NCBI GenBank assembly: GCA_963741805.1
Contig: CAVUJR010000059.1
Coordinates: 9,242-73,241, forward strand
Origin: an uncultured Chloroflexia bacterium
Lineage (GTDB): Bacteria; Chloroflexota; Chloroflexia; Thermomicrobiales; UBA6265
Direction: 5' to 3'
Length of the DNA stretch: 64,000 nucleotides
Numbering within the stretch: position 1 is the first letter of the stretch; every line of letters starts with the position of its first letter. Made by a program: the position numbers and the translations under genes. The notes beneath the pieces were generated by a model. The model made no database searches. It had not been told where the DNA came from and worked only from the letters and a program-made list of their open reading frames with translations. Shown here in pieces: positions 1 through 64,000 of the stretch.

Positions 1-211
1 CGCTTTCCAGAACGCATGGATTACGGAAATGGTTACAGGCATGCCTGCGGTAGCGCCGACCCGCAGTGGCCGACGGTGGGCGACGCCTGCCCAGGCACGA
101 ACCGGTCAGCGCTCCCCGGCGTTCCGGAGCGCGTTGCGCTCCTCCAGCCACGGAGCTACCGGTGATCGCACGCGACCGGGGCCCGGCTCTACGAAGGGGA
201 AAAGCTACCGG

Positions 212-1318
212 CTACCGAAGGGACGAGACGAGGTCGCCAAGGTCGTCGGCGGACGTGCCGACCGGGGGTTGGGCGAGGAAGACGTGCGTGATGCCCATCT
301 CGCGCATGTCCTCGAGGCGGGCGCGGACATCCGCCAGCGGGCCGGCGACAACGAGCTCACGCATGAGGTCGTTCGGGATCGCCCGTTTCGCGGCGGCGAG
401 GTCCCCGGCGCGGCGCAGATCGGCGAATCCCCCACCCTTCGCCAGGACCTCTTCGGTCCGCATCGCGACGCGGACCTCGGCAATAATGCGGTCCACATCG
501 TGGCCCGGGCTCATCAGCAAGCGCTCCATGTGCGGCAGTGCATGGATCATCGCGACGGTCGCCTTGCGCTTCTCGTAGGTCGCTTCCGGGTCATCCGTGA
601 CGAGCACCTGCGCCCGCGCGGCGAAGACGAATCCGGATGAATCGCGCCCGGCCTCCTCCGCGTGACGGCGGACGTCGGCAATCGCCTCGCGCATGAACTG
701 CATGGACGAGAGATCGTTGAAGATGACCCCGTCGGCGTGCTGGCCGGCGATGCGCATGGCGGTCGGGCCAACGGCGGCGAGGTAGATCGGCAGGTGCCCC
801 TGCAGCGGCCGGATGCTTCGCTCCCAGCCCTGCACGGGTAGCTCCGTGGCGCCGTCCGGAGCGCTTGCGCGCATCTCAGGCGACCACCACTGGCGCAGGA
901 GGCCGATCGACTCGACCAGGCGGCGGGTCGGCTTGCCGGTGTCCATGCCCATCGCGATGCGGTACCACTCGTCCTGCCCGCGACCGAAGCCGAGGAACGC
1001 GCGGCCGTCACTCAGCATGTCGAGCGTCGACATCGCCGCGGCGATGAGCGCGGGATGCCGGTAGTACGGGTTCGTGACGCCGGTGCCGAGGCGGATCCGG
1101 TCGGTTTGGCGGGCGATGGCGCCGAGCACGGCGAGCGCGTCCCAGCCGTCGGGATCCTCCAACAGCCACAACGAGTCGATGCCGGCCTGGTCACCGATGC
1201 GGCCGAGCTCGATGGTCCACTCGACGGCGCGGCGAATCGCATTGCGGTCACCCTTGCGCTGGGCAGAGCTCCATGGGCCTGGAGCGGCGTCAAGGCAAAA
1301 GGCGAGAGATGACGGCAT
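212..1318 (-). CDS. LLM-class (luciferase-like) flavin/F420-dependent oxidoreductase
   Basis: Long ORF with a luciferase-like pattern (DSLWLLEDPDGWDALAVLGAIA, RIRLGTGVTNPYYRHP, GRAFLGFGRG). I chose the ATG at 1318 because it abuts the stop of the upstream ORF. Confidence 0.8.
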   Translation of the reverse strand: MPSSLAFCLDAAPGPWSSAQRKGDRNAIRRAVEWTIELGRIGDQAGIDSLWLLEDPDGWDALAVLGAIARQTDRIRLGTGVTNPYYRHPALIAAAMSTLDMLSDGRAFLGFGRGQDEWYRIAMGMDTGKPTRRLVESIGLLRQWWSPEMRASAPDGATELPVQGWERSIRPLQGHLPIYLAAVGPTAMRIAGQHADGVIFNDLSSMQFMREAIADVRRHAEEAGRDSSGFVFAARAQVLVTDDPEATYEKRKATVAMIHALPHMERLLMSPGHDVDRIIAEVRVAMRTEEVLAKGGGFADLRRAGDLAAAKRAIPNDLMRELVVAGPLADVRARLEDMREMGITHVFLAQPPVGTSADDLGDLVSSLR

Positions 1319-1320
1319 AT

Positions 1321-1617
1321 CTACTCCATCCCTCCGTCGACCCAATCGAGGAAGGCGAGCACTTCCTCCCAGCCGTTCCCATCGGCGAGGGCATTCTCGG
1401 AGAGCATCGTGTCGCGAATGTAGCGGCTGAGGGAAAGTCGCAGCTCGGCGCGGGACATGTTCTCGACGGCACGGACGCAGCGACGATGGAGTTCGTAGGC
1501 ATCGTCCTCGTAGCGTTCGCGGGGCGTCATGTTGAAGAGGCGCTCGAGTGCTGCCCAGGTCTCGTGATGATCCATATGCTCCTCCCCCTGCCCGACGATA
1601 CGCCGCCAGTCAGTCAT
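1321..1617 (-). CDS. hypothetical protein (98 aa)
   Basis: ORF whose stop abuts the LLM start. GC3-biased codons. No family recognised. Confidence 0.45.
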   Translation of the reverse strand: MTDWRRIVGQGEEHMDHHETWAALERLFNMTPRERYEDDAYELHRRCVRAVENMSRAELRLSLSRYIRDTMLSENALADGNGWEEVLAFLDWVDGGME

Positions 1618-1744
1618 GACGCATGTCGTCTCGAGCCCTGTGCCCGAGACCTGCCGGGCAGCGGCAGAAAAGGCGCCGAGATCGACCTTCGGCCCCAGAC
1701 CCGGGCAGAGGGCCCCGGTCTACGGGGACGACATCCCCATCAGG

Positions 1745-2335
1745 TTACTGCTCGGTGATCACGAGTGGGCGGCGCTGGTCGCCTTCGGCGCGGAAGAAGC
1801 GCATCAGCATGGTCGTGACGGAATCGAGGTACTTCACGTCGGCGTTATCGAGGCCGGTGACCGGATGGACGTCGCCACTCGGCGCATAGACACCGAGCAT
1901 CTCGTTCAACGTCGTCGTCCGCGCGTAGACGCCGCCTTTGTAGCCCGGGTCGTCGAAGAGGCGCCGGCGCCATTCCAGCGCGCAATACGCATCCGACTCG
2001 AAGCGGAGGAAGAGACCGCCATCCGGCGCGGTGATGGTGCCCGTCGCGCCAGGCGGCATGCCGTTCGGGTCGTCGGTCCATGGTCGGAGGCCCATCGGGT
2101 TGTTGTCTTCCGGCTGGATCAGGATGCCGGTGGTCTTCCACTGGTTCTCGAGCCACGCCTGCGCCCAAAAGAGCGCCGAATGGGGCGACGTGACGAGGTG
2201 CGTGTCCCGGCCGGTCTCGAGCATTGGCGAGCCAACGTCCGCCAGCATCGGCTCGACCACGGCGTACGGCACGTCGCCGATCTTGCGGTAGTCCCGATTG
2301 ATCATCGCGATGTTCGTCATGGCCGCTCCGTCCAT
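1745..2335 (-). CDS. hypothetical protein with possible glucosaminidase-like (GH73/FlgJ-type) peptidoglycan hydrolase domain
   Basis: ALFWAQAWLENQWKTT...NNPMGLRP...FLRFESDAYCALEWRRRLF...VYARTTTLNEML resembles the GH73 pattern (A..ESGWG, NN.FG, F..Y.s, YAtd). The match is from memory only. Confidence 0.4.
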   Translation of the reverse strand: MDGAAMTNIAMINRDYRKIGDVPYAVVEPMLADVGSPMLETGRDTHLVTSPHSALFWAQAWLENQWKTTGILIQPEDNNPMGLRPWTDDPNGMPPGATGTITAPDGGLFLRFESDAYCALEWRRRLFDDPGYKGGVYARTTTLNEMLGVYAPSGDVHPVTGLDNADVKYLDSVTTMLMRFFRAEGDQRRPLVITEQ

Positions 2336-2359
2336 CGCCTCCGGTGCGCAGCGCGTGAG

Positions 2360-2662
2360 CTACGGCTCCCGGAAGTACACGATCCGGCCGCCCTGGCGCT
2401 CGTCGCCGAGACCGACGACGACCCCATCCACTTCCGGGTAGCCCGTCCACGCGTCGCCGCGCTTGGCCGACTCCGCCTGCTCCGGATCGACGAGCTGGGC
2501 ATACATGCCATGTCGGCCGCAGTACCAGACCTGGTCGGCGCCGTCGACGGGGCGCATACGATGGCGGTCGCGCGGGTGGCGCATGCCAACCTCGCAGAGC
2601 GGATTCGGGCCACTGGTCGTTGTCGAAGACATCGTTTGTCGCTTGCTCCCTGATAGAAACAT
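2360..2662 (-). CDS. hypothetical protein (about 90-100 aa, start uncertain)
   Basis: ORF upstream of and co-directional with 1745..2335. No family recognised. Confidence 0.35.
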   Translation of the reverse strand: MFLSGSKRQTMSSTTTSGPNPLCEVGMRHPRDRHRMRPVDGADQVWYCGRHGMYAQLVDPEQAESAKRGDAWTGYPEVDGVVVGLGDERQGGRIVYFREP

Positions 2663-2789
2663 CGTCTCTCGGCTCAGTATACGCAGAACCCCGGCCAGCC
2701 CTTACTGATCGCCTTGCCCGGGCAGCGTGGTGGACGGATACTGGGATCAGGGCACGATCGGTATCGCCATGGCGTCGAAGGAGACCCTC

Positions 2790-3164
2790 ATGCGCTACAG
2801 ATTTTCCTTTAATATCCCCAGCCGCGTCATTTTCACACTTCTCGGTGCCGGACCGTCCCAGTCATGGATCGATGTGCGCCCGGACGAAATCCACGGCCAG
2901 CTGGGCTGGACCGGGAGCGTCACGATCCCTCGGGTCAGCGTGCTCACCGCCGAACGGGTTAACCATGTGCCGTGGTGGCTCGGGTTCGGGTTGCATGGCT
3001 TCATGGGGACCTGGGCGTTCAACGCGGCGATGGGCAACGCGGTGAAGCTGACGCTGCGAGACGGCGCGCGGGGCCGGGTACTCATCTTCCCGATGCGCCC
3101 GAAAACGTTGTACCTCAGCCTGGAGAAACCGGACGAGTTCATCCACGAGCTCACCCGCGATTAG
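2790..3164 (+). CDS. hypothetical protein (124 aa)
   Basis: ATG at 2790 lies 6 nt downstream of an AAGGAG Shine-Dalgarno. The ORF runs to 3164. Confidence 0.5.
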   Translation: MRYRFSFNIPSRVIFTLLGAGPSQSWIDVRPDEIHGQLGWTGSVTIPRVSVLTAERVNHVPWWLGFGLHGFMGTWAFNAAMGNAVKLTLRDGARGRVLIFPMRPKTLYLSLEKPDEFIHELTRD

Positions 3165-3248
3165 GGGCGTCGTCGCGGCATGGCTTCTGCGGCGAATGGG
3201 GGCACGACGTTCCGCATCCATGCCGACATTGCCGGAAAGGACCGCTCC

Positions 3249-3914
3249 ATGTCCCGTCACTTGAGCCGCCGCACCCTGCTCGCTTCAACCGCCCTTTCGG
3301 CGGTAGCGCTGCCCGGCATCGCCGTCGCGCAGTCCACCCCGACCGCATCGGGGACGCCACCAATGAGCGAGTCGACGTCCGTCCGGAGCCGGAACCCGTA
3401 CGAGTTCCTCTCGGAGCTTCCCCGCTTCGACGTGACGAGCGACGATGTCGCCGAGGGCGAGGCATTGCCGACGCCGCAGATGAGCGGGCTCTTCGGGGCA
3501 GGGGGTGAAGATTCATCGCCGCATCTCGCCTGGAGCGGACAACCGGAGGGCGTCGCCAGCTACGTCGTCACCATGTACGACCCGGACGCCCCGACGCCGA
3601 GCGGATTCTGGCACTGGGCGGTGATGAACATCCCCGGCGACACGACTGAGTTGGCCTCCGGGGCCAGCACGCCCGATGGATCGAGCCTGCCGGATGGCTC
3701 TGTCGAGCTCCGGAACGATGCTGGCGTGACGCACTTTGTTGGCGCCGCTCCGCCACCGGGCCCGGCGCACCGCTACTTTATCGCGGTACTCGCGCTCGAT
3801 GTGCCGGAACTGGAGGTTTCTCCAGACGCGTCTCCGGCACTGATGAGCTTCATGACGCTGGGCCACATCCTTGGCTACGGCCTGATCATCCCGACCGCAT
3901 CGACCGAGGGGTAA
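3249..3914 (+). CDS. YbhB/YbcL family Raf-kinase-inhibitor-like (PEBP) protein, Tat-secreted
   Basis: N-terminal SRRTLLASTALSAVALPGIAVAQ twin-arginine signal. PEBP motifs YVVTMYDPDAPTPSGFWHW and HRYFIAVLALD. Confidence 0.85.
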   Translation: MSRHLSRRTLLASTALSAVALPGIAVAQSTPTASGTPPMSESTSVRSRNPYEFLSELPRFDVTSDDVAEGEALPTPQMSGLFGAGGEDSSPHLAWSGQPEGVASYVVTMYDPDAPTPSGFWHWAVMNIPGDTTELASGASTPDGSSLPDGSVELRNDAGVTHFVGAAPPPGPAHRYFIAVLALDVPELEVSPDASPALMSFMTLGHILGYGLIIPTASTEG

Positions 3915-4092
3915 CGCGAAAGGTCCGGTACCCTTTCCGCCACTAATGGAATCGCTCCGGTAGCGTCAACCACTCCGGATCGGCGGCGGGCATGGCACGC
4001 ATTGGCTCGCACTCTCGGCCATCACAGGGCCGGGGCTACTGGCATGTCCTCGCGAATACCATTCGGTGAGTGACACGCGCATATCGACCTCC

Positions 4093-4172
4093 GTTCGAGG
4101 GGTCGCTCCCGCTTTGGCTCCGCTGCGCAGAGCCACCCGGTGCGTCGCACATTGCAGTGCGACGCACCTACG
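4093..4172. repeat. REP-like element (CGCAGAGCCACCCGG + hairpin GTGCGTCGCAC-ATTGCA-GTGCGACGCAC + CTACG)
   Basis: Perfect 11-bp stem at 4140..4167. Related copies at 20190..20335 and 38418..38446. Confidence 0.7.
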
Positions 4173-4925
4173 TCACTCTTCCTGGATGGCGGTGCGGTAG
4201 GCGCTCCGTGCGGCGTCAAGCCACGTTTCCTCGTTGACGCCACGGTCGACGGCGCTCCGGGCAAGCGAAGCGAGCGCGGACTGCATATCCTGCGGCAGCG
4301 ATCCGTCCTCTTCGGCCTCCTGGGACGCTTCTCCCAAGGTCTCCTGCTGTGCGGCGGCGTCGACCATCGCCTTCGTGAGCTTCCCGGCTCGCTCGTAGGC
4401 GTCGCCGAGGTCCCCCTGGATGCGAGGATCCAGCTTGGCGGCGGCGAGCGCGACGGTGGGCGTAATCTGCCCCTCGGCGAGACCGATGAAGAGGCGGCGT
4501 TCGAGACGGGAGAGGGTCTCGCGCGTCCCGATCGTAGAGCTCGTCATGCCGGTCAGCTCGGGAAGCTTGCGGCGGTCGACGCCGGACCGTTCCAGCGCGC
4601 GCAAGGCCCACAGCTCGGTCACGTAATTGCCGGCGCGGAACTGGTTCGTCAGGAGCGTGAGCTGGGCTGCGTCGGCCTCGGTCGCCTCGGCAATGACCCG
4701 CGCCGGCACGATGTCGACCTCGGCCTCCCGGGCGGAGGCAACGCGCCGGTTGCCGTCAACGATGCCGTAGGCCAGCTCTCCTTCTTCACTAACGATCTCA
4801 CGCAGGATCACCGGGACCACAACGCCATGGCGACGCACGCTCTCGACCAACCTGTCCGACGGGCGCGGACCAACGGTGTGCTCGATCTCCGCCACCGGCA
4901 CATCACGACTGATGAGCTCAACCAC
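4173..4925 (-). CDS. ParB/Srx-fold N-terminal domain protein (ParB-like paralogue 2)
   Basis: HGVVVPVILREIV..GIVDGNRRVASAR (ParB GxxRxxA box) followed by an HTH-like region. The GTG start overlaps the upstream stop by 8 nt. Confidence 0.8.
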   Translation of the reverse strand: MVELISRDVPVAEIEHTVGPRPSDRLVESVRRHGVVVPVILREIVSEEGELAYGIVDGNRRVASAREAEVDIVPARVIAEATEADAAQLTLLTNQFRAGNYVTELWALRALERSGVDRRKLPELTGMTSSTIGTRETLSRLERRLFIGLAEGQITPTVALAAAKLDPRIQGDLGDAYERAGKLTKAMVDAAAQQETLGEASQEAEEDGSLPQDMQSALASLARSAVDRGVNEETWLDAARSAYRTAIQEE

Positions 4926-5895
4926 TGACCGCTCCCCTTGTAGCTTTCATCGTGGACTCCGCGTGCCGATATGCAATCGTCAGGGTCTCAACGAGAACTT
5001 CGAGCTTTATTCCTCGAGAGGAGGCCATCCGCGCTATCTCCTCGACCGCGTGCTCAACATCTTGTCCCAAGCCATCGGCCGGCGACGCATCCTGATGCGG
5101 GGCCGGGACGGCCAGGATCGTCGTACGCTCTTCGCGTTCCCCGGTAGGCGTGTATGTAGACGAGCTCGTCTGTTCAAGCGACGCCACCGTCGGGCATTGT
5201 GATAGTGCCACAGGGCTCGTCGCCAATCGCGGATCGCCAGATGTCTGTTGAGAAACCGGCCGGGCACCGGGGCCAACCGGGAAATCATTGGTAGACATCG
5301 ATCGCGCCGATCTGCGCGGCCCCGCCACGCGCTCGACATCCGCTGTCAGCACGCGCCCCGTCCGCGAAAAGAGATCGCCCAACTGCCGCTGTCGATCAGG
5401 GGACATTCGGGAAATCCTGTTCGCAACCGTCGCCGCAATCTTTCCCTCCGCGAAGCCCACAAATACCCTGCGATCAAGCGTCGACCAGCGGTTACGGCTC
5501 TCCAGATACTTCGCACTGATGCCTGCGTCATCCGCGATACAACTGCGGGATTGGCCGGAGCGCTCAAGGTGCTTGATCGCCCAGAACTCAGTGATGTCGT
5601 TGGCGGAGCGAAAGTTGTTGGCCGTGAGTGTCAACCGCGCAGCTTCGTCGGAACTGATATCCGTAAGGACCCGCGCCGGGACATCGGCATGGCTAAGGTG
5701 ACGAGCGGCCGCAACCCGGCGATTCCCGTCGATGATGCCGAACTGCAACTCCCCGTCGTCGGACACAACCTCCCGAAGCAGCACCGGCACCACGATTCCA
5801 TGGCGGCCCACGTTATCCATAAAGCGTTCTACCGGACTGGGGCCTACAGTCTTCCCGATCCGCGACAAAGGAACACGGCAATCCACGATCTCCAT
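4918..5895 (-). CDS. ParB/Srx-fold N-terminal domain protein (ParB-like paralogue 1)
   Basis: MEIVDC..HGIVVPVLLREVV..GIIDGNRRVAAAR aligns along its length with the downstream paralogue. A GGGGAGAG RBS precedes the ATG at 5895. Confidence 0.8.
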   Translation of the reverse strand: MEIVDCRVPLSRIGKTVGPSPVERFMDNVGRHGIVVPVLLREVVSDDGELQFGIIDGNRRVAAARHLSHADVPARVLTDISSDEAARLTLTANNFRSANDITEFWAIKHLERSGQSRSCIADDAGISAKYLESRNRWSTLDRRVFVGFAEGKIAATVANRISRMSPDRQRQLGDLFSRTGRVLTADVERVAGPRRSARSMSTNDFPVGPGARPVSQQTSGDPRLATSPVALSQCPTVASLEQTSSSTYTPTGEREERTTILAVPAPHQDASPADGLGQDVEHAVEEIARMASSRGIKLEVLVETLTIAYRHAESTMKATRGAVSG

Positions 5896-5951
5896 GAATG
5901 CTCTCCCCTGTTCTTTTTGCCAGTCGCCACAAGACGATCCTAACATGATCG

Positions 5952-5963
5952 GAACAAATGTTC
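5952..5963. promoter_or_regulatory. LexA/Cheo-box-like palindrome GAACAAATGTTC in the divergent promoter region
   Basis: Perfect GAAC-N4-GTTC adjacent to TATACA/TATAGA -10-like hexamers. It lies 57-68 nt upstream of the ParB-like start. Confidence 0.45.
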
Positions 5964-6070
5964 TATACATAACCAGGCGTAATTTGTTTAGGATCGGCTC
6001 TGCTAGACTCGCGCTACGGGCTGGCTCCCCATCGTCCTTGTCGGTCTTCTTTCCTTAGAAGGAGTCCTCT

Positions 6071-6667
6071 ATGAACGCCACCCTCTCCCGCCGCGCGTTC
6101 AGCGCGGGCCTCGCCCTTGGCCTTCCGGCCTCCTTACTCGGGACCACCGTCACCGGGCAATCGATCCTCGACCCCAACGGCACCGGCCTGGACCTCGAAA
6201 GCGCCCTGCTGCGCGTCTCACCGCACTACCTGCGTGATCTCCTGCTTTCCGCCCCGTTCACGGACGGCTCTACCTCCCGCCGCTGGGCGGATGTCGGCGA
6301 CACACCGTACTTCACCTCCGTCGGCGGGATATCCGTGCTCCGCGCCGGGTCAGACGTCGAGCTCGGCGCCTACAGCGTCTATCTCGCGCCCGCTGGCAGC
6401 CGCGCCGGGTCATATCTCGGCAAGCGCGCCCTGGAAGACACGACATCCGAGATCGTGGCGCGCGATATCGGCGGCTACACAGCCGACGTGCTGGTCTACA
6501 CCGACAGCGAGGACCGCGCATTGGCGCAAGTTACGATCGGGAACGTGATGGTGCTGGGGTACGACGTCGACGAGGCCGGCGCCTCGACAGCAGACGTTGA
6601 GCAGGCCGCCGCCAACGCCGACGTGCTCGTGGCGCATCTCCGCCAGCTGTTCGCGACAACCCGCTAG
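6071..6667 (+). CDS. secreted hypothetical protein
   Basis: AGGAG RBS and an N-terminal SRRAFSAGLALGLPASLLG signal-like segment. No family recognised. Confidence 0.6.
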   Translation: MNATLSRRAFSAGLALGLPASLLGTTVTGQSILDPNGTGLDLESALLRVSPHYLRDLLLSAPFTDGSTSRRWADVGDTPYFTSVGGISVLRAGSDVELGAYSVYLAPAGSRAGSYLGKRALEDTTSEIVARDIGGYTADVLVYTDSEDRALAQVTIGNVMVLGYDVDEAGASTADVEQAAANADVLVAHLRQLFATTR

Positions 6668-6874
6668 TCCCTGCCGCCGCCCCAGGCGAACTCCTGACGC
6701 AGCGCATGTCACGCGCGGACGCCCTTCGCGTCGCGTGATGCCGGCATGCGCGCCGTTATCCGGCCCTGACGCCGTTGCGGGATTCCGGATATCCCCTACA
6801 ATGCTCCCTGGCGCTAGCCTCAGTTTGGGGACAGCGCGTCGATATTTCGCCTGCTCCCTGGATCGATCTCCTCC

Positions 6875-7537
6875 ATGAAACGCTACGCGATCGTCGCGGC
6901 GGTCATCGCCGTCCTCATCCTGGTCAGCTTCGTCGTCGTCGAGGCGCTGGGCATCCGCTTGCTCACCGATCCGTCGGAGGACATCCGGGCCGGAGGATGG
7001 CTGGCAGCGGCGATCGGTGGCGGTCTGCTGTTAGCGGACGTGTTCATCCCGATCCCGTCGAGCGTGGTCATGATCGCCCATGGCGCGGCGTTCGGCGTGC
7101 TCGGCGGCTTCCTGTTGTCGCTCGCGGCGAGCGTCGGCGGGGCGATGATCGGCTGGTGGGTCGGTCACCGGGGGAGCCGGGTGATGGACCGTGTCGTCAG
7201 CCCGGAGGAGAAGCGGCAGGCGAACGCGTTCATCCGGCGCTACGGACTTCTGGCGATTATCATCTCGCGCCTGTTGCCGATCGTTGCCGAAACGGTCTCG
7301 ATCATGTCCGGCACGACCGACATCGGCTGGCGGCGCGTGCTCGTCGCGACCACGATCGGGGCGATCCCGCCGGCGCTGATCTACGCGGTCGCCGGATCGG
7401 CGACGACCGACTTCGCCAGCGGCGCGCTGGTCACGGTCGGGGTCGTGCTCGTTGCCGGCATCGCCTGGCTTATCGGGCGGCGCCTGATGCCGGAAGAGCC
7501 CGCTGAAGGCGACACCGCTCCGGCTCTCGATTCATAG
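6875..7537 (+). CDS. DedA / VTT-domain (TVP38/TMEM64) family membrane protein
   Basis: Multi-TM protein with FIPIPSSVVMIAHGAAFG and RLLPIV..VSIMSGTT motifs typical of SNARE-associated/DedA proteins. Confidence 0.8.
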   Translation: MKRYAIVAAVIAVLILVSFVVVEALGIRLLTDPSEDIRAGGWLAAAIGGGLLLADVFIPIPSSVVMIAHGAAFGVLGGFLLSLAASVGGAMIGWWVGHRGSRVMDRVVSPEEKRQANAFIRRYGLLAIIISRLLPIVAETVSIMSGTTDIGWRRVLVATTIGAIPPALIYAVAGSATTDFASGALVTVGVVLVAGIAWLIGRRLMPEEPAEGDTAPALDS

Positions 7538-7564
7538 TTTTCGCACCACACGAAAGGTCATTGC

Positions 7565-8878
7565 ATGTCCTGGGAACAGGGTTACTCCCGGTCCGAGCTC
7601 GGACCGGTTACCAGCGTCGCGACCGGATTCGACTTCCCCTCCAGCCTCGCGTTCGACCATACGGGCAACGCCTACGTCGGCGAGACGGGCATCGGGTTCG
7701 CGAAGACGCCCCGCGGCGGACGCGTCTGGAAGGTCACGTCTGACGGCGTGCGCTCGCAGCTGGCCGACGGCTTCGGCCTGATCACCGGCCTTGTGTTCCA
7801 CGACGGCTCGCTCTGGGTCTCGCAGGGGTCCGGACGGATCGACCGACTGGAGCTCGATGGCACGGTCACGAACGTGCTCGACAACCTGCCGACCGGCGGC
7901 AATTACCACACCGGCGAGGTTGCCTTCGGCCCGGACGGCAAGATGTATTGGGGCCAGGGCTCGATGACCAATATGGGCATCGTCGGACTCGACGCGTTGA
8001 TCATGGGGTGGCTGAAGAAGCTCCCGCACAGCGTCGACATCCCCGGATACGACATCGAGCTGAACGAGGTGCGGGTGGAGACGCGCGACCCGTTCACCAT
8101 CGATGACCCGGATGCGACGATCGAGACCGGCCCGTACACGCAGATCGGCGAGGTCCTGCCGCAGGGGACACGCATCGCCGGGCAGGTACCGGCAACGGCG
8201 GCGATCCATCGCGCGAACCCGGACGGCACCGGGATGGAGCTGGTCGCCTGGGGCGTGCGGAACGCCTTCGGGCTGCGCTTCCTGCCGGACGGCCGCCTGC
8301 TGGCGATGGACCAGGGGCCGGACGATCGCGGAAGTCGTCCGATCGGCAACGTGCCGGACTACCTCTGGGAGATCAAGCCGGGCGCCTGGTACGGCTGGCC
8401 AGACTTCATGGGCGGCATCCCGGTGACGGACGAGCGCTGGAAACCCGAAACCGGCGAGCACCCGACGTTCATCCTCGCCAACCACGACGACCTGCCGGAG
8501 CCGGAGAAGCCGTTGGTGGCCTTCTACACCCACACGGCGGCGACCAAGTTCGACGTGGACCCGCGCTCGAACGGCAGCGTACTGGCGGCGGCGCTGTTCG
8601 GTGACGAGACGCCGATGACGGCCGCGCCGGGCTTTCCGACGGTCGGTCGCGCCCTCGTCCTGATCCGCACGAGCGACTGGACGCAACATGTGCTGCTGAC
8701 GGACGAGATGAAGCGGCCGATCGATGTGCGCTTCAACCCCGTCGACGGCTCGCTATGGGTGCTCGACTTCGGTGACTTCGAGATGGAGCACCGGCACTCG
8801 GGCGTCGAGGTTGTCGCTGAGCCCGGCTCCGGCACGATCTGGCGGGTCGAGAACCGCCCGGAGTTCCCGGCAGAGTAA
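7565..8878 (+). CDS. PQQ-dependent sugar (glucose/sorbosone) dehydrogenase-like beta-propeller protein
   Basis: FPSSLAFDHTGNAYVGE and AWGVRNAFGLRFLPDGRLLAMDQGPD motifs of the sorbosone dehydrogenase family. Confidence 0.8.
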   Translation: MSWEQGYSRSELGPVTSVATGFDFPSSLAFDHTGNAYVGETGIGFAKTPRGGRVWKVTSDGVRSQLADGFGLITGLVFHDGSLWVSQGSGRIDRLELDGTVTNVLDNLPTGGNYHTGEVAFGPDGKMYWGQGSMTNMGIVGLDALIMGWLKKLPHSVDIPGYDIELNEVRVETRDPFTIDDPDATIETGPYTQIGEVLPQGTRIAGQVPATAAIHRANPDGTGMELVAWGVRNAFGLRFLPDGRLLAMDQGPDDRGSRPIGNVPDYLWEIKPGAWYGWPDFMGGIPVTDERWKPETGEHPTFILANHDDLPEPEKPLVAFYTHTAATKFDVDPRSNGSVLAAALFGDETPMTAAPGFPTVGRALVLIRTSDWTQHVLLTDEMKRPIDVRFNPVDGSLWVLDFGDFEMEHRHSGVEVVAEPGSGTIWRVENRPEFPAE

Positions 8879-9059
8879 GGCGTCCTCCTTCGAAACCCCA
8901 CAAGCGACCGGCCGGCCCCTAACCCGGGCGGTCGCTCCGTTTCCGGCAGACCGGCCCCTGTGTTGCCACGGTGCGGAACTTGCCATAGGGTAAGCAACAT
9001 ACCGGCGCATTGTTAACGCGCCCTCTTCCCTCCGGGACAGCCGCCAACACAGGTTTCGC

Positions 9060-10323
9060 ATGAGTCAGCTCAGTGCCTTCCGTCAGCGGACGTTCGCGTC
9101 GCTGACCAATCGCAATTTCCGCCTCTTTTTCATCGGCCAGGCCATTTCCATGTCCGGGACATGGATGCAGACCGTCGCCCAGGGCCTCCTGGTCCTCCAG
9201 CTCACGGGATCAGGCACGGCGCTGGGTATCGTCACGGCGCTGCAGGCGCTCCCCGTGCTATTCTTCGGCGCATGGGGCGGGTTGGTCGCCGACCGCCTTC
9301 CGAAGCGCACCATCCTCTACGCCACCCAGGCGATCTTCGGCCTTTCCAGCCTGCTCCTCGGGTTCGTGATCCTTGGCGGATCGGTGCAACTGTGGATGGT
9401 CTACGGCCATCGCGCTGCTCAACGGCTTCCTGAAGGTCTTCGACAACCCGACGCGCCAGACGTTCGTGCGCGAGATGGTCGGCACGGAGCGACTGACGAA
9501 CGCCGTCGCGCTGAACTCGACGCTGATGAACTTCGCGCGCATCATCGGCCCGACGATGGCCGGCATCTTCGTCGCCACGCTCGGGCTGGCCGCCTGCTTC
9601 ATCATCAACGGCCTCTCATATGTGGCGATCATCTTCATGCTGGCGCGGATGCGGGCGGACGAGCTGCACCCGGCGCCGGTGATCAAACGCGCCAGCGGCC
9701 AGCTCGCCGAGGGCCTGCGCTATGCCTGGTCGACGCCCGCGATCCGCAACACCCTGCTGATGATGGCGATCATCGGGACGTTCACGTACGAGTTCAACGT
9801 CACCCTGCCGCTGCTGGCGGAGTTCTCGCTCGACGCCGGCGCCAGCGGCTATGCGGCGCTCACCTCCGCGATGGGCATCGGCGCGGTTATCGGCGGGCTT
9901 TTCACCGCCGGACGCCGCACCACCAACGCGGGCATGCTCATGCTCGCCGCCGCGCTCTTCGGCGTCTCGGTGACGCTCGTCTCGTTCGCTCCGACACTGC
10001 ACCTCGCCTTTGCCGCCATGCTCGTCGTGGGATTCTTCTCGATCACGTTTACCTCGATGGCCAACGTCACCCTGCAGACGACGAGCGATCCGACGATGCA
10101 GGGCCGGGTGATGTCGCTCTGGTCGATCGCCTTCCTTGGCACGACGCCGATCGGCGGACCGATCATGGGTATCATCGGCGAGCATGCCGGTGCCCGGTGG
10201 AGCTTGCTCATCGGCGGCATTGCGGCCATGCTCGCGGCCGTGCTCGCCCTCCAGGCACGACGCCAGCAAGCCTCCCGCCTGGCGACCGCGCATTCAGTCG
10301 CGACGGAGCGAACGGCCGGCTAA
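9060..10323 (+). pseudogene. MFS transporter (EntS/MFS_3-like) with an apparent +1 frameshift near 9405
   Basis: The N-terminal 115 aa are in frame 9060 and the remainder in frame 9373. Deleting one G at TAC-G-GCC-ATC restores ..LWMVYAIALLNGF... Confidence 0.8.
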
Positions 10324-10386
10324 CCGGCCCCGTTCGTGCACCGGATGGCGTCACGAACCGTTTTCGACGACGGAGGTCCACGCCAC

Positions 10387-11409
10387 ATGCTCCCCCGCCT
10401 GCTCTCCACCTTGTTCGCGTTCACACTTCTGCTCCCCGGGTGGGCTGCACCTACGTCAGCGGGCCGGGAGGTCCGTTGCGGCGACGCTATCTCTGGTCTC
10501 GCACCTCCTGCCGCCGGACAACCCGGCCAATGGACAACGTTGACGCCCATGCCGCGGCCGCGCTCCGAGCTGGCGGCAGCCGTGGTCGACGAGTGGATCT
10601 ATATCGTCGGCGGATTCGGCGGCCTGGCGCAGGTGGAGTGTTTCCACCCCGCGCCCGGAACGTGGGCGGCCGCGCCAGACCTGCCCGAAGGTGTTCATCA
10701 TCCCGGCGTGGCCTCGCTCGACGACGTCGTCTTCGTCGCGGGCGGGTACACGGAAGACGGCTCGACGACCGATGCGCTGTGGGCGTTCACTCCGCGAACG
10801 GGCACATGGGAGGCCCGCGCGCCAATGCCGACCGCGCGCGGTGCGCTCGGGCTGGCGGCGGTTGACGGCAGGCTCTACGCAATCGGCGGCGCCGAGGAGC
10901 GGTTGAACGGGCCAGTCACCGGTGCGATCGAGATCTACGACCCGGCGACCGACTCGTGGTCGGCTGGTAGAGGAATGCCAACGCCCCGCGAGCACCTGGC
11001 CGTCGTGGTCGGGGATGGCACCATCTACGCCGTGGGCGGACGCGCAAACGGCGACGAGGACGAGCAGTACGCCTCCGCGGTCGAAGCGTACGACCCGGTG
11101 TCGGACGCCTGGAAGACTCTCCCTTCCCTGCCGACACCACGCGGCGGATTCACGGGCGTCTTCATCTCCGGTCACGTCGTGGTGGTGGGCGGTGAGCGCG
11201 GATCGACGACGTTCGACGCCGTGGATGCCTATGACGTGGCGACCGGCCAGTGGACCTCGCTGCCGCCGATGCTGACCGCGCGGCATGGCGTGGCGACGGC
11301 GGTCATCGGCGACACGGTCTACGCGATCGGCGGGAGCACGCTGGCTGGCCGGGTCCAGAACACCGGCGCGGCCGAGGCGATCACCTTGCCAGAGGAGGCC
11401 TTCCCGTGA
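10387..11409 (+). CDS. Kelch-repeat protein, secreted
   Basis: Signal-like MLPRLLSTLFAFTLLLPGWAAPTSA. Six repeats of the IYxxGG type (IYIVGGF, VFVAGGY, LYAIGGA, IYAVGGR, VVVVGGE, VYAIGGS). Confidence 0.8.
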   Translation: MLPRLLSTLFAFTLLLPGWAAPTSAGREVRCGDAISGLAPPAAGQPGQWTTLTPMPRPRSELAAAVVDEWIYIVGGFGGLAQVECFHPAPGTWAAAPDLPEGVHHPGVASLDDVVFVAGGYTEDGSTTDALWAFTPRTGTWEARAPMPTARGALGLAAVDGRLYAIGGAEERLNGPVTGAIEIYDPATDSWSAGRGMPTPREHLAVVVGDGTIYAVGGRANGDEDEQYASAVEAYDPVSDAWKTLPSLPTPRGGFTGVFISGHVVVVGGERGSTTFDAVDAYDVATGQWTSLPPMLTARHGVATAVIGDTVYAIGGSTLAGRVQNTGAAEAITLPEEAFP

Positions 11410-11913
11410 GCGATATCGTGACTTTCACGCTGGACGACGACGGCACATTCCCGAACAACCGCCTGCCGATGCTCGTGTATCCCCAGGCGATCGCGCCGGG
11501 CGCTGACGACCCGTGCACGGCGTTCGAGGAGCGGTTCCGCGCGAACGGCTGGGGTGGCACCTGGCGCGATGGCATCTTCGACTACCACCACTACCACGCG
11601 ACCGCGCACGAAGTACTCGGCTGTGCGCAGGGCTGGGTGCAGGTGCGGCTTGGCGGCCCAAACGGGCGCGAGGCGCGGCTCAACGCCGGGGACGTCGTGC
11701 TGCTGCCGGCCGGGACGGCGCACCGGAATCTCGGGCACAGCGCGGACTATCGGATCGTTGGCGCGTATCCGCCAGGGCCAGCACCCGGACATGAAGTACG
11801 GCGAGCCGGAGGAATACGAGGCGGCGAAGGCGTCTATCAGCCAGGTACCAGTGCCGGAGCGGGATCCCGTGCATGGAAGATCTGGCGGGGTGTTGCACGA
11901 GTGGCAGTCGTAA
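11406..11913 (+). pseudogene. Cupin (YjlB-like) protein with an apparent +1 frameshift near 11778
   Basis: The GTG start overlaps the Kelch stop. ..YRIVGAYPPG continues in the next frame as QHPDMKYGEPEEYEAAKASISQVPVPERDPVHG. The extra base is in GGG-C-CAG. Confidence 0.7.
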
Positions 11914-12053
11914 TCACCACCTGAGCGATGCAGCCACTCGAGGAGGACATTGCGGCCAATCATTGAATGGCAACATGCTTGGCGCGGTCGTATGTCCTCC
12001 GCTACGAGGGCATATCCTGTGGAGTCGAGGAGCTGGACGGATCGGGAACAGGC

Positions 12054-12398
12054 CTAATATCGCTCCTGGAGGACTCTGTCGATTTGCTCCACGAGTTTCG
12101 GCAGTGAGATCGTCACGGTCTCATAAAGAATCACGTGATCGATCTCGTCATAGGAATGCACGATTCGGTTGCGAACGCCGACAGACACGCGAAGATCCGG
12201 GATCGCTTCTTCGAGCGTTGCATCCATCCTTCGCGCCGCGTTAAGCGCTTCTCCGATCACCTCGATCGTGCGCTCGACGATGAGCTTGACCCCTTCGTTC
12301 TTCAGATACGCATCCAGCGTCAAATCATCCACGAAACGCCTGGCTGTTTCCGCATAGTCACGGGCATGACGCAGCCGACGTTCCGGATTATCAGGCAT
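12054..12398 (-). CDS. hepT: HepT-like (DUF86) ribonuclease toxin
   Basis: RNRIVHSYDEID contains the Rx4HxY motif. The start overlaps the upstream MNT stop by 8 nt. Confidence 0.85.
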   Translation of the reverse strand: MPDNPERRLRHARDYAETARRFVDDLTLDAYLKNEGVKLIVERTIEVIGEALNAARRMDATLEEAIPDLRVSVGVRNRIVHSYDEIDHVILYETVTISLPKLVEQIDRVLQERY

Positions 12399-12699
12399 AC
12401 ATAGGGGTCCGCTGGCGTTCTACTTCCGCCCGGAATTCCTCGCTCCCAATCGAGCGCTCGGTCAGCAGATCAACGCTCCGCCCGAACAGACGCTCCAGAT
12501 CGTCTGCCAGATCGAGATAGCGGTACAGGATACCCTCTCGGGATGATCGAAGGTGACAAGGAAATCGAGGTCACTGGAATCGGTCGTCGAAGGCTCCGGT
12601 CGCGGCCGGAGCCAAAGAGGTCCAGACGCTGGACGCTGTACTTCCGGCAGAGCGGCCATGATCTCCTTCCCGTTTCTGCTCGACGATCTCGGCGACCAT
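12391..12699 (-). pseudogene. mntA: MNT-type nucleotidyltransferase antitoxin, multiply frame-disrupted
   Basis: Recognisable pieces lie in three different frames within about 180 bp: MVAEIVEQKRE / EIMAAL / CRKYSVQRLDLFGS / AATGAFDDRF / SDLDFLVTFDHPE / GILYRYLDLADDLERLFGRSVDLLTERS. Confidence 0.65.
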
Positions 12700-12817
12700 G
12701 GCGACCTCCGCGCGTATCCATTCGCTCACGTATGTCCATCATACAGAACGACGGGACAGCCCGGCTGCGCGAGGAGCCGACGCTCATGGGTCAGTTCGGG
12801 ACTACCGTGTGCGCCGG

Positions 12818-13507
12818 CTACGTCGTCGTGCCGGACTCCGGGCCGTGACCGTGGCCATGCCACAGGTTCCGCGCGATCAGGTAGACGCCATAGCCGACAA
12901 GCGCGACGGGCCAGACGTAGTTCCACGCCTCGAGGATCGTCGTGGCGTTGATCGCGAAGAGCACCGAGAACACCGCCAGCACCCCGGCGACCGGGAGCGG
13001 CCAGCGCATACGGCGCCCCTCGACGTGGACGGTGGACAGCGCGGCGAAGGTCAGCGCGAGACCGGCGAAGAACACCGCGACGGAGCCCATATCGCCGAAC
13101 ACGCCGGTCGCGGCGATCAATGCGGCGATGGCGAGGAGCGCGCCACCGGGGATGATGCCCCACCAGTTCTCAGGTGTGCGGGCGTAGACAGCGAGGAAGC
13201 CGAGCCCGAGGACACCGAGGAACAGGGAAGCGCCGTACGCGTCGGCCGAGTCGCTGGCGATCAGTGCCCAGACCATCAACCCGCCAAGCCCGAGCAGCGC
13301 CCCGGCCGGAATCGCCGCCCACCAGTTCGCGCGGCTGATGATGAATCCGTAGGTGAACACCGCGCCGGCGCCGAGGAAGATCGCCGCCCAAACGGCCCCG
13401 GGCATCGGTTGGTCCATCACCATATCGAGGAACCAGAGCACGCCCGCGACGATCGCGAGCATCCCCCACCACAGATTCCACCGCTCCATGCTGCGTTCCC
13501 GCTTCAT
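12818..13507 (-). CDS. polytopic membrane protein, unknown function
   Basis: About 7 hydrophobic segments with recurring NWW/ENWW motifs and a His/Gly-rich C-terminus. Confidence 0.6.
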   Translation of the reverse strand: MKRERSMERWNLWWGMLAIVAGVLWFLDMVMDQPMPGAVWAAIFLGAGAVFTYGFIISRANWWAAIPAGALLGLGGLMVWALIASDSADAYGASLFLGVLGLGFLAVYARTPENWWGIIPGGALLAIAALIAATGVFGDMGSVAVFFAGLALTFAALSTVHVEGRRMRWPLPVAGVLAVFSVLFAINATTILEAWNYVWPVALVGYGVYLIARNLWHGHGHGPESGTTT

Positions 13508-13640
13508 CGGGAGCCTCCTGTCGTGTCCGGCAAGGCGATACCAGGCGGTATCGCCGTCCTACTTCAGCATAGGCAGCAGGCATGACAAACGCGTCCCGGC
13601 GGCCGGACAGCGCCGTGCCAGCCGCGTAACGGGACAGGCG

Positions 13641-15641
13641 TCAGGACGCCGGAATGGACGCGATGCCGGGCTCCGCCTCCTCATGATGCGGCCGCCCTTC
13701 CAGCAACGCGTGGACCGCGGCCATATTGCCTGGCGGCGTGAGGATGGTCACGAGGTCCCCGGTCTGCAGGACGGTGGCCGCCGTCGGGTACATCGTCTCC
13801 CGGTTGCGACGCACGGAGACGACGAGCGTGCCGGCTGGCAACCCCGTATCGCGAAGCGGCTGCCCGGAGAGCGATGATCCGCGCCGGACCGTGCCCTCGA
13901 CGATGAGCGAGGAGGCCGGCATCGCGCGAGCCCGGCGCACGCCACGCTGGAGCATCAGCTTGTACGAGGCGAGCGCGTCTCGATTGGTCAACTCGCCGAT
14001 CACCTGCCCGCCGTCTACCACGACGGCCCGCGTCGTGCCGGACTCCGCGAGCTGCTGCATCGCGTCATCCAGCGGCATCGCCGCGTCCACCGAAATGCCT
14101 TCGACGGGCGTCCCTTCCTCGTCAGGCAACCGCTTCCGCATCGCGTCCCGCGCGCAGAGCGCCGAGAGCAACGGGAAGCTCATGCGGATGCGGTGGGCCG
14201 GTGCATGGGTGCGATCCGGGAGCTGCGATCGGTAGATGGTGGCGTCGCCGACCAGCGCCGACGCGACCGCGACGGTGATCATCGCCGGGGCGAGCAGCGA
14301 AAGGTTGCCAGTCATCTCGGCGACCATCAACATCACCGCGAAAGGCGCGTGGGCGATGCTCCCGAAGAGCCCCATCATGCCGATGATCACGAACGGCGCG
14401 GGGCTATCCGGCATATGCGGCAGCGTGCCCTCGCCCAACCGCCAGGCGGCCGCGCCCAGCATGCCGCCAACGACCATGCCAGGGCCGAAGATGCCGCCGG
14501 CGCCACCGCTGCCGATCGAGAAGGACGTCGCCAGGATCTTCGCGAAGGGCAGGACAAGGATCGTCCACAGGGGCAGGTTGAAGATTTCGTCGGTCATCAC
14601 CATCTGCACCCAGCCATATCCGGTGTGCAGCGAACCGGCAACGAACAGGCCCATGATCCCGACGAGCAGGCCGCCGACGCCCGGCTTGATCCAGAGCGGA
14701 ATGCGCAGGCGGTGGAAGGCGGCCTGGATGCCGTAGAAAGTGCGCGAGTAGAGCAACCCGCCGAGCCCGAGTACCAGACCAAGGACGACATACCAGACGA
14801 GCGTCATCGGATCCGAGAAGCCGAGGCCCGGCTGGGCCCCGAAGATCGGCTCCCAGCCGTTGAAGTAGCCGTAGACGCTGTAGCCCACGATCGATGAGAT
14901 CAGCGCCGGCAGGAGCACCTCCACCTCCAGATCGTGGAGGTAGAGGATCTCGGCGGACATCAGCGCGCCGCCGAGCGGGGCACGGAAGATGGACCCGATA
15001 CCGGCGCCCATACCGGCCGCGACGGCGATGCGGCGGTCCTCCGGGCCGAGCTTCAGCCAGCGGGAGAGCATGGAGGCGAACCCGGAGGAGATCTGCGCGG
15101 TCGGGCCCTCGCGTCCACCCGAGCCACCGCTGCCGATGGTGATCGCCGAGGCGACCAGCTTGATCGGCGGGATGCGCGGGTTGATCTCGGCGCGCTTGTG
15201 GTGGATGGCCTCGATGGCGGCGTCGGTGCCGTGGCCTTCCGCCTCCGGGGCCCAGCGGAAGACGATGAATCCCGCAATGAGGCCGCCGACCGTGGTCACG
15301 ATCGGGATCATCCACGGACGACCGATATCCATCAATCCGTGGTCGCCCTCTCCCGCAGGCGACGGTGGCATATAGCCGGCAAGCCGTCCGAGGAAGAACT
15401 CTGTGCTGGTTTCAATGGCCCAGGTGAACAGCAGCGCGCCGAGGCCGGCGACGACGCCGATGATGGTGCCGAGGACGATCCATTTGAGAAGAAAGCGAGA
15501 GCTTTCGAACTGGGCCAGCTCATCGAAGCGTACGCGGTCGCGCGAGGCGCGGAAGAATGAGGTCCACCGGGGGCCACGATCGGACTCCCGTGCCTCGTCG
15601 GACGGGCCGGAAGGCATGGTCATAGAAAAGGTTCCTTTCAT
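13641..15641 (-). CDS. ClC-family chloride channel / H+-Cl- antiporter with C-terminal CBS and TrkA-C-like domains
   Basis: GSGGSGGREGP and GIFGPG selectivity-filter motifs. The long cytoplasmic tail ends in a TrkA-C-like segment. The start may be ATG 15623. Confidence 0.9.
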   Translation of the reverse strand: MKGTFSMTMPSGPSDEARESDRGPRWTSFFRASRDRVRFDELAQFESSRFLLKWIVLGTIIGVVAGLGALLFTWAIETSTEFFLGRLAGYMPPSPAGEGDHGLMDIGRPWMIPIVTTVGGLIAGFIVFRWAPEAEGHGTDAAIEAIHHKRAEINPRIPPIKLVASAITIGSGGSGGREGPTAQISSGFASMLSRWLKLGPEDRRIAVAAGMGAGIGSIFRAPLGGALMSAEILYLHDLEVEVLLPALISSIVGYSVYGYFNGWEPIFGAQPGLGFSDPMTLVWYVVLGLVLGLGGLLYSRTFYGIQAAFHRLRIPLWIKPGVGGLLVGIMGLFVAGSLHTGYGWVQMVMTDEIFNLPLWTILVLPFAKILATSFSIGSGGAGGIFGPGMVVGGMLGAAAWRLGEGTLPHMPDSPAPFVIIGMMGLFGSIAHAPFAVMLMVAEMTGNLSLLAPAMITVAVASALVGDATIYRSQLPDRTHAPAHRIRMSFPLLSALCARDAMRKRLPDEEGTPVEGISVDAAMPLDDAMQQLAESGTTRAVVVDGGQVIGELTNRDALASYKLMLQRGVRRARAMPASSLIVEGTVRRGSSLSGQPLRDTGLPAGTLVVSVRRNRETMYPTAATVLQTGDLVTILTPPGNMAAVHALLEGRPHHEEAEPGIASIPAS

Positions 15642-15965
15642 CGATCACACAGGAGACGGTGCGATGAAAGGTGTCTACGGTCCGTTACGGGCGCGGAGGC
15701 AGTTCCAGCGGCGGCGGCGATGGCGCGGAGGCAGCGCGAGCACGCCGTAGCAAAAAGGTTGCACGGCGGTTCGGGATGGCAGGTTGGCTGCGATCCGAAG
15801 GGCGCTCACGAGGGATTTCTCCGGTCAATGCGAGGATCGGGGAGATTTTCCCCTCATTTAGTATGGGTCCTTTTGGAGAAGATGTCGAATCGGCCGGACG
15901 GACTCGGTACCCGTGACTAGTCGGTCGAAGTGACACACAGCGTATACCTATCTTCCCCCATGAGT

Positions 15966-16560
15966 TCATACCGAAGGCAAACGGCATGCCGGACCGGGAC
16001 GCCCCTCGCCGTGGGGCGAGGGGCGTCGACGGGGCGCACACTTGGGGAAACGGCACTGGGACCAGAGGCGCCTGGTGGCGATCTCGGCGCCTTGCGCAAG
16101 CGACTCGAGCTTCGCCCAGGCGATGTGCTCGTGGATGCACCCGCCGAGGCCGCAGTCCGTACTGGCCATGACATTCTCGCGCCCGACCAGCCGCGCGAAG
16201 TTCTCGATGCGGTCGGCAACCAGCTCGGGGTGCTCGACGACGTTCGTCGCGTGGCCGACCATGCCCGGGATCAGCACCTTGCCTTCCGGCAACTTCACGT
16301 CCTTCCAGACCTTCCACTCGTGCTCGTGACGCGCATTGGCCGCCTCGAACGAGTAACCCTGCGCGTTGATCTGGAGCACGAGGTCCACGATGTGCCTCAA
16401 CTCGATGTCCGTCGTATGCGGGCCGTGCCAGGAGCCCCAGCAGATGTGGATGCGGACCCGGTCCTCCGGGATGCCCTGCAGGGCGTGATTGATGGCGTCG
16501 ACGCGGATCTGGGTGAATTTGGCGTTCCCGGATTCATCGTATCTCCGGCGATGAACGATG
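15966..16560 (-). pseudogene. 5'-truncated remnant of a cobalamin-independent methionine synthase (MetE C-terminal/UROD-like) family gene
   Basis: Only the C-terminal half is present (RVRIHICWGSWHGPHTTD..EAANARHEHEW..ASTDCGLGG). The open frame upstream lacks a start and runs into the neighbouring gene. Confidence 0.6.
15998..16028. terminator. perfect 13-bp GC-rich stem-loop (GACGCCCCTCGCC-GTGG-GGCGAGGGGCGTC)
   Basis: Seen directly. It lies in the tail of the MetE-like remnant ORF and may be a terminator or a REP element. Confidence 0.4.
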
Positions 16561-16645
16561 GTCCGGCGCCATGGCCACCCCGCATGCCGACTCGCATTTT
16601 CGACACCGTGAGGGAGCCCCCTGGCCCAAACATGCTGGATGCCGG

Positions 16646-17743
16646 TTAGCGCGGATCCTGCGCGAGAAGGACGTGATACTGGCGTGTCGCGGCGACAGGT
16701 TCCACGTGGTGGAAGACCCGCGACATGCGCTTGCCATAGGCGAGGAAGGCGTTGGCGACGATGAGGAGCGAGCCGCCGGGACGAAGGTGCGCCGGGGCCT
16801 GGTCGATCAGGCGGTCGGCGACGGCGGTGTCGACCTCCTTGCCGCGGTGGAACGGCGGGTTGCTGATGATGAGGTCGTAGTGCTCATCCGGCACCGCGCT
16901 ATAGACGTCGCTGGCGAGCGCGCGGCCGGGCACACCGAGGCGCCGGAGATTCCGCGCGGCGGCCTCGACGGCGAGCAAATTCGCGTCGACGAGATCGACA
17001 TCCGATGCCCCAAGCGCGTGCGCGAGGATTCCGATGATTCCAGCGCCGCAGCCGACGTCGAGCACGCGCCCCGTGTCAGGCACGGTGAGATGTTGGAGAA
17101 GGAGCGCCGTGCCGGCGTCGAGCCGGTCGCCCGCGAAGACACCCGGCTGGGTTTCCAGATCGAGCGAGACACCGCGTGCCTCGACGGCGAAGCGCTGCCA
17201 GCTCCCCGGCTGCACACCGGCCTTCTTGCTCCAGGCAGGAAGATCGCGCTCGGCTTCCTCGCGGACGAATCGCGCATGGCGATGCTTCTGCCGGTACCCG
17301 GTGTCCAGCGCGTGCCCGAACACGCCCTGCGCGTCGGCGATAACCGACTTCGCCCCGGCCACGTTCGCCCCGGCAATCAGGAGATCGCCACCGGACACGA
17401 GCGCTTCCCGCGCCGTCAGGATGAGGCGTCGCGCAAGGTCGCGATCCAGCGGGACGGGTAGCAGGACGCGTCCGTACGCATCCTGAAACACGTTGTCTCT
17501 TACGACAACACCCGGGCCGGCATGCTCGCGCTCCGTGACGAGGAGCGGACGCCAGTGGACGACGTGCCCCTCCTCAGCCAGCGCGTTCGGCAGCGCCGCC
17601 TCACCGCCGAGCACGAGCCACGGTCCGGCGGTTTCGCTGGCAAGCGCCTCTTCGATCAGCAGGGAGGTGACAGGTTCCACAGGGACTCTCGCGCATAGGA
17701 TGCGGACGGTCGTTGCGGCAATGCTAGCACCGCCGGTTGGCAT
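16646..17743 (-). CDS. Class I SAM-dependent methyltransferase, RsmC/RlmG-like (rRNA m2G type)
   Basis: VLDVGCGAGIIG SAM motif and the NPPFH catalytic motif. The start is placed at Met63 to avoid overlap with the divergent gene. Confidence 0.75.
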   Translation of the reverse strand: MPTGGASIAATTVRILCARVPVEPVTSLLIEEALASETAGPWLVLGGEAALPNALAEEGHVVHWRPLLVTEREHAGPGVVVRDNVFQDAYGRVLLPVPLDRDLARRLILTAREALVSGGDLLIAGANVAGAKSVIADAQGVFGHALDTGYRQKHRHARFVREEAERDLPAWSKKAGVQPGSWQRFAVEARGVSLDLETQPGVFAGDRLDAGTALLLQHLTVPDTGRVLDVGCGAGIIGILAHALGASDVDLVDANLLAVEAAARNLRRLGVPGRALASDVYSAVPDEHYDLIISNPPFHRGKEVDTAVADRLIDQAPAHLRPGGSLLIVANAFLAYGKRMSRVFHHVEPVAATRQYHVLLAQDPR

Positions 17744-17839
17744 CGGTTCTGCTGCGAAGAGTGATGCCGGAGCGAAGCGTTTCCTCCGGCTCGCCCGCCC
17801 CAGGGCCGACCGCGCGAACCGATGTGAGAAAGGGACGAT

Positions 17840-18157
17840 ATGAAGTTCTACTGTGAATTCACCTGGTTCCCCGGTACCACGCGTCGGGATGTGGCCGAGC
17901 GCATCGTCCAGCAACATGAGGCCGGGCACAACAACCCGGATCGGATCACGGGTTGGTACAACCTCGTCGGCGGGGGTGCTGGCTTCCTGATCGTCGACTA
18001 TGACGACCCGAAGGAGCTGACCGCCTTCCTCCAGCCGTACATGGACGTCATGAGCTTCGATGTCCGGGCCATCACCGAGAACAGCTACGAGGACACGGTG
18101 AAGGAGATGCGGGAGATCCTCGAAACCGTCGAGGACACTCAGCCGATCGCGTTATAG
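17840..18157 (+). CDS. DUF3303-family protein
   Basis: MKFYCEFTWFPG...WYNLVGGGAGFLIVDYDDPKELTAFLQPY is typical of DUF3303. Confidence 0.7.
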   Translation: MKFYCEFTWFPGTTRRDVAERIVQQHEAGHNNPDRITGWYNLVGGGAGFLIVDYDDPKELTAFLQPYMDVMSFDVRAITENSYEDTVKEMREILETVEDTQPIAL

Positions 18158-18243
18158 GCGCTGGATCGAAGGGCGGAGTGATGTGCATGTTGCCCGTCGT
18201 TCCGTCTCCAGGAAGCCGAAGCAGACGCGGGTGGCGTCGCGTC

Positions 18244-19347
18244 CTAGACGACGAAACGGCCGTCCTTCTGGAACAACTCGCCGTCAACGGTGACCTGCCC
18301 GCCCTGGCGAAGGTCGCAGATCATGTCCCAGTGGATCGCCGATGCGTTCGTGCTGCCCGTCTCAGGGTAGCCGCGCCCGACCGCCATATGTACCGTGCCG
18401 CCGATCTTCTCGTCGAAGAGGATGTTCTTGATGAAGCGCTGGATGTCGAAGTTCGTGCCGAAGGCGAATTCGCCAAGCGTCCGCGCGCCCTCATCCGTGT
18501 CCAGCGTCCTGATCAGGTAGTCCTCGTTCTTCGCGGCGGTGGCGTTCACAACGCGGCCATCACGGAACTCGAGCCGGATGTCCTCGATCTGCCGGCCGGC
18601 GGTCACGACCGGGAACGAGAACCGAACATGGCCGTTGACGGAGTCCTCGACCGGACTGGTGAAGATCTCGCCACTCGGGAAGTTGCGACGACCGTCGGAG
18701 TTGATCCAGCCCCGGCCGGCGACGGACAGGGTCAAATCCGTGCCCGGGCCGGTGAGATGGATCTCGCTCTTGCCGTCAAGCCAGTCTATGAGGCGCTGTT
18801 GCTCGACACGGAGCTCTGCCCAGGCGGCAACCGGGTCGTCACGGTCGAGCTTGCAGGCACGCATGACGAAGTCCTCGAACTCCTGCGTGTCCATGTCGGC
18901 GTCCTGCGCATAGGCATCCGTGGGAAAGAGCGTGAGCGTCCAATCCAGCTCCCCGTCGGCAGCGCGGCGCATATAGGCCTCGGAGAGATGCGTGCGTGCG
19001 GCGGCGTAGAGCGCCTGCCGGGCAGGATCGACCGCGCTCAGGCGACGCGTGTTCGTCTCGGCGCGGATATTGATCACAGCATCCGCGTGGAGGCGCATGA
19101 ACTCCTCCATGGGAGAGATGTACTGCAGCTGCTCGTCCGAGCCATGGAGCAGGAGGTCTGCGGTTATGCCCTCCAGCTGCGGCATCACGACCGGGTGCCC
19201 ACCCCGGGCGACGACCTCTTTCGCTACCTCGCGGATCAGCGGTTCAGCGGCCGGCTGGCCCACGATCGCGACCGTCTGGCCCGGCTGCACATCCACCGAG
19301 TAGCCCACAAGGGCCTTCGCCCATTTCTCCATCCGTGGGTTCGCCAT
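18244..19347 (-). CDS. Aminopeptidase, M29 (AmpS/PepS) family
   Basis: Full-length similarity pattern to thermophilic aminopeptidase T/S (MEKWAKALVGYSV.., FAFGTN.., IHWDMI). Confidence 0.85.
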   Translation of the reverse strand: MANPRMEKWAKALVGYSVDVQPGQTVAIVGQPAAEPLIREVAKEVVARGGHPVVMPQLEGITADLLLHGSDEQLQYISPMEEFMRLHADAVINIRAETNTRRLSAVDPARQALYAAARTHLSEAYMRRAADGELDWTLTLFPTDAYAQDADMDTQEFEDFVMRACKLDRDDPVAAWAELRVEQQRLIDWLDGKSEIHLTGPGTDLTLSVAGRGWINSDGRRNFPSGEIFTSPVEDSVNGHVRFSFPVVTAGRQIEDIRLEFRDGRVVNATAAKNEDYLIRTLDTDEGARTLGEFAFGTNFDIQRFIKNILFDEKIGGTVHMAVGRGYPETGSTNASAIHWDMICDLRQGGQVTVDGELFQKDGRFVV

Positions 19348-19727
19348 CGCCTCACATCCCTTCTGCTCATTGGCTCGACCTGTTGCCAATCATGCTATCC
19401 CGAATCCATCTTCGCCACCGCCCCCCGACCGTGACGCAGTGGCACCAACGATCGTCAAACGCCGAAAACCGATTAAAGAAGCCGTTCAACGTCATGATGT
19501 TGTCGTGCCCGCCGCATGAACGTCCATGCTGAACGTTCAAGGCAACAACACGACCGCCCAGAAATGCCCGGAAACTGCCCTCCGGGAAAGCCGTTCGTAT
19601 ACCTTTTCAGCGCATCCGACGCCGGATTAGGATTCTTGCGGGATGATCGGGACCACCGATCGGGCAAGCCGCTAGCCCGTGCCCCCGCACAGCGGCATGT
19701 CCAGGGTGATTGTGAGGGAGAGATGGC

Positions 19728-19991
19728 ATGCTGACGCTTCGGGAAGCGCGGCAACGGCGACATTTGTCGCAACAAACGTTGGCGGATCGTGCCGGTGTGG
19801 CACGTGTGACGGTATCGCAGATCGAGCTGGGCAAGTCCGAGCCGCGGCCACACATTGCGCGGAGACTGAGCCAGGCGCTGGATATGCAGCCGTCGGACAT
19901 TCGCGAGTTTAGCGGAGCCGCCCGTAGCATGCGCCTTCCGACTCCGAGCATCCTCGCGTCGATCGACGGCGAGAACCCGGAGATCAGCTAG
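19728..19991 (+). CDS. XRE-family helix-turn-helix transcriptional regulator
   Basis: LSQQTLADRAGVARVTVSQIELGK is a classic HTH_3 motif. Confidence 0.8.
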   Translation: MLTLREARQRRHLSQQTLADRAGVARVTVSQIELGKSEPRPHIARRLSQALDMQPSDIREFSGAARSMRLPTPSILASIDGENPEIS

Positions 19992-20017
19992 CAACAACGA
20001 TCACGGACACGTGACAC

Positions 20018-20051
20018 GGCCGGTGAGTGGCGCTCACCGGCCGTTCTTCTT
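20018..20051 (+). terminator. intrinsic terminator downstream of the XRE gene
   Basis: GGCCGGTGAG-TGGCG-CTCACCGGCC stem followed by the T-rich GTTCTTCTT. Confidence 0.6.
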
Positions 20052-20189
20052 GCCGCATATCCAACAGCGAGCCGGGCAGAACTACCCGCCCTGATATCGA
20101 ACCTTGGGCGTCCGAGAATGCCCTGCGGCTTGATCGGGCAGAAGGCTCGCCGAGGTGAGTCCGAAGGACGAAAACGGGACGCATTCGCT

Positions 20190-20335
20190 TTGTCTCTGCT
20201 CCGCAGAGCCACCCGGGCGACAGCGACCCTTTCGCTTCTCGCCCATTACATGGGCTCGGCCGAGGGGTCGCTTCTGCTTTTCGCCTTCCATGCAGGCTCA
20301 CCCGGCAACCCTTCGGGGTCGCCCCCATACACAGG
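20190..20335. repeat. REP-like elements (CGCAGAGCCACCCGG-type)
   Basis: Shares CTCCGCAGAGCCACCCGG and GAGGGGTCGCT segments with 4093..4172 and ends in ..CCCCCATACAC. Confidence 0.55.
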
Positions 20336-20360
20336 ATGATCAATTTCCGCGATCACGGCG

Positions 20361-21317
20361 TTAGCTGTGCAGCAGCTCCGCGTAGCGGTTGAGGTCCATG
20401 TTGCCGCCGGAGATGAGGATACCGACACGCTTGCCCGCGACATCCAGCTTCTTCGTGAAGACGGCCGCGGCCGCCAGCGCGCCGGTCGGCTCGACGACGA
20501 CCTTCATCCGCCCGGCAAAGAACCGCATCGCCTCGACCAGATCCTGGTCGCTGACGGTGAGGATGTCGGTGACATGCTCCTTGATGATCGGGAAGGTGTG
20601 GTCGCCCAGGCGCAGCGTCTGCGCGCCATCGGCGATCGTGCGGGGCGTCTGGATGGTGACGAGCTGGCCGGAGCGGAAGCTCTGCTGGCCGTCGTTGCCG
20701 GCCTCCGGCTCGACCCCGTAAACGACGCAGTCCGGGTTCAGCGCCTTCGCCGCCAGCACGGAGCCGGCGAGCAGGCCACCACCACCGAGCGGCGAGACGA
20801 GGATGTCCATCGGCCCCGCATCCTCGAACAGCTCCTTCGCGGCCGTCCCCTGCCCCGCGATGACGTCCGGATGGTCGAACGGCGGGATAAGGGTCATCCC
20901 GCGCTCCTGCGCCAGGCGCTGGCCGATCTCCTCGCGGCTCTCGTTGTAGCGGTCGTAGAGCACGACCTCGGCGCCGTAGCCCTTCGTCGCCGTGATCTTC
21001 ACCGCCGGGGCGTCCTTCGGCATCACGATGACGGATGACGTGCCGAGCAGGTTCGCGGCGAGCGCGATCGCCTGGGCATGATTACCTGAGGAGTACGCGA
21101 TCACCCCTCCCCGCTTCTGCGCGTCGTCCAGCTTCGCAATCGCATTGTAGGCGCCGCGGAACTTGAACGCGCCCATGCGCTGGAAGCTCTCCGCCTTGAA
21201 GAAGAGCTCCGCGCCGGTCATCCGGTTCGCGGTCGTGGACGTCAGCACCGGCGTCCGGTGTGCCACGCCGGCGATCCGCTCGTGCGCCGCCACCACATCG
21301 TCATAGGTCACCGTCAT
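20361..21317 (-). CDS. PLP-dependent threonine/serine ammonia-lyase (serine racemase-like fold type II)
   Basis: ESFQRMGAFKFRGAYN PLP-lysine motif and the SSGNHAQA motif. Confidence 0.85.
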   Translation of the reverse strand: MTVTYDDVVAAHERIAGVAHRTPVLTSTTANRMTGAELFFKAESFQRMGAFKFRGAYNAIAKLDDAQKRGGVIAYSSGNHAQAIALAANLLGTSSVIVMPKDAPAVKITATKGYGAEVVLYDRYNESREEIGQRLAQERGMTLIPPFDHPDVIAGQGTAAKELFEDAGPMDILVSPLGGGGLLAGSVLAAKALNPDCVVYGVEPEAGNDGQQSFRSGQLVTIQTPRTIADGAQTLRLGDHTFPIIKEHVTDILTVSDQDLVEAMRFFAGRMKVVVEPTGALAAAAVFTKKLDVAGKRVGILISGGNMDLNRYAELLHS

Positions 21318-22609
21318 GTAGCTGCTCCTTCTGCTCGTCGCGGCGGCTTCACGACCGCCATCACGATCGCCCCGGCGATGGGAAGCACCAGCAGGGACAT
21401 GATCGCGATTCCATAGTCACCAGTGAGATCGTACGCGAAACCGAACGGCAAGGGGCCAACCGCCGCGCCAACGACGCTCAGCGAGAACCCAACACCGCGA
21501 ATGCTGCCAAGCTGCTTGCGGCCGAAGAACTGCGGCCAGGCGACATCCGAGCCGACCATCCACAGCGCGGACGATGCCCCACGCATCATCGCGTAGACAT
21601 ACGAGAGCCAGACGCCATGCGAGAGCAACAGCGCGGTCATCGCCAGCGCCAGCGCGACCTGCCCGCCGATCAGCACGAATTTGGCCGGATAACGATCGAG
21701 GTACCAGCCAACAGCGATGGTGACGATCACCTGGAAGATTGACTCGACGGTGAACGTCGTGGCCGTCAACGTCTCAGGCAGGCCGCGATCCGTAAAAATG
21801 GCGACCTGGTTGAACGTCAGGCCCGTGACGACCAGCGAGGGCACCAGCCCGGCCGAGACGATCGCCCAGAACATCGGCGTCCGAAGCGCCTGCTGCAGCG
21901 TCAGACCCTCGTCGGCCGAGACATGGACCTCGAGATCGAGCTCGGGCTTGTCTCGCTGACGCCGCGCCTCGTACGCCGCGATATCGGTGATACCGACGTC
22001 TGAGGGCCGGTTGCGCACGAAGATGATGAACGCCGGGAGCAGGACCGCCAGCAGCAGCACCGCGTCGAAGCGCCAGGCGCCGCGCCAGCCAAGCCGTTCG
22101 ACGGTCTGGCTATGCAGCAGCGGGAAGAGCGCCAGGCTGGCGGCACTGGCAAACCCGAGCACGGAGAACGCGAAGCCGCGACGGCGGATGAACCAGTGCG
22201 GAATGATCGTCTTCGCGGCGAGGGTCAGGACGCCCTGCCCGCTCATGCGCAGGAGGGAGAACCCGGCGAGCAACCAGATCGGTCCCTGGGCGGCGCTGAG
22301 CAGGACGAGGGCAGAGGCAAGACCGATCGAGGCGGTGATGAGGATCTTCCGCTCGCCGATCCGGTCGATGAGGCGGCCGATGTAGATGAGCGATGCCGCG
22401 CTGACAAGGGTGCCAAACGAATACGTCATCGAATAGAGGGAGCGGCTGATCCCCAGTTCGTCGATCATCGGGTCGACGAAGGTGGATACGCCATAGGTCT
22501 GGCCAGGGCCGGAGAAGAAGACCGCGAGGCTCGCGATCATGAGGATGGTCATTGCCCATCCGGGTTTCTGGAACGATCTCCTGGGCGGCACTGGCATCAT
22601 CTCTCGCAA
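21314..22609 (-). CDS. MFS transporter
   Basis: 12-TM pattern with a GRLIDRIGERK loop motif. A 4-nt overlap couples it to the dehydratase gene. Confidence 0.8.
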   Translation of the reverse strand: MREMMPVPPRRSFQKPGWAMTILMIASLAVFFSGPGQTYGVSTFVDPMIDELGISRSLYSMTYSFGTLVSAASLIYIGRLIDRIGERKILITASIGLASALVLLSAAQGPIWLLAGFSLLRMSGQGVLTLAAKTIIPHWFIRRRGFAFSVLGFASAASLALFPLLHSQTVERLGWRGAWRFDAVLLLAVLLPAFIIFVRNRPSDVGITDIAAYEARRQRDKPELDLEVHVSADEGLTLQQALRTPMFWAIVSAGLVPSLVVTGLTFNQVAIFTDRGLPETLTATTFTVESIFQVIVTIAVGWYLDRYPAKFVLIGGQVALALAMTALLLSHGVWLSYVYAMMRGASSALWMVGSDVAWPQFFGRKQLGSIRGVGFSLSVVGAAVGPLPFGFAYDLTGDYGIAIMSLLVLPIAGAIVMAVVKPPRRAEGAAT

Positions 22610-22739
22610 TAGCCCTCAACCACATCGGTCCCTATTGTCACCGCATCCCTTGTATGGGACCACTCCTGCGTCCGCCACTGCTATGATCGGAATACACACA
22701 GCGCCAGCGTGACCCCACCACCAGGACAAGGAGACGATT

Positions 22740-23516
22740 ATGTGTCACGAAACGTGTCCGCACCCCATCTCCGGTGGCGACCACCTCCGGGAAGCGCATC
22801 TCACGATCCCGGTCGGCGATGAGCAACTGCCGGTGTTCGTGGTGACACCGGATCAGACCCCCGCCCCAGCGGTGATGATCATCCATGACATCTACGGCCC
22901 GGGCGCGTTCTACCAGGACCTCGCGCGGCGCCTCGCCGATGCCGGGTATATCGCGGCGCTGCCGGACTTCTTTTTCCGGCAGGGCACGATCGATGGACGC
23001 GACATGGCCGCCGCCCGGGCGCGAGGCGGGAAGGTCGTGCAGGCGGACACGTTCGACGACATGGCCGCGACGCTGGAATGGCTCAAGACGCATGAGGACA
23101 GCACCGGCATGATCGGCACGATCGGCATGTGCTGGGGCGGAAGCATGGTCATGCTCCAGGCGGCCCGGCAGCCGCGCCCGGACGCCAGCATCCCCTTCTA
23201 CGGTTTCCCGGTCCGCGAGCGCACGGAGAACAACCCGATCCTCGCCATCGATGACGAGGAGGTCGCGACGGTCGATTCCCCGATGCTGGCCTTCTGGGGT
23301 GACCAGGACCACGGTGTCGGCATGGACAACGTTGCGGCATACGACAACAAGCTCAAAGCAGCCGGGAAGGCACACGAATTCGTGATCTACCCGGGGATTG
23401 GTCACGGATTCCTGACGTTCGATCCGGAGGCGGATGCCTTCGAGCCGTCGCAGGAGGCCTGGCGGCGCACGCTTGCCTTCCTTGCCGAGCACCTGGGGAC
23501 GCCGGAAACGGCATGA
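22740..23516 (+). CDS. Dienelactone hydrolase family protein
   Basis: VMIIHDIYG and GMCWGG nucleophile motif, with C-terminal YPGIGHGF. Confidence 0.8.
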   Translation: MCHETCPHPISGGDHLREAHLTIPVGDEQLPVFVVTPDQTPAPAVMIIHDIYGPGAFYQDLARRLADAGYIAALPDFFFRQGTIDGRDMAAARARGGKVVQADTFDDMAATLEWLKTHEDSTGMIGTIGMCWGGSMVMLQAARQPRPDASIPFYGFPVRERTENNPILAIDDEEVATVDSPMLAFWGDQDHGVGMDNVAAYDNKLKAAGKAHEFVIYPGIGHGFLTFDPEADAFEPSQEAWRRTLAFLAEHLGTPETA

Positions 23517-24136
23517 GCACCGATCTCCTCGCGTTCTTTCGCGCCATCGAGAACCTGAAACGGACGCCGCGCACGGGATGGCTGGATCGCGGCATCCCGG
23601 CAGCCGAAACAGAGTCCGTGGCCGACCACACACTGCTGACGGCGTTGATCGCATGGACGCTGGCGCTGGAGGACCCGTCCCTCGACGCCGAGCGGGTGCT
23701 GAAGCTGGCGGTGGTGCACGACATTGCTGAGGCGGTCGTTGGCGACATCCCGCCCTACGCTTCGGAAGATATCCCGGACGGAACCGATCCGGAGGCATTG
23801 GAGGCGTTCTTCGCGGTCCGGAAGCAGGCGTCACCGGAGGCCGCGGCAGAGAAGCATGCGACCGAGCAAGCCGGCGCGGCCGGTTTATTCGCGTTACTCC
23901 CGGCGAGGTCAGCCGCAGAGTTCCGCACCCTGTGGGACGAGTACGAGAGCCGTGCGACGCCCGAAGCGCGGTTCGTGAAGGACGTCGACCGGCTGGAGGC
24001 GTTCCTCCAGTCGCGCACGTATGCCAGAACGCACCCTGATAAACCGCTTCTGGGGTTCACCGATATGGCGTTGCAAGCCATCTACCATCCGGTGCTCCAG
24101 GCGCTCCGGGACCGGGAGCTGGCGTCGCCGGAGTAG
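23513..24136 (+). CDS. HD-domain hydrolase (YfbR-like 5'-deoxynucleotidase family)
   Basis: LKRTPRTGW..ESVADHT...VHDIAEAVVGDIPP motifs. Confidence 0.8.
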   Translation: MSTDLLAFFRAIENLKRTPRTGWLDRGIPAAETESVADHTLLTALIAWTLALEDPSLDAERVLKLAVVHDIAEAVVGDIPPYASEDIPDGTDPEALEAFFAVRKQASPEAAAEKHATEQAGAAGLFALLPARSAAEFRTLWDEYESRATPEARFVKDVDRLEAFLQSRTYARTHPDKPLLGFTDMALQAIYHPVLQALRDRELASPE

Positions 24137-24155
24137 CCGACGCCCTTCCGTCTCC

Positions 24156-24668
24156 CTATCCCCTGTGGCCGTCGAGCTCCACCGTTGCGGTGATGATCAC
24201 CGCCGCGTTGCCAGCGAGGGTGGAGGCACCGGGAGTCGAGCGCGCGTGCGTACCGATCTCCGGGCCGAAGAGGTCGATGATGAAATCGGAGAAGCCGCTG
24301 ATGACGTAGGACGTCCGCGCGAAGCCGGGATCGGCATTGACGAAGCCGATGACGTTGAGCCAGGCGGAGATTCGGTCAAGGTCGCCAATGGCGCGCTGGA
24401 GCTCGGAGAGGATCGTCAAACCGGTCAGCCGCGCGGCCTCGTGCGCCTCTTCCGGCGAGATCTCGGATGGCACCTTGCCCTTCGCGGGGTAGGACGTGCC
24501 GTCCGGGTTCCGGGCGGAGTGACCGGAGACGTAGGCGATGTTCCCGCGCACGAGCACGGGCACAGGCGGCCCCTCGACAGACGGCCTGTAGGTCGCGGGC
24601 GCTGGCAGGACCAGCCCCATCTGTTCGAGCTTCGCTTCGATGTTCATGGATTCCCCATATTTCGTCAT
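24156..24668 (-). CDS. RidA/YjgF family protein
   Basis: YjgF-like pattern (VRGNIAYVSGH..., ARSTPGASTLAGNAAVIITATVEL). The start is uncertain (24668 or 24647). Confidence 0.8.
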   Translation of the reverse strand: MTKYGESMNIEAKLEQMGLVLPAPATYRPSVEGPPVPVLVRGNIAYVSGHSARNPDGTSYPAKGKVPSEISPEEAHEAARLTGLTILSELQRAIGDLDRISAWLNVIGFVNADPGFARTSYVISGFSDFIIDLFGPEIGTHARSTPGASTLAGNAAVIITATVELDGHRG

Positions 24669-24732
24669 ATCGCCGGATCTTGTGTCCGGCGATCGATGCG
24701 CTGCGCCGGACACAAGATCCGACGGTACGAAA

Positions 24733-26214
24733 TCACCCCGTCACGGATGCGATCCTTGCGTCGCGCTGGACATCAGCCTCCTTGAGGCTTGCGCGGTCGG
24801 TGGCGAGGGCGTCGCAGTCCGCCTGGAGGCGTTCATTGGCCTCCGCCACGGCCGTGCGCGTGGTCTCCGGGGCCGGTCCGCCGGGCAGCGTGCGTGCGTT
24901 GACGAACGCCCATGGGTCGAGCGCGTTGTGCACGAACGCGTCGTCGACCGAGAGGGGCTTGCCAAGGACCTCGCCGCTGATCTCGTTCACCAGCGCGGCC
25001 GTGATCGTGGAGTTCTCCCTGGTCGTTCGGGTGACAAGACTCGAGGCGATGGCGTGCGCGGAGCGGAACGGGATGCCGTTCTCCTTCACCAGAGCGTCCG
25101 CCAGGGCGGTGGTCGTCGTGTTCCCCTCCCCCGCCTTCGCGGCCATGCCGTGGACGTTGAACGACGCGCTCTCCAGCACGGCCGTCAGCAAGGTAACGAC
25201 GCTCTCGAACGAGTCGAAGGCGCGGTTGAGCGGCACGAACATCGGGTCCTCGACGTCGTTGGTGTCCCCGAACGCGGCGTTGTGGACGATCGTCTCGACG
25301 GTCGAGGCGTCACCGTAGACCCATCCCATGCGGATGCGGACATGCTCCAGCACGACCGGGTTGCGCTTCTGGGGCATGATCGAGCTGATCTGGATGAAGG
25401 CATCGTCGATGCGCAAGATGTCCTCGGAGCGTCGCGCCCAAACGAGCAGCTCATAGACGAAGCGCGAGAGCGAGCCGATACAGTTGACCAGCGCCTGCGC
25501 CGATTCGAGCAGGTGGTCGCCCGTGCCGACGGCGTCGTAGCCGTTCTCGACCAGGCCGTCGAAGCCGAGAAGATCCGCCACGAGGGCGCGGTCGATCGGG
25601 AAGCTGGTGGTCGTGAACGCGGCGACGCCGAGCGGGCTGCGGTTCGTGCGCGCGTAGGCGCGGGCAAGACGGTCGCTATCGCGCTCCAGCGGGCCGAGCA
25701 CGCCGAGCAGGTAGTGGGCGAGGGTCGTCGGCTGGGCGGGCTGGGTGTGCGTGATGCCCGGCATAAGCGTGTCGATGTGCTGCCCGATGAGGTCCGTGAG
25801 CACGGCGCGGAGCGCCAGGACCTGCTCGCGCGCGGTGAGGATGCGGTCGCGCAGCATCATCCGGCTCATGCCAGCGGCGAGATCGTTGCGGGAGCGGGCG
25901 ATCTGGAGGTCGCCGCCCGCCTCGACCCCGGCGAGCTCGATGAGTTTGCCCTCGACGGCGAAGAAGAGATCCTCGATCTGCGGGGCGTACGCAAACGCGT
26001 CCGGCCCGCCCTCCTCCACCTCGCGCAGCGCCTTCAGGAGCCGCGCGGCCTGCTCGTCCGGGATGATGCCGCAGGCGGCGAGCATCAGGGTGTGCGCCTC
26101 GTTGGCGGCGATCATATATGGGAAGAGGTGCCGCTGCGCGTCGACGAACTGCGGCTCCAGAACGTATTTGGCATAGGCTGGATGCGGGAAGGTTCCGGGT
26201 GTGTCGTGGGGCAT
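24733..26214 (-). CDS. Argininosuccinate lyase-like fumarate-lyase superfamily enzyme
   Basis: SSIMPQKRNP lyase signature and SRNDL motif. Confidence 0.85.
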   Translation of the reverse strand: MPHDTPGTFPHPAYAKYVLEPQFVDAQRHLFPYMIAANEAHTLMLAACGIIPDEQAARLLKALREVEEGGPDAFAYAPQIEDLFFAVEGKLIELAGVEAGGDLQIARSRNDLAAGMSRMMLRDRILTAREQVLALRAVLTDLIGQHIDTLMPGITHTQPAQPTTLAHYLLGVLGPLERDSDRLARAYARTNRSPLGVAAFTTTSFPIDRALVADLLGFDGLVENGYDAVGTGDHLLESAQALVNCIGSLSRFVYELLVWARRSEDILRIDDAFIQISSIMPQKRNPVVLEHVRIRMGWVYGDASTVETIVHNAAFGDTNDVEDPMFVPLNRAFDSFESVVTLLTAVLESASFNVHGMAAKAGEGNTTTTALADALVKENGIPFRSAHAIASSLVTRTTRENSTITAALVNEISGEVLGKPLSVDDAFVHNALDPWAFVNARTLPGGPAPETTRTAVAEANERLQADCDALATDRASLKEADVQRDARIASVTG

Positions 26215-26315
26215 GGTGGCTCCGATTGGTTTCGGTAGCCCCGGCCCTGTGGTGGCCGGGGTTGGTGCGCGAAAACCCCGGCCATCACGAGGCCTGGGCT
26301 ACCGGACTGTGTCCT

Positions 26316-27251
26316 CTACCCCTTCAGGCCGGCGAGGGCGATGCCCTTGATGATGTGCCGCTGGAAGATCAGGAAGATGATGATCACCGGGATGGTCGCG
26401 AGCGCCGCGGCCGCCATGATCAGGTGGAACGCGCTGCCGGATTCGCTGGAGAAGAACGCGATGCCGACCGGCAGCGTGCGCATCTCCTCGGAGCGGATCA
26501 CGATCAGCGGCCAGATGTAGGCGTTCCAGTTGCCCAGGAACGTAAAGATGCAAAGCGCGGCGACCGCCGGCTTCACCAGCGGCAGGGCGATATTCCAGAA
26601 GATGCGGAACTCCGAGAAGCCATCCAGCCGGGCGGCGTCGATCAGGTCGTTCGGCACGCCGAGGAAGAACTGCCGCATCAGGAACACGCCGAAGGCGCTC
26701 ATCACACCGGGGAACATCACGCCCCAGTAGGAGTCCGTCCACGACATCTCGATCGACATCACGTACCACGGGATGACAAGCATCTCCGTCGGCACCATCA
26801 GCGTGCTCAGGATCAACACGAAGATGATCGTCGCGCCAGGGAACTTGAACTTCGCCAGCGTGTACCCGGCCAGCGAGTCGAAAAAGGCGACGCTGAGCGT
26901 GGTGATGCCGGCCACAACAATGCTGTTGATAAACCAGCGGACGTAGCTGGTCTCCTGCAGCACAGTCGTGTAGTTGTCCAGCGTCGGATTCGGCGGCACG
27001 ATCGAGAGCGTGTAAATATCCTGCGCATTCTTCAGCGACGAGGCGATCATCCAGACGAACGGGAAGATCATGAAGATGGCGCCGATGAGCAGGATGATCG
27101 CGAGGATAACCTGCGCGAACGTCTTCTTCCGCTTCTCGCGGCGCGAGCGCGCCATCGCGTCGGCAAAGATGTCGGTGCGGCCGCCGGCCGGTGTGGAGAG
27201 CGCGCCCGGCGTGGCGATCGTTGACTGGAGGGGTGTGGTGGTTTGGCTCAT
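26316..27251 (-). CDS. Carbohydrate-type ABC transporter permease
   Basis: 6-TM MalG-like protein with an EAA-like loop (DLIDAARLDGFSEFRIFWNIALP). Confidence 0.85.
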   Translation of the reverse strand: MSQTTTPLQSTIATPGALSTPAGGRTDIFADAMARSRREKRKKTFAQVILAIILLIGAIFMIFPFVWMIASSLKNAQDIYTLSIVPPNPTLDNYTTVLQETSYVRWFINSIVVAGITTLSVAFFDSLAGYTLAKFKFPGATIIFVLILSTLMVPTEMLVIPWYVMSIEMSWTDSYWGVMFPGVMSAFGVFLMRQFFLGVPNDLIDAARLDGFSEFRIFWNIALPLVKPAVAALCIFTFLGNWNAYIWPLIVIRSEEMRTLPVGIAFFSSESGSAFHLIMAAAALATIPVIIIFLIFQRHIIKGIALAGLKG

Positions 27252-28135
27252 TCCGTGTCCCGTTGCAGTACTTTGAGCTGGAAGATCGTGATCAGGAGGA
27301 TCATCGCGAAGAGCACGACGGTCATCGCCGAGGCATAGCCCATCTTCGACGGCAGCGACTGGAAGGCCTGCTGATAGACGTAGAGGACGACGCTGATCGT
27401 GCTGTTCAGCGGTCCACCGGTGCCGGCCGAGCTCATCTGCCGGATCTGGGTGAAGACCTGCAGGTTGCTGATGACGCCCGTGACGACAAGGAAGACGATC
27501 GTCGGATTCAATTGCGGAATGACGATATCCCGGAACTTCTGCCAGCCGCTCGCGCCGTCGAGCGACGCTGCCTCGAGATAGTCCCCGGGAATGCTCTCCA
27601 ACCCGGCGAGGAAGATCACGACCTGGAAGCCGAGCCCGTGCCAGACGGTTGTCGCGATGATGGAGTAGATCGCCGTGTCCGGGCTACCGAGGAACTTCGA
27701 GTTCAGCCCGACCCAGCCAAGGACATCGTTGAACAGGCCATTCGGCATGTACATCCAGCGCCAGACCCAGCCGACCGCGACAAGCGATGTGATGTAGGGC
27801 AGGAAGTAGAGCACACGGAAGAACCCGGTGAACCGGATCATGCGCTGCAGGCCGAGGGCGATGAGCAGGCTGAAGATCAACCCGGCGGGCACGCCGACGA
27901 GGACGTAAACCCACGTGTTGCGCATGGCCTTCCAGAAGACCTCATCGTGGACCATGTCGCGATAGTTCTCCAACCCGATATAGGGTCGGTCGAGCGCGAT
28001 AGGATCCCACTGGTGAAGGCTCATCCAGAACGCATACAGTGTCGGACCGATGCGGATGGCGAGAAAGAATAGCAGCGGGATGGCGATAAAGGCATAGGCC
28101 CAAATCCATCGCCGCCGCTCGAGCGTCAGGTGCAT
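27248..28135 (-). CDS. Carbohydrate-type ABC transporter permease
   Basis: MalF-like protein with an EAA loop (YLEAASLDGASGWQKFRDIVIP). It overlaps the downstream permease by 4 nt. Confidence 0.85.
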   Translation of the reverse strand: MHLTLERRRWIWAYAFIAIPLLFFLAIRIGPTLYAFWMSLHQWDPIALDRPYIGLENYRDMVHDEVFWKAMRNTWVYVLVGVPAGLIFSLLIALGLQRMIRFTGFFRVLYFLPYITSLVAVGWVWRWMYMPNGLFNDVLGWVGLNSKFLGSPDTAIYSIIATTVWHGLGFQVVIFLAGLESIPGDYLEAASLDGASGWQKFRDIVIPQLNPTIVFLVVTGVISNLQVFTQIRQMSSAGTGGPLNSTISVVLYVYQQAFQSLPSKMGYASAMTVVLFAMILLITIFQLKVLQRDTE

Positions 28136-28222
28136 ATTGGTTCTTCCAGAGGGTCGTACGATTGCCCCGGTCGGGTGGTGTGGCGAGACCGAAGCCGATC
28201 TCGCCACACCACCGCGGAACGA

Positions 28223-29615
28223 CTAGTCGAACTGCGCCCAGTACTCGTCGAGCTGGGCCTGGACCTTGTCCTGCGCCTCCTGGATAGCGGCCTCGGAGTC
28301 AACGCCGGTCAGCGTGACCTGGTCGAAGGCATCCATTACAGCCTGGCGGAGGTCCGCCTCGTTCACCATGAACGTCGCGTAGGAGTAATCCAGCGACTCG
28401 ATGAACGGGGCCAGCTTCTCGTCGGCCATGAGGGCCGGGTCGCCAGCGAGCGCGGCGCGAGCCGGGAGCTCACCGACCGCCGGGGTCCACTGCTGCTGGA
28501 CACCAGCGGACGAGAGGAAGTCGATCCACTTCGACGCCGCGATGAGCTTGTCGCCCTCGGCGGCATTCCGGGTGATGGTGTTCGCCCAGAAGGATGCGAA
28601 GCGACGCCTTCTCCTTGTGCTCCGGCAGCGGCACCACGCGGTAGTTAAGGTCCGGCGCGTCGCGCTGGAGTGAGCCGAGGCGGTAGGAGCCATCGACGTG
28701 GAGCGCAGCCTTGCCGGACGCGAACGCCGTCGGGCCGTCTGTCTGGAAGCCGGACTGCGTGACCTCATGCTCCATGAGGAAGCTGGTGAGGTAGTTGAAG
28801 GCCTCAACCGCCTCCGGCGTCGTCCACTGCAGCTCGCGATTGTCGTCGCTCATCGGCTGGCCACCGTTCTGGCGGATCAGCGCCTCGCGCCACCAGTTGT
28901 GGCCCTGGCCCCCGATATCCCATGTCATGCCGACAACATCGAAGTTGTCACCGTCCTTCTGGACGGTCGCCTTCGCCACGTCGACCGTTTCTTCCCAGTT
29001 CGTCGGGGGTTCGACGCCGGCGGCATCGAGGAGGTCCATGTTGCAGAAGAGCGCGAGCGTGCGAACAGCGGTCGGCAACGCGTAGTACTCATCCTGGATC
29101 TTCGCCGCCTGAACGGTCGGGAAGAACTGGCTCTCGATCTCGTCGTGCGGGAAATAGTCCTGCGGGATCGGGACCAGGAACTGCTGCTGCACGTACGACG
29201 GGATCCAGCCGAAGTAGACGTTCAAGACGTCCGGACCCTCGCCGGCCTGCACGGCCGCCGCGACCTGTTGACGGAAGTCGTCATACGGGAAGTTCACGTG
29301 GTCGATCGTGATGTCCGGGTTAGCGGCCATGAACTCATCTTTGAGCTTGTTCACGATCTCGGTCTTGGCGGGCAGCTCATACTGCCAGTATTGGATCGTG
29401 ACCGGCCCGCTGACCTGGAGATCGGCGGTCCCGAAGTCCTGCGGGCCCTCGATCGCGGCCGGGGACGCGGCTGGCGACGCCAGGTCCTGCGCGCTCGCGC
29501 CGATCAGGCGGGAGGCTCCGGCGAGGCCAGCGGCACCGGCGCCAAGCTTCATGGCGCGGCGGCGATCCAGCGATCGCGCGAGAACGGTTTTCGGGTCGAA
29601 TCCTGAAGAACCCAT
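28223..29615 (-). pseudogene. ABC transporter extracellular solute-binding protein (Tat signal) with an apparent frameshift near 28601
   Basis: RRRAMKLGAGAAGLAG signal. ..VVPLPEHKEKAS continues in another frame as FASFWANTITRNAAEGDKLIAASKWIDF... Confidence 0.8.
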
Positions 29616-29800
29616 CGTGTCCTCCTCTTCGGCGCATCCGGTCTTCCGACGCGCCCCTACTGCGCGGGAATAATCTTCCCGACGCGAACATTGATATGCA
29701 CCCGGACGTCATGGCGACGCCCGTATAGTCCTGCGTTGACTGCGGTCATGATGCGCGAAGTTGGCCGTTATCGCAAGACAACGACGGCCCGATCGGGATA

Positions 29801-30610
29801 TCAGGCCATGGCGACGAGGATATTCGCCTCCATCGTGTAGCGAATACCGTCCGATACGCGCACCGCCTCGATCTCCGGAGCAATTCGTTCCATCAGGGCA
29901 GCGATCGCGTCGTCCCGCTCAGCCTCACTCAGGGTCCCCAACGCCGGCACCGCCGCCGATGCGCCGATCACCAGCATGCGGACCATGCGCTCGGCCGAGG
30001 ACTCATGCATCTCGCGCCCAACAGTCTCCACGCGGATGTCATTGAACCCGGCATCGACGAAGAGCTGGCGCAGGGCGTCAGGATCGCCGAACGAGTATGC
30101 GACGGCCGCGGCCGGCCCGAACATCTCCCGCAGGGCAAGCAGGAGCGCGCCTTTCACCGACTGGTGTTCCGGACCACGCCAGACGCTCACGCCGACCTGC
30201 CCGCCAGAACGGAGGACTCGCTGCATCTCGCGCGAGGCCGCGGGGCGATCGGCAAAGAACTGGATGCCCTGCTGGCAGAGCACGACGTCGAACTGTCCAT
30301 CGTCGAACGGTTGGTCCTCGGCGCGGCCCTGCACCCACGAAAGCGGCGCGGTGGCGGCCCCCGGTAGGGTCCGCGCGGCCTGGAGCATGACCGGGTTCGG
30401 GTCCAGCCCCGTGACGGTGCCCTCCGCGCCCACCCGCTTCGCCGCTTCGAGCGCGACGATCCCGGTGCCGCAGGCAACGTCGAGGACGTCGTCTCCTGGA
30501 CGCAGGTTTACGCGGTCGAGCAACTCGGCCGACCACGGCGCGAACTCCGTCGGTACCATGTAGCGCTGATAGGCCTCGATCGGACTTCTGACATCGTCGG
30601 ACTGAGCCAT
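29801..30610 (-). CDS. Class I SAM-dependent methyltransferase (type 11)
   Basis: VLDVACGTGIVALEAA motif I and a DVVLCQQGIQFF post-I region. Confidence 0.8.
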   Translation of the reverse strand: MAQSDDVRSPIEAYQRYMVPTEFAPWSAELLDRVNLRPGDDVLDVACGTGIVALEAAKRVGAEGTVTGLDPNPVMLQAARTLPGAATAPLSWVQGRAEDQPFDDGQFDVVLCQQGIQFFADRPAASREMQRVLRSGGQVGVSVWRGPEHQSVKGALLLALREMFGPAAAVAYSFGDPDALRQLFVDAGFNDIRVETVGREMHESSAERMVRMLVIGASAAVPALGTLSEAERDDAIAALMERIAPEIEAVRVSDGIRYTMEANILVAMA

Positions 30611-30785
30611 GCACAGCTCCCTTCACGCCGGACGTGCACCCGGCGCCGCGACCATGCCGGGTAGGGAGCGATGTATACCGCATCGCTCCCTCACCTGCTG
30701 TCTCGTATCACCACAGGTCCCGACCTCACGTCGAGGTGGTAGGGCACGTCTCCATGCTACAGGGATGGGTGGCCGTACGGAACGG

Positions 30786-31787
30786 TCAGGCTTCGTCGGT
30801 CGCGCGCGGGACGTCGATCTCGCCCAGCGAGACGTTGAGGAGGCGCGCCGCGTTGCCGCCGAAGATCATCTGCAGATGCTCATGTGGCATGTTCATGAAG
30901 CGGCAGATGCGGAGCTGGTCCTGCAGGTAGCGCAGGGCGAAGCCACGCGGGAACCAGCTGGAATCGCTGCCGAACAGGATCCGCTCCGGCCCAATCGTCT
31001 CGTAAAACTTGCGGAAGAGATCGTCCAGTGTGAGGTCGTACGGCATCCACCGGACCCACTGGTTCGAGCCGGAGGAGTCGACGACGACGTTCGGGCAGGA
31101 CCAGCAGAGGAAGAGCAGGTCCTTGACGTGCTGGATGCCGAAGTGCGGGATGATGAAGTCGACCGTCGGGAAGTCCCGCGCGACCGGCTCCAGCACGGCC
31201 GGGGAGATGTTCGGATGGTAGGACACGCCGCCGGCCGCGCCGAGCATGCCGAAGTGGATCAGCGCGGGGATGCCGAGGCGCTCGCAGGTCTCCCACACCG
31301 GGTAGAGACTCTTGTCGTTGATGAGCACCGGGATCGTCGGCGCAAGCAGCTTCAGGCCCCTGAGGCCGAGCTGGGTGACCGCTCGCTCGAGCTCTTCGGC
31401 GGCGTCCGGGCGCGTGATGTCGAAGTGGGCGTAGCCGATGAAGCGATCGGGGTACTGGGAGCAGACGTCGGCCAGCGCGTCGTTGCCGCCGCCGGTGACG
31501 AAGCCGATCTTCTCGATGCCGTGCTTGTCCAGCTCGGCGAGCCAGCGCTTGGCCTGGACGTCGGCTGGCTGCATCTCGCCTTCCGGCTCGGGGAAGTCGA
31601 ACGCCATCCGCCAGTTGTGGCGCATGCGCTCGAGGCCCTGCCCCTGCTCCTCCTGCCGCGCCGCGACGGCCGGGTTCTCGATTGGGCCGGTCTCGCGGGT
31701 GCGGAGCTTGCCGCCGCCGATGCCACCGAGCCCGTTCTTTACGGGGAAATGGGCGTGAACGTCGAAGATGTGCAGGTCCTGGAACAC
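30786..31787 (-). CDS. Amidohydrolase-2 family metal-dependent hydrolase
   Basis: IFDVHAHFP metal motif. The GTG start at 31787 is preceded by a GGAGG RBS. Confidence 0.7.
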   Translation of the reverse strand: MFQDLHIFDVHAHFPVKNGLGGIGGGKLRTRETGPIENPAVAARQEEQGQGLERMRHNWRMAFDFPEPEGEMQPADVQAKRWLAELDKHGIEKIGFVTGGGNDALADVCSQYPDRFIGYAHFDITRPDAAEELERAVTQLGLRGLKLLAPTIPVLINDKSLYPVWETCERLGIPALIHFGMLGAAGGVSYHPNISPAVLEPVARDFPTVDFIIPHFGIQHVKDLLFLCWSCPNVVVDSSGSNQWVRWMPYDLTLDDLFRKFYETIGPERILFGSDSSWFPRGFALRYLQDQLRICRFMNMPHEHLQMIFGGNAARLLNVSLGEIDVPRATDEA

Positions 31788-31896
31788 TGGTCGCCTCCAT
31801 TTTGCGCGGTGCGATGACGCACCGGTCACTGTGGTTTCCTCGGGAGGCATCGTACCAACGTCCCCGGATTTCCGATAGAGAGGTACTGCCGCCGGC

Positions 31897-33024
31897 CTAC
31901 GCCTCGTCGGTGTCGTAGACGTAGCCCCAGTTGCGGCTGTCGAGCATCATCGCCGGCGAGATCTCCATGTCGATCTCCGTGTAGGGCCACATATGGTCGT
32001 TCAGGTTGTGGCCGTGCATGGCGCCGCTTTCCGGCTCGTAGACCTGGCCGTGGCGCGCGAGCCACATGCTCCAGATGCGGTCGACATTGGCGTGGTGCAA
32101 GAAGAAGACCGGATCGTTCGGCGAGGAGTTCCAGGCCATCGTGCCGTATGGACCTTCCTTTTCCTCGTGCCCGCCCTCGTGCGAGAAGATCATCTCGCCC
32201 GACACCCAGAGGTGCACGCGGTTGTGCATGTCGTGGGACCCCGCGCAGTTCGGATAGTCGGTCGAGCCGTCAATCGAGCAGGTGCTCGGGCTGCAATCAC
32301 GCCAGCCTTCGAGATAGTTACGGAAGCTGGCCGCCGGGTCCGCCTGCTCGTTCCATGGCGCGGCGTCGTACTGCGTGATGGCGAGCCCCTCCTCCAGCTG
32401 CGCAGCAGTCGGGAGGTCCGGCGCCATCACGCCCTTGCCGATGTTGCGGATGAGATGCGGGAACTTCTCGTCGTCCGTCTCGTCGAAGATGGTGATCTCC
32501 CAGGCATCCTTGCGGAACGGGCCGGTGTGGACGGCGTAGTCCTCATTCGGGTCACCGCTTCCGCCCATCAGGTCCTCGTGCCAGACGTAGGAGTCGGGTT
32601 CCTGGTCGACGGTCCAGTCCCAGTACGGCAGCGAGATGGAGGTATCCACCGTGCGCAGCTGCTCCTCGAAGAGATGCAGGTACATCCGGTGCCAGGGGAA
32701 GAACGCCGGGCCCATATGCGCCGCCATGACATCGCACTCGAACGCATCGCGATGCCACAGCACGAACTGGTCGTAGGTGCTGACACCCTCGGTCCACGGT
32801 GACGGCGTCGCCTTGAGGGCAAGGATCGCGTCGGTGAACGCCTTTTTTTCGTCCACCGTGAGATCTTTCGCGTTACGCCGCACGCGAAGCTCGCCGGCGG
32901 GAGACGCGACCGGCGTCGCCATCGGGGTGGCGTCCTGCGCGAAGACGTCACGGACCATAAGCGACGTCGCGACGGCCCCGGTGAGCGCGGCGAACTGGCG
33001 ACGGGTGACACGATTGGGCTGCAT
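31897..33024 (-). CDS. Tyrosinase / polyphenol oxidase (type-3 copper), Tat-secreted
   Basis: TRRQFAALTGAVA Tat signal. CuA motif HMGPAFFPWHRMYL. CuB motif HNRVHLWV..FFLHHANVDRIW. Confidence 0.9.
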   Translation of the reverse strand: MQPNRVTRRQFAALTGAVATSLMVRDVFAQDATPMATPVASPAGELRVRRNAKDLTVDEKKAFTDAILALKATPSPWTEGVSTYDQFVLWHRDAFECDVMAAHMGPAFFPWHRMYLHLFEEQLRTVDTSISLPYWDWTVDQEPDSYVWHEDLMGGSGDPNEDYAVHTGPFRKDAWEITIFDETDDEKFPHLIRNIGKGVMAPDLPTAAQLEEGLAITQYDAAPWNEQADPAASFRNYLEGWRDCSPSTCSIDGSTDYPNCAGSHDMHNRVHLWVSGEMIFSHEGGHEEKEGPYGTMAWNSSPNDPVFFLHHANVDRIWSMWLARHGQVYEPESGAMHGHNLNDHMWPYTEIDMEISPAMMLDSRNWGYVYDTDEA

Positions 33025-33356
33025 GCGGTTCTCCTCTTGCCGGACCGATCATCCGGCGCGGTGCGGTGCGACGTCGCCCAGACAGACGACGGCGAATCGA
33101 TGGGCCCCGATTCCCACTGGATGAATCACCGGTCACGACAAAGCACCGGGCATGATCGACCGGCGAGCACTGCGCGCTCGCCTCTTATCGTTCGGGACCC
33201 GCTGTCGTCGACCCGTCGTCTATCGCCGGGAATCGATCTATCGTAGCCGAGAGAGCACGGCACCGGAAGCCCCTGATCGCGATTTCCGAATAGACGAAAG
33301 CGCCGAGGCATCCGTCTGGATGCCTCGGCGCTCATCTCGGATGCCGATGTGTGTTT

Positions 33357-34466
33357 CTAGTCGCCCCCGGCGAGCGACCCGATGTTGGCGTAGCAGCCGC
33401 GCAGTCCGTCGTCGAAACCGAGCCAGAACGCTTCCAGGCGCTGGTCGGACGTGCCGTGGGCCCCCTGACGATCCCAATTGGAACCCTCGGCATCGCCGAT
33501 CCAGACGGAGAGATCCTCGATGGCGAGCACATCGCGGTTGCGGATCTCGCCACGTGCCCGAACATCCTGCGTGAAGACGGCGGCGAAGCAATCGGCCTGG
33601 AGCTCGTGCTCGATGGAATAGACGCCGCCGTAGATCTCGGGGTCGAGCGAGGTGAACTGTCCGAGCAGCTTCTCGATGTGGTGGCCCCACTCGTGGGCAA
33701 TGACGTGCGACCAGGCGTATTCGCCGAACTCCCCGATAAACCAGTCGCGGAAGTCGATGTCGAAATAGATCGTTTCGTCGAGACCGCAGTAGGCCGCCGC
33801 CGCTCCCTGCAGGTCCTCCTTGGTCATCTCGCCGCCGCACGGCATGCGTAATGGGTAGTTGTTGATGCCGACCATGTCGATCGGCGAGCGGTAGGGCGCG
33901 CCATAGTCGGAGAAGACCTGCGCCCAGAACATGTCGAGCTGGCGGTACATCTCCGTCTGGAAGAGGCTCTCGTAGTCGACCGTGAAGTCCTCGTTGTCGT
34001 TGGCGATTGTCTCGATGTCGTCTTTCGGCATGGTCAGGAACCACCGCCAGGTGACGCCGTCGCTGGCGAGCATCATCTCGCGCGACTCAGTGTCGCCGCC
34101 TTCCAGCGGAACCGTGAATGTGACGAACGCGAGGTCGCGGTAATCCGTCCCGGTCACCTCGTACTGGCCATCATCGAACTCGACGGAGTCGATCTCCGGC
34201 GGGGCGGCCGGCACCGGGTTCTCCTGATCCTTGAACCAGGAGACGAACGCCTGGCGCGGCAGCATATCGCGCGATTCAGGTGCCATGTAGTCGTAGAGCA
34301 GGTTGTAGTCGCCGTTCTGCTCGGCGCGGACAAGGTCGATCACCACGCGTTCGACCGCGGCCTCATCGTCCTGCTGGGCGGCCACGCGAGGCGCACCAGT
34401 GACGGTCCATGCCGCCATCCAGATGACCATCACAGTGGTCGCGAGGCGGCTCCAAAACGTTCGCAT
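33357..34466 (-). CDS. Putative neutral zinc metallopeptidase (YpfJ-like)
   Basis: HVIAHEWGHHIE HExxH motif. Signal/TM segment MRTFWSRLATTVMVIWMAAW. Confidence 0.75.
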   Translation of the reverse strand: MRTFWSRLATTVMVIWMAAWTVTGAPRVAAQQDDEAAVERVVIDLVRAEQNGDYNLLYDYMAPESRDMLPRQAFVSWFKDQENPVPAAPPEIDSVEFDDGQYEVTGTDYRDLAFVTFTVPLEGGDTESREMMLASDGVTWRWFLTMPKDDIETIANDNEDFTVDYESLFQTEMYRQLDMFWAQVFSDYGAPYRSPIDMVGINNYPLRMPCGGEMTKEDLQGAAAAYCGLDETIYFDIDFRDWFIGEFGEYAWSHVIAHEWGHHIEKLLGQFTSLDPEIYGGVYSIEHELQADCFAAVFTQDVRARGEIRNRDVLAIEDLSVWIGDAEGSNWDRQGAHGTSDQRLEAFWLGFDDGLRGCYANIGSLAGGD

Positions 34467-34686
34467 TATCGTCTCCCGGAAGATCTGGGCCGGACACATC
34501 GGGGTGCCCCACGGGGTCAGTGCCTGTTCGTGGCGGCGCTCATACCGGATAGACGTTCGCGTGGGCCAAAGCGTTCCCGGTTCGGGCGAATTGACTACCT
34601 CCCGACCCGCACCTATACTGATACTCCGTATCATTTCATACTCGTCGGCAACGCTGCCCGATCCCTGCCCTGGAAGGTCTTGGCCC

Positions 34687-35667
34687 ATGTCCCTCTCGCG
34701 ACGCTCCTTTACCCGCTCCACCGCCGCCCTCATCGTAACCCCGGCGGCGCTCGCATCGATCCCGCAACGGGCGATCGCAGCTGATGGCCCGCGCGTCGTC
34801 GCCTCCTTCTCGATCCTCGCCGACTGGGTCGCGAACGTCGGCGGTGATCACGTCGAGGTGACCTCGATCGTGCCGGCGAACGGCGACGCACACACGTTTG
34901 ATCCGGACCCATCGACGGTAGCTTCGATCGCCGACGCGGGTGTGGTCTTCACGATTGGGCCGAGCTTCGACGGGTGGATGGAGGACGTGATCGACTCATC
35001 CGGGACTGACGCGACCGTCGTGACATTGCTGGACGCGCTAGATGTGCACCAGCCACGGCACGACCATGACGGTGAAGCCACCGCACCACCTGACAGCGCC
35101 CCGGTCGATGACGGGCACGATCATGGTGACGATGATCCGCACATCTGGGGTGACGCGATGCTCGCTGCCGCGGCGGCGGAACTCATCGGGCAAAGGCTGG
35201 CCGAGGCCGACCCGGACAACGCCGAGGCATACACCGCGAACACCGAGGCATATGTGGCCGAGCTGCGCGACCTCGACGCCTGGATTCACGAGCAGGTCGC
35301 GACGATCCCGGAGGCGAATCGGAAGATCGTCACCAGCCACGACACACTGGAGTACTACGCCGCGGCCTACGGGTTCGAGATCATCGGCACGGCGCTCGGC
35401 TCGCTCTCGACGGAGTCCGGCGACCCATCGGCGGGCGACATCGCGAAGCTCGTCGGCCAGATCGAGGAGGCTGGGGTGCCGGCGATCTTCGCGGAGAACG
35501 TCATGAACCCGGACCTCATGCAAGCGATCGCCGACGAGGCCGGCGTGGAGCTCGCGCCCCCGCTCTACAGCGACGCGCTGAGTGACGCGGACGGAAACGC
35601 CGCGACGTACATCGACCTGATGCGCGCGAACACGTCCATCATCGTGACGGCGCTCGGCGGGAACTAA
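34687..35667 (+). CDS. Metal (Zn/Mn) ABC transporter substrate-binding protein, ZnuA/TroA family
   Basis: Cluster A-I SBP pattern with a His/Asp-rich loop (HDHDGEATAPPDSAPVDDGHDHGDDDPH) and a Tat-like SRRSFTRS signal. Confidence 0.85.
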   Translation: MSLSRRSFTRSTAALIVTPAALASIPQRAIAADGPRVVASFSILADWVANVGGDHVEVTSIVPANGDAHTFDPDPSTVASIADAGVVFTIGPSFDGWMEDVIDSSGTDATVVTLLDALDVHQPRHDHDGEATAPPDSAPVDDGHDHGDDDPHIWGDAMLAAAAAELIGQRLAEADPDNAEAYTANTEAYVAELRDLDAWIHEQVATIPEANRKIVTSHDTLEYYAAAYGFEIIGTALGSLSTESGDPSAGDIAKLVGQIEEAGVPAIFAENVMNPDLMQAIADEAGVELAPPLYSDALSDADGNAATYIDLMRANTSIIVTALGGN

Positions 35668-35780
35668 CCCCCAACAGCCGGCGTTTGACGCCCGGTGCCC
35701 GATCCGCCACGATTGCGCGTGTATCGAACCTCGCAGGGCCTCATTCCTGCCCCACCCTCGTGCCCCGGAGAACCGTCCCG

Positions 35781-37115
35781 ATGTCGATGTTGTACAGCTC
35801 CTCGTCCTTCCGCGCCGATGTGATGGAGCTTGCCCCCGTGACCCGGCCCGTCGTCGGCACGGCATGGGTGCCCGGCTCGAAGAGCATCACGAACCGCGCC
35901 CTGCTGATCGCCGCCCTCGCCGAGGGGCAATCGATCCTGACCGGGGCGTTGTTCAGCGACGACACCCGCTATATGGCCGCCGCGCTGAACATGTTGGGTA
36001 TTCGCGTGGCCGGAGACGAGGCCGCGCAGAGCTTCGTGGTGCAGGGATGCGGCGGGAAGATCCCGGCGACGGAGGCGGATCTGTTTGTCGGCAACTCTGG
36101 CACGTCGATGCGCTTTCTCGCGGCGGCAGTCGCGCTCGGGCATGGCACCTACACACTGGACGGCGTGCCGAGGATGCGAGAGCGTCCGATCCAGCCGCTG
36201 CTCGACGCGCTGCAGAAGCTGGGCGGCGACGCGACCAGCGACGAGGGCACCGGCTGCCCGCCCATTACGGTCGTCGCCGATGGACTGCGGGGCGGTTCGA
36301 CATCGCTCGCCGGGGACAAGAGCAGCCAGTACTTCACCGGACTGCTGATGGCCGCGCCATACGCGCGTGAAGGCATGACGATCGAGGTCGAAGGCGAGCT
36401 GGTCTCCGCCCCGTATATCGAGATCACCGCCGATGTGATGGCCGCGTTCGGCGTGGATGCGGAGATCGACGACGAGAACTGGTCATGGTTCCGGGTTGAA
36501 GCGGGGCAGCGCTACACCGGGCAGCACTATGCGATCGAGCCGGACGCCAGCAACGCCTCGTACTTCTTCGCGGCGGCGGCGATCACGGGCGGAGAGGTGC
36601 GCGTGGACGGGCTCGGGACGGACTCGCCACAGGGTGATCTCGACTTCGTGGACGTGCTGGAGGCGATGGGTTGCGAGGTGACGATGTCGGAGACGGAAAC
36701 GGTCGTGCGCGGGCCGAAGGACGGCCAGTTGCGCGGCGGCGACTTCGACATGGGCGAGATCTCCGACACGGCGCAGACGCTGGCGGCTATCGCGCCGTTC
36801 GCGGATGGCCCGGTGACGATCCGCGGCGTTGCGCACAACCGCATCAAGGAAACCGACCGCATCGCGGCGGTCGCCACGGAGCTGCGCAAGCTCGGGCAGG
36901 AGGTCGAGGAGTTCGAGGACGGCATGACGATCACGCCGCGCCCGGTGACCCCGGCCGAAGTGGAGACGTATGACGACCACCGCATGGCGATGAGCTTCGG
37001 GGTGACGTCGCTCCGCGCGGCCGGCATCCGCATCCTCGATCCGGAATGCACGGCCAAGACCTTCCCGGGGTACTTCCAGCGCCTGATTGAGCTGACCGGG
37101 GCCGAGCGCATCTAG
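35781..37115 (+). CDS. aroA: 3-phosphoshikimate 1-carboxyvinyltransferase (EPSP synthase)
   Basis: VPGSKSITNRALLIAALAEG and the DHRMAMSF motif. Full-length. Confidence 0.9.
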   Translation: MSMLYSSSSFRADVMELAPVTRPVVGTAWVPGSKSITNRALLIAALAEGQSILTGALFSDDTRYMAAALNMLGIRVAGDEAAQSFVVQGCGGKIPATEADLFVGNSGTSMRFLAAAVALGHGTYTLDGVPRMRERPIQPLLDALQKLGGDATSDEGTGCPPITVVADGLRGGSTSLAGDKSSQYFTGLLMAAPYAREGMTIEVEGELVSAPYIEITADVMAAFGVDAEIDDENWSWFRVEAGQRYTGQHYAIEPDASNASYFFAAAAITGGEVRVDGLGTDSPQGDLDFVDVLEAMGCEVTMSETETVVRGPKDGQLRGGDFDMGEISDTAQTLAAIAPFADGPVTIRGVAHNRIKETDRIAAVATELRKLGQEVEEFEDGMTITPRPVTPAEVETYDDHRMAMSFGVTSLRAAGIRILDPECTAKTFPGYFQRLIELTGAERI

Positions 37116-37804
37116 GCCGTGACCGCGACGATCGCGATCACGGCGAGAGCGGTCAGGACCACCGCGAGCCACAGCGGGGATCCCGCTGGCGGAAGGACCC
37201 GGTGCGGCTCTTCGTGCGGAGCGGCGATCGCCATGGCGGTCGATGACGCCGGAACAATTGCAGCGACCGGCGCCAGCCGGCGGGGCGGGGCCGGGACAAG
37301 GGCGGCAGCGGCCACGACGGCCGCCTCCTCTTTCTGGTGCGCCCGTTGCTCGCCCTCGGCGATGCGCCGGCTCGCGGCGAGGAGCGCGGTGCAATCCCGC
37401 TTCTGCCGGGCAAGCCAGAGCGGATAGTGCCCGACCGGCGCCCGGCCAAGGTCGGCCCACGCCGGCGCCCAGTCGATCTCCCGGCACTGGGCAGCTTCCT
37501 CACGGGTAAAGAGCCAGCTCCGGTCGTGGAGGATGCGCATGGCATACGACGGGATATCCCCACCTACGACGATGCCCTGGTATTTGAGAAACGCTACACC
37601 GTTCGGATGTATTTGCCATAAAGCGACACCCGCACGAAGGCTTCGTTTGGTATAGTATGTTCCGTACGTACGATGTTGATAGAGTTTCGCCACGTTCCCC
37701 ACACCCCATCTGCATCTCTTGCCTTTTCCGGTTCCCCACTTTCGGATCATATCGCATATTCTGTGTGACGCATAGTCACCTGGGGAACATAAACGCGAAT
37801 GCAC
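37112..37804 (-). CDS. hypothetical protein with C-terminal TM anchor (start uncertain, possibly 37540 or 37750)
   Basis: The ORF has a C-terminal LWLAVVLTALAVIAIVAVTA helix. Its 5' third lies in an atypically AT-rich patch and may be non-coding. Confidence 0.4.
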   Translation of the reverse strand: MHSRLCSPGDYASHRICDMIRKWGTGKGKRCRWGVGNVAKLYQHRTYGTYYTKRSLRAGVALWQIHPNGVAFLKYQGIVVGGDIPSYAMRILHDRSWLFTREEAAQCREIDWAPAWADLGRAPVGHYPLWLARQKRDCTALLAASRRIAEGEQRAHQKEEAAVVAAAALVPAPPRRLAPVAAIVPASSTAMAIAAPHEEPHRVLPPAGSPLWLAVVLTALAVIAIVAVTA

Positions 37805-37808
37805 GGCA

Positions 37809-37840
37809 AACGCCCCGAACGGGTAGGCGTCCGGGGCGTT
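37809..37840 (-). terminator. stem-loop downstream of the darA-like gene
   Basis: AACGCCCCG...CGGGGCGTT 9-bp stem with a weak U-tract. Confidence 0.35.
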
Positions 37841-37871
37841 GCGTGGCGTTTCAGGGTGTGAGGTCGGCGGC

Positions 37872-38168
37872 CTAGAGTCGCTGGTACTCCTCGAGGTCGA
37901 GGACGAAGACGGTGGCCGCGGCCGGGATGGACTGTTGCGCGCCCTGGCCTTGCGGCGCGGTGCCGGCGTGGGCGTGCTGCTTGATGAGTTCGAGGACCTG
38001 GTCGACCTGCTCCTCGTCGGCGCCGATCATGAGGGTCGTGTTGCCGCGGCGGAGGAATCCGCCGGTGCTGGCGAGGCGGGTCGCGCGGAAATCATCTTCC
38101 AGCAGCGCGTCCACGACCGCGTCGGCATCCTCGTTCTGCACCACCGCAATGATCAGCTTCTTCATCAT
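37872..38168 (-). CDS. darA: Cyclic-di-AMP receptor, PII-like (DarA/PstA, DUF970)
   Basis: MKKLIIAVVQNEDADAVVDALLEDDFRATRLASTGGFLRRGNTTLMIG closely follows the DarA consensus. Confidence 0.8.
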   Translation of the reverse strand: MMKKLIIAVVQNEDADAVVDALLEDDFRATRLASTGGFLRRGNTTLMIGADEEQVDQVLELIKQHAHAGTAPQGQGAQQSIPAAATVFVLDLEEYQRL

Positions 38169-38417
38169 TCCCTCTCCGCTGCAGATCCGCTCGTCATCCG
38201 GGTGCGCCCGGGCCCTGGGGCCGTCGAGGCGCGGGTCTTCCTGGCTGCGCCGTATATGGCGCGGTGCTGGTCTGTCGGGTCACGCTCCTGTTGGCGTTCA
38301 TGCTATCACGGAACGCCCGTATGCGGCGGGGAGATCAACCTGCGGTCGATGCCTCGCCCATCGCGGTGCCGGGTCGATACGCGGTCGACCCCAACCAAGG
38401 GTGCGGACCGGAGGTCG

Positions 38418-38446
38418 GTGCATCGCACATTTCAGTGCGATGCTAC
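38418..38446. repeat. REP-like hairpin (GTGCATCGCAC-ATTTCA-GTGCGATGC + TAC)
   Basis: Variant of the 4140..4172 hairpin. It is preceded by a GGGTCGA-TACGCG-GTCGACCCC hairpin at about 38374..38396. Confidence 0.6.
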
Positions 38447-38452
38447 TGGGCT

Positions 38453-38890
38453 TCACCGCTTGCGGGATTTCTTCCAGCGCTGGTTGTCGATGAAGCCCTG
38501 GAGGATGACGGCGGCGGCCATGGCGTCGATGTGGTCCCTGCGCTTGCCGCGGCGGGTGCCCTGGCTGACGAGGGCCTGCTCGGCGATGGAGGACGACATG
38601 CGCTCGTCGTAGTACTCCAGCGGGATGCCGAGCGCGGCGCCGAGCTCCTCGGCGAAGTCGCGCGTGGCCTGCGCCTGCGGTCCCTCGCGGCCGGAGAGCC
38701 CGACCGGGAGGCCAATGACCAGCGCGGCCGGCGTGTAGGTCGCGACGAGCTTGCGGAGCGCGGCGACGACGTCGGACTTGCGCGGGATGGTGGCGACGGG
38801 GCTGGCGATGCTGCCGAGCTCGTCGCTGACGGCGACACCGATGCGGACCTCGCCAATATCCAGGCCGAGATAGCGATCACCCATCATCAT
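38453..38890 (-). CDS. ruvX: Holliday junction resolvase-like RuvX (YqgF)
   Basis: YLGLDIGEVRIGVAVSD and ..DERMSS..A....IDAMAAAVILQ YqgF motifs. Confidence 0.9.
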   Translation of the reverse strand: MMMGDRYLGLDIGEVRIGVAVSDELGSIASPVATIPRKSDVVAALRKLVATYTPAALVIGLPVGLSGREGPQAQATRDFAEELGAALGIPLEYYDERMSSSIAEQALVSQGTRRGKRRDHIDAMAAAVILQGFIDNQRWKKSRKR

Positions 38891-40596
38891 GCTCCACCCT
38901 CCTCAGCTGTGGCGTCCGGCGTGGAGGCCGGAACCGGTTGACGCTCGACGGTGATGGTGACGCGGTCGGGCGCCTGCGGCAGCCGGTTCGGCCACCAGCC
39001 CGGGCTCGTCTCGATGTGCCAGGCGGCGATCTCCGGCGTGGTGGAGAGGCGGTTCTCGGCGGCGGACCAGGACGACCCGGCGAGGGACTCGGCCAGGCGC
39101 TGCTGCTCGCCGTCGGTGAAGTCGGCGTTGGCGATGGCGCTCGCCTCGACCATGTACTGGACGTTATCCGGGGCCTCGGCGATGGACTGCGGCTCGGCGA
39201 GGACGACGGACTCCGGGTCGAGCACGAAGCCTTCCGGCACCTGCGCCTGGAGCGACTCCTGGAAGAAGGCGCGGGTCTGCTCATCGACCACGGACTGGTC
39301 GTAGACGAGGCCGGTGACGTCGACCGTGCCGGTGGCGCTGATCTCTTCCGCCTCCTGGCCCGGCTGGGCGTCGATCTGGACGTCTGGCTGGCCGGTCTGG
39401 ACGGAGGGGGCGACGACGGCCTGCCCCTCCGGGAGCCGGGATTCCCACCCCTCGGCGGCGGCGCGCTGGAGGTCCAGCGGGACACGGTCCTGCAGGGCCT
39501 GGACGTCCGCCTCGGCGACGACGGCGACCTCGATATCGGTGCCGCCCTCGATGGCCGCGTCGCGGTTGCTGTAGAAGACGCCGAGATCCGGCACGCGGCC
39601 GGTGAGCATGCCCTGCTCGACATTGCCGGCGGCGCCGGGCGCGGTGGCGGTGACGTCCACGGTCGCCTCGCCAGCCTCGCCGTCGGACGCGGCGGGAACC
39701 TCCACGTCGCCCTCCGTGGTGAAGGTGGGGCCGGCGTAGACGCTGAGCTCGGTGCCGGCGGGAACCGTTACGGCGGCATCGGTCGGGTTGCGGAAGAGGA
39801 CGCTGCCGGTCGCCGTCTGGTCCGGGGTGCGGTCCACGCCGGTGGTCTTGATGGTGATGGTGAACGGGACGGTGGCGCTGCCCTGCTCGGCGTCGGCGGT
39901 GAAGGCGATGTCGCTGGGGAGGGACGCGCCGGGGGCGGCGACGCTGTAGAGGACGGTGCTGGAGATCGGCTGTTGGGCAAGCGTGGCGGTGACCTTCACG
40001 CCGGGCATGTAGTACCAGCCGGCGGCGATCAGGAGCAGGCCGACGACGATGAGCACGGCGACGAGGCGCCCGAGGTTACGGGCGGTGAGCCAGGTCGGGT
40101 GGGTGTCCTCCAGGTACTCCAGGGTCGTGGGCTCCGGGGTCTCGACCGGGGCCGGGGGTGGCGAAGCGAGCTCATCGGCGGCGCGGCGACGCCGGCGGCG
40201 GGCATGGAAGCCGACATCGTCGCCCTCCTCGTCCTCCTCGTCGCCGTCCTGTTGCCAGGTGCCGAAGGCGCGGGGGGAGCCGAGCATGGTCTGGGGCGGG
40301 CGCCAGTCCTCATTGGCGCGTTTGGCGGCCTCGGCGACGTTGCGGATGCCGAACATGGTCGCGAACTGGGAGCGGAGGCGGTCCTGCGAGTCCAGCGCGA
40401 GGCGGATTTTTGCGCGGTCGGCGGCCTCCTTGAGGGTGCGGAACTCGGCGGCGGTGAGGAGGACGGGGCAGTGGTCCGGGATGACGACCACGACGGCCTC
40501 GCCGCTATGCTCGCGGACCTTCTCGATGATCTGTGGCAGGGAGTCGTCCGGATGGACCTCGACGCGGGTTGGTGCGGGCCTGTTTCGATCCGTCAT
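38887..40596 (-). CDS. conserved hypothetical single-pass membrane protein
   Basis: 570-aa ORF between alaS and ruvX. It has a charged linker, then the TM segment LGRLVAVLIVVGLLLIAAGWYY, then a large extracytoplasmic region. It overlaps ruvX by 4 nt. Confidence 0.6.
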   Translation of the reverse strand: MTDRNRPAPTRVEVHPDDSLPQIIEKVREHSGEAVVVVIPDHCPVLLTAAEFRTLKEAADRAKIRLALDSQDRLRSQFATMFGIRNVAEAAKRANEDWRPPQTMLGSPRAFGTWQQDGDEEDEEGDDVGFHARRRRRRAADELASPPPAPVETPEPTTLEYLEDTHPTWLTARNLGRLVAVLIVVGLLLIAAGWYYMPGVKVTATLAQQPISSTVLYSVAAPGASLPSDIAFTADAEQGSATVPFTITIKTTGVDRTPDQTATGSVLFRNPTDAAVTVPAGTELSVYAGPTFTTEGDVEVPAASDGEAGEATVDVTATAPGAAGNVEQGMLTGRVPDLGVFYSNRDAAIEGGTDIEVAVVAEADVQALQDRVPLDLQRAAAEGWESRLPEGQAVVAPSVQTGQPDVQIDAQPGQEAEEISATGTVDVTGLVYDQSVVDEQTRAFFQESLQAQVPEGFVLDPESVVLAEPQSIAEAPDNVQYMVEASAIANADFTDGEQQRLAESLAGSSWSAAENRLSTTPEIAAWHIETSPGWWPNRLPQAPDRVTITVERQPVPASTPDATAEEGGA

Positions 40597-40663
40597 GCGG
40601 CACCCTGCACCGATAGAACGCCGCACCGGGGGCCGCCCACGAGGGGCGGCCGTACGGAATGGG

Positions 40664-43328
40664 TCATTGGGCGGCCTGGGCCTTCACGACGTCGGCGACG
40701 GCGGCGATGGCGGCGGGGACGCCGTCCGGGTTCTTGCCGCCGGCCTCGGCGAGCTCGGGGCGGCCACCGCCGCGCCCGTCGACATGCGGGGCGATGGTGC
40801 GGATGATGTCGCCGGCCTTGACGCCCTTCTGGACGATGTCCGGCGTGACCATGGCGAGGAGGGCCGGCTTGTCGTCCACGACGGTGCCGAGGACGATGAC
40901 GCCGGACCCGAGCTTGTCGCGCAGGCGGTCGCCCATCTGGCGGAGGGCGCCGCGGTCCGGCACCTCGACGCTGGCGGCAAGGACGGTGATGCCGGCGATC
41001 TCGGTGGTCTCGGAGAGGAGGTCGCCGGATTTGGCGCCGGCGAGCTGGCCACGGAGGTTCTCGATCTCGCGCTCCTGGGTTCGGAGGCGCTCCTGCAGGC
41101 CCTTCACGCTGGTGGGGACTTCCTGCCAGGTGACCTTGAGGTCGCGACCGAGGTCCTCCACGAGGCGCTGCTGGCCCATGATGCGCTCGATGGCGGCGTT
41201 GCCGGTGAGGGCCTCGATGCGGCGGATGCCGGAGGCCACGGAGCCCTCGGAGGTCACGACGAAGGGGCCGATCTCGCCGGTGCGGGAGACATGCGTGCCG
41301 CCGCAGAGCTCGCGGCTGAAATCGCCGACCTGGACGACGCGGACCTTCTCGCCGTACTTCTCGCCGAAGAGGGCCATGGCGCCGGTGGCGATGGCCTCCT
41401 GCTGGTCCATGACGGCGGTCTGGACCGGGATGTCGCGGGACACCTCGTTGTTGACGATGCGGGTGATGGATGCGAGCTGCTTCGGCTCGGGCGCGTCCAT
41501 GGTGGTGAAGTCGAAGCGCAGGCGGTCGGGCGCGACGAGGGAGCCGGCCTGGTGGACGTCCTCGCCGAGGATGGTGCGGAGGGCCTTGTGCAGCAGGTGG
41601 GTCGCGGTGTGGTTGCGGCGGATGTGCATGCGGCGGTCGGCGTCGATGCGGGCGTGGACGGGCTCGCCGACGCGGATGAAGCCCTCTTCCACCGTGCCGC
41701 GGTGGACGAAGAGATCCGGCGCGGGCTTGCGGGTGTCGTCCACGTTGACGTGGCCGGCCTCGGTGTAGAGGTCGCCGGAGTCGCCGACCTGGCCGCCGGA
41801 CTCGCCGTAGAAGGGGGTCTTGTCCAGCACGACCTCGACCTGCTGGCCGGCCTCGGCCTGATCCATGGCGCCGTCGGGGCCGAGGATGGCGACGATGGTG
41901 GCGTGCGCCTCCGTCTCGCTATAGCCGAGGAACTCCGTGCGCGGCTGGATGCTGGCGTAGAGATCGGCGCGGTCGCGGCCCTCGGCCTTGAAGGCGGCGC
42001 CGGAGCGGCTGGTTTCGCGCTGGCGCTCCATGGCGATGCGGAAGCCGTCCTCGTCCACGGAGAGGCCCTCTTCGGTGGCCATCTCGGCGGTGAGCTCGAG
42101 CGGGAAGCCGTAGGTGTCGTAGAGGCGGAAGGCTTCCTCGCCGGGGATGACGGTTTGGCCGCTCTCCAGCATCTCGCTGACGAGCGCGTGGAGGCGGGTC
42201 ATGCCGGTGGCGATGGTGCGGCCGAAGCTGGCCTCCTCGTAGGCGATGACCTTGGTGACCTGGCCCTGGCGCTCCAGCAGCTCCGGGTAGGCGCCGCCGA
42301 ACTGCTCGATGACGACGCGGGCGAGATCGGCCATGAACTCGGTCTTGATGCCGAGGAGGTGGCCGTGGCGGATGGCTTTCCGCAGGACGCGGCGCAGGAC
42401 GTAGCTGCGGCCCTCGTTGCCGGGGAGGACGCCGTCGCCGATGAGGAAGACGGAGCCGCGGACGTGGTCGGCGATAACGCGGAGGGACTTGTCCTGGATC
42501 GGGTCGGTGCCGTAGGCGATGCCGGCGAGCTCGGCGGCGCGGGCGATGATGGGCTGGTAGAGGTCGGTCTCGTACATGGTGCGGGCGCCCTGCATGAGCA
42601 GGACGAGGCGCTCCAGGCCCATGCCGGTATCGACGCTCGGCTTCGGCAGCGGGGTGCGCGTGCCGTCGGCGGTGGTGTTGTACTGCATGAAGACGTTGTT
42701 CCACAGCTCGAGGTAGCGCGGGCAGTCGCAGCCGGGGGCGCAGCTGTCCTGGCCGCAGCCCCATTCCTCGCCGCGGTCCACGTAGATCTCGCTGTCGGGG
42801 CCGTTCGGGCCGGTGGGGCCGGCGGCCCACCAGTTGTCTTCCAGCTTGAAGATGCGGGATCTCGGGGACGCCGACCTGGTCGCGCCAGATGGCGTAGGCC
42901 TCCTCGTCGTCGGGGTGGACGGTTGGGTAGAGGCGGTCTTTCGGGAAGCCGACCCATTCGGTGAGGAACTCCCAGGACCAGGCGAGGGATTCCTTCTTGA
43001 AGTAGTCACGCACGGAGAAGTTGCCGAGCATGAGGAAGAAGGTGCTGTGGGACTCGTCGCCGACCTCGTCGATATCGACGGTGCGGAAGCACTTCTGGAC
43101 GGAGCACATGCGCACGGATGGCGGGGTTTCCAGGCCGAGGAAGTATGGGGTCATCTGCTGCATGCCGGCGGTGGTGAGGAGGACGGAGGTGTCTCCCGCC
43201 GGGGGGACGAGGGAGGAGCTGGGCATGTGGAGGTGCTGCTTGGACTCGAAGAAGTCGATAAACATCTGGCGGATGTCGATGCCGGACTTCCATTGGAGCC
43301 CGAGATCGGAGGTTTGCTGGGTGGACAT
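40664..43328 (-). pseudogene. alaS: Alanine--tRNA ligase, interrupted by an apparent 1-nt frameshift near 42860 (probably a sequence artefact)
   Basis: The N-terminal 156 aa (MSTQQTSD..FFLMLGNFS..WRDQVGVPE) are in one frame. RIFKLEDNWW..CGGTHV.. through the C-terminus are in another. Confidence 0.9.
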
Positions 43329-43647
43329 GGGGGTGTCTCCGGGTGCGGTGGTGGCGTGGTCGGTGGTCGGGTTGGGCGCGGTGGCGGCGGCGTCTGTCGC
43401 GGCCTGCCGCGCTGGGTAGCCTCGGCCTCGCCCCCGAAGGATGTGGTGGTGTGGGTGGTGTCGGGGTGGCGGTCGGCGGGCATGGGAGCTCCGATGGGTG
43501 TGGCGGCATGACAAGAGGCCCGGCGTGGTGCCGGGATGCCTGCCCATTGTGCCAAAGGGGACGCATGCGCGGCAATCCGGGGCGGGATGCGTGGGGTGGC
43601 AAGGCGATCAGGATCATGGTCAATCACGTGTTTGCGGGGGTGGTTGC

Positions 43648-43703
43648 CATAAGGAAGATGTTCAGAACTCCTGTATATGGGGGTTTTGAACATCTTCCTT
43701 ATG
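43648..43703. repeat. palindromic repeat copy a (subfamily 1)
   Basis: CATAAGGAAGATGTTCAGAAC-loop(..TGTATATGGGGG..)-TTTTGAACATCTTCCTTATG. Near-identical to copy f. Confidence 0.85.
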
Positions 43704-43861
43704 TTGGGTGGTTGGGGGCGTTGATGAGGGCAGGGCGCGCCGGCAGGGGGCGAGATGGGCAGCGTCGGCGTACTCCCCGGCCACCGCGGGGCCGGGGCTA
43801 CAAGGCGGGAGATGGGTGCCGAGGCAATGACGCCGTGCGATGCGGCGATGGCTGCAAGGTG

Positions 43862-43908
43862 TCAAGATGTTCAGGTTTTGCCGTATACCGGAAACCTGAA
43901 CATCTTGA
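43862..43908. repeat. palindromic repeat copy b (subfamily 2)
   Basis: TCAAGATGTTCAGGTTT-TGCCGTATACCGG-AAACCTGAACATCTTGA followed by TTTCG. Confidence 0.85.
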
Positions 43909-43964
43909 TTTCGGGTGGGGGTTTTTGGCGTGGTTGCGGGGTTTTCGGGGTGTTAGGGCAATGG

Positions 43965-43983
43965 AGAAACCTGAGCATCTTGA
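43965..43983. repeat. palindromic repeat half-copy c
   Basis: GAGAAACCTGAGCATCTTGA equals only the right arm of subfamily 2. Confidence 0.6.
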
Positions 43984-44034
43984 CGCGCGGGGATATCGAC
44001 CCTTGGGCACCCGAAGGTGACCTGCGGATCGATT

Positions 44035-44061
44035 GGGCAGACATCAGAGTCTGCCCCTACA
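44035..44061. repeat. REP-like hairpin (GGGCAGAC-ATCAGAG-TCTGCCC + CTACA)
   Basis: Hairpin plus CTAC tail, the same architecture as the other REP copies in the window. Confidence 0.6.
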
Positions 44062-44557
44062 CAAGCGAGGGCATGGGGATGGGATGGAGGCAGGGTGCAT
44101 TCCGGTCGGGATGCGGCGGTTGGGTATCGACCTGCGGTCGATCGGCTTCGCCGGGGGATTCCTCCCTACGGTCGGAATGACGGTTTCTTTTTGGTGGGAG
44201 CAAGGTCGGCGGTCGACCCTTACCGAGAGAGGATGGCGGGGCGGGATGCGGCATCTGGGCACGGACCCCGGCCACTGCGGGCGCCACGGTGTGGCTACGC
44301 GGTGGATCTCCGGTACGGAGGGAGCCTGATTTGGTGGGAGGTATGGTGGCGCACTTTGGCGTTGCCGATGTGTATTAAGGGTAGAGGGATCTGTATGAGG
44401 TGGGTATGGGGGGAGTGTGTCCATCGCCGTTAAGGGTGTGTTTAAGGACGGGTTTGGGGTGGCTTCCCTCCCCTGCCCCTGTTCCGGGATGGCCGGGCGT
44501 TTTTCGGCCGGCGGTACGGCGGACGGGCAGAAGGACGAGGGATGTCGGGCAAGATGG

Positions 44558-44604
44558 TCAAGATGTTCAGGTTTCAGGTATATAGGAAAACCTGAACATC
44601 TTGA
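44558..44604. repeat. palindromic repeat copy d (subfamily 2)
   Basis: TCAAGATGTTCAGGTTT-CAGGTATATAGGA-AAACCTGAACATCTTGA followed by TTATCG. Confidence 0.85.
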
Positions 44605-44718
44605 TTATCGTCAATGCCCTGCCTCCCTGGCCGGTGCGTGGCGGGTCCGGGGTGGCGCTGCAGGGCGCTATGAATACCGCCCGTACAGGCGATGCCGGGC
44701 AACAGGGGCCGACATAAA

Positions 44719-44765
44719 AGAAGGTGTTCAGAAGTGTGTGTACAGGGAACTTCTGAGCATCTTGA
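44719..44765. repeat. palindromic repeat copy e (diverged)
   Basis: AGAAGGTGTTCAGAAGT-GTGTGTACAGGGA-ACTTCTGAGCATCTTGA followed by TTTTCG. Confidence 0.75.
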
Positions 44766-44859
44766 TTTTCGTCCCTGGCTTCCGGCCCTCCCTCGCCGGT
44801 GCGTGGCGGGTCCGGCGTTGGTGCGGGATCGGCGTCCTGCCCGCCATGGGTGAGCATGA

Positions 44860-44916
44860 CATAAGGAAGATGATCAGAACTCATGTATATAGGGGGTTTT
44901 GAACATCTTCCTTATG
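44860..44916. repeat. palindromic repeat copy f (subfamily 1)
   Basis: CATAAGGAAGATGATCAGAAC-loop(..TGTATATAGGGGG..)-TTTTGAACATCTTCCTTATG. Confidence 0.85.
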
Positions 44917-45052
44917 GCGACATGCTTCTCCGGCCCTTCCCTCGCCGGTTCGTGGCGGGGCATCGCTCCTGCGATGGGCGTGCGGCAGATGGCGCGGAGC
45001 CTGGCGGGCGATGGACGCGACGCTGGCGGCGAGCGATACAGGAGCGGGAACG

Positions 45053-45307
45053 ATGAGTGACGTGGACACGACGCAGGGGCATGGCGAGGGTCTGGAGCCG
45101 GTCGAGGCGGCGCAGCGGTATGTGGACGAGCGGATCCCGAACTCGGGGTGGAAGGTGGACGAGGTCGCGGGGAACATCGATTTCGGGATGGTGACGGTGG
45201 TGCTGGGGCAGTACCTGAAGTCGGGGGATGTGGAGCACCGGGCGGCGGGGAAAGAGGGTCATGGGCCGACGATCGAGGCGGCGGTGGATGATGCGTTGGC
45301 AAGATAG
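45053..45307 (+). CDS. hypothetical protein (84 aa)
   Basis: AGGAG lies 8 nt upstream of ATG 45053. Strong G/C third-position bias. No family recognised. Confidence 0.5.
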   Translation: MSDVDTTQGHGEGLEPVEAAQRYVDERIPNSGWKVDEVAGNIDFGMVTVVLGQYLKSGDVEHRAAGKEGHGPTIEAAVDDALAR

Positions 45308-45558
45308 CAAAGGACCCACAGGGCTGCACCCATGCGTAGGCGAGAACAATTCGTTCCGCCCTTCGATACGAACCCTCTGCCGACCAAGCATCACATATGT
45401 AATTTGGAGACGGGACGTCCAAACCACGAACCAAGCGAGTGGATGAGTTGGACGTCCTAGAGAGTCTTTGCTTTCACGAATGACGCAGCTAAGTACCTAG
45501 CTGCATCTATAGCAGCCGATTAGGTATGGCTCAGATCTATGCTGTTCAGATCAGATGG

Positions 45559-46431
45559 TCAGTCGTCACCCGAAGCTGGAATAGATTCGCTCATCTTTGG
45601 CGCCCCTCGTGACCGAAACCGGGTATCAACACGCTCCAGAAGCGAGCGAACGCGGCCAATGGAATAGTCGGTCTCGGTTGAGATTTCGCGGATGGATCGG
45701 CCAGATTCGTAGGCGTCCTTCAGGGTGTATGCGACTTGCTGCTGCTCGGCATCAGATAGTCTGCCGAAGAGTGGGAGTTGCGGCACATTGATCTCACCAC
45801 CCGCATAGCCCTTATGCACCTGGCCACGCGGGGCGACCTCTTCGGGGGCCTCGTCGCCCCATACGGCCCACGCGGGCTGCGGATACCGGGCAAACATCTC
45901 CAGATATGGGCCAGGTGAGCATGCCTCGATGAGCGGATATTGCTCATCGGGCTTCCGGGAATGCTCACGCTTGCGGGTCTCGATCATATTGACTTGGGAG
46001 CGTGCGGGAGCAAGGGTCCGCATGCTTCCCCGTACACCGAACAGCAAGAGTTCGGTAACGTTGCGAAAGTAGAAACCAACGCCACGACCGTCCGGTCCTC
46101 CGTCTTTACGCCTCTTTGCCCAGACGACATTTGAGACATAGCGAAAGCCCCATGCCTCCATCACCTTCAGGCCCTCGGGAAGCAACGCATTCGGTACCCA
46201 AAGGTAGAGATGGGCATTCTTCGCGATGACATCTTGCACGCGGAGATCGCAGATATCCTGCAACTCCATGGTGGAGTACCGGTCGAGGCGACGATGCTCA
46301 GGAGCAACCTTGCCGGTACGGTTTGAGAATCGCCAAGGAGGATCGGCGAGGACGGTTTGAAATCCACCTTCGACGGTCGGCAGCGGTGGAGGCGGCTGGA
46401 ACTCGCGAAGCGGCGATGCTTTCTGTGCCAT
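45559..46431 (-). CDS. MT-A70 family DNA N6-adenine methyltransferase with C-terminal HTH domain
   Basis: VLADPPWRF (DPPW catalytic motif), HLYLWVPNALL, and EHSRKPDE. The C-terminal GRSIREISTETDYSIGRVRSLLER is HTH-like. Confidence 0.85.
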   Translation of the reverse strand: MAQKASPLREFQPPPPLPTVEGGFQTVLADPPWRFSNRTGKVAPEHRRLDRYSTMELQDICDLRVQDVIAKNAHLYLWVPNALLPEGLKVMEAWGFRYVSNVVWAKRRKDGGPDGRGVGFYFRNVTELLLFGVRGSMRTLAPARSQVNMIETRKREHSRKPDEQYPLIEACSPGPYLEMFARYPQPAWAVWGDEAPEEVAPRGQVHKGYAGGEINVPQLPLFGRLSDAEQQQVAYTLKDAYESGRSIREISTETDYSIGRVRSLLERVDTRFRSRGAPKMSESIPASGDD

Positions 46432-46447
46432 GGGTTTCCCCGGATTC

Positions 46448-46475
46448 AGATCTTCAGTTTCAATGATTTAGATCT
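46448..46475. promoter_or_regulatory. pair of AGATCT palindromes 22 bp apart in the REase-MTase intergenic region
   Basis: TTCAGATCTTCAG (46448..46453) and TTTAGATCTTAGC (46470..46475) lie immediately upstream of the MTase start. Confidence 0.4.
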
Positions 46476-46502
46476 TAGCACAGATGAGCTGTACGTGCGC
46501 TA

Positions 46503-47195
46503 CTACCAGATGCTCCTACTTTGATCGAACGCATCCCGGATTATCTCGAAACCGGTGACACGGTCGGGCTCAATACCGACGACGATCAGAGGACATTCGC
46601 CTCCACCACCCAGATTGATACGTGGAACGAGCTTCTCCCAATGCGTTGTGGAAGAGCCGTATTTGACGCTTGCCGTGCGCTCGCCAGTTTTGACCGTGCC
46701 ACCGATCACCCGCTGCAACTCGGGACCGCGCGTCACGATGACGCCTACGGCCAACGCGCCCTCCCGGTGCAACGCCATGAAGTTGAGCAGGTCGCGGTCG
46801 AAAAACGGATCCTTATTGTTCCACTCCATCTCGACGGCGATACCTGGGTAAGGGTCACCTGATGACCCGACCGCGAACATGTCGATCTCATGGCCCCGCG
46901 TGGCATGGATCAGTTCGTCATCGATACGTTTTGAGATGGTGATGTTCCGCTTCCCCCACCCCCGCTGCTCGAGAAGAGAGTCAAAACGGCGAGTATGGGA
47001 AGCGCGGCTGCCGCCCCCGGAAAGGATCTCATGGACATCGATATGGAACTCTTCGAGGGCTTCACAAAGATCGCGGAAGTGATGGGGAAAAGCATCACGG
47101 AGGATGAGGTCTGCGTACCTCGTGACACCATAGGCATACCCTATCGGAAGTCCTTCGACGCTAGGTTCACGCACTACCCCTGGCGGATCAGACAT
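46503..47195 (-). CDS. Type II restriction endonuclease, BamHI/BglII-like fold (start uncertain; ORF open to 47363)
   Basis: EIDMFAV..GIAVEMEWNNKDPFFDRDLLNFMAL resembles the D...E-x-E/Q catalytic core plus following helix of BamHI (VGMEFETGN..) and BglII (LVEVQFSNYPF..). Confidence 0.6.
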   Translation of the reverse strand: MSDPPGVVREPSVEGLPIGYAYGVTRYADLILRDAFPHHFRDLCEALEEFHIDVHEILSGGGSRASHTRRFDSLLEQRGWGKRNITISKRIDDELIHATRGHEIDMFAVGSSGDPYPGIAVEMEWNNKDPFFDRDLLNFMALHREGALAVGVIVTRGPELQRVIGGTVKTGERTASVKYGSSTTHWEKLVPRINLGGGGECPLIVVGIEPDRVTGFEIIRDAFDQSRSIW

Positions 47196-47280
47196 GCCTT
47201 CAACCGGGCCTATCAGATCGTCGCTGTTCACGAAGCCACCTCTCCCCCAGATTTCCCTTGATCGGTTCCCAGCGATCTCA

Positions 47281-47709
47281 TTATGGATCCAAGAACGAGG
47301 ATACGCGAACTTTATCGGTGCTCCATCGAGGGAAGGCACCGCGTACCTGCCCTGTCCAGGCATTCGGGCTGACGAGGTTCTGGAAGAACGAGAGGCGGTC
47401 GGCGAGGTTGGTGATCGGGACGGCGGTTTCGGGGGTGAGCCGCGCGACGACGCGGACCTTCAGGCGGCAGGGAAAGTCGTCTTTCCAGATCGAGTGGGTG
47501 GTGTCCTTGTAGGGCGCGGAGACGACTTCGAGGATGCCGACGAAGCGGGAGACGCCGGTGAGGTAGCAGAGCATGTAGTCGCCGACGGCGACGCGTTGGA
47601 CCTGGCTCCAGCGGTTCTCGCGAAAGCCGGTGACGGAGGCTCCTGCGTCGAGGAACTCCTGCCACGTGCCGATGGAGAACAGGTTCAGCCAATACGACCG
47701 TGCCGCCAT
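47281..47709 (-). CDS. EVE (PUA-like) domain protein
   Basis: YWLNLFSIGTWQEF..GDYMLCYLTGVSRFVGILEVVS..FPCRLKVRVV is typical of EVE/ASCH-type PUA-like modified-base readers. Confidence 0.75.
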   Translation of the reverse strand: MAARSYWLNLFSIGTWQEFLDAGASVTGFRENRWSQVQRVAVGDYMLCYLTGVSRFVGILEVVSAPYKDTTHSIWKDDFPCRLKVRVVARLTPETAVPITNLADRLSFFQNLVSPNAWTGQVRGAFPRWSTDKVRVSSFLDP

Positions 47710-47981
47710 GCGTTTCTTCCTGGTTTCGTCGATTCCCGTACCGGCAGTTTCGCATAGTGGTGGAGGATATGGAAGTGTAGCCCTCGCATCGTAGGGGTCG
47801 TACCGTGTGTCGACCCCACCGGGTGGCCCTGCGAAGCAGGGCCAGAGCGAGAGCGACCCCTCGAGCCGCAGGGCACCCTAGCAGTGTCCACGGGACGATA
47901 CCCACGACGCGCAAGGGACCGATTCGCGGTCCTGCACGGCGCCCGGTTATCGACATTCGGTGACCAGGAGGCCACCTTCAT

Positions 47982-48027
47982 GTCGATGGGGTCGACACGG
48001 TCGTGGCTACGGCGGTCGACCCCTACG
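47982..48027. repeat. REP-like element GTCGATGGGGTCGACACGGTCGTGGCTACGGCGGTCGACCCCTACG
   Basis: Near-identical copy at 52223..52267. Related GGGGTCG..TCGACCCC hairpins at about 47795..47822 and 38374..38396. Confidence 0.8.
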
Positions 48028-48296
48028 CGGGATGGGGGACGGTTGGTACGAGGGCGCGGTGGTTGTGGCGCGGGGTTCGGCTTCGCCTGGGGCACCTTCG
48101 CGTTCGCTCAGGGTGACGTCCCTCTTGGGTGCGAGCGGGGTTGGCGGGAGCGGTTTTGGGTGCCGGTGGGAGGACATTCCCTTCGGGAAGTACCTATGCT
48201 ACGGAGGGCGGGGCGCGCCAGATTCGTCCGGATTATTAGCTGATATGATGGATGATAGTTCAGGCGACGAGTTGCAACGTCGCTGAAGGAGGCGCT

Positions 48297-48635
48297 ATGT
48301 CCAGGGCTGTATCAGCCAACGAGGCCAAGAACCGATTGGGATCGCTGCTACGCTCCGTGAGCGCGGAGGGCGAAGAAGTGATCGTGGAGAGCCACGGCAA
48401 GCCCAAGGCGGTGCTGATCTCGTTCGAAGCGTACGAGGAAGTGCTGGCGCTGCGGGAGCAGAAGCGACGGGCCGATGCGCTGGCGGAACTGCGGGCGTTG
48501 CGGGACGAGGTGCGGGCGCGGAACGCATCCATGGGCGCGGACGAGGTGGAGGCGCTGGCCGACCGCGTGTCGCGGGAGATCGTAGACGACCTGGCGGCGT
48601 CGGAGGCGGTGACGTTCGAGCGGGACGGGCGTTAG
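48297..48635 (+). CDS. Phd/YefM-family antitoxin
   Basis: VSANEAKNRLGSLLRSVSAEGEEVIVESHGKPKAVLISFEAYE is the classic Phd/YefM N-domain. Confidence 0.8.
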   Translation: MSRAVSANEAKNRLGSLLRSVSAEGEEVIVESHGKPKAVLISFEAYEEVLALREQKRRADALAELRALRDEVRARNASMGADEVEALADRVSREIVDDLAASEAVTFERDGR

Positions 48636-48638
48636 CCA

Positions 48639-49085
48639 ATGGCGATTCGCGCATTGCTGGATGCGAACGTCTTCATCAGTTACCTCCTCTCCCCTGACGG
48701 GTCCTCGGCGACGATCCGGACCGTAGAGGGCGCGTTTACGGGGGCGTACCAGATGTTGCTGCCCGAGGGGGTGATCGCGGAGCTGCGCGGGAAGACGGCG
48801 ACAAAGCCGTGGTTAGCGGCGCGGATTCGGCCCGAAGAGACGGAGCGACTGGTTCGGCTGCTGACGGCGGTTGCGGAGGTGGTGCCGGAGATCGGGGAGC
48901 CGTTGCCGGAGGTCGGGCGGGACCGGAAGGACGATTACCTGTTCGCGCACGCGGTGGTCGGGCGGGCGGATTTCCTGGTGTCCGGAGACAAGGGCGTGCA
49001 GGCGGTCGGCCAGATCGGCACGGTGCGCGTGGTGAGCCCAGCGGGGTTTCTCGATGCGATCGAGGGCGATGCGGCGGGCACGTAG
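48639..49085 (+). CDS. PIN-domain toxin (TIGR00305-like)
   Basis: LLDANVFISYLL, DRKDDYLFAHAV and DFLVSGDKG are PIN acidic motifs. It starts 3 nt after the antitoxin stop. Confidence 0.85.
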   Translation: MAIRALLDANVFISYLLSPDGSSATIRTVEGAFTGAYQMLLPEGVIAELRGKTATKPWLAARIRPEETERLVRLLTAVAEVVPEIGEPLPEVGRDRKDDYLFAHAVVGRADFLVSGDKGVQAVGQIGTVRVVSPAGFLDAIEGDAAGT

Positions 49086-49178
49086 CGGCAGTCGGTCGTC
49101 GTTCAGCGGGCGCTCTACAGGGAGGGTGAGTGCTTGAAACTCACCCTCCGTCAGTTCACCTGCGTGCGGGATCTCGTG

Positions 49179-49472
49179 TCAGCCAAGCTGGTCGAGGATG
49201 CCCTGCGTCTCACTTTCGTCGAAGGCGCGGAGGGTCCGGGAGCGGATGTTTCCGGCGCCCGCGAGCTGCAGCAGGATCGCTGCGACCGTGGCGTCGTCCG
49301 GGGCATTGAGGACCCCGACGAGGTCGAACTCGCCCAGCGTCCAGTAGAGCGACTCGATGGTGACCCCGCGGGATTCCCAGGCGGCGCGGGCCTGGGCGGC
49401 GCGCTGGACGCTGTCCGAGGCGTTGCGGACGCCCTGGTCCGTCCAGTTCATGAGCACGACATAGCGGGACAT
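49179..49472 (-). CDS. GYD-domain protein
   Basis: MSRYVVLMNWTDQG...YWTLGEFDLVGVLNAPDDATVAAILLQLAGAGNIRSRTLRAF. Confidence 0.8.
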   Translation of the reverse strand: MSRYVVLMNWTDQGVRNASDSVQRAAQARAAWESRGVTIESLYWTLGEFDLVGVLNAPDDATVAAILLQLAGAGNIRSRTLRAFDESETQGILDQLG

Positions 49473-49777
49473 GGCGGATCTCCTGGCGTAGCCCCGTGTG
49501 CGGCCTGCCATGGCCGCGCAGGCCATGTCGCCAGCGTATCACCCGCCGTGGCGGATCCTTACGTCGTGGCACCTTTCGCCCTTCGCGGGGTGACGAGGGG
49601 GGCAGCCCTTTGGCGGGAGGTGTTCCGGGCGCTCGAGCGGGAGGGCAGAAAGGGTCGCTACCGCTTTCCGGCCGAGCGCGCAGCGGCGTGATGGGCCGAT
49701 TGCGGGTTGATGCGAGGGTCCGTCGGATAACGGGCCTGTTCATGCGCGCGTGCATGCATGTGGCCGCACGACCTCCC

Positions 49778-50980
49778 CTACGCGGGCAAGGGTTGCGGGG
49801 TCGGGGTCAGCCAGGCGAGGAGCACGGACGCCAGGCCGACCAGCGCCATGACGACGCCGACGACGGCGAACCCGCCGGCGGCGAGCAGGATGCCGCCGAG
49901 GCCAGCGCCGGCCGACGCGCCGATGTTGAGCAGCGCGGAGTTGAGCACGAGCGTGGTGCCGGCGCCCACCGGGGTCTCCTCGGTGATCAGGGAGGTGAGC
50001 GCGACCCAGCCGACGGCGGCGGCGAAGGCGGCGACCACGACGGCGGCGATCGTGATGACCAGGTCGAACGCGGCGGTGAACGCGAGCAGCAGCGCGATCG
50101 CCATGACGAGGTTGCTGACGGCGAGCAGGCGGCGGGGCGGCAGGCTGGCGAGGCGGCCTCCGCCAATGAGGCTGCCGGCGAGGTAGCCGGATCCGCCGAG
50201 CATGTAGACGAGCCCGATCTGCCCGGTGGAGCGGTCGAACTCGTCGGCGAGCAGGGCGCCCAGGTAGGTGATCAGCCCGAGCCAGGTCACGGCGCGCGTG
50301 ACGGTGCAGCCGAACAGGCGGCGCATGCCGACGTCATGGAGGAGTGGACGGTAGGTGCCGAGGACGCCGCGCCAGCGGAACGGCCCGCTGACCGGGCGTG
50401 GCTCAGGCGGGAGCCAGGTAGCGACGAGGACGGTGGCCACGACCGTCGCGGCGCCGGCTGAGAGGAAGGCGATGCGCCAGCCGGCCGCGTCGCCGATGGT
50501 GGTGAGGATCGGGACCCCGATGATCGGGGCGCTGGCGAGGGCGCCGACGGTCCAGCCGATCGCCCGTCGCGATTCCGGGCCGGAGAAGCGGGTGCCGGCG
50601 ATGGCCAGCGAGAGGCCGGGGACGGTGGCTTCGGCGATGCCGCCGGCGATGGCGGCGATCAGGAGGACGGAGAAGACCGGCGCCAGCGCGAAATCAAAGA
50701 GGCTGAGGGCGGCGGCGGCGAGGCCGGTGACGATGAAGCGCCTGGGGCCGAGGTGGTCCGCCAGGGGGCCGACGACGAGGGCCAGCGCGGCGCTCATGAT
50801 CATCATGGTGGCGGTGACCTGGCCGAGCAGGCCGACGCTGACGCCGAGATCGTCGGAGATGGCGGGGAGGAACGGGGCCGGGGCGGCGAAGGTGAGCGTG
50901 GTGACAAAGGAGCCGATGCAGAGGGCGGGCAGCACGAACCGGCCGCGGGTCGGTCGGGCTGGCTCGATGGCATGATCCAT
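49778..50980 (-). CDS. MFS transporter
   Basis: 12-TM pattern with a GPLADHLGPRR loop motif. Confidence 0.8.
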   Translation of the reverse strand: MDHAIEPARPTRGRFVLPALCIGSFVTTLTFAAPAPFLPAISDDLGVSVGLLGQVTATMMIMSAALALVVGPLADHLGPRRFIVTGLAAAALSLFDFALAPVFSVLLIAAIAGGIAEATVPGLSLAIAGTRFSGPESRRAIGWTVGALASAPIIGVPILTTIGDAAGWRIAFLSAGAATVVATVLVATWLPPEPRPVSGPFRWRGVLGTYRPLLHDVGMRRLFGCTVTRAVTWLGLITYLGALLADEFDRSTGQIGLVYMLGGSGYLAGSLIGGGRLASLPPRRLLAVSNLVMAIALLLAFTAAFDLVITIAAVVVAAFAAAVGWVALTSLITEETPVGAGTTLVLNSALLNIGASAGAGLGGILLAAGGFAVVGVVMALVGLASVLLAWLTPTPQPLPA

Positions 50981-51192
50981 GGCCAGGTCCTTGGATGATG
51001 GGGAGTTTGGTCGTGGGACCCACCGTTAGTCTATCGCCGGCCGGGGCGGATTGCACCTGTTGGCATGGCCAACCGAGCGACGCGGGGGCTGATCGCGGCA
51101 CGGCTTCTGCGTTTGGTGTTCGCAACCGAATGTTCGGCAGGGACGGCGGGTCGATCCGGGCCGGTGTCCCTCACACGAAAGGGTCTTTTTTC

Positions 51193-51348
51193 ATGGCAAC
51201 GATTATCTGGTGGATTATCGCGATCATTATCATCTTCTGGATCATTGGCCTGGTCGGGAGTATCGGCGGAAGCCTGATCCACCTGTTGCTGGTGGTTGCG
51301 CTGATCCTGCTGGTCTTCAACCTGGTCACGGGGCGCCGCGGCGTCTAG
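51193..51348 (+). CDS. Lmo0937-family small membrane protein
   Basis: MATIIWWIIAIIIIFWIIGLVGSIGGSLIHLLLVVALILLVFNLVTGRR matches the family consensus. Confidence 0.7.
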   Translation: MATIIWWIIAIIIIFWIIGLVGSIGGSLIHLLLVVALILLVFNLVTGRRGV

Positions 51349-51445
51349 CTCTCGCGAGACGATAGCGCGCACAGGGGTGCGGGGCATGGCCGGGTGACCG
51401 GCTGGCCTCGCGCCCCTTTTTCGTGTGCGGGTGGCGGAAGGGTGT

Positions 51446-51796
51446 TTACGATGCGTCCGAATCCCCAAGCAGCGCCCGAAGTTCTTCCTGGATGTTCGGG
51501 ATGTCGGTTTTGGCTATGGCCCAAATGATGACGGGGTCCACGCTGGTGTAGCCGTGGATGAGGCGGTTCCGCATGTCGACGGCCAGCTGCCGGTCTGTAA
51601 CCACATCGCTTAGCGACGGGTCATGCTGCACCACCTTGTTGAGGGCTTCTCCGAGGACGGCGAAGGCATAGTAGGTTGCCCGCTGGCGCATGGTGTCCGC
51701 CAGGAATCCTTCGAGATCAACACTCCCGGTATCCGCGAGGATCTCCTCTGTCGCGGTGAGGGCATCATGCAGCAGCTTGCGCGTCTGCCGGTCCAT
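51446..51796 (-). CDS. hepT: HepT-like (DUF86) ribonuclease toxin
   Basis: RNRLIHGYTSVD (Rx4HxY). A GAGGAGG RBS lies inside the 3' end of the upstream MNT gene. Confidence 0.85.
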   Translation of the reverse strand: MDRQTRKLLHDALTATEEILADTGSVDLEGFLADTMRQRATYYAFAVLGEALNKVVQHDPSLSDVVTDRQLAVDMRNRLIHGYTSVDPVIIWAIAKTDIPNIQEELRALLGDSDAS

Positions 51797-52094
51797 AGAC
51801 CAGCCTCCTCGTCTCCATAACTTCATCCCGGAGGTACGGATTCCCCAGCGCATTCACGGTGATGAGGTCGACTGGCCGTCCGGTAAGGTCTTCCAGGTCG
51901 TGTTGGAGGCCAAAGAAGCGCCGGTGGATGCCGTCATCGTAGTCGCCGAGGTCGACCAGGACGTCGATGTCGCTGGTTTCGGGCTTCCATGCGTCCCTGG
52001 TAGCGGAGCCGAAGACCCAGAGGGCCTTGACGCGGTGCGTGCGGCAGAGGTCGGCGATGGCGTCGCGGTTGTCCTCGATGATGGGGGCGAGCAT
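51765..52094 (-). CDS. mntA: MNT-type nucleotidyltransferase antitoxin
   Basis: LWVFGSATRDAWKPETSDIDVLVDL (GS..DxD NTase motif). Intact. Confidence 0.8.
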   Translation of the reverse strand: MLAPIIEDNRDAIADLCRTHRVKALWVFGSATRDAWKPETSDIDVLVDLGDYDDGIHRRFFGLQHDLEDLTGRPVDLITVNALGNPYLRDEVMETRRLVYGPADAQAAA

Positions 52095-52222
52095 GGCGGC
52101 TCCTCTCGGGCGGGTACGTGTGCGCGGTTCCATGATAGCGGAGCGGCCGGCCGGGAATTGTCGCACGTGAGGCGATGACGAACATCGCCCCTACGATACC
52201 GGGGCGAGATGGGCGGACGCCA

Positions 52223-52267
52223 GTCGATGGGTCGACACGGTCGTGGCTACGGCGGGCGACCCCTACG
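52223..52267. repeat. REP-like element, second copy of 47982..48027
   Basis: GTCGATGGGTCGACACGGTCGTGGCTACGGCGGGCGACCCCTACG. It overlaps the serpin stop codon. Confidence 0.8.
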
Positions 52268-53549
52268 AGGGGTTGGTGACGCGGCCGAGGAAGAGGATGG
52301 CGCCGGTGCGGTCGTCGCGGATGGCGAAGAGGAACGGGCGATCGATGCGGAGCTCGAGGGGTTCTTTCTCCGGCGCGGGGGCGCCCTCCCCGACCATGAT
52401 GACGACGGTGGCGGCGGCGGCCTCGGTGCCGTTCTCGTCGACGGCGATGAAGGCCTTGTGGAGGACGTCGCCGATGGCGAGGGTGTCGTCCGGCGGGGTG
52501 GCGGTCGTCGGCGATCATGCCGGAGAAGTCGGCGCGGTCGGGGTCGAAGGCGTCGGTCATGCCGAGGGCCTGCAGGGTGTCGGCGAGGCTGGCGGAGGTG
52601 TCGAACTCCCATTTCGGCAGGTAGAGGTGGATGCGGGTCCAGGCGAGGGCGTCGATGGCGTCCTGCAGGGTGCCGGGGTCGAGCGATGCCTCGACGGCGT
52701 CGAACTCGCCCTCGTCCGGGAGGATGATCGTCATGCCGAAGCCGGGGGCGGCGTACGGGAGGTCGACGACCTGCATGCCGTCGAGGGCGGCGTAGGCGAA
52801 CGACTCGGTCTGGCGCATGAAGGGCACGTCGACGGGGGTGCCGTCGAGCGGGTGGAAGGGCTCGTCGGCGGTGTTCTCCTCGTCGAAGGTGTTCTGCCAG
52901 GCGCCGTAGAACCAGATGGCGTTGGCGAGGACGAGGCGGGTGAGCGCGGTGATGGCGCCTTCGGGGACGATGTCCTGGATGCGGCCCTCGGTCCCCTCTT
53001 CCACCCAGGCGTTGATGTCGTCGCGGGCGGCGTCGGGCTCGTTCCTGAAGTCTTCGAGCTCGATGCCGGCGCCGTAGGTGGCGTCCAGCGCGTCGATGAA
53101 GGCGGGGTCAAACGGGAAGGTCTGCTCGCCGAAGAGGGCGTTCGCGATGCGGAGGCCGCTTTCGGCGGTGCCGCGATCGGGGTCGGCTTCCTGGTTGCCG
53201 CGGTCGAGGAGATCGGCGGTGAGGGCGGCGAAGGTTTGTGCAGGGTGTCCGCCGGCACGGTGAAGCCGAGGGTGGTGGCCATTTGGGTTGCGGTGTCGCC
53301 ACGGGCGCCGGCGGAGGTCATGGCGAGGGCGAGGGCGATGCTGTAGGGCGAGATGATGAGGTTGCCGGAGCCGGATTCGGCGCGGAGCTCGCGGTAGAGA
53401 TCGAGCGCGAAGCCGGTGAGGCCGCTGGCGAGGGTCGCCGGGCCGGGAATCGGCTCCGGGGAGGCGTCCTGGGCGGTGGCGCGGGTCGCGATGGTGGCGG
53501 CGAGGGCGCTGGCGGCGATGAGGGCGCGGCGGTCGATGGTGTGGTGCAT
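52263..53549 (-). pseudogene. Serpin-family protease inhibitor with Tat-type signal, two apparent frame disruptions (about 53233 and 52491)
   Basis: Three pieces lie in three frames: RRALIAASALAATIATRATAQD..NLIISPYSIALALAM; FAALTADL..DINAWVEEGTEGRIQDIV..LANAIWFYGAW; and LHKAFIAVDENGTEAAAAT..IDRPFLFAIRD. Confidence 0.8.
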
Positions 53550-53808
53550 GGTGGCCTCCGGGGTTGGCGCGGATGGGCGGTCTCTTATGGAAGAACGATC
53601 CGAATCGTCACGCCGTTCCGCATACGGTTATGTATGCCCAAACCAGCATTGACTTTTGATCTGGCGTAAACTTCCGAAAGGACGACACAACGGCGGCGCG
53701 TCGCCATGTTTTCCTGGCGACGCCAATACAGCCACAGGACGAGACGCCCGCGACTGGTTGAGGAGCCGCGCGGGGCCCCGGCCGGCGGCCACGACAGGGA
53801 GCGCACGG

Positions 53809-55818
53809 ATGCCATACACGCCGACCTCCGCCACGGATGCCGCGACAGCCACGCTTGACCGCCTCTCGCAGCTGGCGGGAACGCGGTTCGAGTCGCTGGA
53901 GGACGCGACAGAGGCCGTGCTCGTGACAATGACGGATCTGCTCGGGATGCGGACGTCGTGGGTCACAGAGCTGGACAGCGCGGCGTGTGACCTGACGGTG
54001 AAGCACTCGCACAAGGAACCGGGCGGGTTCGATATGCCGCGCGGTGCCGCGGCACCGGTGGCCGCGACATTCTGTAGCGCGATCATCAACGCCGTCGAGC
54101 CACGGCCGTTGATCATCGAGGACGTCCGCAACGACCCGCATTTTTCCCAATGCCTGGCGGCGAAGACATTCCCGCGCGTGGGGTCGTATGTCGGCGTGCC
54201 GATCATGCTGAGCGACGGGACGCTGCATGGAACGCTCTGCGCGAGCGATGCGGCGCCAACGCGGATCACGCCGCAGCAGGCGCAGTTGCTGTCCGTGCTG
54301 TCGCGGCTGTTGGCGACGCAGATCGAGCGCGACGGGGAGTTCGCGGCCCGCGTCCAGGCGGAGGAGCGCTTCCACGCCTTTATGGATCACACGCCGGCGA
54401 TCGGGTACATGAAGGACCCCGAGGGGCGCTACGTGTTCGCGAACCGGCCCTGGTCCGACGCGTTCGGGCATGAGCCGGGATGGATCATCGGGAAGACGGA
54501 CGTCGACTGGCTCGACGCGGAAACGGCCCGGCAGGTACGCGAGAACGACGCGGCCGTGTTGCGATCGGGGCAAGTACAGAGGCTCTACGAGACGTCTCTC
54601 GACCCGGACGGGAGGCCTCGCTACTGGTACTCGATCAAGTTCCCGGTGACGGACGGCGACGGGGCGGTCTATCTCGGCGGGGTGTCGGCGGACATCACCG
54701 ACCAGCGCGAGCAGGAACTGCAGCGGGCGCTGCTTGCGGAGATCGTCGACAACACGCAGGACGCGATCTACTCGAAGACGCTCGACGACGTGGTGCTGAC
54801 GTGGAACCGCTCGGCGGAACGGCTCTATGGCTACACGGCGGAGGAAATAATCGGGCAGCGGCTGGATATCCTGCTGCCGGCGGACCTCGCGGACGACCTG
54901 GCGCGTATTCATGAGCGGCTGGAGCGTGGTGAGCGCGTGACGCAGTACGAGACGCGGCGGTGCACGAAGGACGGCCGGACCATCGATGTGTCGCTCACGC
55001 TGTCGCTGATCCGGGACGCCGAGGGCGAGATCGCGGGGGTTTCGACAATCGCGCGGGATATCACGGAGCACAAGCGGCTGGTCGCCGAGCGCGACCGGCT
55101 GTACGGCGAGCTGCGCGAAGAGGTGGCGCGGGCGGCGGAGATCCAGGCGCACCTGCTGCCGACGTCGGTGCCGCGGATAGCGGGGTTCGAGTTCGCGGCG
55201 ATATGCCGGCCCGCGCGCGAGGTGGGCGGCGACTTCTTCGACTGGGCGGAGACCGACGACGGCGTGCGACTGGTGCTGGCCGACGTGACCGGCAAGGGCA
55301 TGGCGGCGGCGCTGCTGATGGCGACCACGCGGGCGGCGTTGCGGGCGGCGTCACACCTGCCGGTGGACGAGGCGATCACGACGGTGAACCGGACGCTGAT
55401 GGCGGACCTGGCGTCGTCGGACGCGTTCGTGACGATGTTCCACGCCGAGGTCCGGCCAGACGGTCGGGTGACGTTCACCGACGCCGGCCACGGCATGGCG
55501 CTGATCATCCGGCGGGACGGGGCGGTGGAGCCGCTGCGGCATCGGCAGGTGCCGATCGGCATTATGCCGGAACCACCATATACTGCGACGGAGACGCAAC
55601 TGGAACCGGGCGACACCCTGCTCGTCTATAGCGACGGCCTTCCGGACGCCCGGCCCGACCTGGAGCTCGACCACCCGGCGAACGTGGCGGCGCTCTGCGG
55701 TCGCGGCGGCGACGCGAGGCAGATGCTGGCGTCACTCGAGCGCGTGACTGAGGGCCATGGTCCTCGACCTGACGACCTGACCCTCATCGCCGTTCGACGG
55801 CAGGAGCACCGCGTGTGA
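53809..55818 (+). CDS. GAF-PAS-PAS sensor fused to a PP2C (SpoIIE/RsbU-type) serine phosphatase
   Basis: GAF (..YVGVPIMLSDGTLHGTLCASD). Two PAS S-boxes (..YWYSIKFPV.., ..TIDVSLTLSLIRD). SpoIIE motifs (GGDFFDW, LADVTGKGMAAAL, YSDGLPDA). Confidence 0.85.
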   Translation: MPYTPTSATDAATATLDRLSQLAGTRFESLEDATEAVLVTMTDLLGMRTSWVTELDSAACDLTVKHSHKEPGGFDMPRGAAAPVAATFCSAIINAVEPRPLIIEDVRNDPHFSQCLAAKTFPRVGSYVGVPIMLSDGTLHGTLCASDAAPTRITPQQAQLLSVLSRLLATQIERDGEFAARVQAEERFHAFMDHTPAIGYMKDPEGRYVFANRPWSDAFGHEPGWIIGKTDVDWLDAETARQVRENDAAVLRSGQVQRLYETSLDPDGRPRYWYSIKFPVTDGDGAVYLGGVSADITDQREQELQRALLAEIVDNTQDAIYSKTLDDVVLTWNRSAERLYGYTAEEIIGQRLDILLPADLADDLARIHERLERGERVTQYETRRCTKDGRTIDVSLTLSLIRDAEGEIAGVSTIARDITEHKRLVAERDRLYGELREEVARAAEIQAHLLPTSVPRIAGFEFAAICRPAREVGGDFFDWAETDDGVRLVLADVTGKGMAAALLMATTRAALRAASHLPVDEAITTVNRTLMADLASSDAFVTMFHAEVRPDGRVTFTDAGHGMALIIRRDGAVEPLRHRQVPIGIMPEPPYTATETQLEPGDTLLVYSDGLPDARPDLELDHPANVAALCGRGGDARQMLASLERVTEGHGPRPDDLTLIAVRRQEHRV

Positions 55819-57992
55819 CGCGACGACATCGCCCTGGAATAGACCTTTGCATCCTTGTCATGGTGCTCGGGCTACTACTGGTCCCTTCGTCCCGCCAGCT
55901 CATGGCGCAGACGCCGCAGGCGACGACGCCAGTCGCGTCACCGGTCGTTCCAGCTGACGCGGCGGGCAGTTTCGCGGCGTTCGGCTACGACGATGTGACG
56001 GCGCGAGGCATGTTCGCCTCAACGACCTACACGTTCCCGCTGCCGCTCGCCACCTCGGCGCCGAGCGGGGGCCGCCTCGACCTCCTGTACCGCCACTCCC
56101 CGCTGCTGGTCGGCGATCTCTCGACGATGACCGTGCTCGTCAACGGCCAGAGCGTCGATAGCGTGCACCTCACGGAGGACACGGCGGTATCCGGCCGGCT
56201 GGCGGTCGACCTCCCACCGCTGGAGGACGATGCGGACGCTGTACAGGTCACGCTCTCCTTCCACTTGCGGCTGACGCGCGAGGCGTGTGAGATCCCGGAC
56301 GACCCGGCGCTGTGGGTGACGATCGACAAGGCATCGACGCTGACCTTACCGACGGGGTCCGGCGAGGCGGAGGTCCACGTCGTGGACGCGCCGTCGCTGC
56401 TTCGCCGGAGCGCGCAGGAGACCGGCGCCGGTCCGGTGATCGTCATGCCGGATGCGGGGGCGCTGGATGCGGCGGGCGTGGTGAGCTACCAGCTCGGACA
56501 ATGGTCCGGGATGGCGAACACGCCGGTCTCGCTCGGTGATGTGGTGACCGACATGCCGGCGAGCGACCAGGCGGCGGTGATCGTCGGGACCGGCGGCACG
56601 CTGGAGCTGGGCGACGGCTGGGGCCCGCTCGCGTGGGATGGCGAGCGGTTCACGCTGGATGGCGTGGCAGTGCCGGAGGGCCATGGCGTGCTGGCGATGC
56701 GGCAGCAGCCGGTGCCGCAGATCCTGGTCAGCGGGGCGAACCCGGAGGCGGTGCGACTGGCGGCACGTGCCTTGTCGCGGCCGATGGATTGGCCGACGTT
56801 CGATGCGCCGGTCGTGATCGTTAGCGGCGAGCTGGCGGAGGCGAGCCCGAGCCGCTACGCGTGGCGAGAGGGAGCCGCGAGCTTCGCCCAACTCGGCGGC
56901 TATCGGCAGGACGTGACCGGACCCGGCGAGCACTTCATCGACCTCCCCTACCAGCGGCCGGCGGACTGGGTGCTCCGGGACGGTAGCCAACTGACGCTGG
57001 ACCTGCAGGTCTCTCCGGCTGTGCGGGCCGAGACCTCGTGGGTGCGGGTGACGGTGAACGGGCAGGATATCGGCACGCAACCGCTGCGCGCGCATGAGGA
57101 CGGCGTGCAGACGTACACGTTCGACCTGCCGGCCGACCGGCTGAATGTGGACCTGGACGGGCAGCCGGAGCGGGACCTCATGGTGCAGGTGCGGCTGTTC
57201 CTCGACGACCCGCGCGAGACATGCGAGTCGATCGACCCGGCGGCGACGTGGGCGGCGCTCTTGCCGACATCGGCGATCTCCTTGCCGCATGACAGCAGCG
57301 ACGAGCCGGATCTCGGGCGGTTCCCGGCCGGATTGACCTCCGACGACGATCCGGCAGCAATGACCGTCGTGGTGCCGGACGAGGCGACGGCCGAGGAGCA
57401 GCAGGCGGCGCTCCAGACCCTGGCGGCGGTCGGGCGCTGGAACGCCTGGTCAGCGCCGGTCGAGCCGGACGTGATGACCGCCGGTGAGATCTCCAGCGAG
57501 GCGCTGCAGGGCCGGTCCGTGATTCTGATCGGCGGGCCCGAGCGAAACGGCGCCGCGAGCGAGCTGGGCGACGAGACGCTGCAGGCGATCGCGCCTCCCG
57601 CCTACGCCGAGGTCGACGCGCCCTATGGCGTGCTGGCGCTGGGCGACTCACCATGGTCGGACGGCGACATGGCGCTGCTCGTGGCGGGCTCCAACGACGA
57701 TGGCGAGGGCGTCCTGCTGGCGGCGGCGGCGCTTGGCAACCAGGATGTACTCGCCAGCGTGCGGGGCACGCGCGTCGCGATCACGGGCAATCTCGGGCCA
57801 CAGACGATGGCCGGGGCCGAGCCGTCGAGAGCGATGCGGTCCGACCTCGCGCCGCAGGTGTTGCCGGACGAGCGCCCGTGGATCGAGCGCATCGACGCGT
57901 GGCAGGTCGTCGGGGCGATCGTGCTGGTCGCCTTCCTCGCGCTGGTAATCGGCGTGGTCCAGCTGCGCTGGCTCCGCGGCGGTCGGCGCTAG
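55815..57992 (+). CDS. bcsB: Cellulose synthase regulatory subunit BcsB-like protein
   Basis: N-terminal signal/TM, then RLDLLYRHSPLLVGDLSTMTVLVNGQSV (BcsB repeat pattern), then a C-terminal TM anchor. The GTG overlaps the PP2C stop (GTGA). Confidence 0.7.
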   Translation: MTRRHRPGIDLCILVMVLGLLLVPSSRQLMAQTPQATTPVASPVVPADAAGSFAAFGYDDVTARGMFASTTYTFPLPLATSAPSGGRLDLLYRHSPLLVGDLSTMTVLVNGQSVDSVHLTEDTAVSGRLAVDLPPLEDDADAVQVTLSFHLRLTREACEIPDDPALWVTIDKASTLTLPTGSGEAEVHVVDAPSLLRRSAQETGAGPVIVMPDAGALDAAGVVSYQLGQWSGMANTPVSLGDVVTDMPASDQAAVIVGTGGTLELGDGWGPLAWDGERFTLDGVAVPEGHGVLAMRQQPVPQILVSGANPEAVRLAARALSRPMDWPTFDAPVVIVSGELAEASPSRYAWREGAASFAQLGGYRQDVTGPGEHFIDLPYQRPADWVLRDGSQLTLDLQVSPAVRAETSWVRVTVNGQDIGTQPLRAHEDGVQTYTFDLPADRLNVDLDGQPERDLMVQVRLFLDDPRETCESIDPAATWAALLPTSAISLPHDSSDEPDLGRFPAGLTSDDDPAAMTVVVPDEATAEEQQAALQTLAAVGRWNAWSAPVEPDVMTAGEISSEALQGRSVILIGGPERNGAASELGDETLQAIAPPAYAEVDAPYGVLALGDSPWSDGDMALLVAGSNDDGEGVLLAAAALGNQDVLASVRGTRVAITGNLGPQTMAGAEPSRAMRSDLAPQVLPDERPWIERIDAWQVVGAIVLVAFLALVIGVVQLRWLRGGRR

Positions 57993-57993
57993 G

Positions 57994-60060
57994 GTGGCCC
58001 TGGCGGAGGTCGACGAGGCCGGGAGCGACGCGATACCGGAGCACGCCCGGCGCGATATGCGCGTGCGACAGTACGCGATCCGCGTGCTGATCGTCGCGAA
58101 CCTCCTCCTTGGCACCTACTACATGGTGTGGCGCTACACGGCGTCGATCAACTGGGCGTTCTGGCCGCTGGCGCTGGCACTGCTGGCGGCCGAGACGTAC
58201 AGCTTCATCGACTCATGGCTGATGGGCGCCAGCATGTGGAAATGGCACCGGCGCTTCATCTCGCCCCCGCCAAGGGGTGACGAGACGGTCGATGTCTTCA
58301 TCACCTGCTACAACGAGCCGGTCGATCTGGTCGAGGAGACGGCCCGGGCGGCGTTGAAGCTGAACCATCCCTGCACGGTCTACGTCTGCGACGACGGCGA
58401 CAGCGCCGAGATGCGGGCGATGACGGAGCGGATCGGCTGCAACTACATCACCCGCGCGGCAGTGTGGAAGGGCAAGGAACGCCACGCCAAGGCGGGCAAC
58501 CTGATCAACGCCCTCGACCAGACCGACGGCGAGTACCTGCTCATCCTTGACGCCGACCAGGTGCCGATGCCGGAACTGCTGGACGAGACGCTCGGCTACT
58601 TCAGCGACCCGTCGGTCGCCTTCGTGCAAACGCCACAGTGGTTCAAGAACGTTCCGGAGGGTGACCCGTTCGGGAGCCAGGCGCCACTGTTCTACGGCCC
58701 GATCCAGGAGGCGAAGGACGGCTGGAACGCGGCGTTCTTCTGCGGTTCGAACGCGGTCCTGCGACGGGACGCACTGCTTCACGCCGGGCTGGTGAACTAC
58801 GCCCGGGACCTGCGCGTGCAACTGCAGAACATCCTCAACGAGGCATCGCCACAGCTCGACGCGCTGGCACTCGACCTCGAGACTCGTGGGCAGGAGGCCT
58901 ACCTGCCCGCGATCCGGGAGCTGCAGGACGCGGTGCGTGAGGCCAGGGCCGCGCTCTCCGCCAAGGCACCGCTGGCGGAGCTGACCTACCGCTTCCAACG
59001 GCGCGCGCAAGAGGCCGGGCGACAGATCGTCGGGCAGGACTTCGCCGCGATCGCCGCCGAGCTGGACGACATTCCCGGTCTGGACCCGGAGATCGAGATT
59101 CGTGACAAGATCGAGGGCTTGCTGGAGGACCCTGCGGTACTCGCGGGGTTGACCTCGCGCGAGACCTCGCCGCTGCAGGCGTTCGCCGAGGTTCAGCAGC
59201 TCCTGCTGCGGGTGGACGTCGACCGGGCGTTCGAGGCGATGCCGGTGATGTCGCTATCGACCATCTCGGTCACGGAGGACATGGCCACTGCGATGCGGCT
59301 GCACTCGCTCGGGTACCGTTCGGTGTACCACCCGCGCGTGCTGGTCTACGGGCTGGCGCCGGAGGACTTGCGCACGGCGCTCCAGCAGCGGCTACGGTGG
59401 GCGCAGGGCACGATCCAGGTGATGCTGCGCGAGAACCCGCTCTCCTACCCCGGCCTTAAGCCGATGCAGCGGCTGATGTATTTTGCGACGATGTGGAGCT
59501 ACCTCTCGGGATTCTTCGCGGTCGTCTACCTCATCGCGCCGATCCTGTATCTGTTGTTCGGGTGGCTGCCGGTGAACGCGCTCTCGGACGAGTTCTTCTG
59601 GCGGCTGATCCCCTACCTCATCGTCAACCAGTTACTGTTCACCGTAATCGCGTGGGGCCTGCCGACATGGCGCGGTCAGCAGTACAGCCTGGCCCTGTTC
59701 CCGATCTGGATCAAGGCCGTCACGAGCGCGATCGGAAGCGTCCACTTCGGGCAGAAGCTCGGGTTCGTGGTCACGCCAAAGACGCGCCAGGGCGGCGTGT
59801 CGCTGCAAATCGTGCGGCCGCAGCTCGTATTCATGGGATTGCTCGTCGTCTCCGTGATCGTTGGCGTCGGGCGGCTTGCGCTGGGGCTGACGAACAACGG
59901 GATCCCGGTGCTGGTCAACGTGGTGTGGGCGATCTATGACCTTGTGGCGCTCAGCGTCGTGCTGGACGCCGTGTTCTATCATCCGCCGGAAGATGCGGAC
60001 CTGGTGCCGCTCGAAAGCGCGGCGAGTGTTCACGGGCGCGCCGGCACTGGCGGCAAGTAA
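57994..60060 (+). CDS. bcsA: Cellulose synthase-like family-2 glycosyltransferase (BcsA-like, no PilZ domain, internal insertion)
   Basis: Motifs VFITCYNEP, CDDG, LILDADQVP, FCGSNAVLRR, TEDMATA and QQRLRWAQG (QxxRW). The C-terminus is TM helices only. About 155 extra aa lie before TED. Confidence 0.85.
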   Translation: MALAEVDEAGSDAIPEHARRDMRVRQYAIRVLIVANLLLGTYYMVWRYTASINWAFWPLALALLAAETYSFIDSWLMGASMWKWHRRFISPPPRGDETVDVFITCYNEPVDLVEETARAALKLNHPCTVYVCDDGDSAEMRAMTERIGCNYITRAAVWKGKERHAKAGNLINALDQTDGEYLLILDADQVPMPELLDETLGYFSDPSVAFVQTPQWFKNVPEGDPFGSQAPLFYGPIQEAKDGWNAAFFCGSNAVLRRDALLHAGLVNYARDLRVQLQNILNEASPQLDALALDLETRGQEAYLPAIRELQDAVREARAALSAKAPLAELTYRFQRRAQEAGRQIVGQDFAAIAAELDDIPGLDPEIEIRDKIEGLLEDPAVLAGLTSRETSPLQAFAEVQQLLLRVDVDRAFEAMPVMSLSTISVTEDMATAMRLHSLGYRSVYHPRVLVYGLAPEDLRTALQQRLRWAQGTIQVMLRENPLSYPGLKPMQRLMYFATMWSYLSGFFAVVYLIAPILYLLFGWLPVNALSDEFFWRLIPYLIVNQLLFTVIAWGLPTWRGQQYSLALFPIWIKAVTSAIGSVHFGQKLGFVVTPKTRQGGVSLQIVRPQLVFMGLLVVSVIVGVGRLALGLTNNGIPVLVNVVWAIYDLVALSVVLDAVFYHPPEDADLVPLESAASVHGRAGTGGK

Positions 60061-60089
60061 CGACATGAAAGCGGAGGAGAATACAGACC

Positions 60090-60443
60090 ATGGCGACCTC
60101 GATGACAAGCTCGGTGGACGCGGGGCGGACCGGGATCAGCGTGGTGCATCTCGGCGGGCGGCTCGACATCGCCTCGGCGGCGGAGGCCAAGCGCCTCTTC
60201 GCGGAGACGGTGCAGGGCGGCGTGGCGCGGCTGATCGTGGACCTCGCCGGGATCACCTTTATCGACAGCTCCGGGCTCAGTGCGCTAGTCAGCGGCTTGC
60301 GCTCCTGCCGGCAGGCGGGTGGTGACCTACGGATCGCGGCGGCGGGTGAGCAGCCAACGGCGGTGCTCGCGCTGACATCGCTCGACCAGGTCTTCCGGCT
60401 CTACCCGACCGTGGCGGAGGCAGTCGATGGGTTTGCAGGCTGA
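60090..60443 (+). CDS. STAS-domain anti-sigma-factor antagonist (SpoIIAA/RsbV-like)
   Basis: LIVDLAGITFIDSSGLSALV carries the conserved phosphorylatable Ser in the DSSG motif. Confidence 0.85.
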   Translation: MATSMTSSVDAGRTGISVVHLGGRLDIASAAEAKRLFAETVQGGVARLIVDLAGITFIDSSGLSALVSGLRSCRQAGGDLRIAAAGEQPTAVLALTSLDQVFRLYPTVAEAVDGFAG

Positions 60444-60894
60444 GCACCCGCTTGTCCAGATCGAACGCGACGTGAGCGCGAGCCTCGACGGACTTGCGAC
60501 CGTGCACGAGGCGCTGGATGACTACTGGAACGCGATCGAGGTTGCCGGTGGTCCCCATGTCGATAGCATGCGGCAGGTTCTTTTCGCCTCCGCGGTCGCA
60601 GAGATCGCCGGGAACGTCGTGCGCCATGCCTATCCGGACGCAGGCGCCGACGCCACCTTTCGCATTCGCCTGCACTACTTTCCGGACAGGCTGGTGGCGA
60701 CCTTGCTCGACCACGGGTTGCCGTTCGACTTCACCCCGCCGACGCGCACGGCCGATATGCGGGACGCGCTCGACGATCTCGACCTCGACCACGGCTGGGG
60801 GCTGCCGATCGTCCAGGCGGCGACCGACGAGCTGGACTATGCGCGTTTACCGGACGGATCGAATCGATGGCGGCTGGTTAAGCTGCTGTCGTGA
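60427..60894 (+). CDS. RsbW/SpoIIAB-like anti-sigma serine kinase (HATPase_c_2)
   Basis: AVAEIAGNVVRHAY (N-box) and DHGWGLPIV (G-box). It overlaps the STAS gene by 17 nt. Confidence 0.8.
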   Translation: MGLQAEHPLVQIERDVSASLDGLATVHEALDDYWNAIEVAGGPHVDSMRQVLFASAVAEIAGNVVRHAYPDAGADATFRIRLHYFPDRLVATLLDHGLPFDFTPPTRTADMRDALDDLDLDHGWGLPIVQAATDELDYARLPDGSNRWRLVKLLS

Positions 60895-61047
60895 GCCAGC
60901 TCGCCGACAGTATCACCAGGATTGAGCCGCCGACCTGGCAATCTCCGCTTCGGCTGGATTCCGCGCTCGCACGACATCGCCCTATACTGCCAGCGGGTCT
61001 CCGGGAACCGGCCGGCATATCGCCCCCTTCCATAGAGGTGTGCACAG

Positions 61048-61497
61048 ATGGTGAATGAACACGAGGCGCAGGCGCCGACGTGCCGGGTGATCCGGTCGGC
61101 GGAGAGCTACATCGGCAAGCAGGGCCCAGAGTATACAGGGGCGATCAGCGCGGAGAGCGTTGGGTCGCGGGGACTCTGGTTCGGGCTGATCCGGATTCCG
61201 CCCGGCGGGCGAACGAAGGCGCATTTCCACGAGGCGCACGAGACGGCGCTCTACATGCTCGAGGGCATGGTGGACATGTGGTACGGGGAGCAACTGGAGC
61301 AGTACGCGGAATGTCGCGCCGGGGATTACATCTATATCCCGGCCGGGGTGCCGCATGTCGCCGCGAACCGGAGCGAGTCCGCGCCGGCGCTGGTGGTCGG
61401 GTCGCGGACGGACCCGAACGAGCAGGAAAGCGTGGTGCTGACGCCGGAGCTGGAACGATTCCTGCCAAAGCGTTACCAGGAGCCCGCCGACCGCTAA
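61048..61497 (+). CDS. Cupin-domain protein
   Basis: GGRTKAHFHEAHETALYMLEG...GDYIYIPAGVPH are cupin motifs 1 and 2. Confidence 0.75.
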   Translation: MVNEHEAQAPTCRVIRSAESYIGKQGPEYTGAISAESVGSRGLWFGLIRIPPGGRTKAHFHEAHETALYMLEGMVDMWYGEQLEQYAECRAGDYIYIPAGVPHVAANRSESAPALVVGSRTDPNEQESVVLTPELERFLPKRYQEPADR

Positions 61498-61654
61498 TGG
61501 TCAGCGGGCGCGTTGACAGCACCTGTGACGGAGTGCGAGATTTGCCCATCGGACGTGGCCGGATGAGGGCCTGTCAGGATATGACTCTCCCTGGAGGGAC
61601 GCCATGGGCGGCAGGAGCGACGCGAATCCCGGCAAACGCGCAACGCCGGAACAG

Positions 61655-62035
61655 ATGATCCGCAAGCATGTGTACGTGGTGAACGGATCACCGGTGTTCC
61701 TCGATATCGTCCGGCAACTGTTGCAGGACGAAAGCTACAACGTCACGACGACCAACTTCGTGCCGCTGTCGTTCGAGACGATCGAGGCGGCGCGGCCTGA
61801 CATGATCATCATCGACCTGGTGCTCGGCGAGCATGCCGGATGGGATCTGCTGAGCCAGTTGCGATCGGCGGCAACCACGCGGGATATCCCGTTACTCCTG
61901 ATCTCGACGACGCCGGAGTTGCTGGCCGAGGTGATCGAACGACATGAAGAGTTCGGCGGCGACCGGCACCTGCTGAAGCCGTTCGACCTGGACGACCTGC
62001 TCGAGACGATCCGGGAGCTGATCGGCGACGCGTAG
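61655..62035 (+). CDS. Single-domain response-regulator receiver (atypical acidic pocket)
   Basis: PDMIIIDLVL, LLLIST and LLKPF are conserved, but beta1 reads VYVVNGSP instead of the usual DD/ED pair. Confidence 0.75.
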   Translation: MIRKHVYVVNGSPVFLDIVRQLLQDESYNVTTTNFVPLSFETIEAARPDMIIIDLVLGEHAGWDLLSQLRSAATTRDIPLLLISTTPELLAEVIERHEEFGGDRHLLKPFDLDDLLETIRELIGDA

Positions 62036-62059
62036 TCGGCACGCTCGGGCGTTGAGGGG

Positions 62060-62428
62060 ATGGTGATGGAGCAGCGGCCAGCGGATCCGGATAGTCGCGC
62101 GCGGACGCATCTCGCCAACGAGCGGACGTTCCTGGCGTGGCTGCGAACCGGGTTAAGCCTCGTGGCGCTGGGGCTGGCGGCGGCGCAGTTCCTGGAGCGC
62201 GATCTCGTGCCGGGGTTTCCGGTGACAACGATCTTCGCGATCTTCCTTATTGTGGCGGGGGTCACGATGACGCTGCTCGGCGGGGTGCACTACCTGCACG
62301 CGCGCCAGGAGATCGAGGAAGGGCACTTCCTGCCGTCGACACGAGCGGTGATCCTGGCGATCAGCGCGGCGCTGGTGTCGGGGTTGCTGGCGCTGGTGCT
62401 CGTCGTGCTGCTACGGACGCGGGGCTGA
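62060..62428 (+). CDS. DUF202 (YidH) family membrane protein
   Basis: LANERTFLAWLRTGLSLVALG is the DUF202 signature. Confidence 0.75.
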   Translation: MVMEQRPADPDSRARTHLANERTFLAWLRTGLSLVALGLAAAQFLERDLVPGFPVTTIFAIFLIVAGVTMTLLGGVHYLHARQEIEEGHFLPSTRAVILAISAALVSGLLALVLVVLLRTRG

Positions 62429-62533
62429 GTCCCGCCCCTGTCCGCGCCAGAGGCGACGTCTCCTTCGACCAATCGATACATGAGATCAGGGCGGTCCCGG
62501 GCGTTCTTCCCGGGGGCCGCCCTTTCTGCGCGT

Positions 62534-63319
62534 TCAGGCGATACCGTCGATGAGGTCGGCGACAGAGTCGACGATGCGGGTGGGCTGGAACGGGAAGCGG
62601 TCGGCGGTCTCGCGTGTGGAGATGCCGGTGAGGACGAGCACGGTCCGCATGCCGGCCTCCATGCCGGAGATGATGTCGGTGTCCATCCTGTCGCCGATCA
62701 TGACGCTCGTCTCGGAGTGGGCCTCGATGGCGCGCAGGGCTGACCGCATCATGAGGGCGTTGGGCTTGCCGACGTAGTACGGCTCGACGCCGGCGGCGCG
62801 GGAGATCATGGCGGCGACGGAGCCGGTCGCGGGGATGATGCCCTGCGGCGACGGGCCGGTGTTGTCCGGGTTGGTGGCGATGAAGCGGGCGCCCTCGGTG
62901 ATCAGGCGGATCGCGTGGGTGATGCGCTCGAAGCTGTAGGTGCGGGTCTCGCCGAGCACGACGTAGTCCGGGTTGTGCTCGGTCTGGGTGTAGCCGGCCT
63001 CGTAGAGGGCGGTGGTCAGGCCGGACTCGCCGATGACGAAGGCCGTGCCGTTCGGGCGCTGGTCGGCGAGGAAGCGCGCGGTGGCGAGGGCGGAGGTCCA
63101 GATATCGTGATCGGTGACGTCCAGGCCGATGCGCTGGAGGCGGGCGACGAGGTCGCGCGGGGTGTGGCGCGAGTTGTTCGTGAGGATGAGGAAGGGGTTG
63201 CCCGCCTCGCGGAGTCGCGCGATGAAGCGGTCGGCGCCGGGGACGAGGTTGTCCTCGCGGACGATGACGCCGTCCATGTCCATGAGGTAGCTGGCAATGG
63301 GCCTGGGGTCGGTGGTCAT
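62534..63319 (-). CDS. HAD-IIA family hydrolase (NagD-like)
   Basis: YLMDMDGVI (DxDG), FLILTNNS, and GDRMDTDI motifs. Confidence 0.85.
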
Positions 63320-63468
63320 GGGAACGGCCTCCGTGCGCGATCGGCGTATCGATGCCGGTATTCTCGCATGGAGGCGCGGGATGTCGGGCGAGGACCATCG
63401 CCCGGTTCGCGAACCGTCCGGACCCGGAAACGAGGTCCAGGTCTACGGACGGAAGGCGACGTGTTCGG

Positions 63469-64000
63469 CTAGTGGGCGGCGACGACCATGTCCCGGGCGG
63501 GCTCCCCTGACTCGGTGGCCTCGGGGGAGTCCGTGGCCCCGGCGCCGGCAGGCTCCGGGCGCTCGCCGGTCTTGAGCGGGATCTCGCGCAGGAAGAACGC
63601 GATGACGAGGCCAACGAGGACGACCGGGATGGCGACGATGAAGAGATCGGTGATGGCGTCCGTGTAGGCGCCGAGAACGATGCCCTTCAGCGGCTCCTCG
63701 AGCTGCTGCATCGCCTGGATGCTGTTTGTGGCCTCGGTGGAGGCGGCTACCTGCGGGGCGTTGCTGCCCACCGCGGCGAAGCCATCCGCGAGGTGCGTCG
63801 CCAGCCGGCTGTTCAGGATCGCACCGAAGATCGCGGTGCCGATCGCCGAGCCAAGCGAGCGCGTGAAGGTCACGGAGCTGGTCGCGGCGCCCATGTCGCG
63901 GAACGGCACCGAGTTCTGCACGGCAACCATCATCGGCTGCATCGTCAGGCCAAGGCCGGCGCCGAAGACAAAGGCCGAGATGGCGATGTACCAGTACGGC
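63469..64000 (-). CDS. MFS transporter (DHA2/EmrB-like), 3' portion; gene continues beyond the window
   Basis: C-terminal TM helices (..VQNSVPFRDMGAATSSVTFTRSLGSAIG..). The frame is open to the window edge. Confidence 0.75.
   Translation of the reverse strand, partial: PYWYIAISAFVFGAGLGLTMQPMMVAVQNSVPFRDMGAATSSVTFTRSLGSAIGTAIFGAILNSRLATHLADGFAAVGSNAPQVAASTEATNSIQAMQQLEEPLKGIVLGAYTDAITDLFIVAIPVVLVGLVIAFFLREIPLKTGERPEPAGAGATDSPEATESGEPARDMVVAAH

Follow-up and report, generated by a model that had tools for sequence, protein, structure and literature searches.

Overlapping orphan ParB-like genes next to a putative LexA operator in an uncultured Thermomicrobiales bacterium

Results

The gene pair and its overlap

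The window, by which we mean the whole 64,000-nt stretch of DNA analysed here, belongs to contig C59 (82,994 bp, referred to below as 83 kb) of an uncultured MAG. On its minus strand lie two tandem ParB-like genes, B upstream and A downstream, which come with the following features.

4918-5895, minus strand: gene B, the upstream one of the two orphan ParB-like paralogues (325 aa)
4173-4925, minus strand: gene A, the downstream one, with 250 aa and a GTG start
4918-4925, minus strand: overlap of A and B in the sequence, 8 nt, GTGGTTGA on the gene strand
5901-5908, minus strand: Shine-Dalgarno-like GGGGAGAG for gene B, 7 nt 5' of the ATG
5951-5964, minus strand: putative LexA (Cheo-type) operator, AGAACATTTGTTCC on the gene strand, with the core GAAC-N4-GTTC at 5952-5963
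5932-5999, no strand assigned: imperfect inverted repeat AGACGATCCTAA / TTAGGATCGGCT, which brackets promoter and LexA box
4139-4168, no strand assigned: perfect hairpin GGTGCGTCGCAC-N6-GTGCGACGCACC from the repeat search, 12-bp stem, 5 nt past the gene A stop
4095-4142, no strand assigned: one copy of a dispersed, REP-like short repeat, located in the intergenic spacer between A and a PEBP gene

Gene B starts with the ATG at 5895 in a frame that, at its longest, reaches 5970, and its Shine-Dalgarno-like site is kept as GGGGGGAA or GGAGAG in the relatives L032 and L055. The GTG start of gene A sits within the final codons and the TGA stop of gene B, and another Shine-Dalgarno-like sequence, AAGGGGAG, is found inside gene B just 5' of this start. 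Elsewhere the two genes overlap by 8 nt (L032, G144, L056) or 23 nt (L055), and the overlap is kept in 5/5 lineages that carry the pair; the translational coupling of A and B claimed in the original prediction is supported. Their description there as overlapping tandem ParB-like paralogues was confirmed by the 8-nt overlap together with a gap-free BLASTP alignment of A and B (45% identity over 191 aa, E 2e-58), to which a second match over the C-terminal ~45 aa can be added (36% identity, E 2e-4). GC3 amounts to 0.67 in gene B vs 0.82 in gene A and dN/dS to 0.22-0.30 and 0.11-0.24, respectively; with ratios <0.35 throughout, the alignments speak for purifying selection on both genes.

Protein fold and nucleotide motifs

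The two proteins divide into domains as follows.

Gene B: residues 1-190, ParB_N and HTH; residues ~195-275, linker; residues 278-323, C-terminal helical hairpin
Gene A: ParB_N, HTH and a three-helix C-terminal domain

Pfam, which had been proposed as a check of the domain assignment, detects ParB_N (PF02195) in A above the cut-off of 26.3 bits (E 2.5e-9, 37.5 bits) and in B slightly below it (E 1.3e-5, 25.6 bits). NCBIfam models for parB_part, Noc and PRTRC-ParB match both proteins, all far under their cut-offs: TIGR00180 scores 37.8 bits for A and 38.7 bits for B (cut-off 58.45), and the top NCBIfam match for A, the Noc model TIGR04285, reaches 40 bits, with the cut-off at 315. Profile searches of the PDB return Spo0J, Noc and ParB at E 5e-15 to 5e-11 over the N-terminal domain and HTH, and with A the match to Spo0J (1vz0, E 5e-15) spans both of these parts. 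AF2 modelled A with a mean pLDDT of 92, and B with pLDDT >90 at residues 1-190 and 280-320 and <50 at 225-270; the B linker is ~80 aa long, disordered and S/T/P-rich. When Foldseek was run with the A model, ParB, Noc and Spo0J came out best, then KorB and PadC, with a probability of 1.0 to CTP-bound ParB, Noc and KorB and the best TM-score to KorB (0.46-0.53). HTH and C-terminal dimerisation-like domain are conserved in the ParB-like family. Going by these models, A and B have the ParB/Noc/KorB fold, i.e. a nucleotide-binding domain followed by a ParB-type HTH and, at the C-terminus, a small helical domain, so that the ParB fold, HTH and similar helical C-terminus initially assigned to both proteins are borne out by profile matches, AF2 models and Foldseek alike.

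The GNRR arginine box assigned at the same time is genuine, since DGNRR is invariant across 67 family sequences; the same applies to N94, R97, N100 and E104. In the family alignment, GNRR stands against GERR, and TNQFR against ENVVR or ENLQR. Put as motifs, the family has GPxP, GNRR and (T/A)NxFR vs the canonical QPR (box I), GERRxR (box II) and ENxxR (box III), and its box I is divergent and ~6 residues shorter. Alignment of the CTP-binding residues, another of the proposed checks, therefore cuts both ways: the phosphate-binding motifs GxRR and NxxR are kept (R60, R61, N94, R97), while the Q of box I and both E positions are substituted. Judged by the alignment, canonical residues for CTP hydrolysis are thus replaced in the family (GERR to GNRR, ENxxR to T/A-NxxR). 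In model ParBs, CTP hydrolysis is lost when these substituted positions are mutated, and M. xanthus ParB structures with the mutations Q52A and E93A occur among the Foldseek matches in the PDB.

Distribution of the family and orphan status of the pair

The ParB-like family comprises ~25-30 clusters among 1.84 billion representatives. Its carriers belong to three genera within a single Thermomicrobiales family, and most of its members are single genes. B is present in one subclade only, with an overlapping A next to it in 5/5 contigs, and forms a distinct, long-branched clade in the tree. The closest genome (G097) has A only, and this A is 91% identical. Co-occurrence of the pair, which had been put forward as something to follow across genomes, hence holds in one direction: B is always found with A, but most members are single and G097 lacks B. 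Phylogeny and distribution indicate that a single gene is the ancestral state, that B is an extra, faster-evolving copy in one subclade and that A would function alone in most lineages.

Scanning the whole genome for PF13614/AAA_31 and the Walker-A motif KGGxGK[ST] revealed no ParA-type gene on C59; such genes are found on contigs C25/C26 only, plus Mrp and ArsA elsewhere. There is no tyrosine integrase on the 83-kb contig either, and the claim that the pair has no ParA partner stands. In a regex scan, neither A nor B contained the ParA-binding peptide [LIFV]G[KR]G[LIFV]; the genome's own ParB (contig C3) carries LGRGL, and its canonical ParBs are encoded away from the pair. Members of the family begin at alignment residues 2-10, without an N-terminal extension. 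Canonical parS occurs at four sites in the genome, on C8 and C44 only, and no conserved palindrome was found at the pair's locus by repeat search and comparison with relatives' upstream regions. According to a recent survey, orphan ParBs are proteins with clear ParB similarity and CTPase fold that lie outside a parAB operon and lack the ParA-binding motif; they are common and widespread, enriched on mobile elements and include ATP and GTP binders, with a nucleotide specificity that is not predictable from sequence (bioRxiv 10.1101/2025.10.10.680097). By their sequences, A and B are orphan ParBs under this definition, and the original view that ParB-fold proteins outside a partition locus are unusual has to give way to the survey's finding that they are common.

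Neighbouring genes and repeats

The divergent neighbour of the pair (6071-6667, plus strand) encodes a hypothetical protein without a Pfam match, and the small proteins adjoining the pair have neither an HTH nor a known family. On the gene A side, an opposite-strand PEBP gene lies between A and fam2, a family (120 clusters) more widespread than the ParB-like one. An obligatory link of the ParB-like genes to fam2, the LLM (luciferase-like monooxygenase) oxidoreductase and the SpaA-repeat protein was rejected, since in other Thermomicrobiales this unit occurs without a ParB-like gene.

The hairpin at 4139-4168 may end the transcript; it lacks a T-run and was not called by the terminator scan. 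We discarded it as a REP element, given that it is unique in the genome. The REP-like repeat at ~4095-4142, by contrast, recurs in at least 6 other contigs with an identical 21-nt core and yields further matches of 41-82 nt at 83-93% identity (blastn-short, whole genome), which makes it an element of 21-48 nt with at least 10 genome copies. REP elements had been placed on one side of the locus, and this survives for the dispersed repeat but not for the adjoining hairpin. The inverted repeat was dismissed as operator or parS on the grounds that its arms (5932-5943 / 5988-5999) are not kept in L032, G097 and G144; rather than a conserved operator, it is probably lineage-specific. A dispersed Noc-like motif was likewise sought and rejected, because genome-wide exact 14- and 16-bp palindromes turned out to be parS, LexA boxes and GC-rich noise only.

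A putative LexA box upstream of gene B

About 55-65 nt 5' of the gene B ATG, the LexA box overlaps a -10-like TATAGA (plus-strand 5962-5967). In the same genome, GAAC-N4-GTTC is also found in front of lexA, recA and two copies of ruvB. Among 10 related genomes, the recA box is exact in 6/10 and has one mismatch in 4/10, and five of these genomes are without the ParB-like family, which led us to reject the box as an operator for the ParB-like protein itself. Upstream of ParB-like genes, it sits at -59 to -79 of the start at 12 loci from three genera (exact in 7/12, one mismatch in 5/12). When 3.86 million positions were ranked with a PWM that had been trained on core SOS sites, the pair's box came 34th; its score of 15 bits is well under the 22-25 bits of recA and lexA sites. 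The box is absent before some family members, namely the A2-clade members L006 and G103, the g7 orthologues beside fam2-LLM, and G058, and its intergenic region is common to the divergent gene 6071-6667, which it could control too. Since family members share their box with recA, lexA and ruvB, the B-A operon is probably SOS-regulated. Our search of the literature for SOS-regulated ParB-like proteins returned nothing relevant.

Discussion

Our preferred reading, held with modest confidence, sees genes B and A as one operon that encodes two DNA-binding proteins of the orphan ParB/Noc type and is part of the LexA (SOS) regulon in these Thermomicrobiales. In undamaged cells, LexA would occlude the -10/+1 region of the operon, and its removal upon DNA damage would allow B and A to be made together through coupled translation. 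Both proteins may be envisaged to dimerise via their C-terminal helices, to bind specific DNA through the HTH and, probably, to form clamps whose closure is nucleotide-gated, as in ParB, Noc and KorB. Such closure is made probable by the GxRR and NxxR phosphate-binding motifs being kept, and replacement of the CTP-hydrolysis positions (QPR to GPxP, GERR to GNRR, ENxxR to T/A-NxxR) suggests clamps that are long-lived or use another nucleotide. In the damage response they may serve to organise DNA, to occlude it or to keep genes silent, and not to segregate DNA. Three traits of B, namely a recognition helix unlike that of A, the long disordered linker and its constant association with A, make it most likely that B works by way of A, be it as heterodimer partner or modifier. 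Among the functions considered in the original prediction, a nucleoid or transcription regulator pair is still the best class. One may go further and imagine A and B as a damage-induced, naturally hydrolysis-deficient heterodimeric clamp, in which B provides another helix for DNA recognition along with a long disordered tether, and which compacts or occludes the nucleoid or blocks division or replication restart in SOS. We consider this distinctly unlikely; if true, it would mean that a ParB-CTPase-fold switch is wired to DNA-damage control and would provide the first heteromeric ParB clamp.

What if DNA damage were irrelevant and the pair a local transcription regulator of the KorB/VirB type, with the box incidental or serving the divergent gene? 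Its targets would then be the divergent hypothetical gene (6071-6667) or the fam2-LLM-SpaA surface-protein block, and consistent with this, KorB is among the structural matches (with the best TM-score of 0.46-0.53), the order ParB-like gene, fam2, LLM and giant SpaA-repeat protein is kept in three genera, fam2 directly adjoins or overlaps with the ParB-like gene in G087 and G061, and with a plus-strand promoter-like site at 5917-5946, the box would coincide with the +1 position of the divergent gene. However, the box stays with ParB-like genes despite other divergent neighbours (G061, G138:C122, G034:207640, g3 genomes), it travels with the ParB-like gene because the fam2-LLM-SpaA unit, where it exists without one, has no box, and in our window the opposite-strand PEBP gene separates A from fam2. 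On balance, a merely local role seems unlikely to us. The ParB/Srx fold might also be that of an enzyme here, a nuclease or an ATP-dependent kinase/transferase like Srx/SerK, for example an SOS-induced nuclease. There are weak matches to SerK (NCBIfam E 0.015-0.044; PDB 5x0j, E 3e-3) and to sulfiredoxin folds, the canonical ParB hydrolysis residues are replaced and ATP and GTP binders are known among orphan ParBs. Against this, the best sequence and structure matches over N-terminal domain and HTH are CTP-clamp ParBs, 8-10 orders of magnitude above Srx/SerK, and HTH and C-terminal dimerisation-like domain are conserved, so we give an enzymatic role little credence.

Similarly slim are the chances of the prophage or ICE remnant entertained in the original prediction, or more broadly, of a mobile-element ParB, domesticated or in decay, left over from the partition or maintenance module that an integrated prophage, ICE or plasmid once had, with LexA control inherited from that element. 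Enrichment of orphan ParBs on mobile elements (see above) would fit with this scenario and so would the MNT/HepT toxin-antitoxin pairs and variable genes in the region in several genomes, matches to PHROG ParB-like families (E 1e-10 to 1e-13) and the fact that prophages are typically SOS-controlled. The PHROG scores, however, concern generic ParB families only and are not above those to chromosomal ParBs, tblastn found 0 in 50,697 phage records and 1 weak match in 72,556 plasmids (35% identity over 35% of the query), and the 83-kb contig C59 has neither integrase nor ParA. Moreover, the chromosomal position is constant in three genera, with recA on the same contig in G034 and G087, and A and B are under purifying selection. 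Location on a megaplasmid, a candidate raised by the 956-kb contig of the G034 locus, was rejected as recA resides on that contig, too. That the pair is a component of anti-phage defence or anti-defence, again an option from the outset, we regard as highly improbable: despite a marginal match of B to PD-Lambda-5_A (E 0.006) and toxin-antitoxin genes and a restriction-modification cassette elsewhere within the window, PADLOC gave no meaningful match, with none significant for A, the pair has no adjoining defence genes, and core-genome-like synteny and LexA box point elsewhere.

Under our preferred reading of an SOS-controlled operon, and as far as can be told from sequence, the pair looks like a small, lineage-restricted and damage-inducible branch of already known orphan ParBs. 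With those surveyed (bioRxiv 10.1101/2025.10.10.680097) it shares the ParB N-terminal fold, a location away from parA and the lack of LG[KR]GL, whereas its family differs in being very small and Thermomicrobiales-restricted, in having GNRR instead of GERR and a shortened box I, and in its conserved putative LexA operator and, in one subclade, the overlapping tandem paralogue. In the literature searched, none of these four traits of the family (GNRR, short box I, LexA operator, tandem paralogue) is described. Noc (PDB 7ol9, 7nfu; TIGR04285), which is among the top structure matches of A, is a ParB paralogue by duplication and a ParA-free, CTP-dependent clamp with a role outside segregation. A membrane-targeting helix of the Noc type would be impossible in A and B because the proteins start at the ParB_N domain, their models opening with the first beta-strand (E4-10, E2-9) and leaving no space for a preceding amphipathic helix. 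To our knowledge, Noc is not SOS-regulated, either. It further differs from the family in that the catalytic residues of the latter are replaced, and a dispersed motif was not found for the family. KorB (RK2; PDB 8qa8, 8qa9) and VirB (Shigella; PMC10770331) are ParB-fold, CTP-dependent transcription regulators and not segregation factors, yet unlike the pair they are plasmid-borne, and sequence similarity to KorB is weak (E 1e-3, profile search). In addition, KorB uses small KorA and IncC (a ParA), while the pair has no such partner and no plasmid relative. Canonical ParB/Spo0J (PDB 1vz0, 6sdk, 6t1f, 7bnk; TIGR00180) has the same N-terminal domain and HTH architecture, and Spo0J of T. thermophilus is the best sequence-profile match (E 5e-15). 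The family, in contrast, has no ParA-binding motif and no adjacent parA, canonical parS lies on C8 and C44 only, and the family's C-terminal domain is all-helical and different.

Small, taxonomically restricted genes directly under a LexA operator have precedents in SulA, YneA, SidA and ChiZ, which have folds unrelated to A and B and act on the divisome. ParB-fold CTP switches, for their part, are a recently recognised class of molecular switches with few roles other than segregation (Noc, KorB, VirB, PadC, BisD), and direct LexA control would be a regulatory context for the ParB fold that is absent from the literature searched. The practical weight of this is limited, the family being tiny and confined to uncultured or little-studied Thermomicrobiales. 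What the family does offer are natural substitutions at positions on which CTP hydrolysis depends in model ParBs, and the coupled paralogues, with B never occurring without A, may provide a ready-made system for the question of heteromeric ParB clamps.

ParB fold and predicted nucleotide site

The pair under study consists of two ParB-like genes, B upstream and A downstream, on the minus strand:

4173-4925, minus: gene A, GTG start, 250 aa
4918-5895, minus: gene B, 325 aa, ATG start at 5895 with GGGGAGAG ahead of it (longest frame reaches 5970)

The two genes share 8 nt (GTGGTTGA), and a Shine-Dalgarno-like AAGGGGAG lies within the 3' end of B, ahead of A. The proteins are 45% identical over 191 gap-free residues (E 2e-58), and their C-terminal ~45 residues form a second alignment (36% identity). 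Pfam ParB_N matches A with 37.5 bits and B with 25.6 bits (cut-off 26.3), and the NCBIfam ParB, Noc, PRTRC-ParB and RepB models match both at E 1e-8 to 1e-10, all far under their curated cut-offs. Given these reading frames, overlap, identity and domain matches, the original prediction of a tandem, overlapping ParB-like pair is correct.

The ParB fold is likewise borne out, as the best profile and Foldseek matches are of the ParB/Noc type. A profile built from 20 family members and searched against known structures best matched T. thermophilus Spo0J (E 5e-15), followed by Noc and the ParBs of C. crescentus, M. xanthus and B. subtilis (ParBs E 1e-11 to 1e-13), over the N-terminal domain and HTH; KorB, PadC and SerK rank much lower. 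The confident AF2 model of A (mean pLDDT 92) has a ParB N-terminal domain, a DNA-binding domain made of helices and, at 185-249, a C-terminal domain of three helices, and with it Foldseek retrieves CTP- or CDP-bound ParB, Noc and Spo0J, then KorB and PadC. In the model of B, residues 1-190 fold as in A, followed by a disordered S/T/P-rich linker of ~80 residues and a confident C-terminal helical hairpin.

Invariant in 67 family sequences are D57-G-N-R-R61, N94, R97, N100 and E104. Compared with Spo0J and the genome's own canonical ParB, GNRR stands in place of GERR and (T/A)NxFR in place of ENxxR, while box I reads GPxP, not QPR, and is shorter by some six residues. Alignment to canonical ParBs thus indicates that the phosphate-contacting arginines and asparagine are kept, whereas a Gln and two Glu positions are replaced - those whose mutation abolishes CTP hydrolysis in ParBs. 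The Foldseek matches of the A model include structures of M. xanthus ParB with the Q52A and the E93A substitution. A 2025 survey of orphan ParBs cautions that nucleotide specificity cannot be predicted from sequence (bioRxiv 10.1101/2025.10.10.680097).

Orphan status

That the pair lacks a ParA partner holds: neither ParA nor a tyrosine integrase is encoded on its 83-kb contig (C59), and the genome's ParA-type ATPases are confined to contigs C25/C26, one of them lying immediately upstream of a further ParB. A motif scan found the ParA-binding peptide [LIFV]G[KR]G[LIFV] in neither A nor B; the genome's ParB on C3 carries LGRGL, QPR, GERR and ENVVR, and canonical parS sites occur on C8 and C44 only. 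The original interpretation is supported in part: the ParB fold and the non-partition setting stand, and a nucleoid or transcription regulator pair is still the likeliest functional class, but other readings fare less well. A prophage or ICE remnant seems unlikely, since C59 lacks a tyrosine integrase and tblastn gave no relatives in 50,697 phage records and a single weak match in 72,556 plasmids; PHROG matches are to generic ParB families. Nor does a defence or anti-defence role find backing in PADLOC, which returned nothing significant for A or B. Finally, ParB-fold proteins outside a partition locus are not as unusual as had been thought: orphan ParBs are reported to be common and widespread, and A and B are orphan ParBs by the definition of that study (bioRxiv 10.1101/2025.10.10.680097). 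Known already is the class; the pair is a new variant of it.

Neighbourhood

In all three genera fam2, a small unannotated neighbour family, is found downstream of the ParB-like gene. In the window these neighbours are:

2360-2662, minus: fam2, small unannotated protein
212-1345, minus: LLM, luciferase-like monooxygenase

In the window's genus, fam2 is followed by two more small proteins, LLM and a SpaA-repeat surface protein (~2,000 aa). A functional unit of ParB-like gene and fam2-LLM-SpaA block was considered and rejected, since the block is also found where there is no ParB-like gene, fam2 is more widespread than the ParB-like family and, in the window, a PEBP gene and another opposite-strand gene intervene between A and fam2. 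We read the synteny as shared chromosomal position.

Fam2 proteins (also L006:10819-11088) have 74-100 aa, contain Cys/His, conserve …CEVGMRHPRDRHRMRP…FCNRH… and match nothing in Pfam, PHROG or PADLOC. The family numbers at least 120 clusters, its named members carrying a Thermomicrobiales label, and its genes always lie directly upstream of an LLM-class luciferase-like oxidoreductase, often with the giant SpaA-repeat protein next. MNT/HepT (nucleotidyltransferase/HEPN) toxin-antitoxin pairs recur a few kb from the ParB-like locus in several genera (L032:732-1383; L033:2499-3171; L037:11389-13536; L038:8324-9755; window ~12054-12700), with several tandem copies in G087. Within the leader/promoter (5975-6070, plus) of a divergent hypothetical gene (6071-6667) is a ~75-nt block, …GCTAGACTCGCGCTACGGGCTGGCTCCC…, near-identical in the window, L032 and G097 and partly retained in G144, which could be a conserved promoter or 5'-UTR element.

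Distribution and history

A word-indexed search of 5.8 billion proteins yielded ~75 relatives of the two proteins, and those that carry a name are labelled Thermomicrobiales; exhaustive phmmer over 1.84 billion representatives gave only 25 clusters at E<=1e-30, weaker matches being generic ParBs with N-terminal extensions. Within the order, 17 of 151 genomes have a match, and, one weak match aside, these belong to three genera of a single family. Most members occur singly. In the tree, the A clade comprises A1 and A2, and the B clade next to it sits on a long branch; B is present only with A1-type genes (window, L032, G144, L055, L056), in all five loci directly upstream of A and overlapping it by 8 nt (23 nt in L055). 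From the closest relative, G097, B is cleanly lost: A is 91% identical and joined to the same LexA-box promoter, at G097:C10 (L033) 9150-9310, where its N-terminus is newly extended by a short stretch (MMDMRRRQTVVQLM…).

For A, dN/dS is 0.11-0.24; for B it is 0.22-0.30 (N-terminal 190 codons 0.12-0.21, linker and tail 0.35-0.45), hence both genes are kept by selection. Their predicted recognition helices differ (B AKYLESRNRWSTL, A SSTIGTRETLSRL), each conserved in its own clade. In all five lineages B has a GC3 of 0.65-0.69, while A reaches 0.82-0.86 and neighbouring genes 0.80-0.90; the low value of B is stable across the window, L032, L034, L055 and L056, lineages with saturated synonymous sites. 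Genomes of a related genus, g7, hold two unlinked members ~10 kb apart (L035, G034:C1 7531-8777; L028, G138:C122), a long one (358-409 aa) preceded by an exact LexA box near -60 and a short one beside fam2-LLM with no box, paralleling the long B and short A of the window.

LexA box

Upstream of B lies the following element:

5952-5963 (core), intergenic: LexA-type box AGAACATTTGTTCC, overlapping a -10-like TATAGA

Its motif, GAAC-N4-GTTC, also precedes lexA, recA and the two ruvB copies of this genome, and recA in ten related genomes (exact in six, one-mismatch AGAAC-N4-[AT]TTCT in four), five of which have no ParB-like family. This rules out the box as the ParB-like protein's own site and, together with its presence at lexA and ruvB, marks it as the predicted LexA operator of these organisms. 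It also matches the Gram-positive/Dehalococcoides Cheo box. Exact boxes number 62 in the genome (~40 expected by chance), 25 of them called intergenic, or 26 with the site at the pair, across which the gene caller had extended the B frame. A PWM trained on the recA, lexA and ruvB sites only scores this site at 15.1 bits, rank 34 of 3.86 million positions.

At twelve loci, differing in flanking sequence and divergent neighbour, the box precedes the ParB-like start at a distance of 59-79 nt.

Boxes upstream of ParB-like genes
Exact: window, G097, G144, L056, G061, long paralogues G138:C122 and G034:207640
One mismatch: L032, L055, G136, G087, G009

In G064 the exact box is farther off, 250 nt upstream. 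None was found upstream in L006, G103, G058 or the g7 orthologues adjoining fam2-LLM, nor upstream of fam2-LLM units without a ParB-like gene. From the twelve loci with their varied surroundings and the box-free fam2-LLM units we conclude that LexA control is probably an ancestral, often retained trait of the family.

Elsewhere in the genome, strong palindromic LexA boxes (e.g. TAGAACATATGTTCTA) precede unannotated genes (C60:16109, C62:189266; C13:12027; C41:11701, C46:5712; C57:15250; C45:25616), candidate lineage-specific SOS genes; one encodes a ~110-aa protein in two copies (…APPYRWVCPCHEPP…). Near-identical loci (parAB, LexA-box regions, repeats) on contigs C25/C26, C41/C46, C60/C62 and C15/C16/C17, and ruvB on C2 and C3, fit the MAG's 6.9% contamination or strain redundancy, so copy numbers need care.

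Proposed mechanism

Beyond the architecture, orphan status, duplication history, purifying selection and conserved operator that we demonstrate here, a mechanism may be envisaged in which the B-A operon would be repressed by LexA and induced by DNA damage. A would dimerise and, with B present, form A-B dimers via the shared C-terminal helices; the proteins would bind DNA via their HTH, close as nucleotide-gated clamps with poor hydrolysis, and act on the nucleoid or transcription in the damage response. B may well serve A as an accessory partner, given its different predicted recognition helix, its long disordered linker and the lack of B without A. To our minds, LexA-controlled orphan ParB-type DNA-binding paralogues are a probable reading, the mechanism as a whole is only slightly favoured, and its clamp and heterodimer details are tentative and rather doubtful. 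While the narrow distribution limits its weight, the interest of the pair lies in its probable SOS link and in the occurrence of B only together with A.

Follow-up and report, generated by a model that had tools for sequence, protein, structure and literature searches.

An array of long palindromes between alaS and a small orphan ORF in an uncultured Thermomicrobiales bacterium (Chloroflexota) belongs to a clade-specific DNA family that is confined to this one locus. We estimate a probability of roughly 40% that these palindromes are orientation-independent cis-acting DNA sites (operators, enhancers or cruciforms) with a protein-binding or regulatory role, and readings as RNA hairpins, neutral palindromes or recombination sites appear less likely. 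Throughout, "the window" refers to the whole 64,000-nt stretch of DNA that was analysed, and L-numbers refer to related loci.

Anatomy of the palindrome array

An earlier sequence-only reading of this DNA had described five full hairpins (a, b, d, e and f), a half copy (c), and three boxes in a tract without genes. All of these were confirmed in place, far above chance (Table 1). With filters off, a covariance model run over the 64 kb returned the five hairpins alone at 36-75 bits, while the runner-up reached 13 bits. The motif AGATGTTCAG, allowing one mismatch at most, matched 18 times in the window vs. 1.9 expected, and 11 of the 18 matches fell within 43656-44908. The subtypes were upheld as well: similarity over the palindrome is 83-100% for the pair a/f, b and d share 91%, and e is diverged. 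These like pairs are nested, with a and f on the outside spanning a 1.15-kb segment and b and d on the inside spanning 0.65 kb. The copy closest to alaS, hairpin a, is separated from a GATCA-repeat motif by 24 nt, and the L074 locus has a palindrome copy at the same relative position. The tail of hairpin b is unrelated to the tails of d, e, and f, and the left flank of hairpin d contains a tandem CAAGATGGT/CAAGATGTT half-site repeat at 44550-44569 (TRF, period 9).

Table 1. Features of the alaS/small-ORF spacer, in window coordinates.
Feature	Position	Core	Strand	Sequence or description	Basis or remark
Putative alaS promoter, sigma-70-type	43546-43575		-	TTGCCG, 15 nt, TGG-CACAAT (extended -10)	Conserved in 10/10 alaS upstream regions
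GATCA-repeat motif	43600-43623		none	CAAGGCGATCAGGATCATGGTCAA	Half-site-like sequence plus tandem GATCA hexamers
Hairpin/palindrome a	43648-43703	43655-43696	none		Covariance model, 74.8 bits
Hairpin/palindrome b	43861-43908	43864-43906	none	Hairpin-only, b/d subtype	Covariance model, 69.5 bits
Half copy c	43966-43984		none	Right arm alone	Complementary to left arm of b (18 nt, 94%)
GTAG-type REP-like element	44036-44061		-	GTAGGGGCAGAC…GTCTGCCC	Separate dispersed family inside the same tract
Conserved ~90-nt block	44344-44432		+	GGTGGCGCACTTT…GATGYGTAT…GTATGGGGGAGTGTGTCC	Conservation among relatives
Hairpin/palindrome d	44553-44609	44560-44602	none		Repeat search and covariance model
Box of unit d	44622-44653		+	CCTCCCTGGCCGGTGCGTGGCGGGTCCGG	Reference for box identities
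Hairpin/palindrome e	44719-44767	44721-44763	none	Diverged copy	Covariance model, 58.7 bits
Box of unit e	44787-44818		+		Direct-repeat comparison
Hairpin/palindrome f	44860-44916	44867-44909	none	Copy nearest the proposed promoter, near-identical to a	71.2 bits
Box of unit f	44936-44967		+		Continues into conserved motif
Conserved motif	44958-44973		+	GGCATCGCTCCTGCG; consensus GGCAYCRSTCNTGCG	Best-conserved element upstream of small ORF
Small acidic orphan ORF	45053-45307		+	84 aa	Hairpins always co-occur

The G skew of the tract (0.27-0.33) and its position were also as described, with alaS on the left (minus strand, start 43328) and an R-M pair on the right. The neighbouring genes encode an MT-A70 MTase, a BglII-like REase, Phd/PIN, MFS, and serpin. 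The statement that no credible ORF fills the gaps between repeats holds in that none is protein-conserved among relatives, although long mechanical ORFs do overlap it. Gene callers on related contigs reported nothing in the tract or only fragments of 42-60 aa. Frames of 10 aa (ATG…TGA) occur inside the hairpins on both strands because of the palindrome and its fixed length, and longer minus-strand frames cross box and hairpin. We rejected these mini-ORFs as coding, given the frame offset of unit d and the lack of conservation of the peptides, along with a 58-61-aa ORF beginning in the ~90-nt block, whose protein is not conserved (window, L065, L066, and L074). A replication origin was rejected (the tract shows neither a DnaA-box cluster nor a skew switch), and so was a tRNA/tmRNA integration site (0 tRNA genes in the window).

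Distribution among relatives

The family is present in ~8 related lineages, at 1 to 5.5 copies each and always between alaS and the small ORF. Hairpins were found wherever these two genes adjoin (L012, L062, L065, L066, L067, L074, and L075) and were absent from L069-L072, relatives without the small ORF. In a covariance-model search of 204 kb, comprising the window and related loci, every match at E ≤ 1 lay inside the alaS/small-ORF spacer, which upholds the local specificity of the family. An exact-pattern scan of 185,579 species genomes (GTDB) gave a sole related match, the syntenic L012 locus in one Chloroflexia MAG, which is the sole relative in that set; across GTDB genomes and JGI metagenomes, exact-pattern matching otherwise returned chance palindromes only. 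The strict pattern misses diverged copies, and covariance-model searches were therefore added. A looser pattern produced 52 chance matches in IMG/VR, 0 of them with the 43-nt architecture, and blastn against plasmids and phages found no match to the palindromes. On these negatives, we rejected a phage or plasmid origin.

The suggestion of REP- or MITE-like mobile hairpins was not borne out, as the family is undispersed in the 204 kb covered and lacks a GTAG head. No GTAG tetranucleotide was seen beside the palindromes in the flanks inspected, and hairpins a, b, d, e, and f are not bordered by direct repeats, so there is no target-site duplication. The clade's true REP family (GTAG plus a GC-rich hairpin) is dispersed and distinct from the AAGATG palindromes. 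A check for Y1/RAYT transposases did reveal a Y1/RAYT-like gene in the relative L073, the sole Y1_Tnp gene seen (L073 1246-1746, 26.3 bits vs. a cut-off of 23), but it is flanked by the different, GTAG-type REPs (GGGCGGAC…GTCCGCCCCTAC) and not by AAGATG palindromes.

Copy number ranges from 0 to 5.5 among close lineages, and damaged copies are found: c is truncated, L066_3 has a 9-nt insertion, L065_1 has a 10-nt deletion, and the L073 copy has decayed. The first and last copies inside one genome can be near-identical with unrelated flanks (a/f in the window and g/g' in L066 and L075). Together with the orientation flips and tandem duplications described below, and with the REP-like elements that collect in the same tract, these observations fit functionless, self-perpetuating quasi-palindromes that multiply locally, in a long intergenic region rich in repeats, through replication slippage, template switching, and unequal recombination. 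Arm complementarity would then reflect hairpin-templated correction instead of selection. We take this explanation seriously but consider it rather unlikely. Across lineages whose surrounding intergenic DNA no longer aligns, the hexamers AAGATG/CATCTT and the core length of 43 nt stay constant, and few segments can still be aligned between the window and distant relatives, the hairpins among them. Two promoter-relative positions are also retained in distant lineages, and the family occurs strictly at one locus and only where the small ORF is present.

It had also been suggested that the repeats are recombination sites or scars marking the island boundary. As attC-, dif-, or invertase-like sites for site-specific recombination or inversion, the palindromes would bound a mobile or invertible segment or the edge of a defence island. 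The nested like pairs do bracket two segments, and the content of the adjacent island does vary among relatives. However, the variable part of the island starts past the conserved small ORF and not at a hairpin, and L074 has four hairpins with no defence island following. The ~90-nt block keeps one orientation in 5/5 lineages carrying it; therefore, no inversion is seen. In the window, the tract has no recombinase, integrase, invertase, or transposase gene nearby, and the GTT/AAC arm order is, by our reading of the sequence, opposite to that of attC R''/R'. This makes a recombination role extremely improbable.

Covariation, orientation, and folding

The core of the palindrome family is 43 nt long, and stem extensions take the elements to 47-57 bp. 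Within the core, AAGATG…CATCTT is invariant, (T/A)TCA(G/A) is semi-conserved, and the loop is TATA-centred. Inner and outer stem positions co-vary: 86.9% of stem cells are paired vs. 70.2% in shuffles (0/500 shuffles reached the observed value), and double changes occur in 14 of the 22 stem pairs, with strong covariation at positions outside the invariant hexamer. The flanks (CATAAGG, GTC, AAAAG, GGGC, or CCCG) also co-vary, as stem extensions. A protein reading AAGATG alone needs no such covariation, which points to single-strand folding (as RNA, ssDNA, or cruciform) or to mutational homogenisation of the arms. Even at the anchor positions, the asymmetric loop (TATAnnGGG) changes direction from lineage to lineage, and half-sites occur in isolation or in tandem (c, 43600-43623, CAAGATGGT twice, and L074 5530-5552).

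The strong stem covariation would be expected if the hairpins functioned as plus-strand RNA, in the sense of the small ORF, either as stem-loops of a long leader or as several small RNAs. The hairpins could then be processing sites (e.g. 20-25-bp RNase III-type stems), weak terminators, or attenuators, and the C-rich boxes (CCCUCCCU) would serve as anti-Shine-Dalgarno or seed sequences. In the window, each of the 10 stem pairs that depart from Watson-Crick pairing is G·T on the plus strand (G·U in RNA), and the plus-strand MFE is lower than that of the minus strand in all five copies, by 1-10 kcal/mol. Also in keeping with RNA, GAUUU(U)CG follows copies b, d, and e; an 11-bp helix that includes 5 G·U pairs can be folded from the ~90-nt block on the plus strand only; and part of the conserved motif, CGCUCCUG, reads to us as complementary to the Shine-Dalgarno region of the small ORF, CAGGAGCG, in the window and several relatives.

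Still, several observations make this RNA role unlikely. The orientation flips between lineages swap the loop for its complement. L062, L066, and L067 have a reversed or mixed G·U bias, and the bias could also stem from the plus strand of the tract being G+T-rich overall. The anti-Shine-Dalgarno complementarity is gone in L077, where GGCAC…TGC is retained. The motif region has no consensus RNA structure among the compared loci, and the ~90-nt block has a z-score of -0.9; neither region gives significant support for structured RNA. The Rfam check proposed earlier found no known RNA family in the tract, with 0 matches in the window at gathering score (T-box and Chloroflexi-1 included) and only chance-level ones (E ≥ 0.6) in an E ≤ 10 search over 43300-45100.

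Tandem sRNA genes, also suggested earlier, look unlikely: a scan found no promoter-like sites, hairpin orientation relative to the flanks flips between lineages, Rfam offers no match, and units d and e are partial tandem duplicates of the DNA upstream of the small ORF. The T-rich runs noted after b, d, and e, likened to intrinsic terminators, are merely GATTTCGG, GATTATCG, and GATTTTCG (3-4 T), and the a, f, and g palindrome types have no T tail. Intrinsic terminators combine a GC-rich stem with a U tract, and the stems here are rich in AU, with a length of 15-25 bp; copy a alone passed the terminator scan.

Flanking elements and the small ORF

Hairpin and box do form a composite unit, as had been noted, but its period is 146-161 nt and not ~100 nt. 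In units d, e, and f, a stretch of ~150 bp from upstream of the small ORF is duplicated in tandem; the d and e copies are partial, and only f retains the motif GGCAYCRSTCNTGCG. The second and third boxes are 94% and 75% identical to the first. The GG-N10-GC spacing of the motif resembles a -24/-12 promoter. Across 10 loci, GGCAY-N7-TGC is unchanged apart from its spacer, which varies; L077 has an altered spacer yet retains GGCAC and TGC. At every related locus, a hairpin lies 18-78 nt upstream of this motif. We propose that GGCATCGCTCCTGCG is the core promoter or an operator of the small ORF.

A sigma-54 reading of the motif is doubtful, and we keep it only as a lead. Against the consensus TGGCAC-N5-TTGC, the window copy shows 3 mismatches. 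Sites of this kind show no enrichment in the window, where 31 were counted vs. 54 expected. No GAFTGA-type activator and no RpoN box were found in 206 kb, the lone GAFTGA match being in a PIN protein, and Thermomicrobium roseum is listed without sigma-54 and without enhancer-binding proteins.

On the alaS side, the putative sigma-70-type promoter was called from our own reading of the sequence; a consensus promoter scan did not list it. The GATCA-repeat motif sits between this promoter and hairpin a, and its conservation footprint covers the window, L012, L066, L067, L068, and L074; it is absent from L069, L071, L072, and L073.

The small ORF product has a net charge of ~-9, no conserved Lys or Arg among relatives, and no sequence match in PDB, Pfam, NCBIfam, or PADLOC. 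Its AF2 model (pLDDT 78) has an alpha-beta-beta-beta-alpha order, and Foldseek returned only weak dsRBD-type matches (best E 0.013, TM 0.3-0.45). We rejected it as a palindrome-binding protein on the basis of its acidity and the lack of conserved basic residues. No candidate regulator gene was found near the tract.

Discussion

The tract may act as the common upstream control region of the divergent alaS (leftward) and orphan small-protein (rightward from 45053) genes. In such a scheme, the palindromes would work as DNA in either orientation, as sites for a symmetric DNA-binding regulator and/or as cruciform-prone elements, and would modulate both divergent promoters. In this reading, two positions are ancient anchors: one ~20-25 bp from the GATCA-repeat motif next to the alaS promoter and one upstream of the GGCAYCRSTCNTGCG motif, at the 18-78 bp seen across loci. 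Non-anchor copies would appear and decay locally. Copies a and b consist of the hairpin alone, and c is a truncated arm.

We favor a DNA over an RNA role because the loop asymmetry flips between lineages, because the invariant part is the sequence AAGATG/CATCTT in the stem and not pairing alone, and because isolated and tandem half-sites occur. Likewise, there are no promoter-like sites and the terminator features are weak, and the last hairpin lies upstream, not downstream, of the most conserved promoter-like motif. Other findings run against the DNA role: stem covariation outside the hexamer is strong, the G·T pairs and plus-strand folding in the window fit plus-strand RNA, no regulator gene is nearby and the small ORF product is very acidic, and the window motif is a poor sigma-54 match.

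A bolder idea, which we think quite improbable, is that the palindrome array and the orphan acidic protein constitute one undescribed module at a defence-island hot spot beside alaS. In one variant, the hairpins would be extruded or transcribed and read by a dedicated factor, e.g. in cruciform- or hairpin-dependent control of a -24/-12-type promoter, and such control would occur in a lineage thought to lack sigma-54. In another, the small protein would be a dsRBD-shaped nucleic-acid mimic that partners the hairpins.

If the palindromes are regulatory, an unrecognised cis-element and an implied new regulator would tie an orphan small protein to an essential gene, that of an aminoacyl-tRNA synthetase, in an uncultured and little-studied branch of the Chloroflexota. 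The locus is also a clean case of REP/MITE-looking repeats bound to one locus, for which the adjacent genuine REP/RAYT family provides an internal control, and this is of use for repeat annotation in metagenome-assembled genomes. The practical impact is likely modest unless expression or binding data reveal a new mechanism.

Comparison with known systems

Like REP/BIME elements, the palindromes are short, imperfect, intergenic, and clustered, occur in both orientations, and have co-varying stems. By contrast, REP/BIME elements come in tens to hundreds of dispersed copies with a conserved GTAG/GTGG head and are found on either side of a RAYT gene, whereas the AAGATG palindromes occupy one locus, have no head, and form AT-rich stems of 15-25 bp. 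They also resemble attC sites, imperfect palindromes whose outer stem is conserved while the inner one varies and which are thought to be active as folded single strands. However, attC sites have the arm order R''(RYYYAAC)…R'(GTTRRRY), cassette ORFs, and intI nearby; the palindromes read GTTCAG…CTGAAC on either strand (GTT in the 5' arm and AAC in the 3' arm), with no cassette ORFs and no intI nearby.

Type III toxin-antitoxin systems (ToxIN-like) carry near-identical tandem direct repeats just upstream of a ToxN/AbiE-type endoribonuclease gene. We rejected this assignment, as the repeats here are diverged and irregularly spaced and the acidic small ORF has no PADLOC, Pfam, or NCBIfam match. 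The Chloroflexi-1 RNA motif and the sibling sRNA arrays LhrC1-5 and Qrr1-5 are further comparison systems with repeated hairpin units. The LhrC and Qrr arrays likewise place hairpin-bearing repeat units side by side in one intergenic region, and LhrC-type sRNAs also have C-rich motifs, as the boxes do here. The tract differs from all three in having no Rfam match above chance at E ≤ 10, no promoter and terminator pair per unit, flipping orientation, and units d and e that are partial duplicates of the region upstream of the gene.

Known enhancer and operator palindromes are ~16-20 bp long and do not need hairpin potential. The palindromes described here differ from NtrC-type sites in their length (43-57 bp), full-length covariation, and variable distance to the motif (40-100 bp). 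Yet they share with NtrC-type enhancers an arrangement of multiple inverted-repeat sites between divergent genes and upstream of a GG-N10-GC motif, as well as a variable site number and what would be orientation-independent action.

A palindrome family confined to the alaS spacer

Examining positions 43200-45400 directly and with a repeat finder bore out the palindromic repeats and boxes described in the sequence-only reading, which lie in the gene-free spacer between alaS and a small ORF (Table). The G skew ascribed to this tract also stood (0.27-0.33), exceeding that of neighbouring DNA. Allowing ≤1 mismatch, the window contains 18 occurrences of the arm motif AGATGTTCAG (1.9 expected), 11 of them inside the tract.

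The core from AAGATG to CATCTT is 43 nt in nearly all copies, and the hairpin stem reaches 22 pairs, extending either side of the hexamer. Across an alignment of 17 copies, AAGATG and CATCTT vary little or not at all, and 86.9% of cells are paired vs. 70.2% after shuffling (attained by 0 of 500 shuffles) and 42-51% in slid controls. Because of this excess pairing, and because 14 of the 22 stem pairs show two-sided changes, we conclude that the palindromic or hairpin character of the repeats is actively kept.

When one genome per GTDB species was scanned for the exact pattern, 20 loci came up, of which a single one, L012, is related; it is the syntenic locus in a Chloroflexia MAG. JGI metagenomes scanned in the same way returned chance palindromes only, and viral contigs, plasmids and phages searched for the family yielded nothing related. 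Since an exact pattern overlooks diverged copies, we built a covariance model of the hairpin from 17 copies. With filters off, it found only the five hairpins in the window (36-75 bits; next best match, 13 bits), and within 204 kb comprising the window and related loci, all matches at E ≤ 1 fell between alaS and the small ORF. This confinement speaks against the REP- or MITE-like mobile hairpins proposed from sequence. Rfam gave no match at gathering score across the window and chance-level matches only in the tract. REP/BIME elements, MITEs, attC sites, Rfam families and type III antitoxin arrays were each considered and rejected as a home for the palindromes. The AAGATG palindromes are a real, statistically solid, lineage-specific family bound to one locus.

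The tract also contains GTAG-type REP-like elements and TATCGACC…GGTCGAT hairpins, which recur elsewhere (Table). This second family, GTAG followed by a GC-rich hairpin and often adjoining a TATCGACC-NNN-GGTCGAT hairpin, is dispersed in the clade. In the related locus L073, a RAYT-like gene above the Pfam Y1_Tnp cut-off has GTAG REPs, not AAGATG palindromes, on both sides. A genuine REP/RAYT system thus exists in the clade, and the AAGATG palindromes stand outside it; the GTAG REPs within the tract provide a built-in control for them.

Coordinates of features in the window and in loci from other genomes
Feature	Location	Description
Hairpin a	43648-43703	Full palindrome, repeat finder
Hairpin b	43861-43908	Full palindrome, repeat finder
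Half copy c	43966-43984	Right arm only
Hairpin d	44553-44609	Full palindrome, repeat finder
Hairpin e	44719-44767	Full palindrome, repeat finder
Hairpin f	44860-44916	Full palindrome, repeat finder
C-rich box	44622-44653, 44787-44818, 44936-44967	Three copies
alaS frame break	42850-42865 (-)	Two frames
alaS start	43328 (-)
alaS leader	43330-43545 (-)	Also in L066, L067, L068, L069, L071, L072, L073, L074
~90-nt block	44344-44432
Conserved motif	44958-44973	GGCAYCRSTCNTGCG
Upstream frame	44975-45061	28 codons
Tandem repeat	44982-45030	22-nt unit GCGGCAGATGGACGCGACCCTG
Small ORF	45053-45307	84 aa
REP-like family	44036-44061 (-), 44121-44145, 47982-48026, 52223-52266; L073 598-635, 1215-1252, 1775-1815
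REP-like or TATCGACC hairpins	L012 1122-1176; L068 117-140
Hot-spot cargo	45310-47590	MT-A70 + BglII-like R-M pair
Hot-spot cargo	L062 1440-5124	AIPR + R-M pair as in window
Hot-spot cargo	L067 3179-6847	HepT/MNT, DUF6414, R-M
Hot-spot cargo	L063 482-1890	DUF6414
Hot-spot cargo	L012 1381-5216	Unrelated low-GC genes
PIN-domain ORF	48639-49085	GAFTGA peptide at 48729-48746
Serpin ORF	51934-53004 (-)
Small-ORF paralogue	L012 5534-5812 (-); L062 733-1008; L077 825-1103	Diverged, ~42% identity

Relatives and the downstream island

Related loci were recovered via homologues of the small ORF and of AlaRS, the latter placing the source organism in Thermomicrobiales, Chloroflexota. Five hairpins and a half copy occur in the window and L012, four and a half copy in L074, four in L066 and in L075/L076, one in L067, at least two each in the truncated contigs L062 and L065, decayed copies only in L073 and none in L077. 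Neither the small ORF nor hairpins are present in L069-L072 (AlaRS identity 76-77%).

To the right of the tract lie, in order, the small ORF, an MT-A70 methyltransferase, a BglII-like endonuclease, a Phd/PIN pair, an MFS transporter and a serpin. The repeats had been suggested to mark the boundary of this island, but L074 carries four hairpins with no defence island, having ADH and ABC-transporter genes after the small ORF, and in the window and L012 variable DNA starts only past the small ORF. The hairpins are therefore not island-boundary sites, and that they are recombination sites is highly improbable. Directly 3′ of the small ORF, a variable hot spot carries defence-type cargo that differs by relative. 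The PIN-domain ORF contains GAFTGA, the sigma-54 activator signature; we rejected it as an AAA+ activator, the peptide occurring by chance in a PIN toxin.

Conserved segments on the alaS side

A putative sigma-70-type promoter (TTGCCG, 15 nt, TGG-CACAAT) and a leader of ~210 nt precede alaS in 10 of 10 lineages compared. Conserved across Thermomicrobiales, hairpin-less lineages included, the leaders share GCATCCCGGC…GCCGGG, TTGTCATGGG, GGAG…TTCCATG and ACTTCCTTCGGSGGCGAGGCGGAGGCTACC. Compared with Rfam at E ≤ 10, the leader matched neither a T-box nor any other family, and it may be a regulatory leader of alaS not yet described. In the window, alaS itself is split: …GGC GTC CCC GAG is followed by A TCC CGC ATC TTC AAG…, and the protein resumes as SRIFKLEDNWW in a different frame, at a site where relatives are uninterrupted (L066: …CCC GAG GAG CGT ATC TAC…). 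Either the assembly has an indel here, or an essential gene is truly frameshifted. Many of the differences that separate the window from L012 consist of a single nucleotide gained or lost in a G/C run, a pattern suggestive of long-read errors. The serpin ORF covers just 133-301 of the 370 positions in its Pfam model, suggesting another truncated or frameshifted gene in the assembly.

By footprinting, only four kinds of segment align between distant lineages: the alaS leader/promoter, the hairpins, a ~90-nt block and the motif region before the small ORF. Conservation of the block extends to five lineages; in L074, 19 nt are cleanly deleted from its interior. The block's ends can pair on the + strand only (GGCGCACUUU with GGGAGUGUGUC, five G·U pairs), but every pairing position is invariant and the z-score is -0.9. 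About 25 bp upstream of the alaS -35 element, a AAGGYGATCAYGATCAYGSTCA motif resembling a hairpin arm, then tandem GATCA hexamers, occurs only in hairpin-carrying lineages and L068, whose contig stops short of the hairpin region. A gap of 20-24 nt separates this motif from the first hairpin in the window and likewise in distant L074.

The small ORF and its upstream region

The sequences following d, e and f resemble one another significantly (alignment scores 19.5-30 vs. 11-13 ± 2.6 for shuffles); by the same comparison, those following a and b show no significant likeness. Boxes from all loci share the left part, CCGGCCCTCCCCTCGCCGGTTCGTGGCGGG, and only f-type boxes continue into GGCAYCGCTCCTGCGATGGGCG. 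Given these similar tails and the common box part, units d and e each derive from the small-ORF upstream region by partial tandem duplication, and copies a and b are hairpin-only.

Ahead of the small ORF, conservation across 10 loci peaks at GGCAYCRSTCNTGCG; in L077 its spacer is altered, with GGCAC and TGC unchanged. No consensus RNA structure covers this region. The motif has the GG-N10-GC spacing of -24/-12 promoters. Because the window copy departs from their consensus at three positions, the window shows no enrichment of such sites and T. roseum is listed as having neither sigma-54 nor its activators, we keep this candidate promoter only as a lead. Between motif and start codon lies a 22-nt tandem repeat (2.2 copies, 75% matches), and an upstream frame ends overlapping the start codon (ATGAGTGA).

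The small ORF is part of a very small orphan family (in 1.84 billion proteins, 7 clusters at 50% identity and 24 at 90%) of acidic proteins with invariant W, Y and EGHG. It is sometimes duplicated, with a single copy in the window; in some relatives, insertion of a diverged paralogue separates the main copy from the promoter-like motif. Neither Pfam, NCBIfam, PADLOC nor PDB sequences gave a match. The AF2 model (pLDDT 78) has alpha-beta-beta-beta-alpha topology, and Foldseek returned weak, non-significant matches only, many to dsRBD domains. Basic residues are not conserved in the protein, making it an unlikely hairpin binder.

Interpretation

Two positions next to the two divergent promoters have kept their palindromes over the long term. 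These kept positions, together with single-locus confinement, an invariant sequence patch and co-occurrence with the small ORF, favour a function over neutral or selfish DNA, making it doubtful that the palindromes are neutral local quasi-palindromes.

Alternatively, the hairpins could act as + strand RNA, akin to the small-RNA genes first proposed. All 10 non-Watson-Crick stem pairs in the window are G·T on the + strand, but L062, L066 and L067 show a mixed or opposite bias, and the + strand is rich in G+T in any case. The loop is asymmetric, with TATAnnGGG on one strand only, so each copy has an orientation, which differs between lineages even for promoter-nearest copies (+ in the window, L067 and L074; - in L062, L066 and L075). 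Half-sites occur isolated and in tandem, and the hairpins come without promoter-like sites and with weak terminator features at most, and sit upstream of the promoter-like motif. Symmetric recognition at the DNA level therefore fits better than strand-specific RNA, which we consider unlikely.

Our leading interpretation, held at a probability of about 0.4, is that the AAGATG palindromes would act in cis as DNA, as operator, enhancer or cruciform; something else accounts for the remaining probability. The main feature that DNA recognition leaves unexplained is full-length stem covariation, which suggests that cruciforms or hairpins are extruded, or that template switching homogenises the arms. 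The closest likeness is to multi-site regulatory palindromes of divergent promoter regions, although the AAGATG palindromes are unusually long and have kept their hairpin potential.

Follow-up and report, generated by a model that had tools for sequence, protein, structure and literature searches.

The segment 45559–47709 of the 64-kb window (the whole 64,000-nucleotide stretch of DNA analysed here) raises the question of whether a reader of modified bases and a restriction-modification (R-M) pair, encoded side by side, form a single defence system. The original prediction described three co-directional genes, and three minus-strand open reading frames (ORFs) with the corresponding domains are borne out by ORF calling and Pfam: an EVE ORF (47709–47281), a restriction endonuclease (REase) ORF that in its longest form spans 286 amino acids (47363–46503), and a methyltransferase (MTase) ORF (46431–45559). 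We find that what looks like a system of three genes consists of two working genes and a leftover stub. In the explanation that we consider likely, an acquired R-M cassette of ~1.9 kb (~45408–47316) replaced the 3′ two-thirds of a resident EVE-nuclease gene, with the EVE ORF being the stub of that gene.

Base composition and flanks of the locus

The AT-rich patch proposed to hold all three genes is real, with a windowed GC content of 0.53–0.61 across 45200–47400 compared with about 0.70 on either side, and the REase and MTase genes share its low GC3 (0.65 and 0.63 respectively). The EVE gene, however, lies outside it, with the EVE-homologous part having a GC3 of 0.878 compared with 0.82–0.94 for host genes, and the compositional boundary falls within the EVE ORF.

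The palindromic-repeat tract expected on the left of the patch is present, since AAGATGTTCAG matches the window 14 times and 11 of these matches lie within 43655–44909 (chance expectation 0.41). The right-hand side showed no REP cluster, with 47700–48260 holding a single 15-nt inverted-repeat pair, and a search for a tRNA gene marking a possible integration site found none. A scan of 45300–48300 detected neither a consensus sigma-70 promoter nor an intrinsic terminator, and for this reason the promoter and operator layout described below is inferred. A toxin-antitoxin pair adjoins the locus, with a 98-residue ORF on its other side.

The EVE open reading frame is a 3′-truncated gene

With a score of 27.1 bits the EVE ORF exceeds the cut-off of the Pfam EVE family (PF01878; 23 bits), and a Foldseek search with the model of its product returns the EVE proteins PH1033 and MJECL36 with a probability of 1.0 (TM 0.66–0.71; 0.70 for PH1033), followed by the YTH m6A readers as the next closest folds. 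The part homologous to the EVE family corresponds to the first 131 codons of a native gene for an EVE-nuclease protein (47317–47709, minus strand), as defined by Pfam, Foldseek, tblastn, and GC3. Its start codon and AGGAAG ribosome-binding site are intact, there is no internal stop codon or frameshift, and the stub keeps 53 of the 55 columns in which the EVE family shows 90% conservation or more, deviating at the other two.

Homology to 11 family members stops at 47317–47335, around residue 131 (tblastn), and the alignment diverges beyond this residue, with the remaining eleven codons (KVRVSSFLDP plus the stop codon; 47281–47316, minus strand) being unlike the EVE family and entering the foreign cassette at its left edge. 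The GC content is 0.51 over 47232–47316, and a -10-like CATAAT at the EVE stop codon may represent a putative promoter, the consensus scan of this region being negative. The EVE domain is incomplete at its C-terminal end, with the last helix missing. In a complete family domain (model pLDDT 93) this terminal helix comprises 16 residues (132–147), modelled with a pLDDT of 97–98 in family member P0056. The stub model is confident over residues 6–100, which form an EVE/YTH-like barrel, and its confidence drops from about residue 105, with residues 105–142 having pLDDT values of 57–34.

The nature of the missing part is indicated by the parent family. In 76 of the 80 EVE-family loci compared, a nuclease of the NmeDI_C type directly follows the EVE domain, and of these 76 loci 71 have the two in the same frame and 63 have complete ORFs, with a median length of 368 amino acids (an example of a full-length member is the L073 ORF). 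The nuclease half matches PADLOC REase_II (63 bits). The closest EVE relative (L151; 73% identical), which represents a locus different from that of the window, has the EVE and NmeDI_C pairing, as do two genome loci (L002 and L003). No NmeDI_C remnant was found across the whole 64-kb window, which encodes EVE and NmeDI_C neither in one protein nor in adjacent genes. The EVE ORF, predicted to be a standalone first gene, is instead a 131-residue remnant of a ~368-residue EVE-nuclease protein, lacking the last helix and the nuclease.

The parent EVE and NmeDI_C-type protein is probably a Type IV modification-dependent restriction enzyme. Type IV enzymes that join a PUA-superfamily reader to a nuclease include EVE-HNH and SRA-nuclease fusions, and the parent family is likewise built from an N-terminal EVE domain and a C-terminal restriction-type nuclease in ~368 residues. 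Its nuclease is NmeDI_C-like and not HNH, and the copy in the window has lost both the nuclease and the terminal part of the reader domain.

The breakpoint and the sister lineage

Three signals meet at 47310–47317, namely the end of EVE-family homology, a fall in GC3 from 0.88 to about 0.54–0.65, and a step in identity to a sister-lineage contig (L001) from 75–80% to 93–98%, with 93–100% identity from 47309 on. This position is the left edge of the ~1.9-kb foreign R-M cassette. L001 carries the same junction between the truncated EVE gene and the R-M genes, with the same frames and stop codon, and because the junction is common to both, the arrangement has persisted. At the other end, homology to L001 ends at window position 45476 and picks up at 45407, with L001 carrying between these breaks a 1.9-kb insert that contains an AbiU/AIPR gene. 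This insertion and the neighbouring toxin-antitoxin pair mark the site as a general hotspot for defence-gene turnover. Exact-sequence look-ups with the PIN and EVE proteins encoded in the window gave no record, and the search for a pre-insertion allele of the exact locus found none.

Codon changes between the window and L001 point to purifying selection on both R-M genes, with 27 synonymous and 8 nonsynonymous changes in the REase and 65 and 4 respectively in the MTase. The stub shows a ratio of 7 synonymous to 10 nonsynonymous changes and a 3-codon deletion in L001, whose copy differs at 6 of 13 conserved positions and, judged from these changes, appears to be decaying.

Linkage of EVE and restriction-modification genes

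A composite defence of EVE and R-M components, or control of the nuclease by EVE, had also been proposed, and comparison of homologous loci speaks against both, giving the outcome that the original prediction itself had named as refuting it. Among 67 other, independent REase loci, none has an EVE gene of the window's family within an 8-kb radius (tblastn and HMM searches), and none of the 80 EVE-family loci contains the REase or an MT-A70 methylase; the sole further co-occurrence is the orthologous locus in L001. An MT-A70 methylase adjoins the REase everywhere except at three of the 67 loci, of which two are cut by a contig end, and the REase-methylase pairs occur in varied orientations and contexts. 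The predicted Type II R-M pair stands, as a horizontally acquired combination of a BglII/BstYI-family REase and an MT-A70 methylase.

The restriction endonuclease

The REase is a BglII/BstYI-family Type II endonuclease of 242 amino acids with a GTG start (46503–47231, minus strand), scoring 111.7 bits with the Endonuc-BglII model (PF09195; cut-off 26) over profile positions 5–163 of 163. Homologues (3352 found) are typically 240–242 residues long, and mostly 224–257 residues among the 120 listed, and they span only 82–85% of the 286-residue ORF. The best REase matches point to a Thermomicrobiales-like lineage. The start lies at GTG 47231, with GGGGGAGAGG just upstream and a gap of 49 nt to the EVE stop codon, and the 44 extra N-terminal codons of the longest ORF have no homology. 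The 83-nt overlap reported between the EVE and REase ORFs is an artefact of calling the longest ORF.

Residues D117, E134, and E136 are invariant in an alignment of 13 REase homologues (A2) and are candidates for the catalytic acidic residues. Phmmer and profile searches against the PDB did not reach the BglII, BstYI, or BamHI structures, the sequence similarity to BglII and BstYI being too low, and the assignment as a nuclease is therefore based on the Pfam model and on the name that NCBI annotators give to the homologues, ‘BglII/BstYI family type II restriction endonuclease’. The window REase shares with the BglII/BstYI family the strong match to the family model, a length of ~240 residues, an adjacent cognate methylase, invariant acidic residues (here the candidates D117 and E134-x-E136), and GATC-core palindromes (AGATCT/RGATCY) in the control region of the system. 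From these palindromes one might guess that the enzyme recognises RGATCY or AGATCT. With 15 sites, the window shows no depletion of AGATCT, and site avoidance is therefore uninformative on specificity. In the classical BglII system the methylase acts on N4 of cytosine and the C protein is encoded separately, whereas the REase described here is paired with an N6-adenine methylase of the MT-A70 type to which a helix-turn-helix (HTH) is fused.

The methylase and its putative operator

The methylase (45559–46431, minus strand; 290 amino acids) is an N6-adenine DNA methyltransferase of the MT-A70 (DPPW) type according to Pfam, PADLOC, and PDB matches, with a catalytic MT-A70 domain at residues 24–194 (46362–45850) and a C-terminal HTH_58 domain at residues 224–278 (45762–45598). 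It matches the full-length MT-A70 profile (PF05063) with 92.8 bits and HTH_58 with 40.2 bits, and PADLOC MTase_II (PDLC03221) covers the entire protein, including the tail, with 437 bits. Its ADPPW motif aligns with the DPPW of the ciliate MTA1 and METTL3 catalytic domains, and the enzyme would be expected to form m6A on DNA.

Two AGATCT boxes, 22 bp apart from start to start, lie in the spacer between the R-M genes (46448–46475), 14–42 nt upstream of the methylase ATG, with box 1 overlapping TGcTAAGAT, an extended -10-like motif. This is the sole such pair in the 64-kb window (0.02 expected); a third AGATCT (45533) lies in the AT-rich 3′ tail of the cassette (45408–45558, minus strand; GC 0.50), together with short hairpins. 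Paired RGATCY boxes occur upstream of the methylase in 22 of 29 loci with an HTH_58 tail, with closer boxes in 3 more. They are absent from all 20 loci whose methylase has an XRE HTH fused N-terminally, and occur in one of the 15 in which no HTH was seen. Among the sequences compared, paired AGATCT/RGATCY boxes track the HTH_58 tail (22–25 of 29, vs 1 of 35 for other architectures). Sister clades of the window methylase carry the N-terminal XRE HTH instead, and no boxes. The AGATCT pair is on this evidence a putative operator for the HTH_58 tail, which may bind it and autoregulate the methylase.

No small HTH ORF that could serve as a separate C gene occurs within 45408–47316 (ORF list and Pfam), which supports the suggestion that an HTH carried by the methylase stands in for a C protein, and in this methylase family the HTH is fused either N- or C-terminally. 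A separate upstream XRE gene for the tail-less methylases was considered and rejected, the XRE HTH being an in-frame N-terminal fusion. In R-M systems of the SsoII/EcoRII/MspI type, methyltransferases autoregulate through a fused HTH, which is N-terminal and carried by C5-cytosine methylases. The window methylase resembles these in its fused HTH, the lack of a C gene, and the repeated operator-like element upstream, and differs from them in that its HTH is an HTH_58 domain at the C-terminus of an enzyme of the MT-A70 family. As the putative operator is a palindrome typical of the targets of this REase family, methylation-sensitive control is conceivable.

Discussion

The resident gene of this locus would have encoded EVE and an NmeDI_C-type nuclease, a probable Type IV enzyme, and would have been disrupted by the cassette at ~45408–47316. 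Of the two cassette genes, the first encodes the 242-residue BglII/BstYI-family endonuclease and the second the MT-A70 methylase, which would protect host DNA. The HTH_58 domain most likely binds the two AGATCT (RGATCY) boxes overlapping the methylase promoter and 5′ leader, and this binding would set the level of the methylase, and indirectly that of the nuclease, without a C protein. The stub is probably non-functional, and no working partner of the R-M pair.

Preservation of the stub is evidence against this explanation, as an old pseudogene would not be expected to be so well preserved. Either a recent knock-out or residual function would fit this preservation, and a recent knock-out is plausible because the mosaic cassette suggests recombinational transfer. 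Further points that count against the explanation are the persistence of the junction in L001, the negative promoter and terminator scan, the failure of searches with the REase to reach the BglII or BstYI structures, and the negative search for a pre-insertion allele.

An unlikely alternative is that the insertion site was selected, in that a resident Type IV enzyme dependent on methyl-adenine would attack DNA methylated by the MT-A70 enzyme, leaving as survivors only those cells whose EVE-nuclease gene was destroyed by the cassette. McrBC-type systems provide an established case of lethal conflict between Type IV enzymes and methylases that enter the cell, and such a conflict would fit the N6-adenine (DPPW) type of the methylase, the closeness of the stub fold to YTH m6A readers after PH1033 and MJECL36, the loss of exactly the nuclease half at the breakpoint, and the same knock-out in two lineages. 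Characterised EVE-nuclease fusions, however, prefer 5hmC or 5mC, and split or decayed copies of the family occur with no R-M genes nearby (L072, L003, L002, and L151). Furthermore, the site is a hotspot for defence-gene turnover, so that a chance landing is sufficient.

Lineage-specific co-option, in which the stub is a functional reader of modified bases that modulates the R-M pair or senses foreign modification, appears quite improbable. The stub could for example bind methylated AGATCT boxes. Its intact start codon, ribosome-binding site, and reading frame, its 53 conserved residues, the confident barrel over residues 6–100, and the junction kept in two lineages all favour such a role, as does its position co-directional with, and 49 nt upstream of, the REase, which makes co-transcription possible. 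Against this, the arrangement does not recur among the 67 REase and 80 EVE loci, the integral C-terminal helix is absent, with model confidence falling past residue ~105, and the L001 copy has lost conserved positions and three codons and gained more nonsynonymous than synonymous changes. Additionally, a recent recombinational knock-out can account for the good conservation of the stub. It is very improbable that the stub, having lost its nuclease to the cassette, was kept as a co-transcribed EVE/YTH-like reader of methylated DNA; were this so, it could for example sense methylation in incoming DNA or at the AGATCT boxes, tuning restriction. A milder variant of this reading is the selected landing described above, with the resident enzyme attacking m6A-methylated self DNA.

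A single EVE-BglII-like modification-dependent nuclease, hidden by a sequencing frameshift within 47190–47370 or derived from an ancestral fusion, is effectively refuted: the 83 nt that the longest REase ORF shares with the EVE ORF in another frame would suit it, but REase homologues begin at the internal GTG (47231) and leave a fusion unsupported, none of the 120 listed has an N-terminal EVE domain, the 44 additional codons lack homology, L001 has identical frames and stop codon, and the C-terminal partner in the EVE family is an NmeDI_C-type nuclease. A frameshift joining the two frames was likewise rejected, the resulting spacing and sequence being unlike the family consensus.

The likely replacement of the 3′ part of an EVE-nuclease gene by an R-M cassette carries a lesson for annotation, namely that neighbouring genes in a defence hotspot can pass for one system of several genes, and that composition, a homology breakpoint, and comparative context together tell a live R-M cassette from the remnant of a displaced gene. 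Relatives of the EVE and NmeDI_C-type family are encoded by at least 497 metagenomic stretches, and this large and apparently uncharacterised family of ~368-residue proteins provides good candidates for modification-dependent restriction enzymes. The association of HTH_58 with the boxes yields a testable model of R-M control without a C protein, where the operator could double as the enzyme's own substrate.

Gene content and boundaries

Three minus-strand ORFs were called within 45559-47709 of the window, and the domains originally predicted for them are real. The EVE ORF (47709..47281, 142 aa) has a weak Pfam EVE match that still passes the threshold (27.1 bits, cut-off 23), the longest REase ORF (47363..46503, 286 aa) matches Endonuc-BglII strongly over residues 87-265 (111.7 bits), and the methylase ORF (46431..45559, 290 aa) combines MT-A70 (92.8 bits) with a C-terminal HTH_58 (40.2 bits). 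The methylase can be aligned to the catalytic domains of ciliate MTA1 and METTL3, DPPW motif included, and for related phage methylases the annotation reads adenine methyltransferase / transcriptional regulator. The methylase matches PADLOC's profile PDLC03221 for Type II methyltransferases along its entire length, tail included (437 bits), placing this architecture among the R-M methylases already catalogued. Homologues of the REase are named 'BglII/BstYI family type II restriction endonuclease' by NCBI annotators. The 120 homologues listed are mostly 224-257 aa long, typically 240-242 aa, and span only 82-85% of the 286-aa ORF, with a 13-sequence alignment placing their start at the in-frame GTG 47231, which GGGGGAGAGG precedes. 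The true REase is 242 aa long and starts 49 nt past the EVE stop codon, and the 83-nt EVE/REase overlap, with the fusion it had implied, is a longest-ORF artefact.

Truncation of the EVE gene

Three independent signals meet at 47310-47317, with EVE-family homology stopping there, GC3 falling from 0.878 where the EVE ORF matches its family to 0.54 over the tail and spacer, and identity to L001, a sister-lineage contig with the same junction, rising from 75-80% in the EVE stub (47317..47709) to 93-98% from 47309 on. Given this coincidence, the EVE part is host DNA and the foreign island begins inside the EVE ORF, whose last eleven codons (KVRVSSFLDP and the stop) come from the edge of the ~1.9-kb R-M cassette (~45408-47316). 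The REase and the methylase have GC3 values of 0.65 and 0.63, and nearby host genes resemble the EVE part or lie above it, at 0.82-0.86 (toxin-antitoxin genes and a 98-aa ORF) or 0.94 (alaS and an MFS transporter). The low-GC patch that was proposed to hold all three genes does exist (GC 0.53-0.61 over 45200-47400 versus ~0.70 in the flanks), however the EVE gene does not belong to it.

The window EVE protein has 97 homologues (best 73% identical), which run past its end and share a conserved segment, DGEAxVxAxxEAxxNPxxRP. Long homologues continue into a C-terminal module that carries the motif HTEIQWxLLKLGxDMGxDVWVAxNDR and is assigned to PF27126 (NmeDI_C) in the collection's precomputed Pfam annotation. 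Scanning metagenomes with the EVE alignment gave 80 loci, with this nuclease module directly after the EVE domain in 76 and in the same reading frame in 71; complete EVE-nuclease ORFs, present in 63, have a median length of 368 aa. The nuclease half scores 63 bits against a PADLOC Type II restriction-enzyme profile, and the pairing, as fused or adjacent ORFs, is also seen at the locus of the closest EVE relative (L151) and in Ktedonobacter (L002, L003). Proteins of this family thus join a reader to a nuclease. A minority of its members are split, frameshifted or truncated (L072, L105, L123, L139, L140, L145, L003, L002 and L151).

Only residues 1-131 of this protein are kept in the window, with tblastn homology to eleven family members ending at 47317-47335 and no nuclease remnant found anywhere across the 64 kb. 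Structure prediction shows what the stub has lost, with the complete EVE domain of a family member (P0056, pLDDT 93.4) modelled with a strand (residues 128-130) and, beyond it, a terminal helix of 16 residues (132-147; pLDDT 97-98). The stub model is confident only to about residue 100, after which pLDDT runs from 57 to 34. Its core is nevertheless predicted to be a genuine EVE/YTH-like barrel, with PH1033 and MJECL36 the best Foldseek matches, followed by YTH m6A readers.

Linkage and state of the stub

The proposal that the EVE reader and the R-M pair form one composite system is not borne out. A genome scan with the REase alignment gave 67 loci in Chloroflexota (Thermomicrobiales), Actinomycetota and a few Proteobacteria, with an MT-A70 methylase adjoining the REase in all but three (two of them cut by contig ends). 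The window's EVE family was absent within 8 kb in all 67 by tblastn, and an EVE-family HMM run over all ORFs of at least 50 aa within this distance likewise gave no match, with the window as positive control; conversely, neither the REase nor the methylase occurs in any of the 80 EVE loci. These searches are family-specific, and would miss a very divergent EVE of another subfamily. The sole other EVE-R-M junction is that of L001, an orthologous locus of a related lineage (~92% identical overall). The methylase takes several orientations relative to the REase, and the loci share no related sequence ahead of the REase, so that the two genes together act like a mobile module.

Compared with L001, the window's REase gene has 27 synonymous and 8 nonsynonymous differences at the codon level and its methylase gene 65 and 4; over the 46 codons of the stub that are visible, the counts are 7 and 10, and three codons are deleted in L001. 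Of 13 family positions with at least 90% conservation, the L001 fragment is off-consensus at 6. The window stub departs at only 2 of 55 such positions, both adjoining the breakpoint. Its start codon and ribosome-binding site are intact and its reading frame is free of stop codons and frameshifts, a preservation that counts against a simple old pseudogene. Retention of some residual function is improbable. The cassette is a mosaic relative to L001, with a methylase block of ~300 nt (46230-45930) only 80-87% identical, its changes almost all synonymous, between flanks of 95-100%. This pattern suggests recombinational exchange between diverged cassette copies, and the window's EVE gene may accordingly have been knocked out only recently.

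Probable control of the R-M pair

The idea that an HTH on the methylase itself stands in for a C protein is supported and can be extended, with paired boxes tracking HTH_58 (22-25 of 29 loci versus 1 of 35). The 71-nt R-M spacer holds two AGATCT sites 22 bp apart (46448-46475), a pair unique in the window (0.02 expected), the first overlapping a TGcTAAGAT motif; a consensus promoter scan found none. Counting RGATCY boxes 8-30 nt apart upstream of the methylase as paired, pairs occur in 22 of the 29 REase loci whose methylase has a C-terminal HTH_58, with closer boxes in three more, and in none of the 20 with an in-frame N-terminal XRE-type HTH (Pfam HTH_31, HTH_3). Among the 15 with no HTH seen there is one, L020, whose contig stops within the methylase gene. 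The boxes extend to about AAGATCTAnT, lie in direct or inverted orientation, and fit a protein operator with the core AGATCT, AGATCC or GGATCT. The HTH_58 tail probably binds them and autoregulates the methylase, thereby replacing a C protein. Since GATC-centred palindromes like this core are typical targets of BglII/BstYI-type enzymes, the core may double as the system's own recognition site, which would make control methylation-sensitive.

All four window copies of TCAGATC (GATCTGA on the coding strand) lie inside the cassette (45531, 45546, 46446 and 47213), two of them 15 nt apart just past the methylase stop, beside a third AGATCT (45533), with one of these two mutated in L001. The window shows no depletion of AGATCT (15 sites) or GGATCC (17 sites), and GATC occurs 564 times, roughly three times a naive base-composition expectation that takes no account of codons.

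Genomic neighbourhood

At the cassette's downstream junction (45407-45476, ~70 nt in the window), L001 carries exactly there a 589-aa AIPR/AbiU-like abortive-infection gene (L001 2105-3874; PADLOC AbiU, 153 bits). A plus-strand Phd/YefM antitoxin and PIN_3 toxin pair (48252-49085; 49.5 and 46.8 bits) lies ~540 nt from the EVE start, and together these point to a hotspot for defence-gene turnover. GC3 of the Phd/PIN pair is slightly below that of core genes, as in the EVE stub and the acidic 98-aa ORF (45011-45307, plus strand; GC3 0.83, host-like), suggesting an older, partly ameliorated accessory region in which the R-M cassette was the last arrival. The 98-aa ORF, between a repeat tract and the cassette, has no Pfam match and is conserved in L001 (about 90% nucleotide identity).

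The tract (43640-44920) comprises at least five hairpin repeats of roughly 50 nt (AAGATGTTCAG ... CTGAACATCTT), with a second unit, CCTCCCTSGCCGGTGCGTGGCGGGTCCGG, interspersed. The repeat arm has 11 of its 14 window matches there (0.41 expected by chance), and the tract, conserved in the sister lineage (L001 4638-5143), resembles a REP/MITE-type array separating alaS from the defence hotspot.

Relation to known systems

The classical BglII system pairs an N4-cytosine methylase with a C protein, autoregulation by methylases with a fused HTH is known from the SsoII type, and fusions of a PUA-family reader to a nuclease make up an established class among Type IV enzymes; the locus belongs to already known kinds of system. 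Combining reader and nuclease in one protein is characteristic of Type IV modification-dependent restriction enzymes. Proteins joining EVE to an NmeDI_C-type nuclease (~368 aa) form a large family, with relatives encoded on at least 497 metagenomic stretches. This family is apparently uncharacterised, and its members are candidate modification-dependent restriction enzymes.

Follow-up and report, generated by a model that had tools for sequence, protein, structure and literature searches.

The locus lies at positions 53809-60894 of the window, by which we mean the complete 64-kb stretch of DNA that was analyzed. ORF calling and Pfam annotation recovered five co-directional genes on the plus strand, with the domains that a preliminary description of this DNA had named. 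The first gene encodes a sensor phosphatase of 669 aa with the organization GAF-PAS-PAS-PP2C/SpoIIE (53809..55818). It is followed by the genes for a BcsB-like subunit (725 aa, 55815..57992; PF03170, 5.9e-55), a BcsA-type processive GT2 synthase (688 aa, 57994..60060; Pfam GT2/Cellulose_synt), a single-domain STAS protein (117 aa, 60090..60443; PF01740, 2.1e-21) and an RsbW/SpoIIAB-like serine kinase (155 aa, 60427..60894; PF13581, HATPase_c_2, 9.5e-13, next to a weak RsbW match). The junctions were said to consist of overlaps or 1-nt spacings, which holds for PP2C/BcsB (a 4-nt overlap, GTGA), BcsB/GT2 (1 nt) and STAS/kinase (a 17-nt overlap), but not for GT2/STAS, where a gap of 29 nt carries a GGAGGAG ribosome-binding site. 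The overlapping start and stop codons of adjoining cassette genes suggest translational coupling. Upstream, a divergent intergenic region (53550..53808) separates the phosphatase gene from a frameshifted serpin gene on the minus strand and presumably holds the operon promoter. A GGGAG element is situated 6 nt 5' of the phosphatase ATG at 53809; a consensus sigma-70 promoter was not found within 53550..53808, and neither a promoter/terminator scan nor a tRNA or Rfam search gave informative results for the operon and its surroundings. The downstream flank consists of genes for a cupin, a REC-only protein, a DUF202 protein and a HAD hydrolase.

The classification of the synthase was based on Pfam, NCBIfam, phmmer and AF2/Foldseek. 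All the expected motifs are present, i.e. DDG (133-135), DAD (186-188), FFCGS (248-252), TED (427-429), QRLRW (465-469) and the gating-loop sequence FVVTPK (591-596), and the catalytic and gating-loop motifs are invariant or nearly so across two homologue alignments (A1 and A2). The protein matched BcsA of E. coli and Rhodobacter at 1.5e-58 in phmmer, and the same two were the top Foldseek matches (E 9.3e-29 to 1e-22, TM 0.6) of its AF2 model (pLDDT 82, pTM 0.81), with plant CesA coming next. The score against TIGR03030 (CelA, UDP-forming cellulose synthase) was 337 bits, below the cutoff of 699, the match being split by an insert. The BcsA-BcsB complex of Rhodobacter sphaeroides and E. coli and the proteins of the window thus have in common the synthase fold, the motifs DDG, DAD, TED, QxxRW, FFCGS and FxVTxK, and a BcsB partner anchored at its C-terminus by a TM segment, to which the window protein adds an N-terminal signal/TM segment. 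Considering this homology and the presence of BcsB, which are the two grounds for the assignment, the product is probably a beta-1,4-glucan.

In contrast to BcsA, the synthase lacks the C-terminal PilZ domain and hence the c-di-GMP switch. Binding of c-di-GMP to PilZ is the textbook switch of bacterial cellulose synthase. The absence of the domain, already put forward in the preliminary description, was confirmed: PilZ (PF07238) was not detected in the synthase even at E<=10, and it was absent from all of the around 156 listed synthase homologues. E. coli BcsA can be aligned up to its residue ~683-694, which we take to be the point where PilZ starts in the BcsA structures, and around 34 residues of the window protein are left over beyond it. 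The BcsA-BcsB systems differ further in gene content and order, as the window has no BcsC, BcsZ or BcsQ and has bcsB upstream of bcsA. That order, pointed out earlier as the reverse of the usual one, is real in the window, but both the order and BcsB itself fall outside the conserved core described below.

A second difference from BcsA is a family-specific helical insert of around 156 aa in the GT domain (58777..59256, plus strand; aa ~262-421), recognized in the alignments and in the AF2 model. It is positioned between FFCGS and TED, where it stands in place of 2 residues of E. coli BcsA, and it was found in all 85 homologues with a length of 144-166 aa. The residues T331, D349, R389, S392-P-L394 and E414 are near-invariant within these 85, and in the model, residues 258-297, 301-322 and 327-358 form long helices of high confidence. 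No Pfam family was matched by the insert. When 1.84 billion representatives were searched with just the insert, 27 matches came up, all of them synthase-sized proteins or fragments and none in another context; the sequence of the insert apparently changes too rapidly for such a search to be of use. The idea that it could be a 'sigma mimic' found no support, as hhalign gave a probability of 1.6% for the alignment with SigB/SigF/HrdB and Pfam yielded only a weak coiled-coil-like match. In two Arthrobacter loci (L079 and L080) an insert-bearing synthase occurs without a linked module, so that there is no presence/absence correlation between insert and module.

The three remaining proteins together form a module that has much in common with RsbU-RsbV-RsbW and SpoIIE-SpoIIAA-SpoIIAB, namely the three protein families, the DSSG sequence, the N and G2 boxes and a PP2C phosphatase with N-terminal sensor. 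Within the phosphatase, Pfam placed GAF at aa 30-172 (5.3e-12), PAS_4/PAS at aa 193-420 and SpoIIE at aa 483-664 (4.8e-38), and the metal-binding motifs GGDFFD, DVTGKG, SDG and DDLT of the PP2C domain can be recognized in the translation. The candidate phospho-serine of the STAS protein is S60 (codon 60267-60269), part of D59-S60-S61-G62; apart from one S61T, DSSG is invariant in all 75 aligned orthologues. The kinase has E59/N63/H67 in its N-box and G123/G125 in its G2 box, and these are essentially invariant (70-71 of 71 orthologues). The window protein also has the G1 element D95-x-G97, the Asp of which is aligned in just 41 of the 71; this may mean that some of the kinases are degenerate or that the stretch was misaligned.

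Relatives of the synthase were recovered from at least 588 species-level genomes. In a survey of the neighborhoods of the five-gene block the PP2C-synthase-STAS-kinase linkage proved to be conserved across Chloroflexota and Actinomycetota. When a gene was counted as linked if it lay within 3.5 kb of the synthase gene, with most of the misses being due to contig ends, STAS was found in 79 of 85 sources, PP2C in 73, the kinase in 71 and all three in 68. In those 79 sources the STAS gene is directly downstream of the synthase gene, and in those 73 the orthologous phosphatase gene is directly upstream of it (or of BcsB). The STAS protein is as well conserved as the synthase, at 45-60% identity across phyla. 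Independent gene calls and Pfam annotation confirmed the cassette in Roseiflexus, Thermomicrobiales, Caldilineaceae, Rhodococcus, Mycobacterium sp. and Arthrobacter. Dozens of genomes in two phyla share the arrangement, which is therefore far beyond what chance would produce.

Around the invariant four-gene core, the accessory genes, the other neighbors and the sensor part of the phosphatase vary. The sensor domains among the orthologues include REC, GAF, GAF-PAS and Hpt-REC-GGDEF-REC. BcsB is limited to some of the Chloroflexota loci (7 of 85 sources; e.g. L083 and L089). According to the neighborhood annotation it is missing from the loci L088 and L090 and from the Actinomycetota loci; a 73%-identical relative and a Caldilineaceae MAG are among the sources that do without it. 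It is dispensable in most relatives. The genes for BcsB, GH26 and OpgC-like proteins are accessories that come with particular lineages. GH26 or PIG-L genes neighbor the synthase in other lineages, a hint that the polymer is not necessarily plain cellulose everywhere. An invariant core combined with varying accessories and sensors is typical of a signaling cassette with a fixed output.

That output could be a sigma factor. RsbW-like kinases are classic anti-sigma factors, and Actinomycetota possess large numbers of orphan RsbW/RsbV paralogues whose targets are sigma factors encoded at other loci. [quoted passage not shown] All of this would fit a classical partner switch on a sigma factor encoded elsewhere, with the operon as a, possibly autoregulated, member of the regulon and control exerted at the level of transcription. 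However, classical modules usually share an operon with their sigma factor, and the statement in the preliminary description that neither the operon nor its immediate surroundings encode a sigma factor was borne out by a much wider search. phmmer searches with SigB, SigF and RpoE probes detected no SigB/F-type or ECF-type sigma factor in the whole 64-kb window, and none was linked in 84 related loci (+/-8-9 kb), except for one weak ECF-like match (L065). The probes also picked up a primary HrdB-like sigma factor in one of these loci (L010), which is on the opposite strand and coincidental. Likewise, the Pfam-annotated neighborhoods of the orthologous loci contained no sigma factor. Where RsbU-RsbV-RsbW differs from the module of the window is thus in the sigma factor, which is missing from the operon and from the orthologous loci, and in the surroundings, which are here the genes of a membrane synthase. 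The linkage is specific to the synthase and involves overlapping start and stop codons, which likewise argues against control of an unlinked sigma factor.

A natural fusion offers a more direct view of the output. In one Thermomicrobiales lineage (P0079, represented by two assemblies) the STAS domain, with DSSG retained, forms the C-terminus of the synthase, and so occupies the position that PilZ usually has in BcsA. It was the only such lineage encountered: a profile of nine STAS orthologues retrieved no further synthase-STAS fusions within its best 120 matches, where only single-domain STAS proteins were present. The fusion is hard to explain if the partners of STAS are soluble transcription factors, and with this added to the above we consider a distant sigma factor a rather unlikely target. 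A direct link between STAS and synthase is favored, considering the fusion and the conservation of the four-gene core with interchangeable phosphatase sensors. We thus infer, at somewhat better than even confidence, that the module is a sigma-less partner switch that has the synthase itself as its output, and that the secretion of the polysaccharide is probably switched on and off by protein phosphorylation. The preliminary description had proposed STAS phosphorylation as a substitute for c-di-GMP, with STAS or the kinase acting on the synthase directly; the findings on the genomes support this in part.

Two known systems are the closest precedents, as polysaccharide production is promoted there by a STAS protein or domain in its unphosphorylated form. 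In the HenR/All4160/Alr3423 system of Anabaena, which resembles a partner switch, the phosphorylation of a STAS domain is determined by a phosphatase of the SpoIIE type together with a kinase of the RsbW type (PMC13555669; bioRxiv 10.64898/2026.04.08.717354). In All4160 the STAS domain governs a polysaccharide glycosyltransferase instead of a sigma factor and is active in the unphosphorylated form (PMC13555669, Mol Microbiol 2026); it forms the N-terminal part of a Hep-pathway glycosyltransferase, and the genes of the regulators are scattered (PMC13555669). The preliminary description had SypE/SypA of Vibrio as the only related precedent, which can no longer be maintained considering that the Anabaena system also acts on a polysaccharide glycosyltransferase (PMC13555669). 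The window differs from the latter in that all genes are in one operon, the synthase is a processive one of the BcsA type, and STAS is a separate protein, fused C-terminally in the single lineage mentioned; the separate genes also set it apart from STAS-glycosyltransferase fusions of the All4160/XssP type in general. The syp genes form an 18-gene locus of the Wzx/Wzy type, which is not synthase-dependent, and SypE has a central REC domain. For Vibrio fischeri it was reported that unphosphorylated SypA, a STAS protein encoded inside the polysaccharide locus, promotes polysaccharide-dependent biofilm formation via a target that is not a sigma factor, and that SypE is kinase and phosphatase in one protein (PMC8256260). 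The likeness to SypA lies in a STAS protein that is tied to a polysaccharide locus, whereas the window divides the kinase and phosphatase activities over two proteins.

How the synthase would be controlled can be outlined as follows. The kinase would phosphorylate S60 and thereby hold STAS inactive, until a signal perceived by the GAF-PAS-PAS module (elsewhere by REC plus a histidine kinase, or by GAF) would activate the phosphatase. In the version that we favor, unphosphorylated STAS would then dock on the synthase from the cytosolic side, with the C-terminus or the helical insert as binding site; this site would coincide with the space taken by PilZ in BcsA, and docking would free the FxVTxK gating loop. 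In a second version, unphosphorylated STAS would sequester the kinase, which otherwise would bind, inhibit or phosphorylate the synthase. Either way, the outcome would be a post-translational, c-di-GMP-independent on/off control over the secretion of a beta-glucan, probably cellulose, with BcsB acting as the membrane partner in this organism. As the phosphatase of Chloroflexus has a GGDEF domain, some lineages may nonetheless retain an input from c-di-GMP.

The near-invariant T331 and S392-P-L of the insert, the conserved N and G2 boxes of the kinase and the adjoining position of PP2C and synthase could also be read in another way, in which the kinase phosphorylates the synthase itself, for instance at T331 or S392, the PP2C protein removes the phosphate again and STAS is no more than a competitive substrate or inhibitor. 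Yet the known targets of RsbW/SpoIIAB-type kinases are STAS serines, not other substrates, and the invariant DSSG argues for STAS as the genuine substrate. Moreover, two loci (L005 and L009) have retained STAS while a kinase is not detectable. Phosphorylation of the synthase as the basis of control therefore seems improbable to us.

Even less probable, and in our judgment very much so, is that the genes share an operon without any regulatory coupling and that the module steers something else altogether, be it a stress response or, as in HsbA/HsbD and SiaABCD, a diguanylate cyclase. Partner switches with diguanylate cyclases as non-sigma outputs have been reported (PMC6482189, PMC7647112), and the phosphatase of Chloroflexus contains a GGDEF domain. 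Nevertheless, the synteny was kept across two phyla while all other neighbors changed, the synthase, lacking PilZ, has no reader for c-di-GMP, and synthase and STAS occur fused.

PilZ-less synthases have been noted before. [quoted passage not shown] The Roseiflexus protein belongs to the same family as the synthase of the window, with around 60% identity. The Bcs review leaves these PilZ-less synthases unconnected with the adjoining STAS, kinase and PP2C genes (PMC8892547), and in the literature searched, with incomplete full-text coverage, no paper was found that links BcsA-type synthases with STAS, RsbW or PP2C genes. The gene arrangement, which had not been recognized as a described one, thus lacks a description for synthases of this type in that literature.

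Extended to the synthases of Chloroflexota and Actinomycetota at large, including those of Rhodococcus, Gordonia and mycobacteria, the proposal would be that a membrane synthase replaces the sigma factor, that the insert and the C-terminus at the PilZ position dock STAS or the kinase, and that serine phosphorylation gates extrusion; we hold this broader and more specific version to be a tentative one, with a chance just short of even. With its compact size of 4-5 genes and its presence in genera like Arthrobacter and Rhodococcus, the cassette should allow a direct test of the hypothesis. If it is true, synthase-dependent exopolysaccharide secretion would be gateable by a serine kinase, a phosphatase and a STAS protein, and the 'orphan' sigma-less partner switches with unknown outputs (SypA, HmpV) would gain a concrete target. 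The cassette would also point to candidate genes, for synthase and regulators alike, behind the matrix of soil and clinical Actinomycetota, among which the mycobacteria have a cellulose machinery that is unidentified according to the Bcs review (PMC8892547). More generally, this would be a type of regulation of synthase-dependent exopolysaccharides that is ancient and widespread and had escaped description.

Pfam domains were found on all five plus-strand ORFs at 53809-60894 (GC3 0.81-0.89, with the third-position GC bias of real genes), which bears out the block of phosphatase, BcsB, GT2, STAS and kinase genes proposed in the preliminary description. The products are a GAF-PAS-PAS-SpoIIE/PP2C phosphatase (669 aa), BcsB (725 aa, 5.9e-55), a GT2/Cellulose_synt synthase (688 aa), a STAS protein (117 aa, 2.1e-21) and a HATPase_c_2 kinase (155 aa, 9.5e-13). 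The tight packing first described holds for three junctions (PP2C/BcsB, a 4-nt overlap, GTGA; BcsB/GT2, a 1-nt gap; STAS/kinase, a 17-nt overlap), but GT2 and STAS lie 29 nt apart, with a ribosome-binding site (GGAGGAG) in the gap. The overlapping start and stop codons suggest translational coupling. A promoter/terminator scan recovered neither a promoter-like site ahead of the operon nor a terminator-like one behind it, and its total number of sites was not above the expectation for shuffled sequence.

Upstream and divergent lies a serpin gene (51934-53549, minus strand) whose coding sequence is spread across two or more frames: ORF 52731-53549 matches positions 3-60 of the Pfam Serpin profile and ORF 51934-53004 matches positions 133-301. 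The gene is either a pseudogene or the result of a sequencing frameshift. The downstream flank encodes a cupin, a REC-only protein, DUF202 and a HAD hydrolase. A stand-alone receiver-domain protein (61604-62035, plus strand), 0.7 kb past the kinase gene, has the Myxococcus exopolysaccharide response regulator EpsW among its matches, with a score below cutoff; since it is not kept beside the cassette elsewhere, a functional link is unproven. Upstream of alaS, around 43100-45500, some 2.4 kb of lower GC (~57%) contains no convincing gene and at least 4-5 copies of ~49-nt palindromic repeats (AAGATGTTCAGG...CCTGAACATCTT). At 45559-47363 (minus strand) the gene for an HTH-bearing MT-A70 methyltransferase adjoins that for a BglII-like restriction endonuclease, a restriction-modification pair in the low-GC island, and at 48252-49085 (plus strand) a PIN-domain toxin gene lies 3 nt beyond a Phd/YefM antitoxin gene.

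By its best-named relatives the organism falls within the Chloroflexota, near Thermomicrobiales (67% identity for the synthase). In a phmmer comparison with PDB sequences, residues 27-265 and 422-654 aligned to residues 197-447 and 450-683 of E. coli BcsA (1.5e-58), so that a 156-aa insert takes the place of two BcsA residues and the protein stops at the point where PilZ starts in the BcsA structures. In agreement with the PilZ-less synthase of the preliminary description, the Pfam search gave no PilZ match even at E<=10, and PF07238 was absent from the ~156 listed homologues with precomputed Pfam domains. The catalytic and gating motifs are all conserved (DDG, DAD, FFCGS, TED, QRLRW, FVVTPK), and the AF2 model (pLDDT 82, pTM 0.81) has BcsA (E 9e-29) and then plant CesA as its closest structures. 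The model predicts three long, confident helices in the insert (258-297, 301-322 and 327-358), followed by a helical stretch of lower confidence. The insert was found in 85/85 homologues examined (144-166 aa), with T331, D349, R389, S392-P-L394 and E414 near-invariant. No Pfam family was found for it, and no similarity to sigma factors was detectable.

At least 588 genomes, at one per species, encode a relative of the synthase. The best 80 loci retrieved with the family profile came from Roseiflexus, Chloroflexus and Thermomicrobiales on the Chloroflexota side, and from Actinomycetota including Arthrobacter, Pseudarthrobacter, Nocardioides, Rhodococcus, Gordonia, Mycolicibacterium, Microbacterium, Cellulomonas and Kocuria. 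The window proteins were compared with the loci by tblastn and phmmer, and de novo ORF calls were clustered. Within 3.5 kb of the synthase, and counting the window among 85 sources, STAS was found in 79, PP2C in 73, the kinase in 71 and all three in 68; the linkage is thus conserved among relatives from two phyla. The order in full loci was almost always PP2C-(BcsB)-synthase-STAS-kinase on a single strand. Missing members mostly reflected contig ends or divergent kinases, and the module was truly absent from three loci (L008, L079, L080). That module and synthase are merely co-located is very improbable.

Independent gene calls with precomputed Pfam matches gave HK, REC-SpoIIE, BcsB, GT2, STAS and kinase in Roseiflexus (L083); GAF-PAS-SpoIIE, BcsB, GT2, STAS, kinase and OpgC in a Thermomicrobiales MAG (L089); PAS-SpoIIE, GT2, STAS and kinase, without BcsB, in a 73%-identical relative (L088); a cassette without BcsB in a Caldilineaceae MAG (L090); GH26, GAF-SpoIIE, GT2, STAS and kinase in Rhodococcus (L085) and Mycobacterium sp. 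(L086); and REC-SpoIIE, GT2, STAS, kinase and GH26 in Arthrobacter (L087). Together with the survey, these loci define an invariant core of four genes; BcsB (7/85 sources), GH26, OpgC-like acyltransferases and PIG-L deacetylase are lineage-specific accessories. The catalytic domain of the phosphatase is constant and its sensor varies (REC, GAF, GAF-PAS-PAS). In a Chloroflexus MAG (L004, 2993-5833) the phosphatase is Hpt-REC-GGDEF-REC-SpoIIE, so that the phosphatase accompanying a PilZ-less synthase has a diguanylate cyclase domain fused to it.

Judged by their residues, the switch proteins look functional. In SpoIIAA/RsbV the first serine of the DSSG motif is the phospho-acceptor; D59, S60 and G62 were invariant across 75 aligned STAS orthologues, and S61 likewise apart from a single Thr. 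The kinase N-box (E59/N63/H67) and G2 (G123/G125) residues were essentially invariant (71 orthologues); the window protein has the G1 Asp, but this residue was aligned in only 41/71. The metal-binding motifs of PP2C are readable in the translation of the window phosphatase. With such a kinase in the core, direct phosphorylation of the synthase is conceivable, if rather improbable.

Every six-frame ORF in 84 loci and in the whole window was searched by phmmer with SigB, SigF and RpoE sequences, which served as probes only. As initially described, no linked sigma factor emerged: the 64-kb window gave no match, and the loci gave one strong match, a primary HrdB/RpoD-like factor on the opposite strand 3.4 kb off (L010), and one weak ECF-like match (L065). 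The Sigma70 family was likewise in none of nine Pfam-annotated neighbourhoods. The main alternative, that kinase and STAS act on a sigma factor encoded elsewhere, seems to us unlikely, if less so than the two others.

One Thermomicrobiales lineage carries a natural fusion: P0079 (804 aa, representing 30 member sequences from two contigs in two ENA assemblies) is a synthase of the window family with a C-terminal STAS domain that keeps DSSG and occupies the position of PilZ in BcsA. No further fusions were found among the best matches of the P0079 search and the STAS-profile search. Given this fusion, the fixed four-gene core with exchangeable sensors, the overlapping codons and the lack of a linked sigma factor, we lean towards the synthase itself as the output of the switch.

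In SypA (PMC8256260) and All4160 (PMC13555669) the unphosphorylated STAS form is the active one, and by analogy we favour the sequence PP2C, STAS, synthase. A signal would turn on PP2C, dephosphorylated STAS would bind the synthase on its cytosolic face, contacting the insert or the C-terminus, and this engagement would free the gating loop. The main variant is a true partner switch, in which the kinase would sit on the synthase until captured by STAS. Given the GGDEF domain of the Chloroflexus phosphatase, c-di-GMP may still be an input in some lineages.

The presence of BcsB makes the polymer in the window organism probably beta-glucan or cellulose; the GH26 and PIG-L neighbours in other lineages call for caution. 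GH26, absent from the window operon, occurred in 28 loci, recurrently in Actinomycetota cassettes and the fusion-bearing lineage (L085 4817-5803; L086 4936-5796; L087 9867-11171; L081 744-1946 and 4173-5246), and may have a BcsZ role or signal a polymer other than plain cellulose. In two Chloroflexota loci where no kinase was detected, synthase and STAS are separated by a gene for a PIG-L family de-N-acetylase (L009 10009-10881, L005 9410-10375), a hint that the polymer of that lineage contains GlcNAc. In L089 (11000-12307) and L087 (11208-13685) the cassette adjoins genes for acyltransferases of the OpgC-like or Acyl_transf_3 type, suggesting possible acyl modification of the polymer.

Partner-switch-like control of polysaccharide production occurs in Nostoc HmpUVW and in Vibrio SypE/SypA (PMC8256260), initially the only precedent named. 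SypE/SypA does not stand alone: Anabaena HenR/All4160/Alr3423 also governs polysaccharide production, with a STAS-glycosyltransferase fusion as its target (PMC13555669, 2026). Full-text searches found no literature linking BcsA-type synthases to a STAS/kinase/PP2C module; the arrangement had initially not been recognised as a described one. The Bcs review (PMC8892547), which records that BcsA homologues of Roseiflexus and Synechococcus lack PilZ and have a distinct module instead of the plant PCR module, does not mention neighbouring regulator genes, and databases label the cassette proteins in generic terms ('glycosyltransferase', 'cellulose synthase (UDP-forming)', 'anti-sigma factor antagonist'). 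The general kind of control is already known; what appears to be new is the coupling, conserved in two phyla, of a PilZ-less processive cellulose-type synthase to a sigma-less partner switch.
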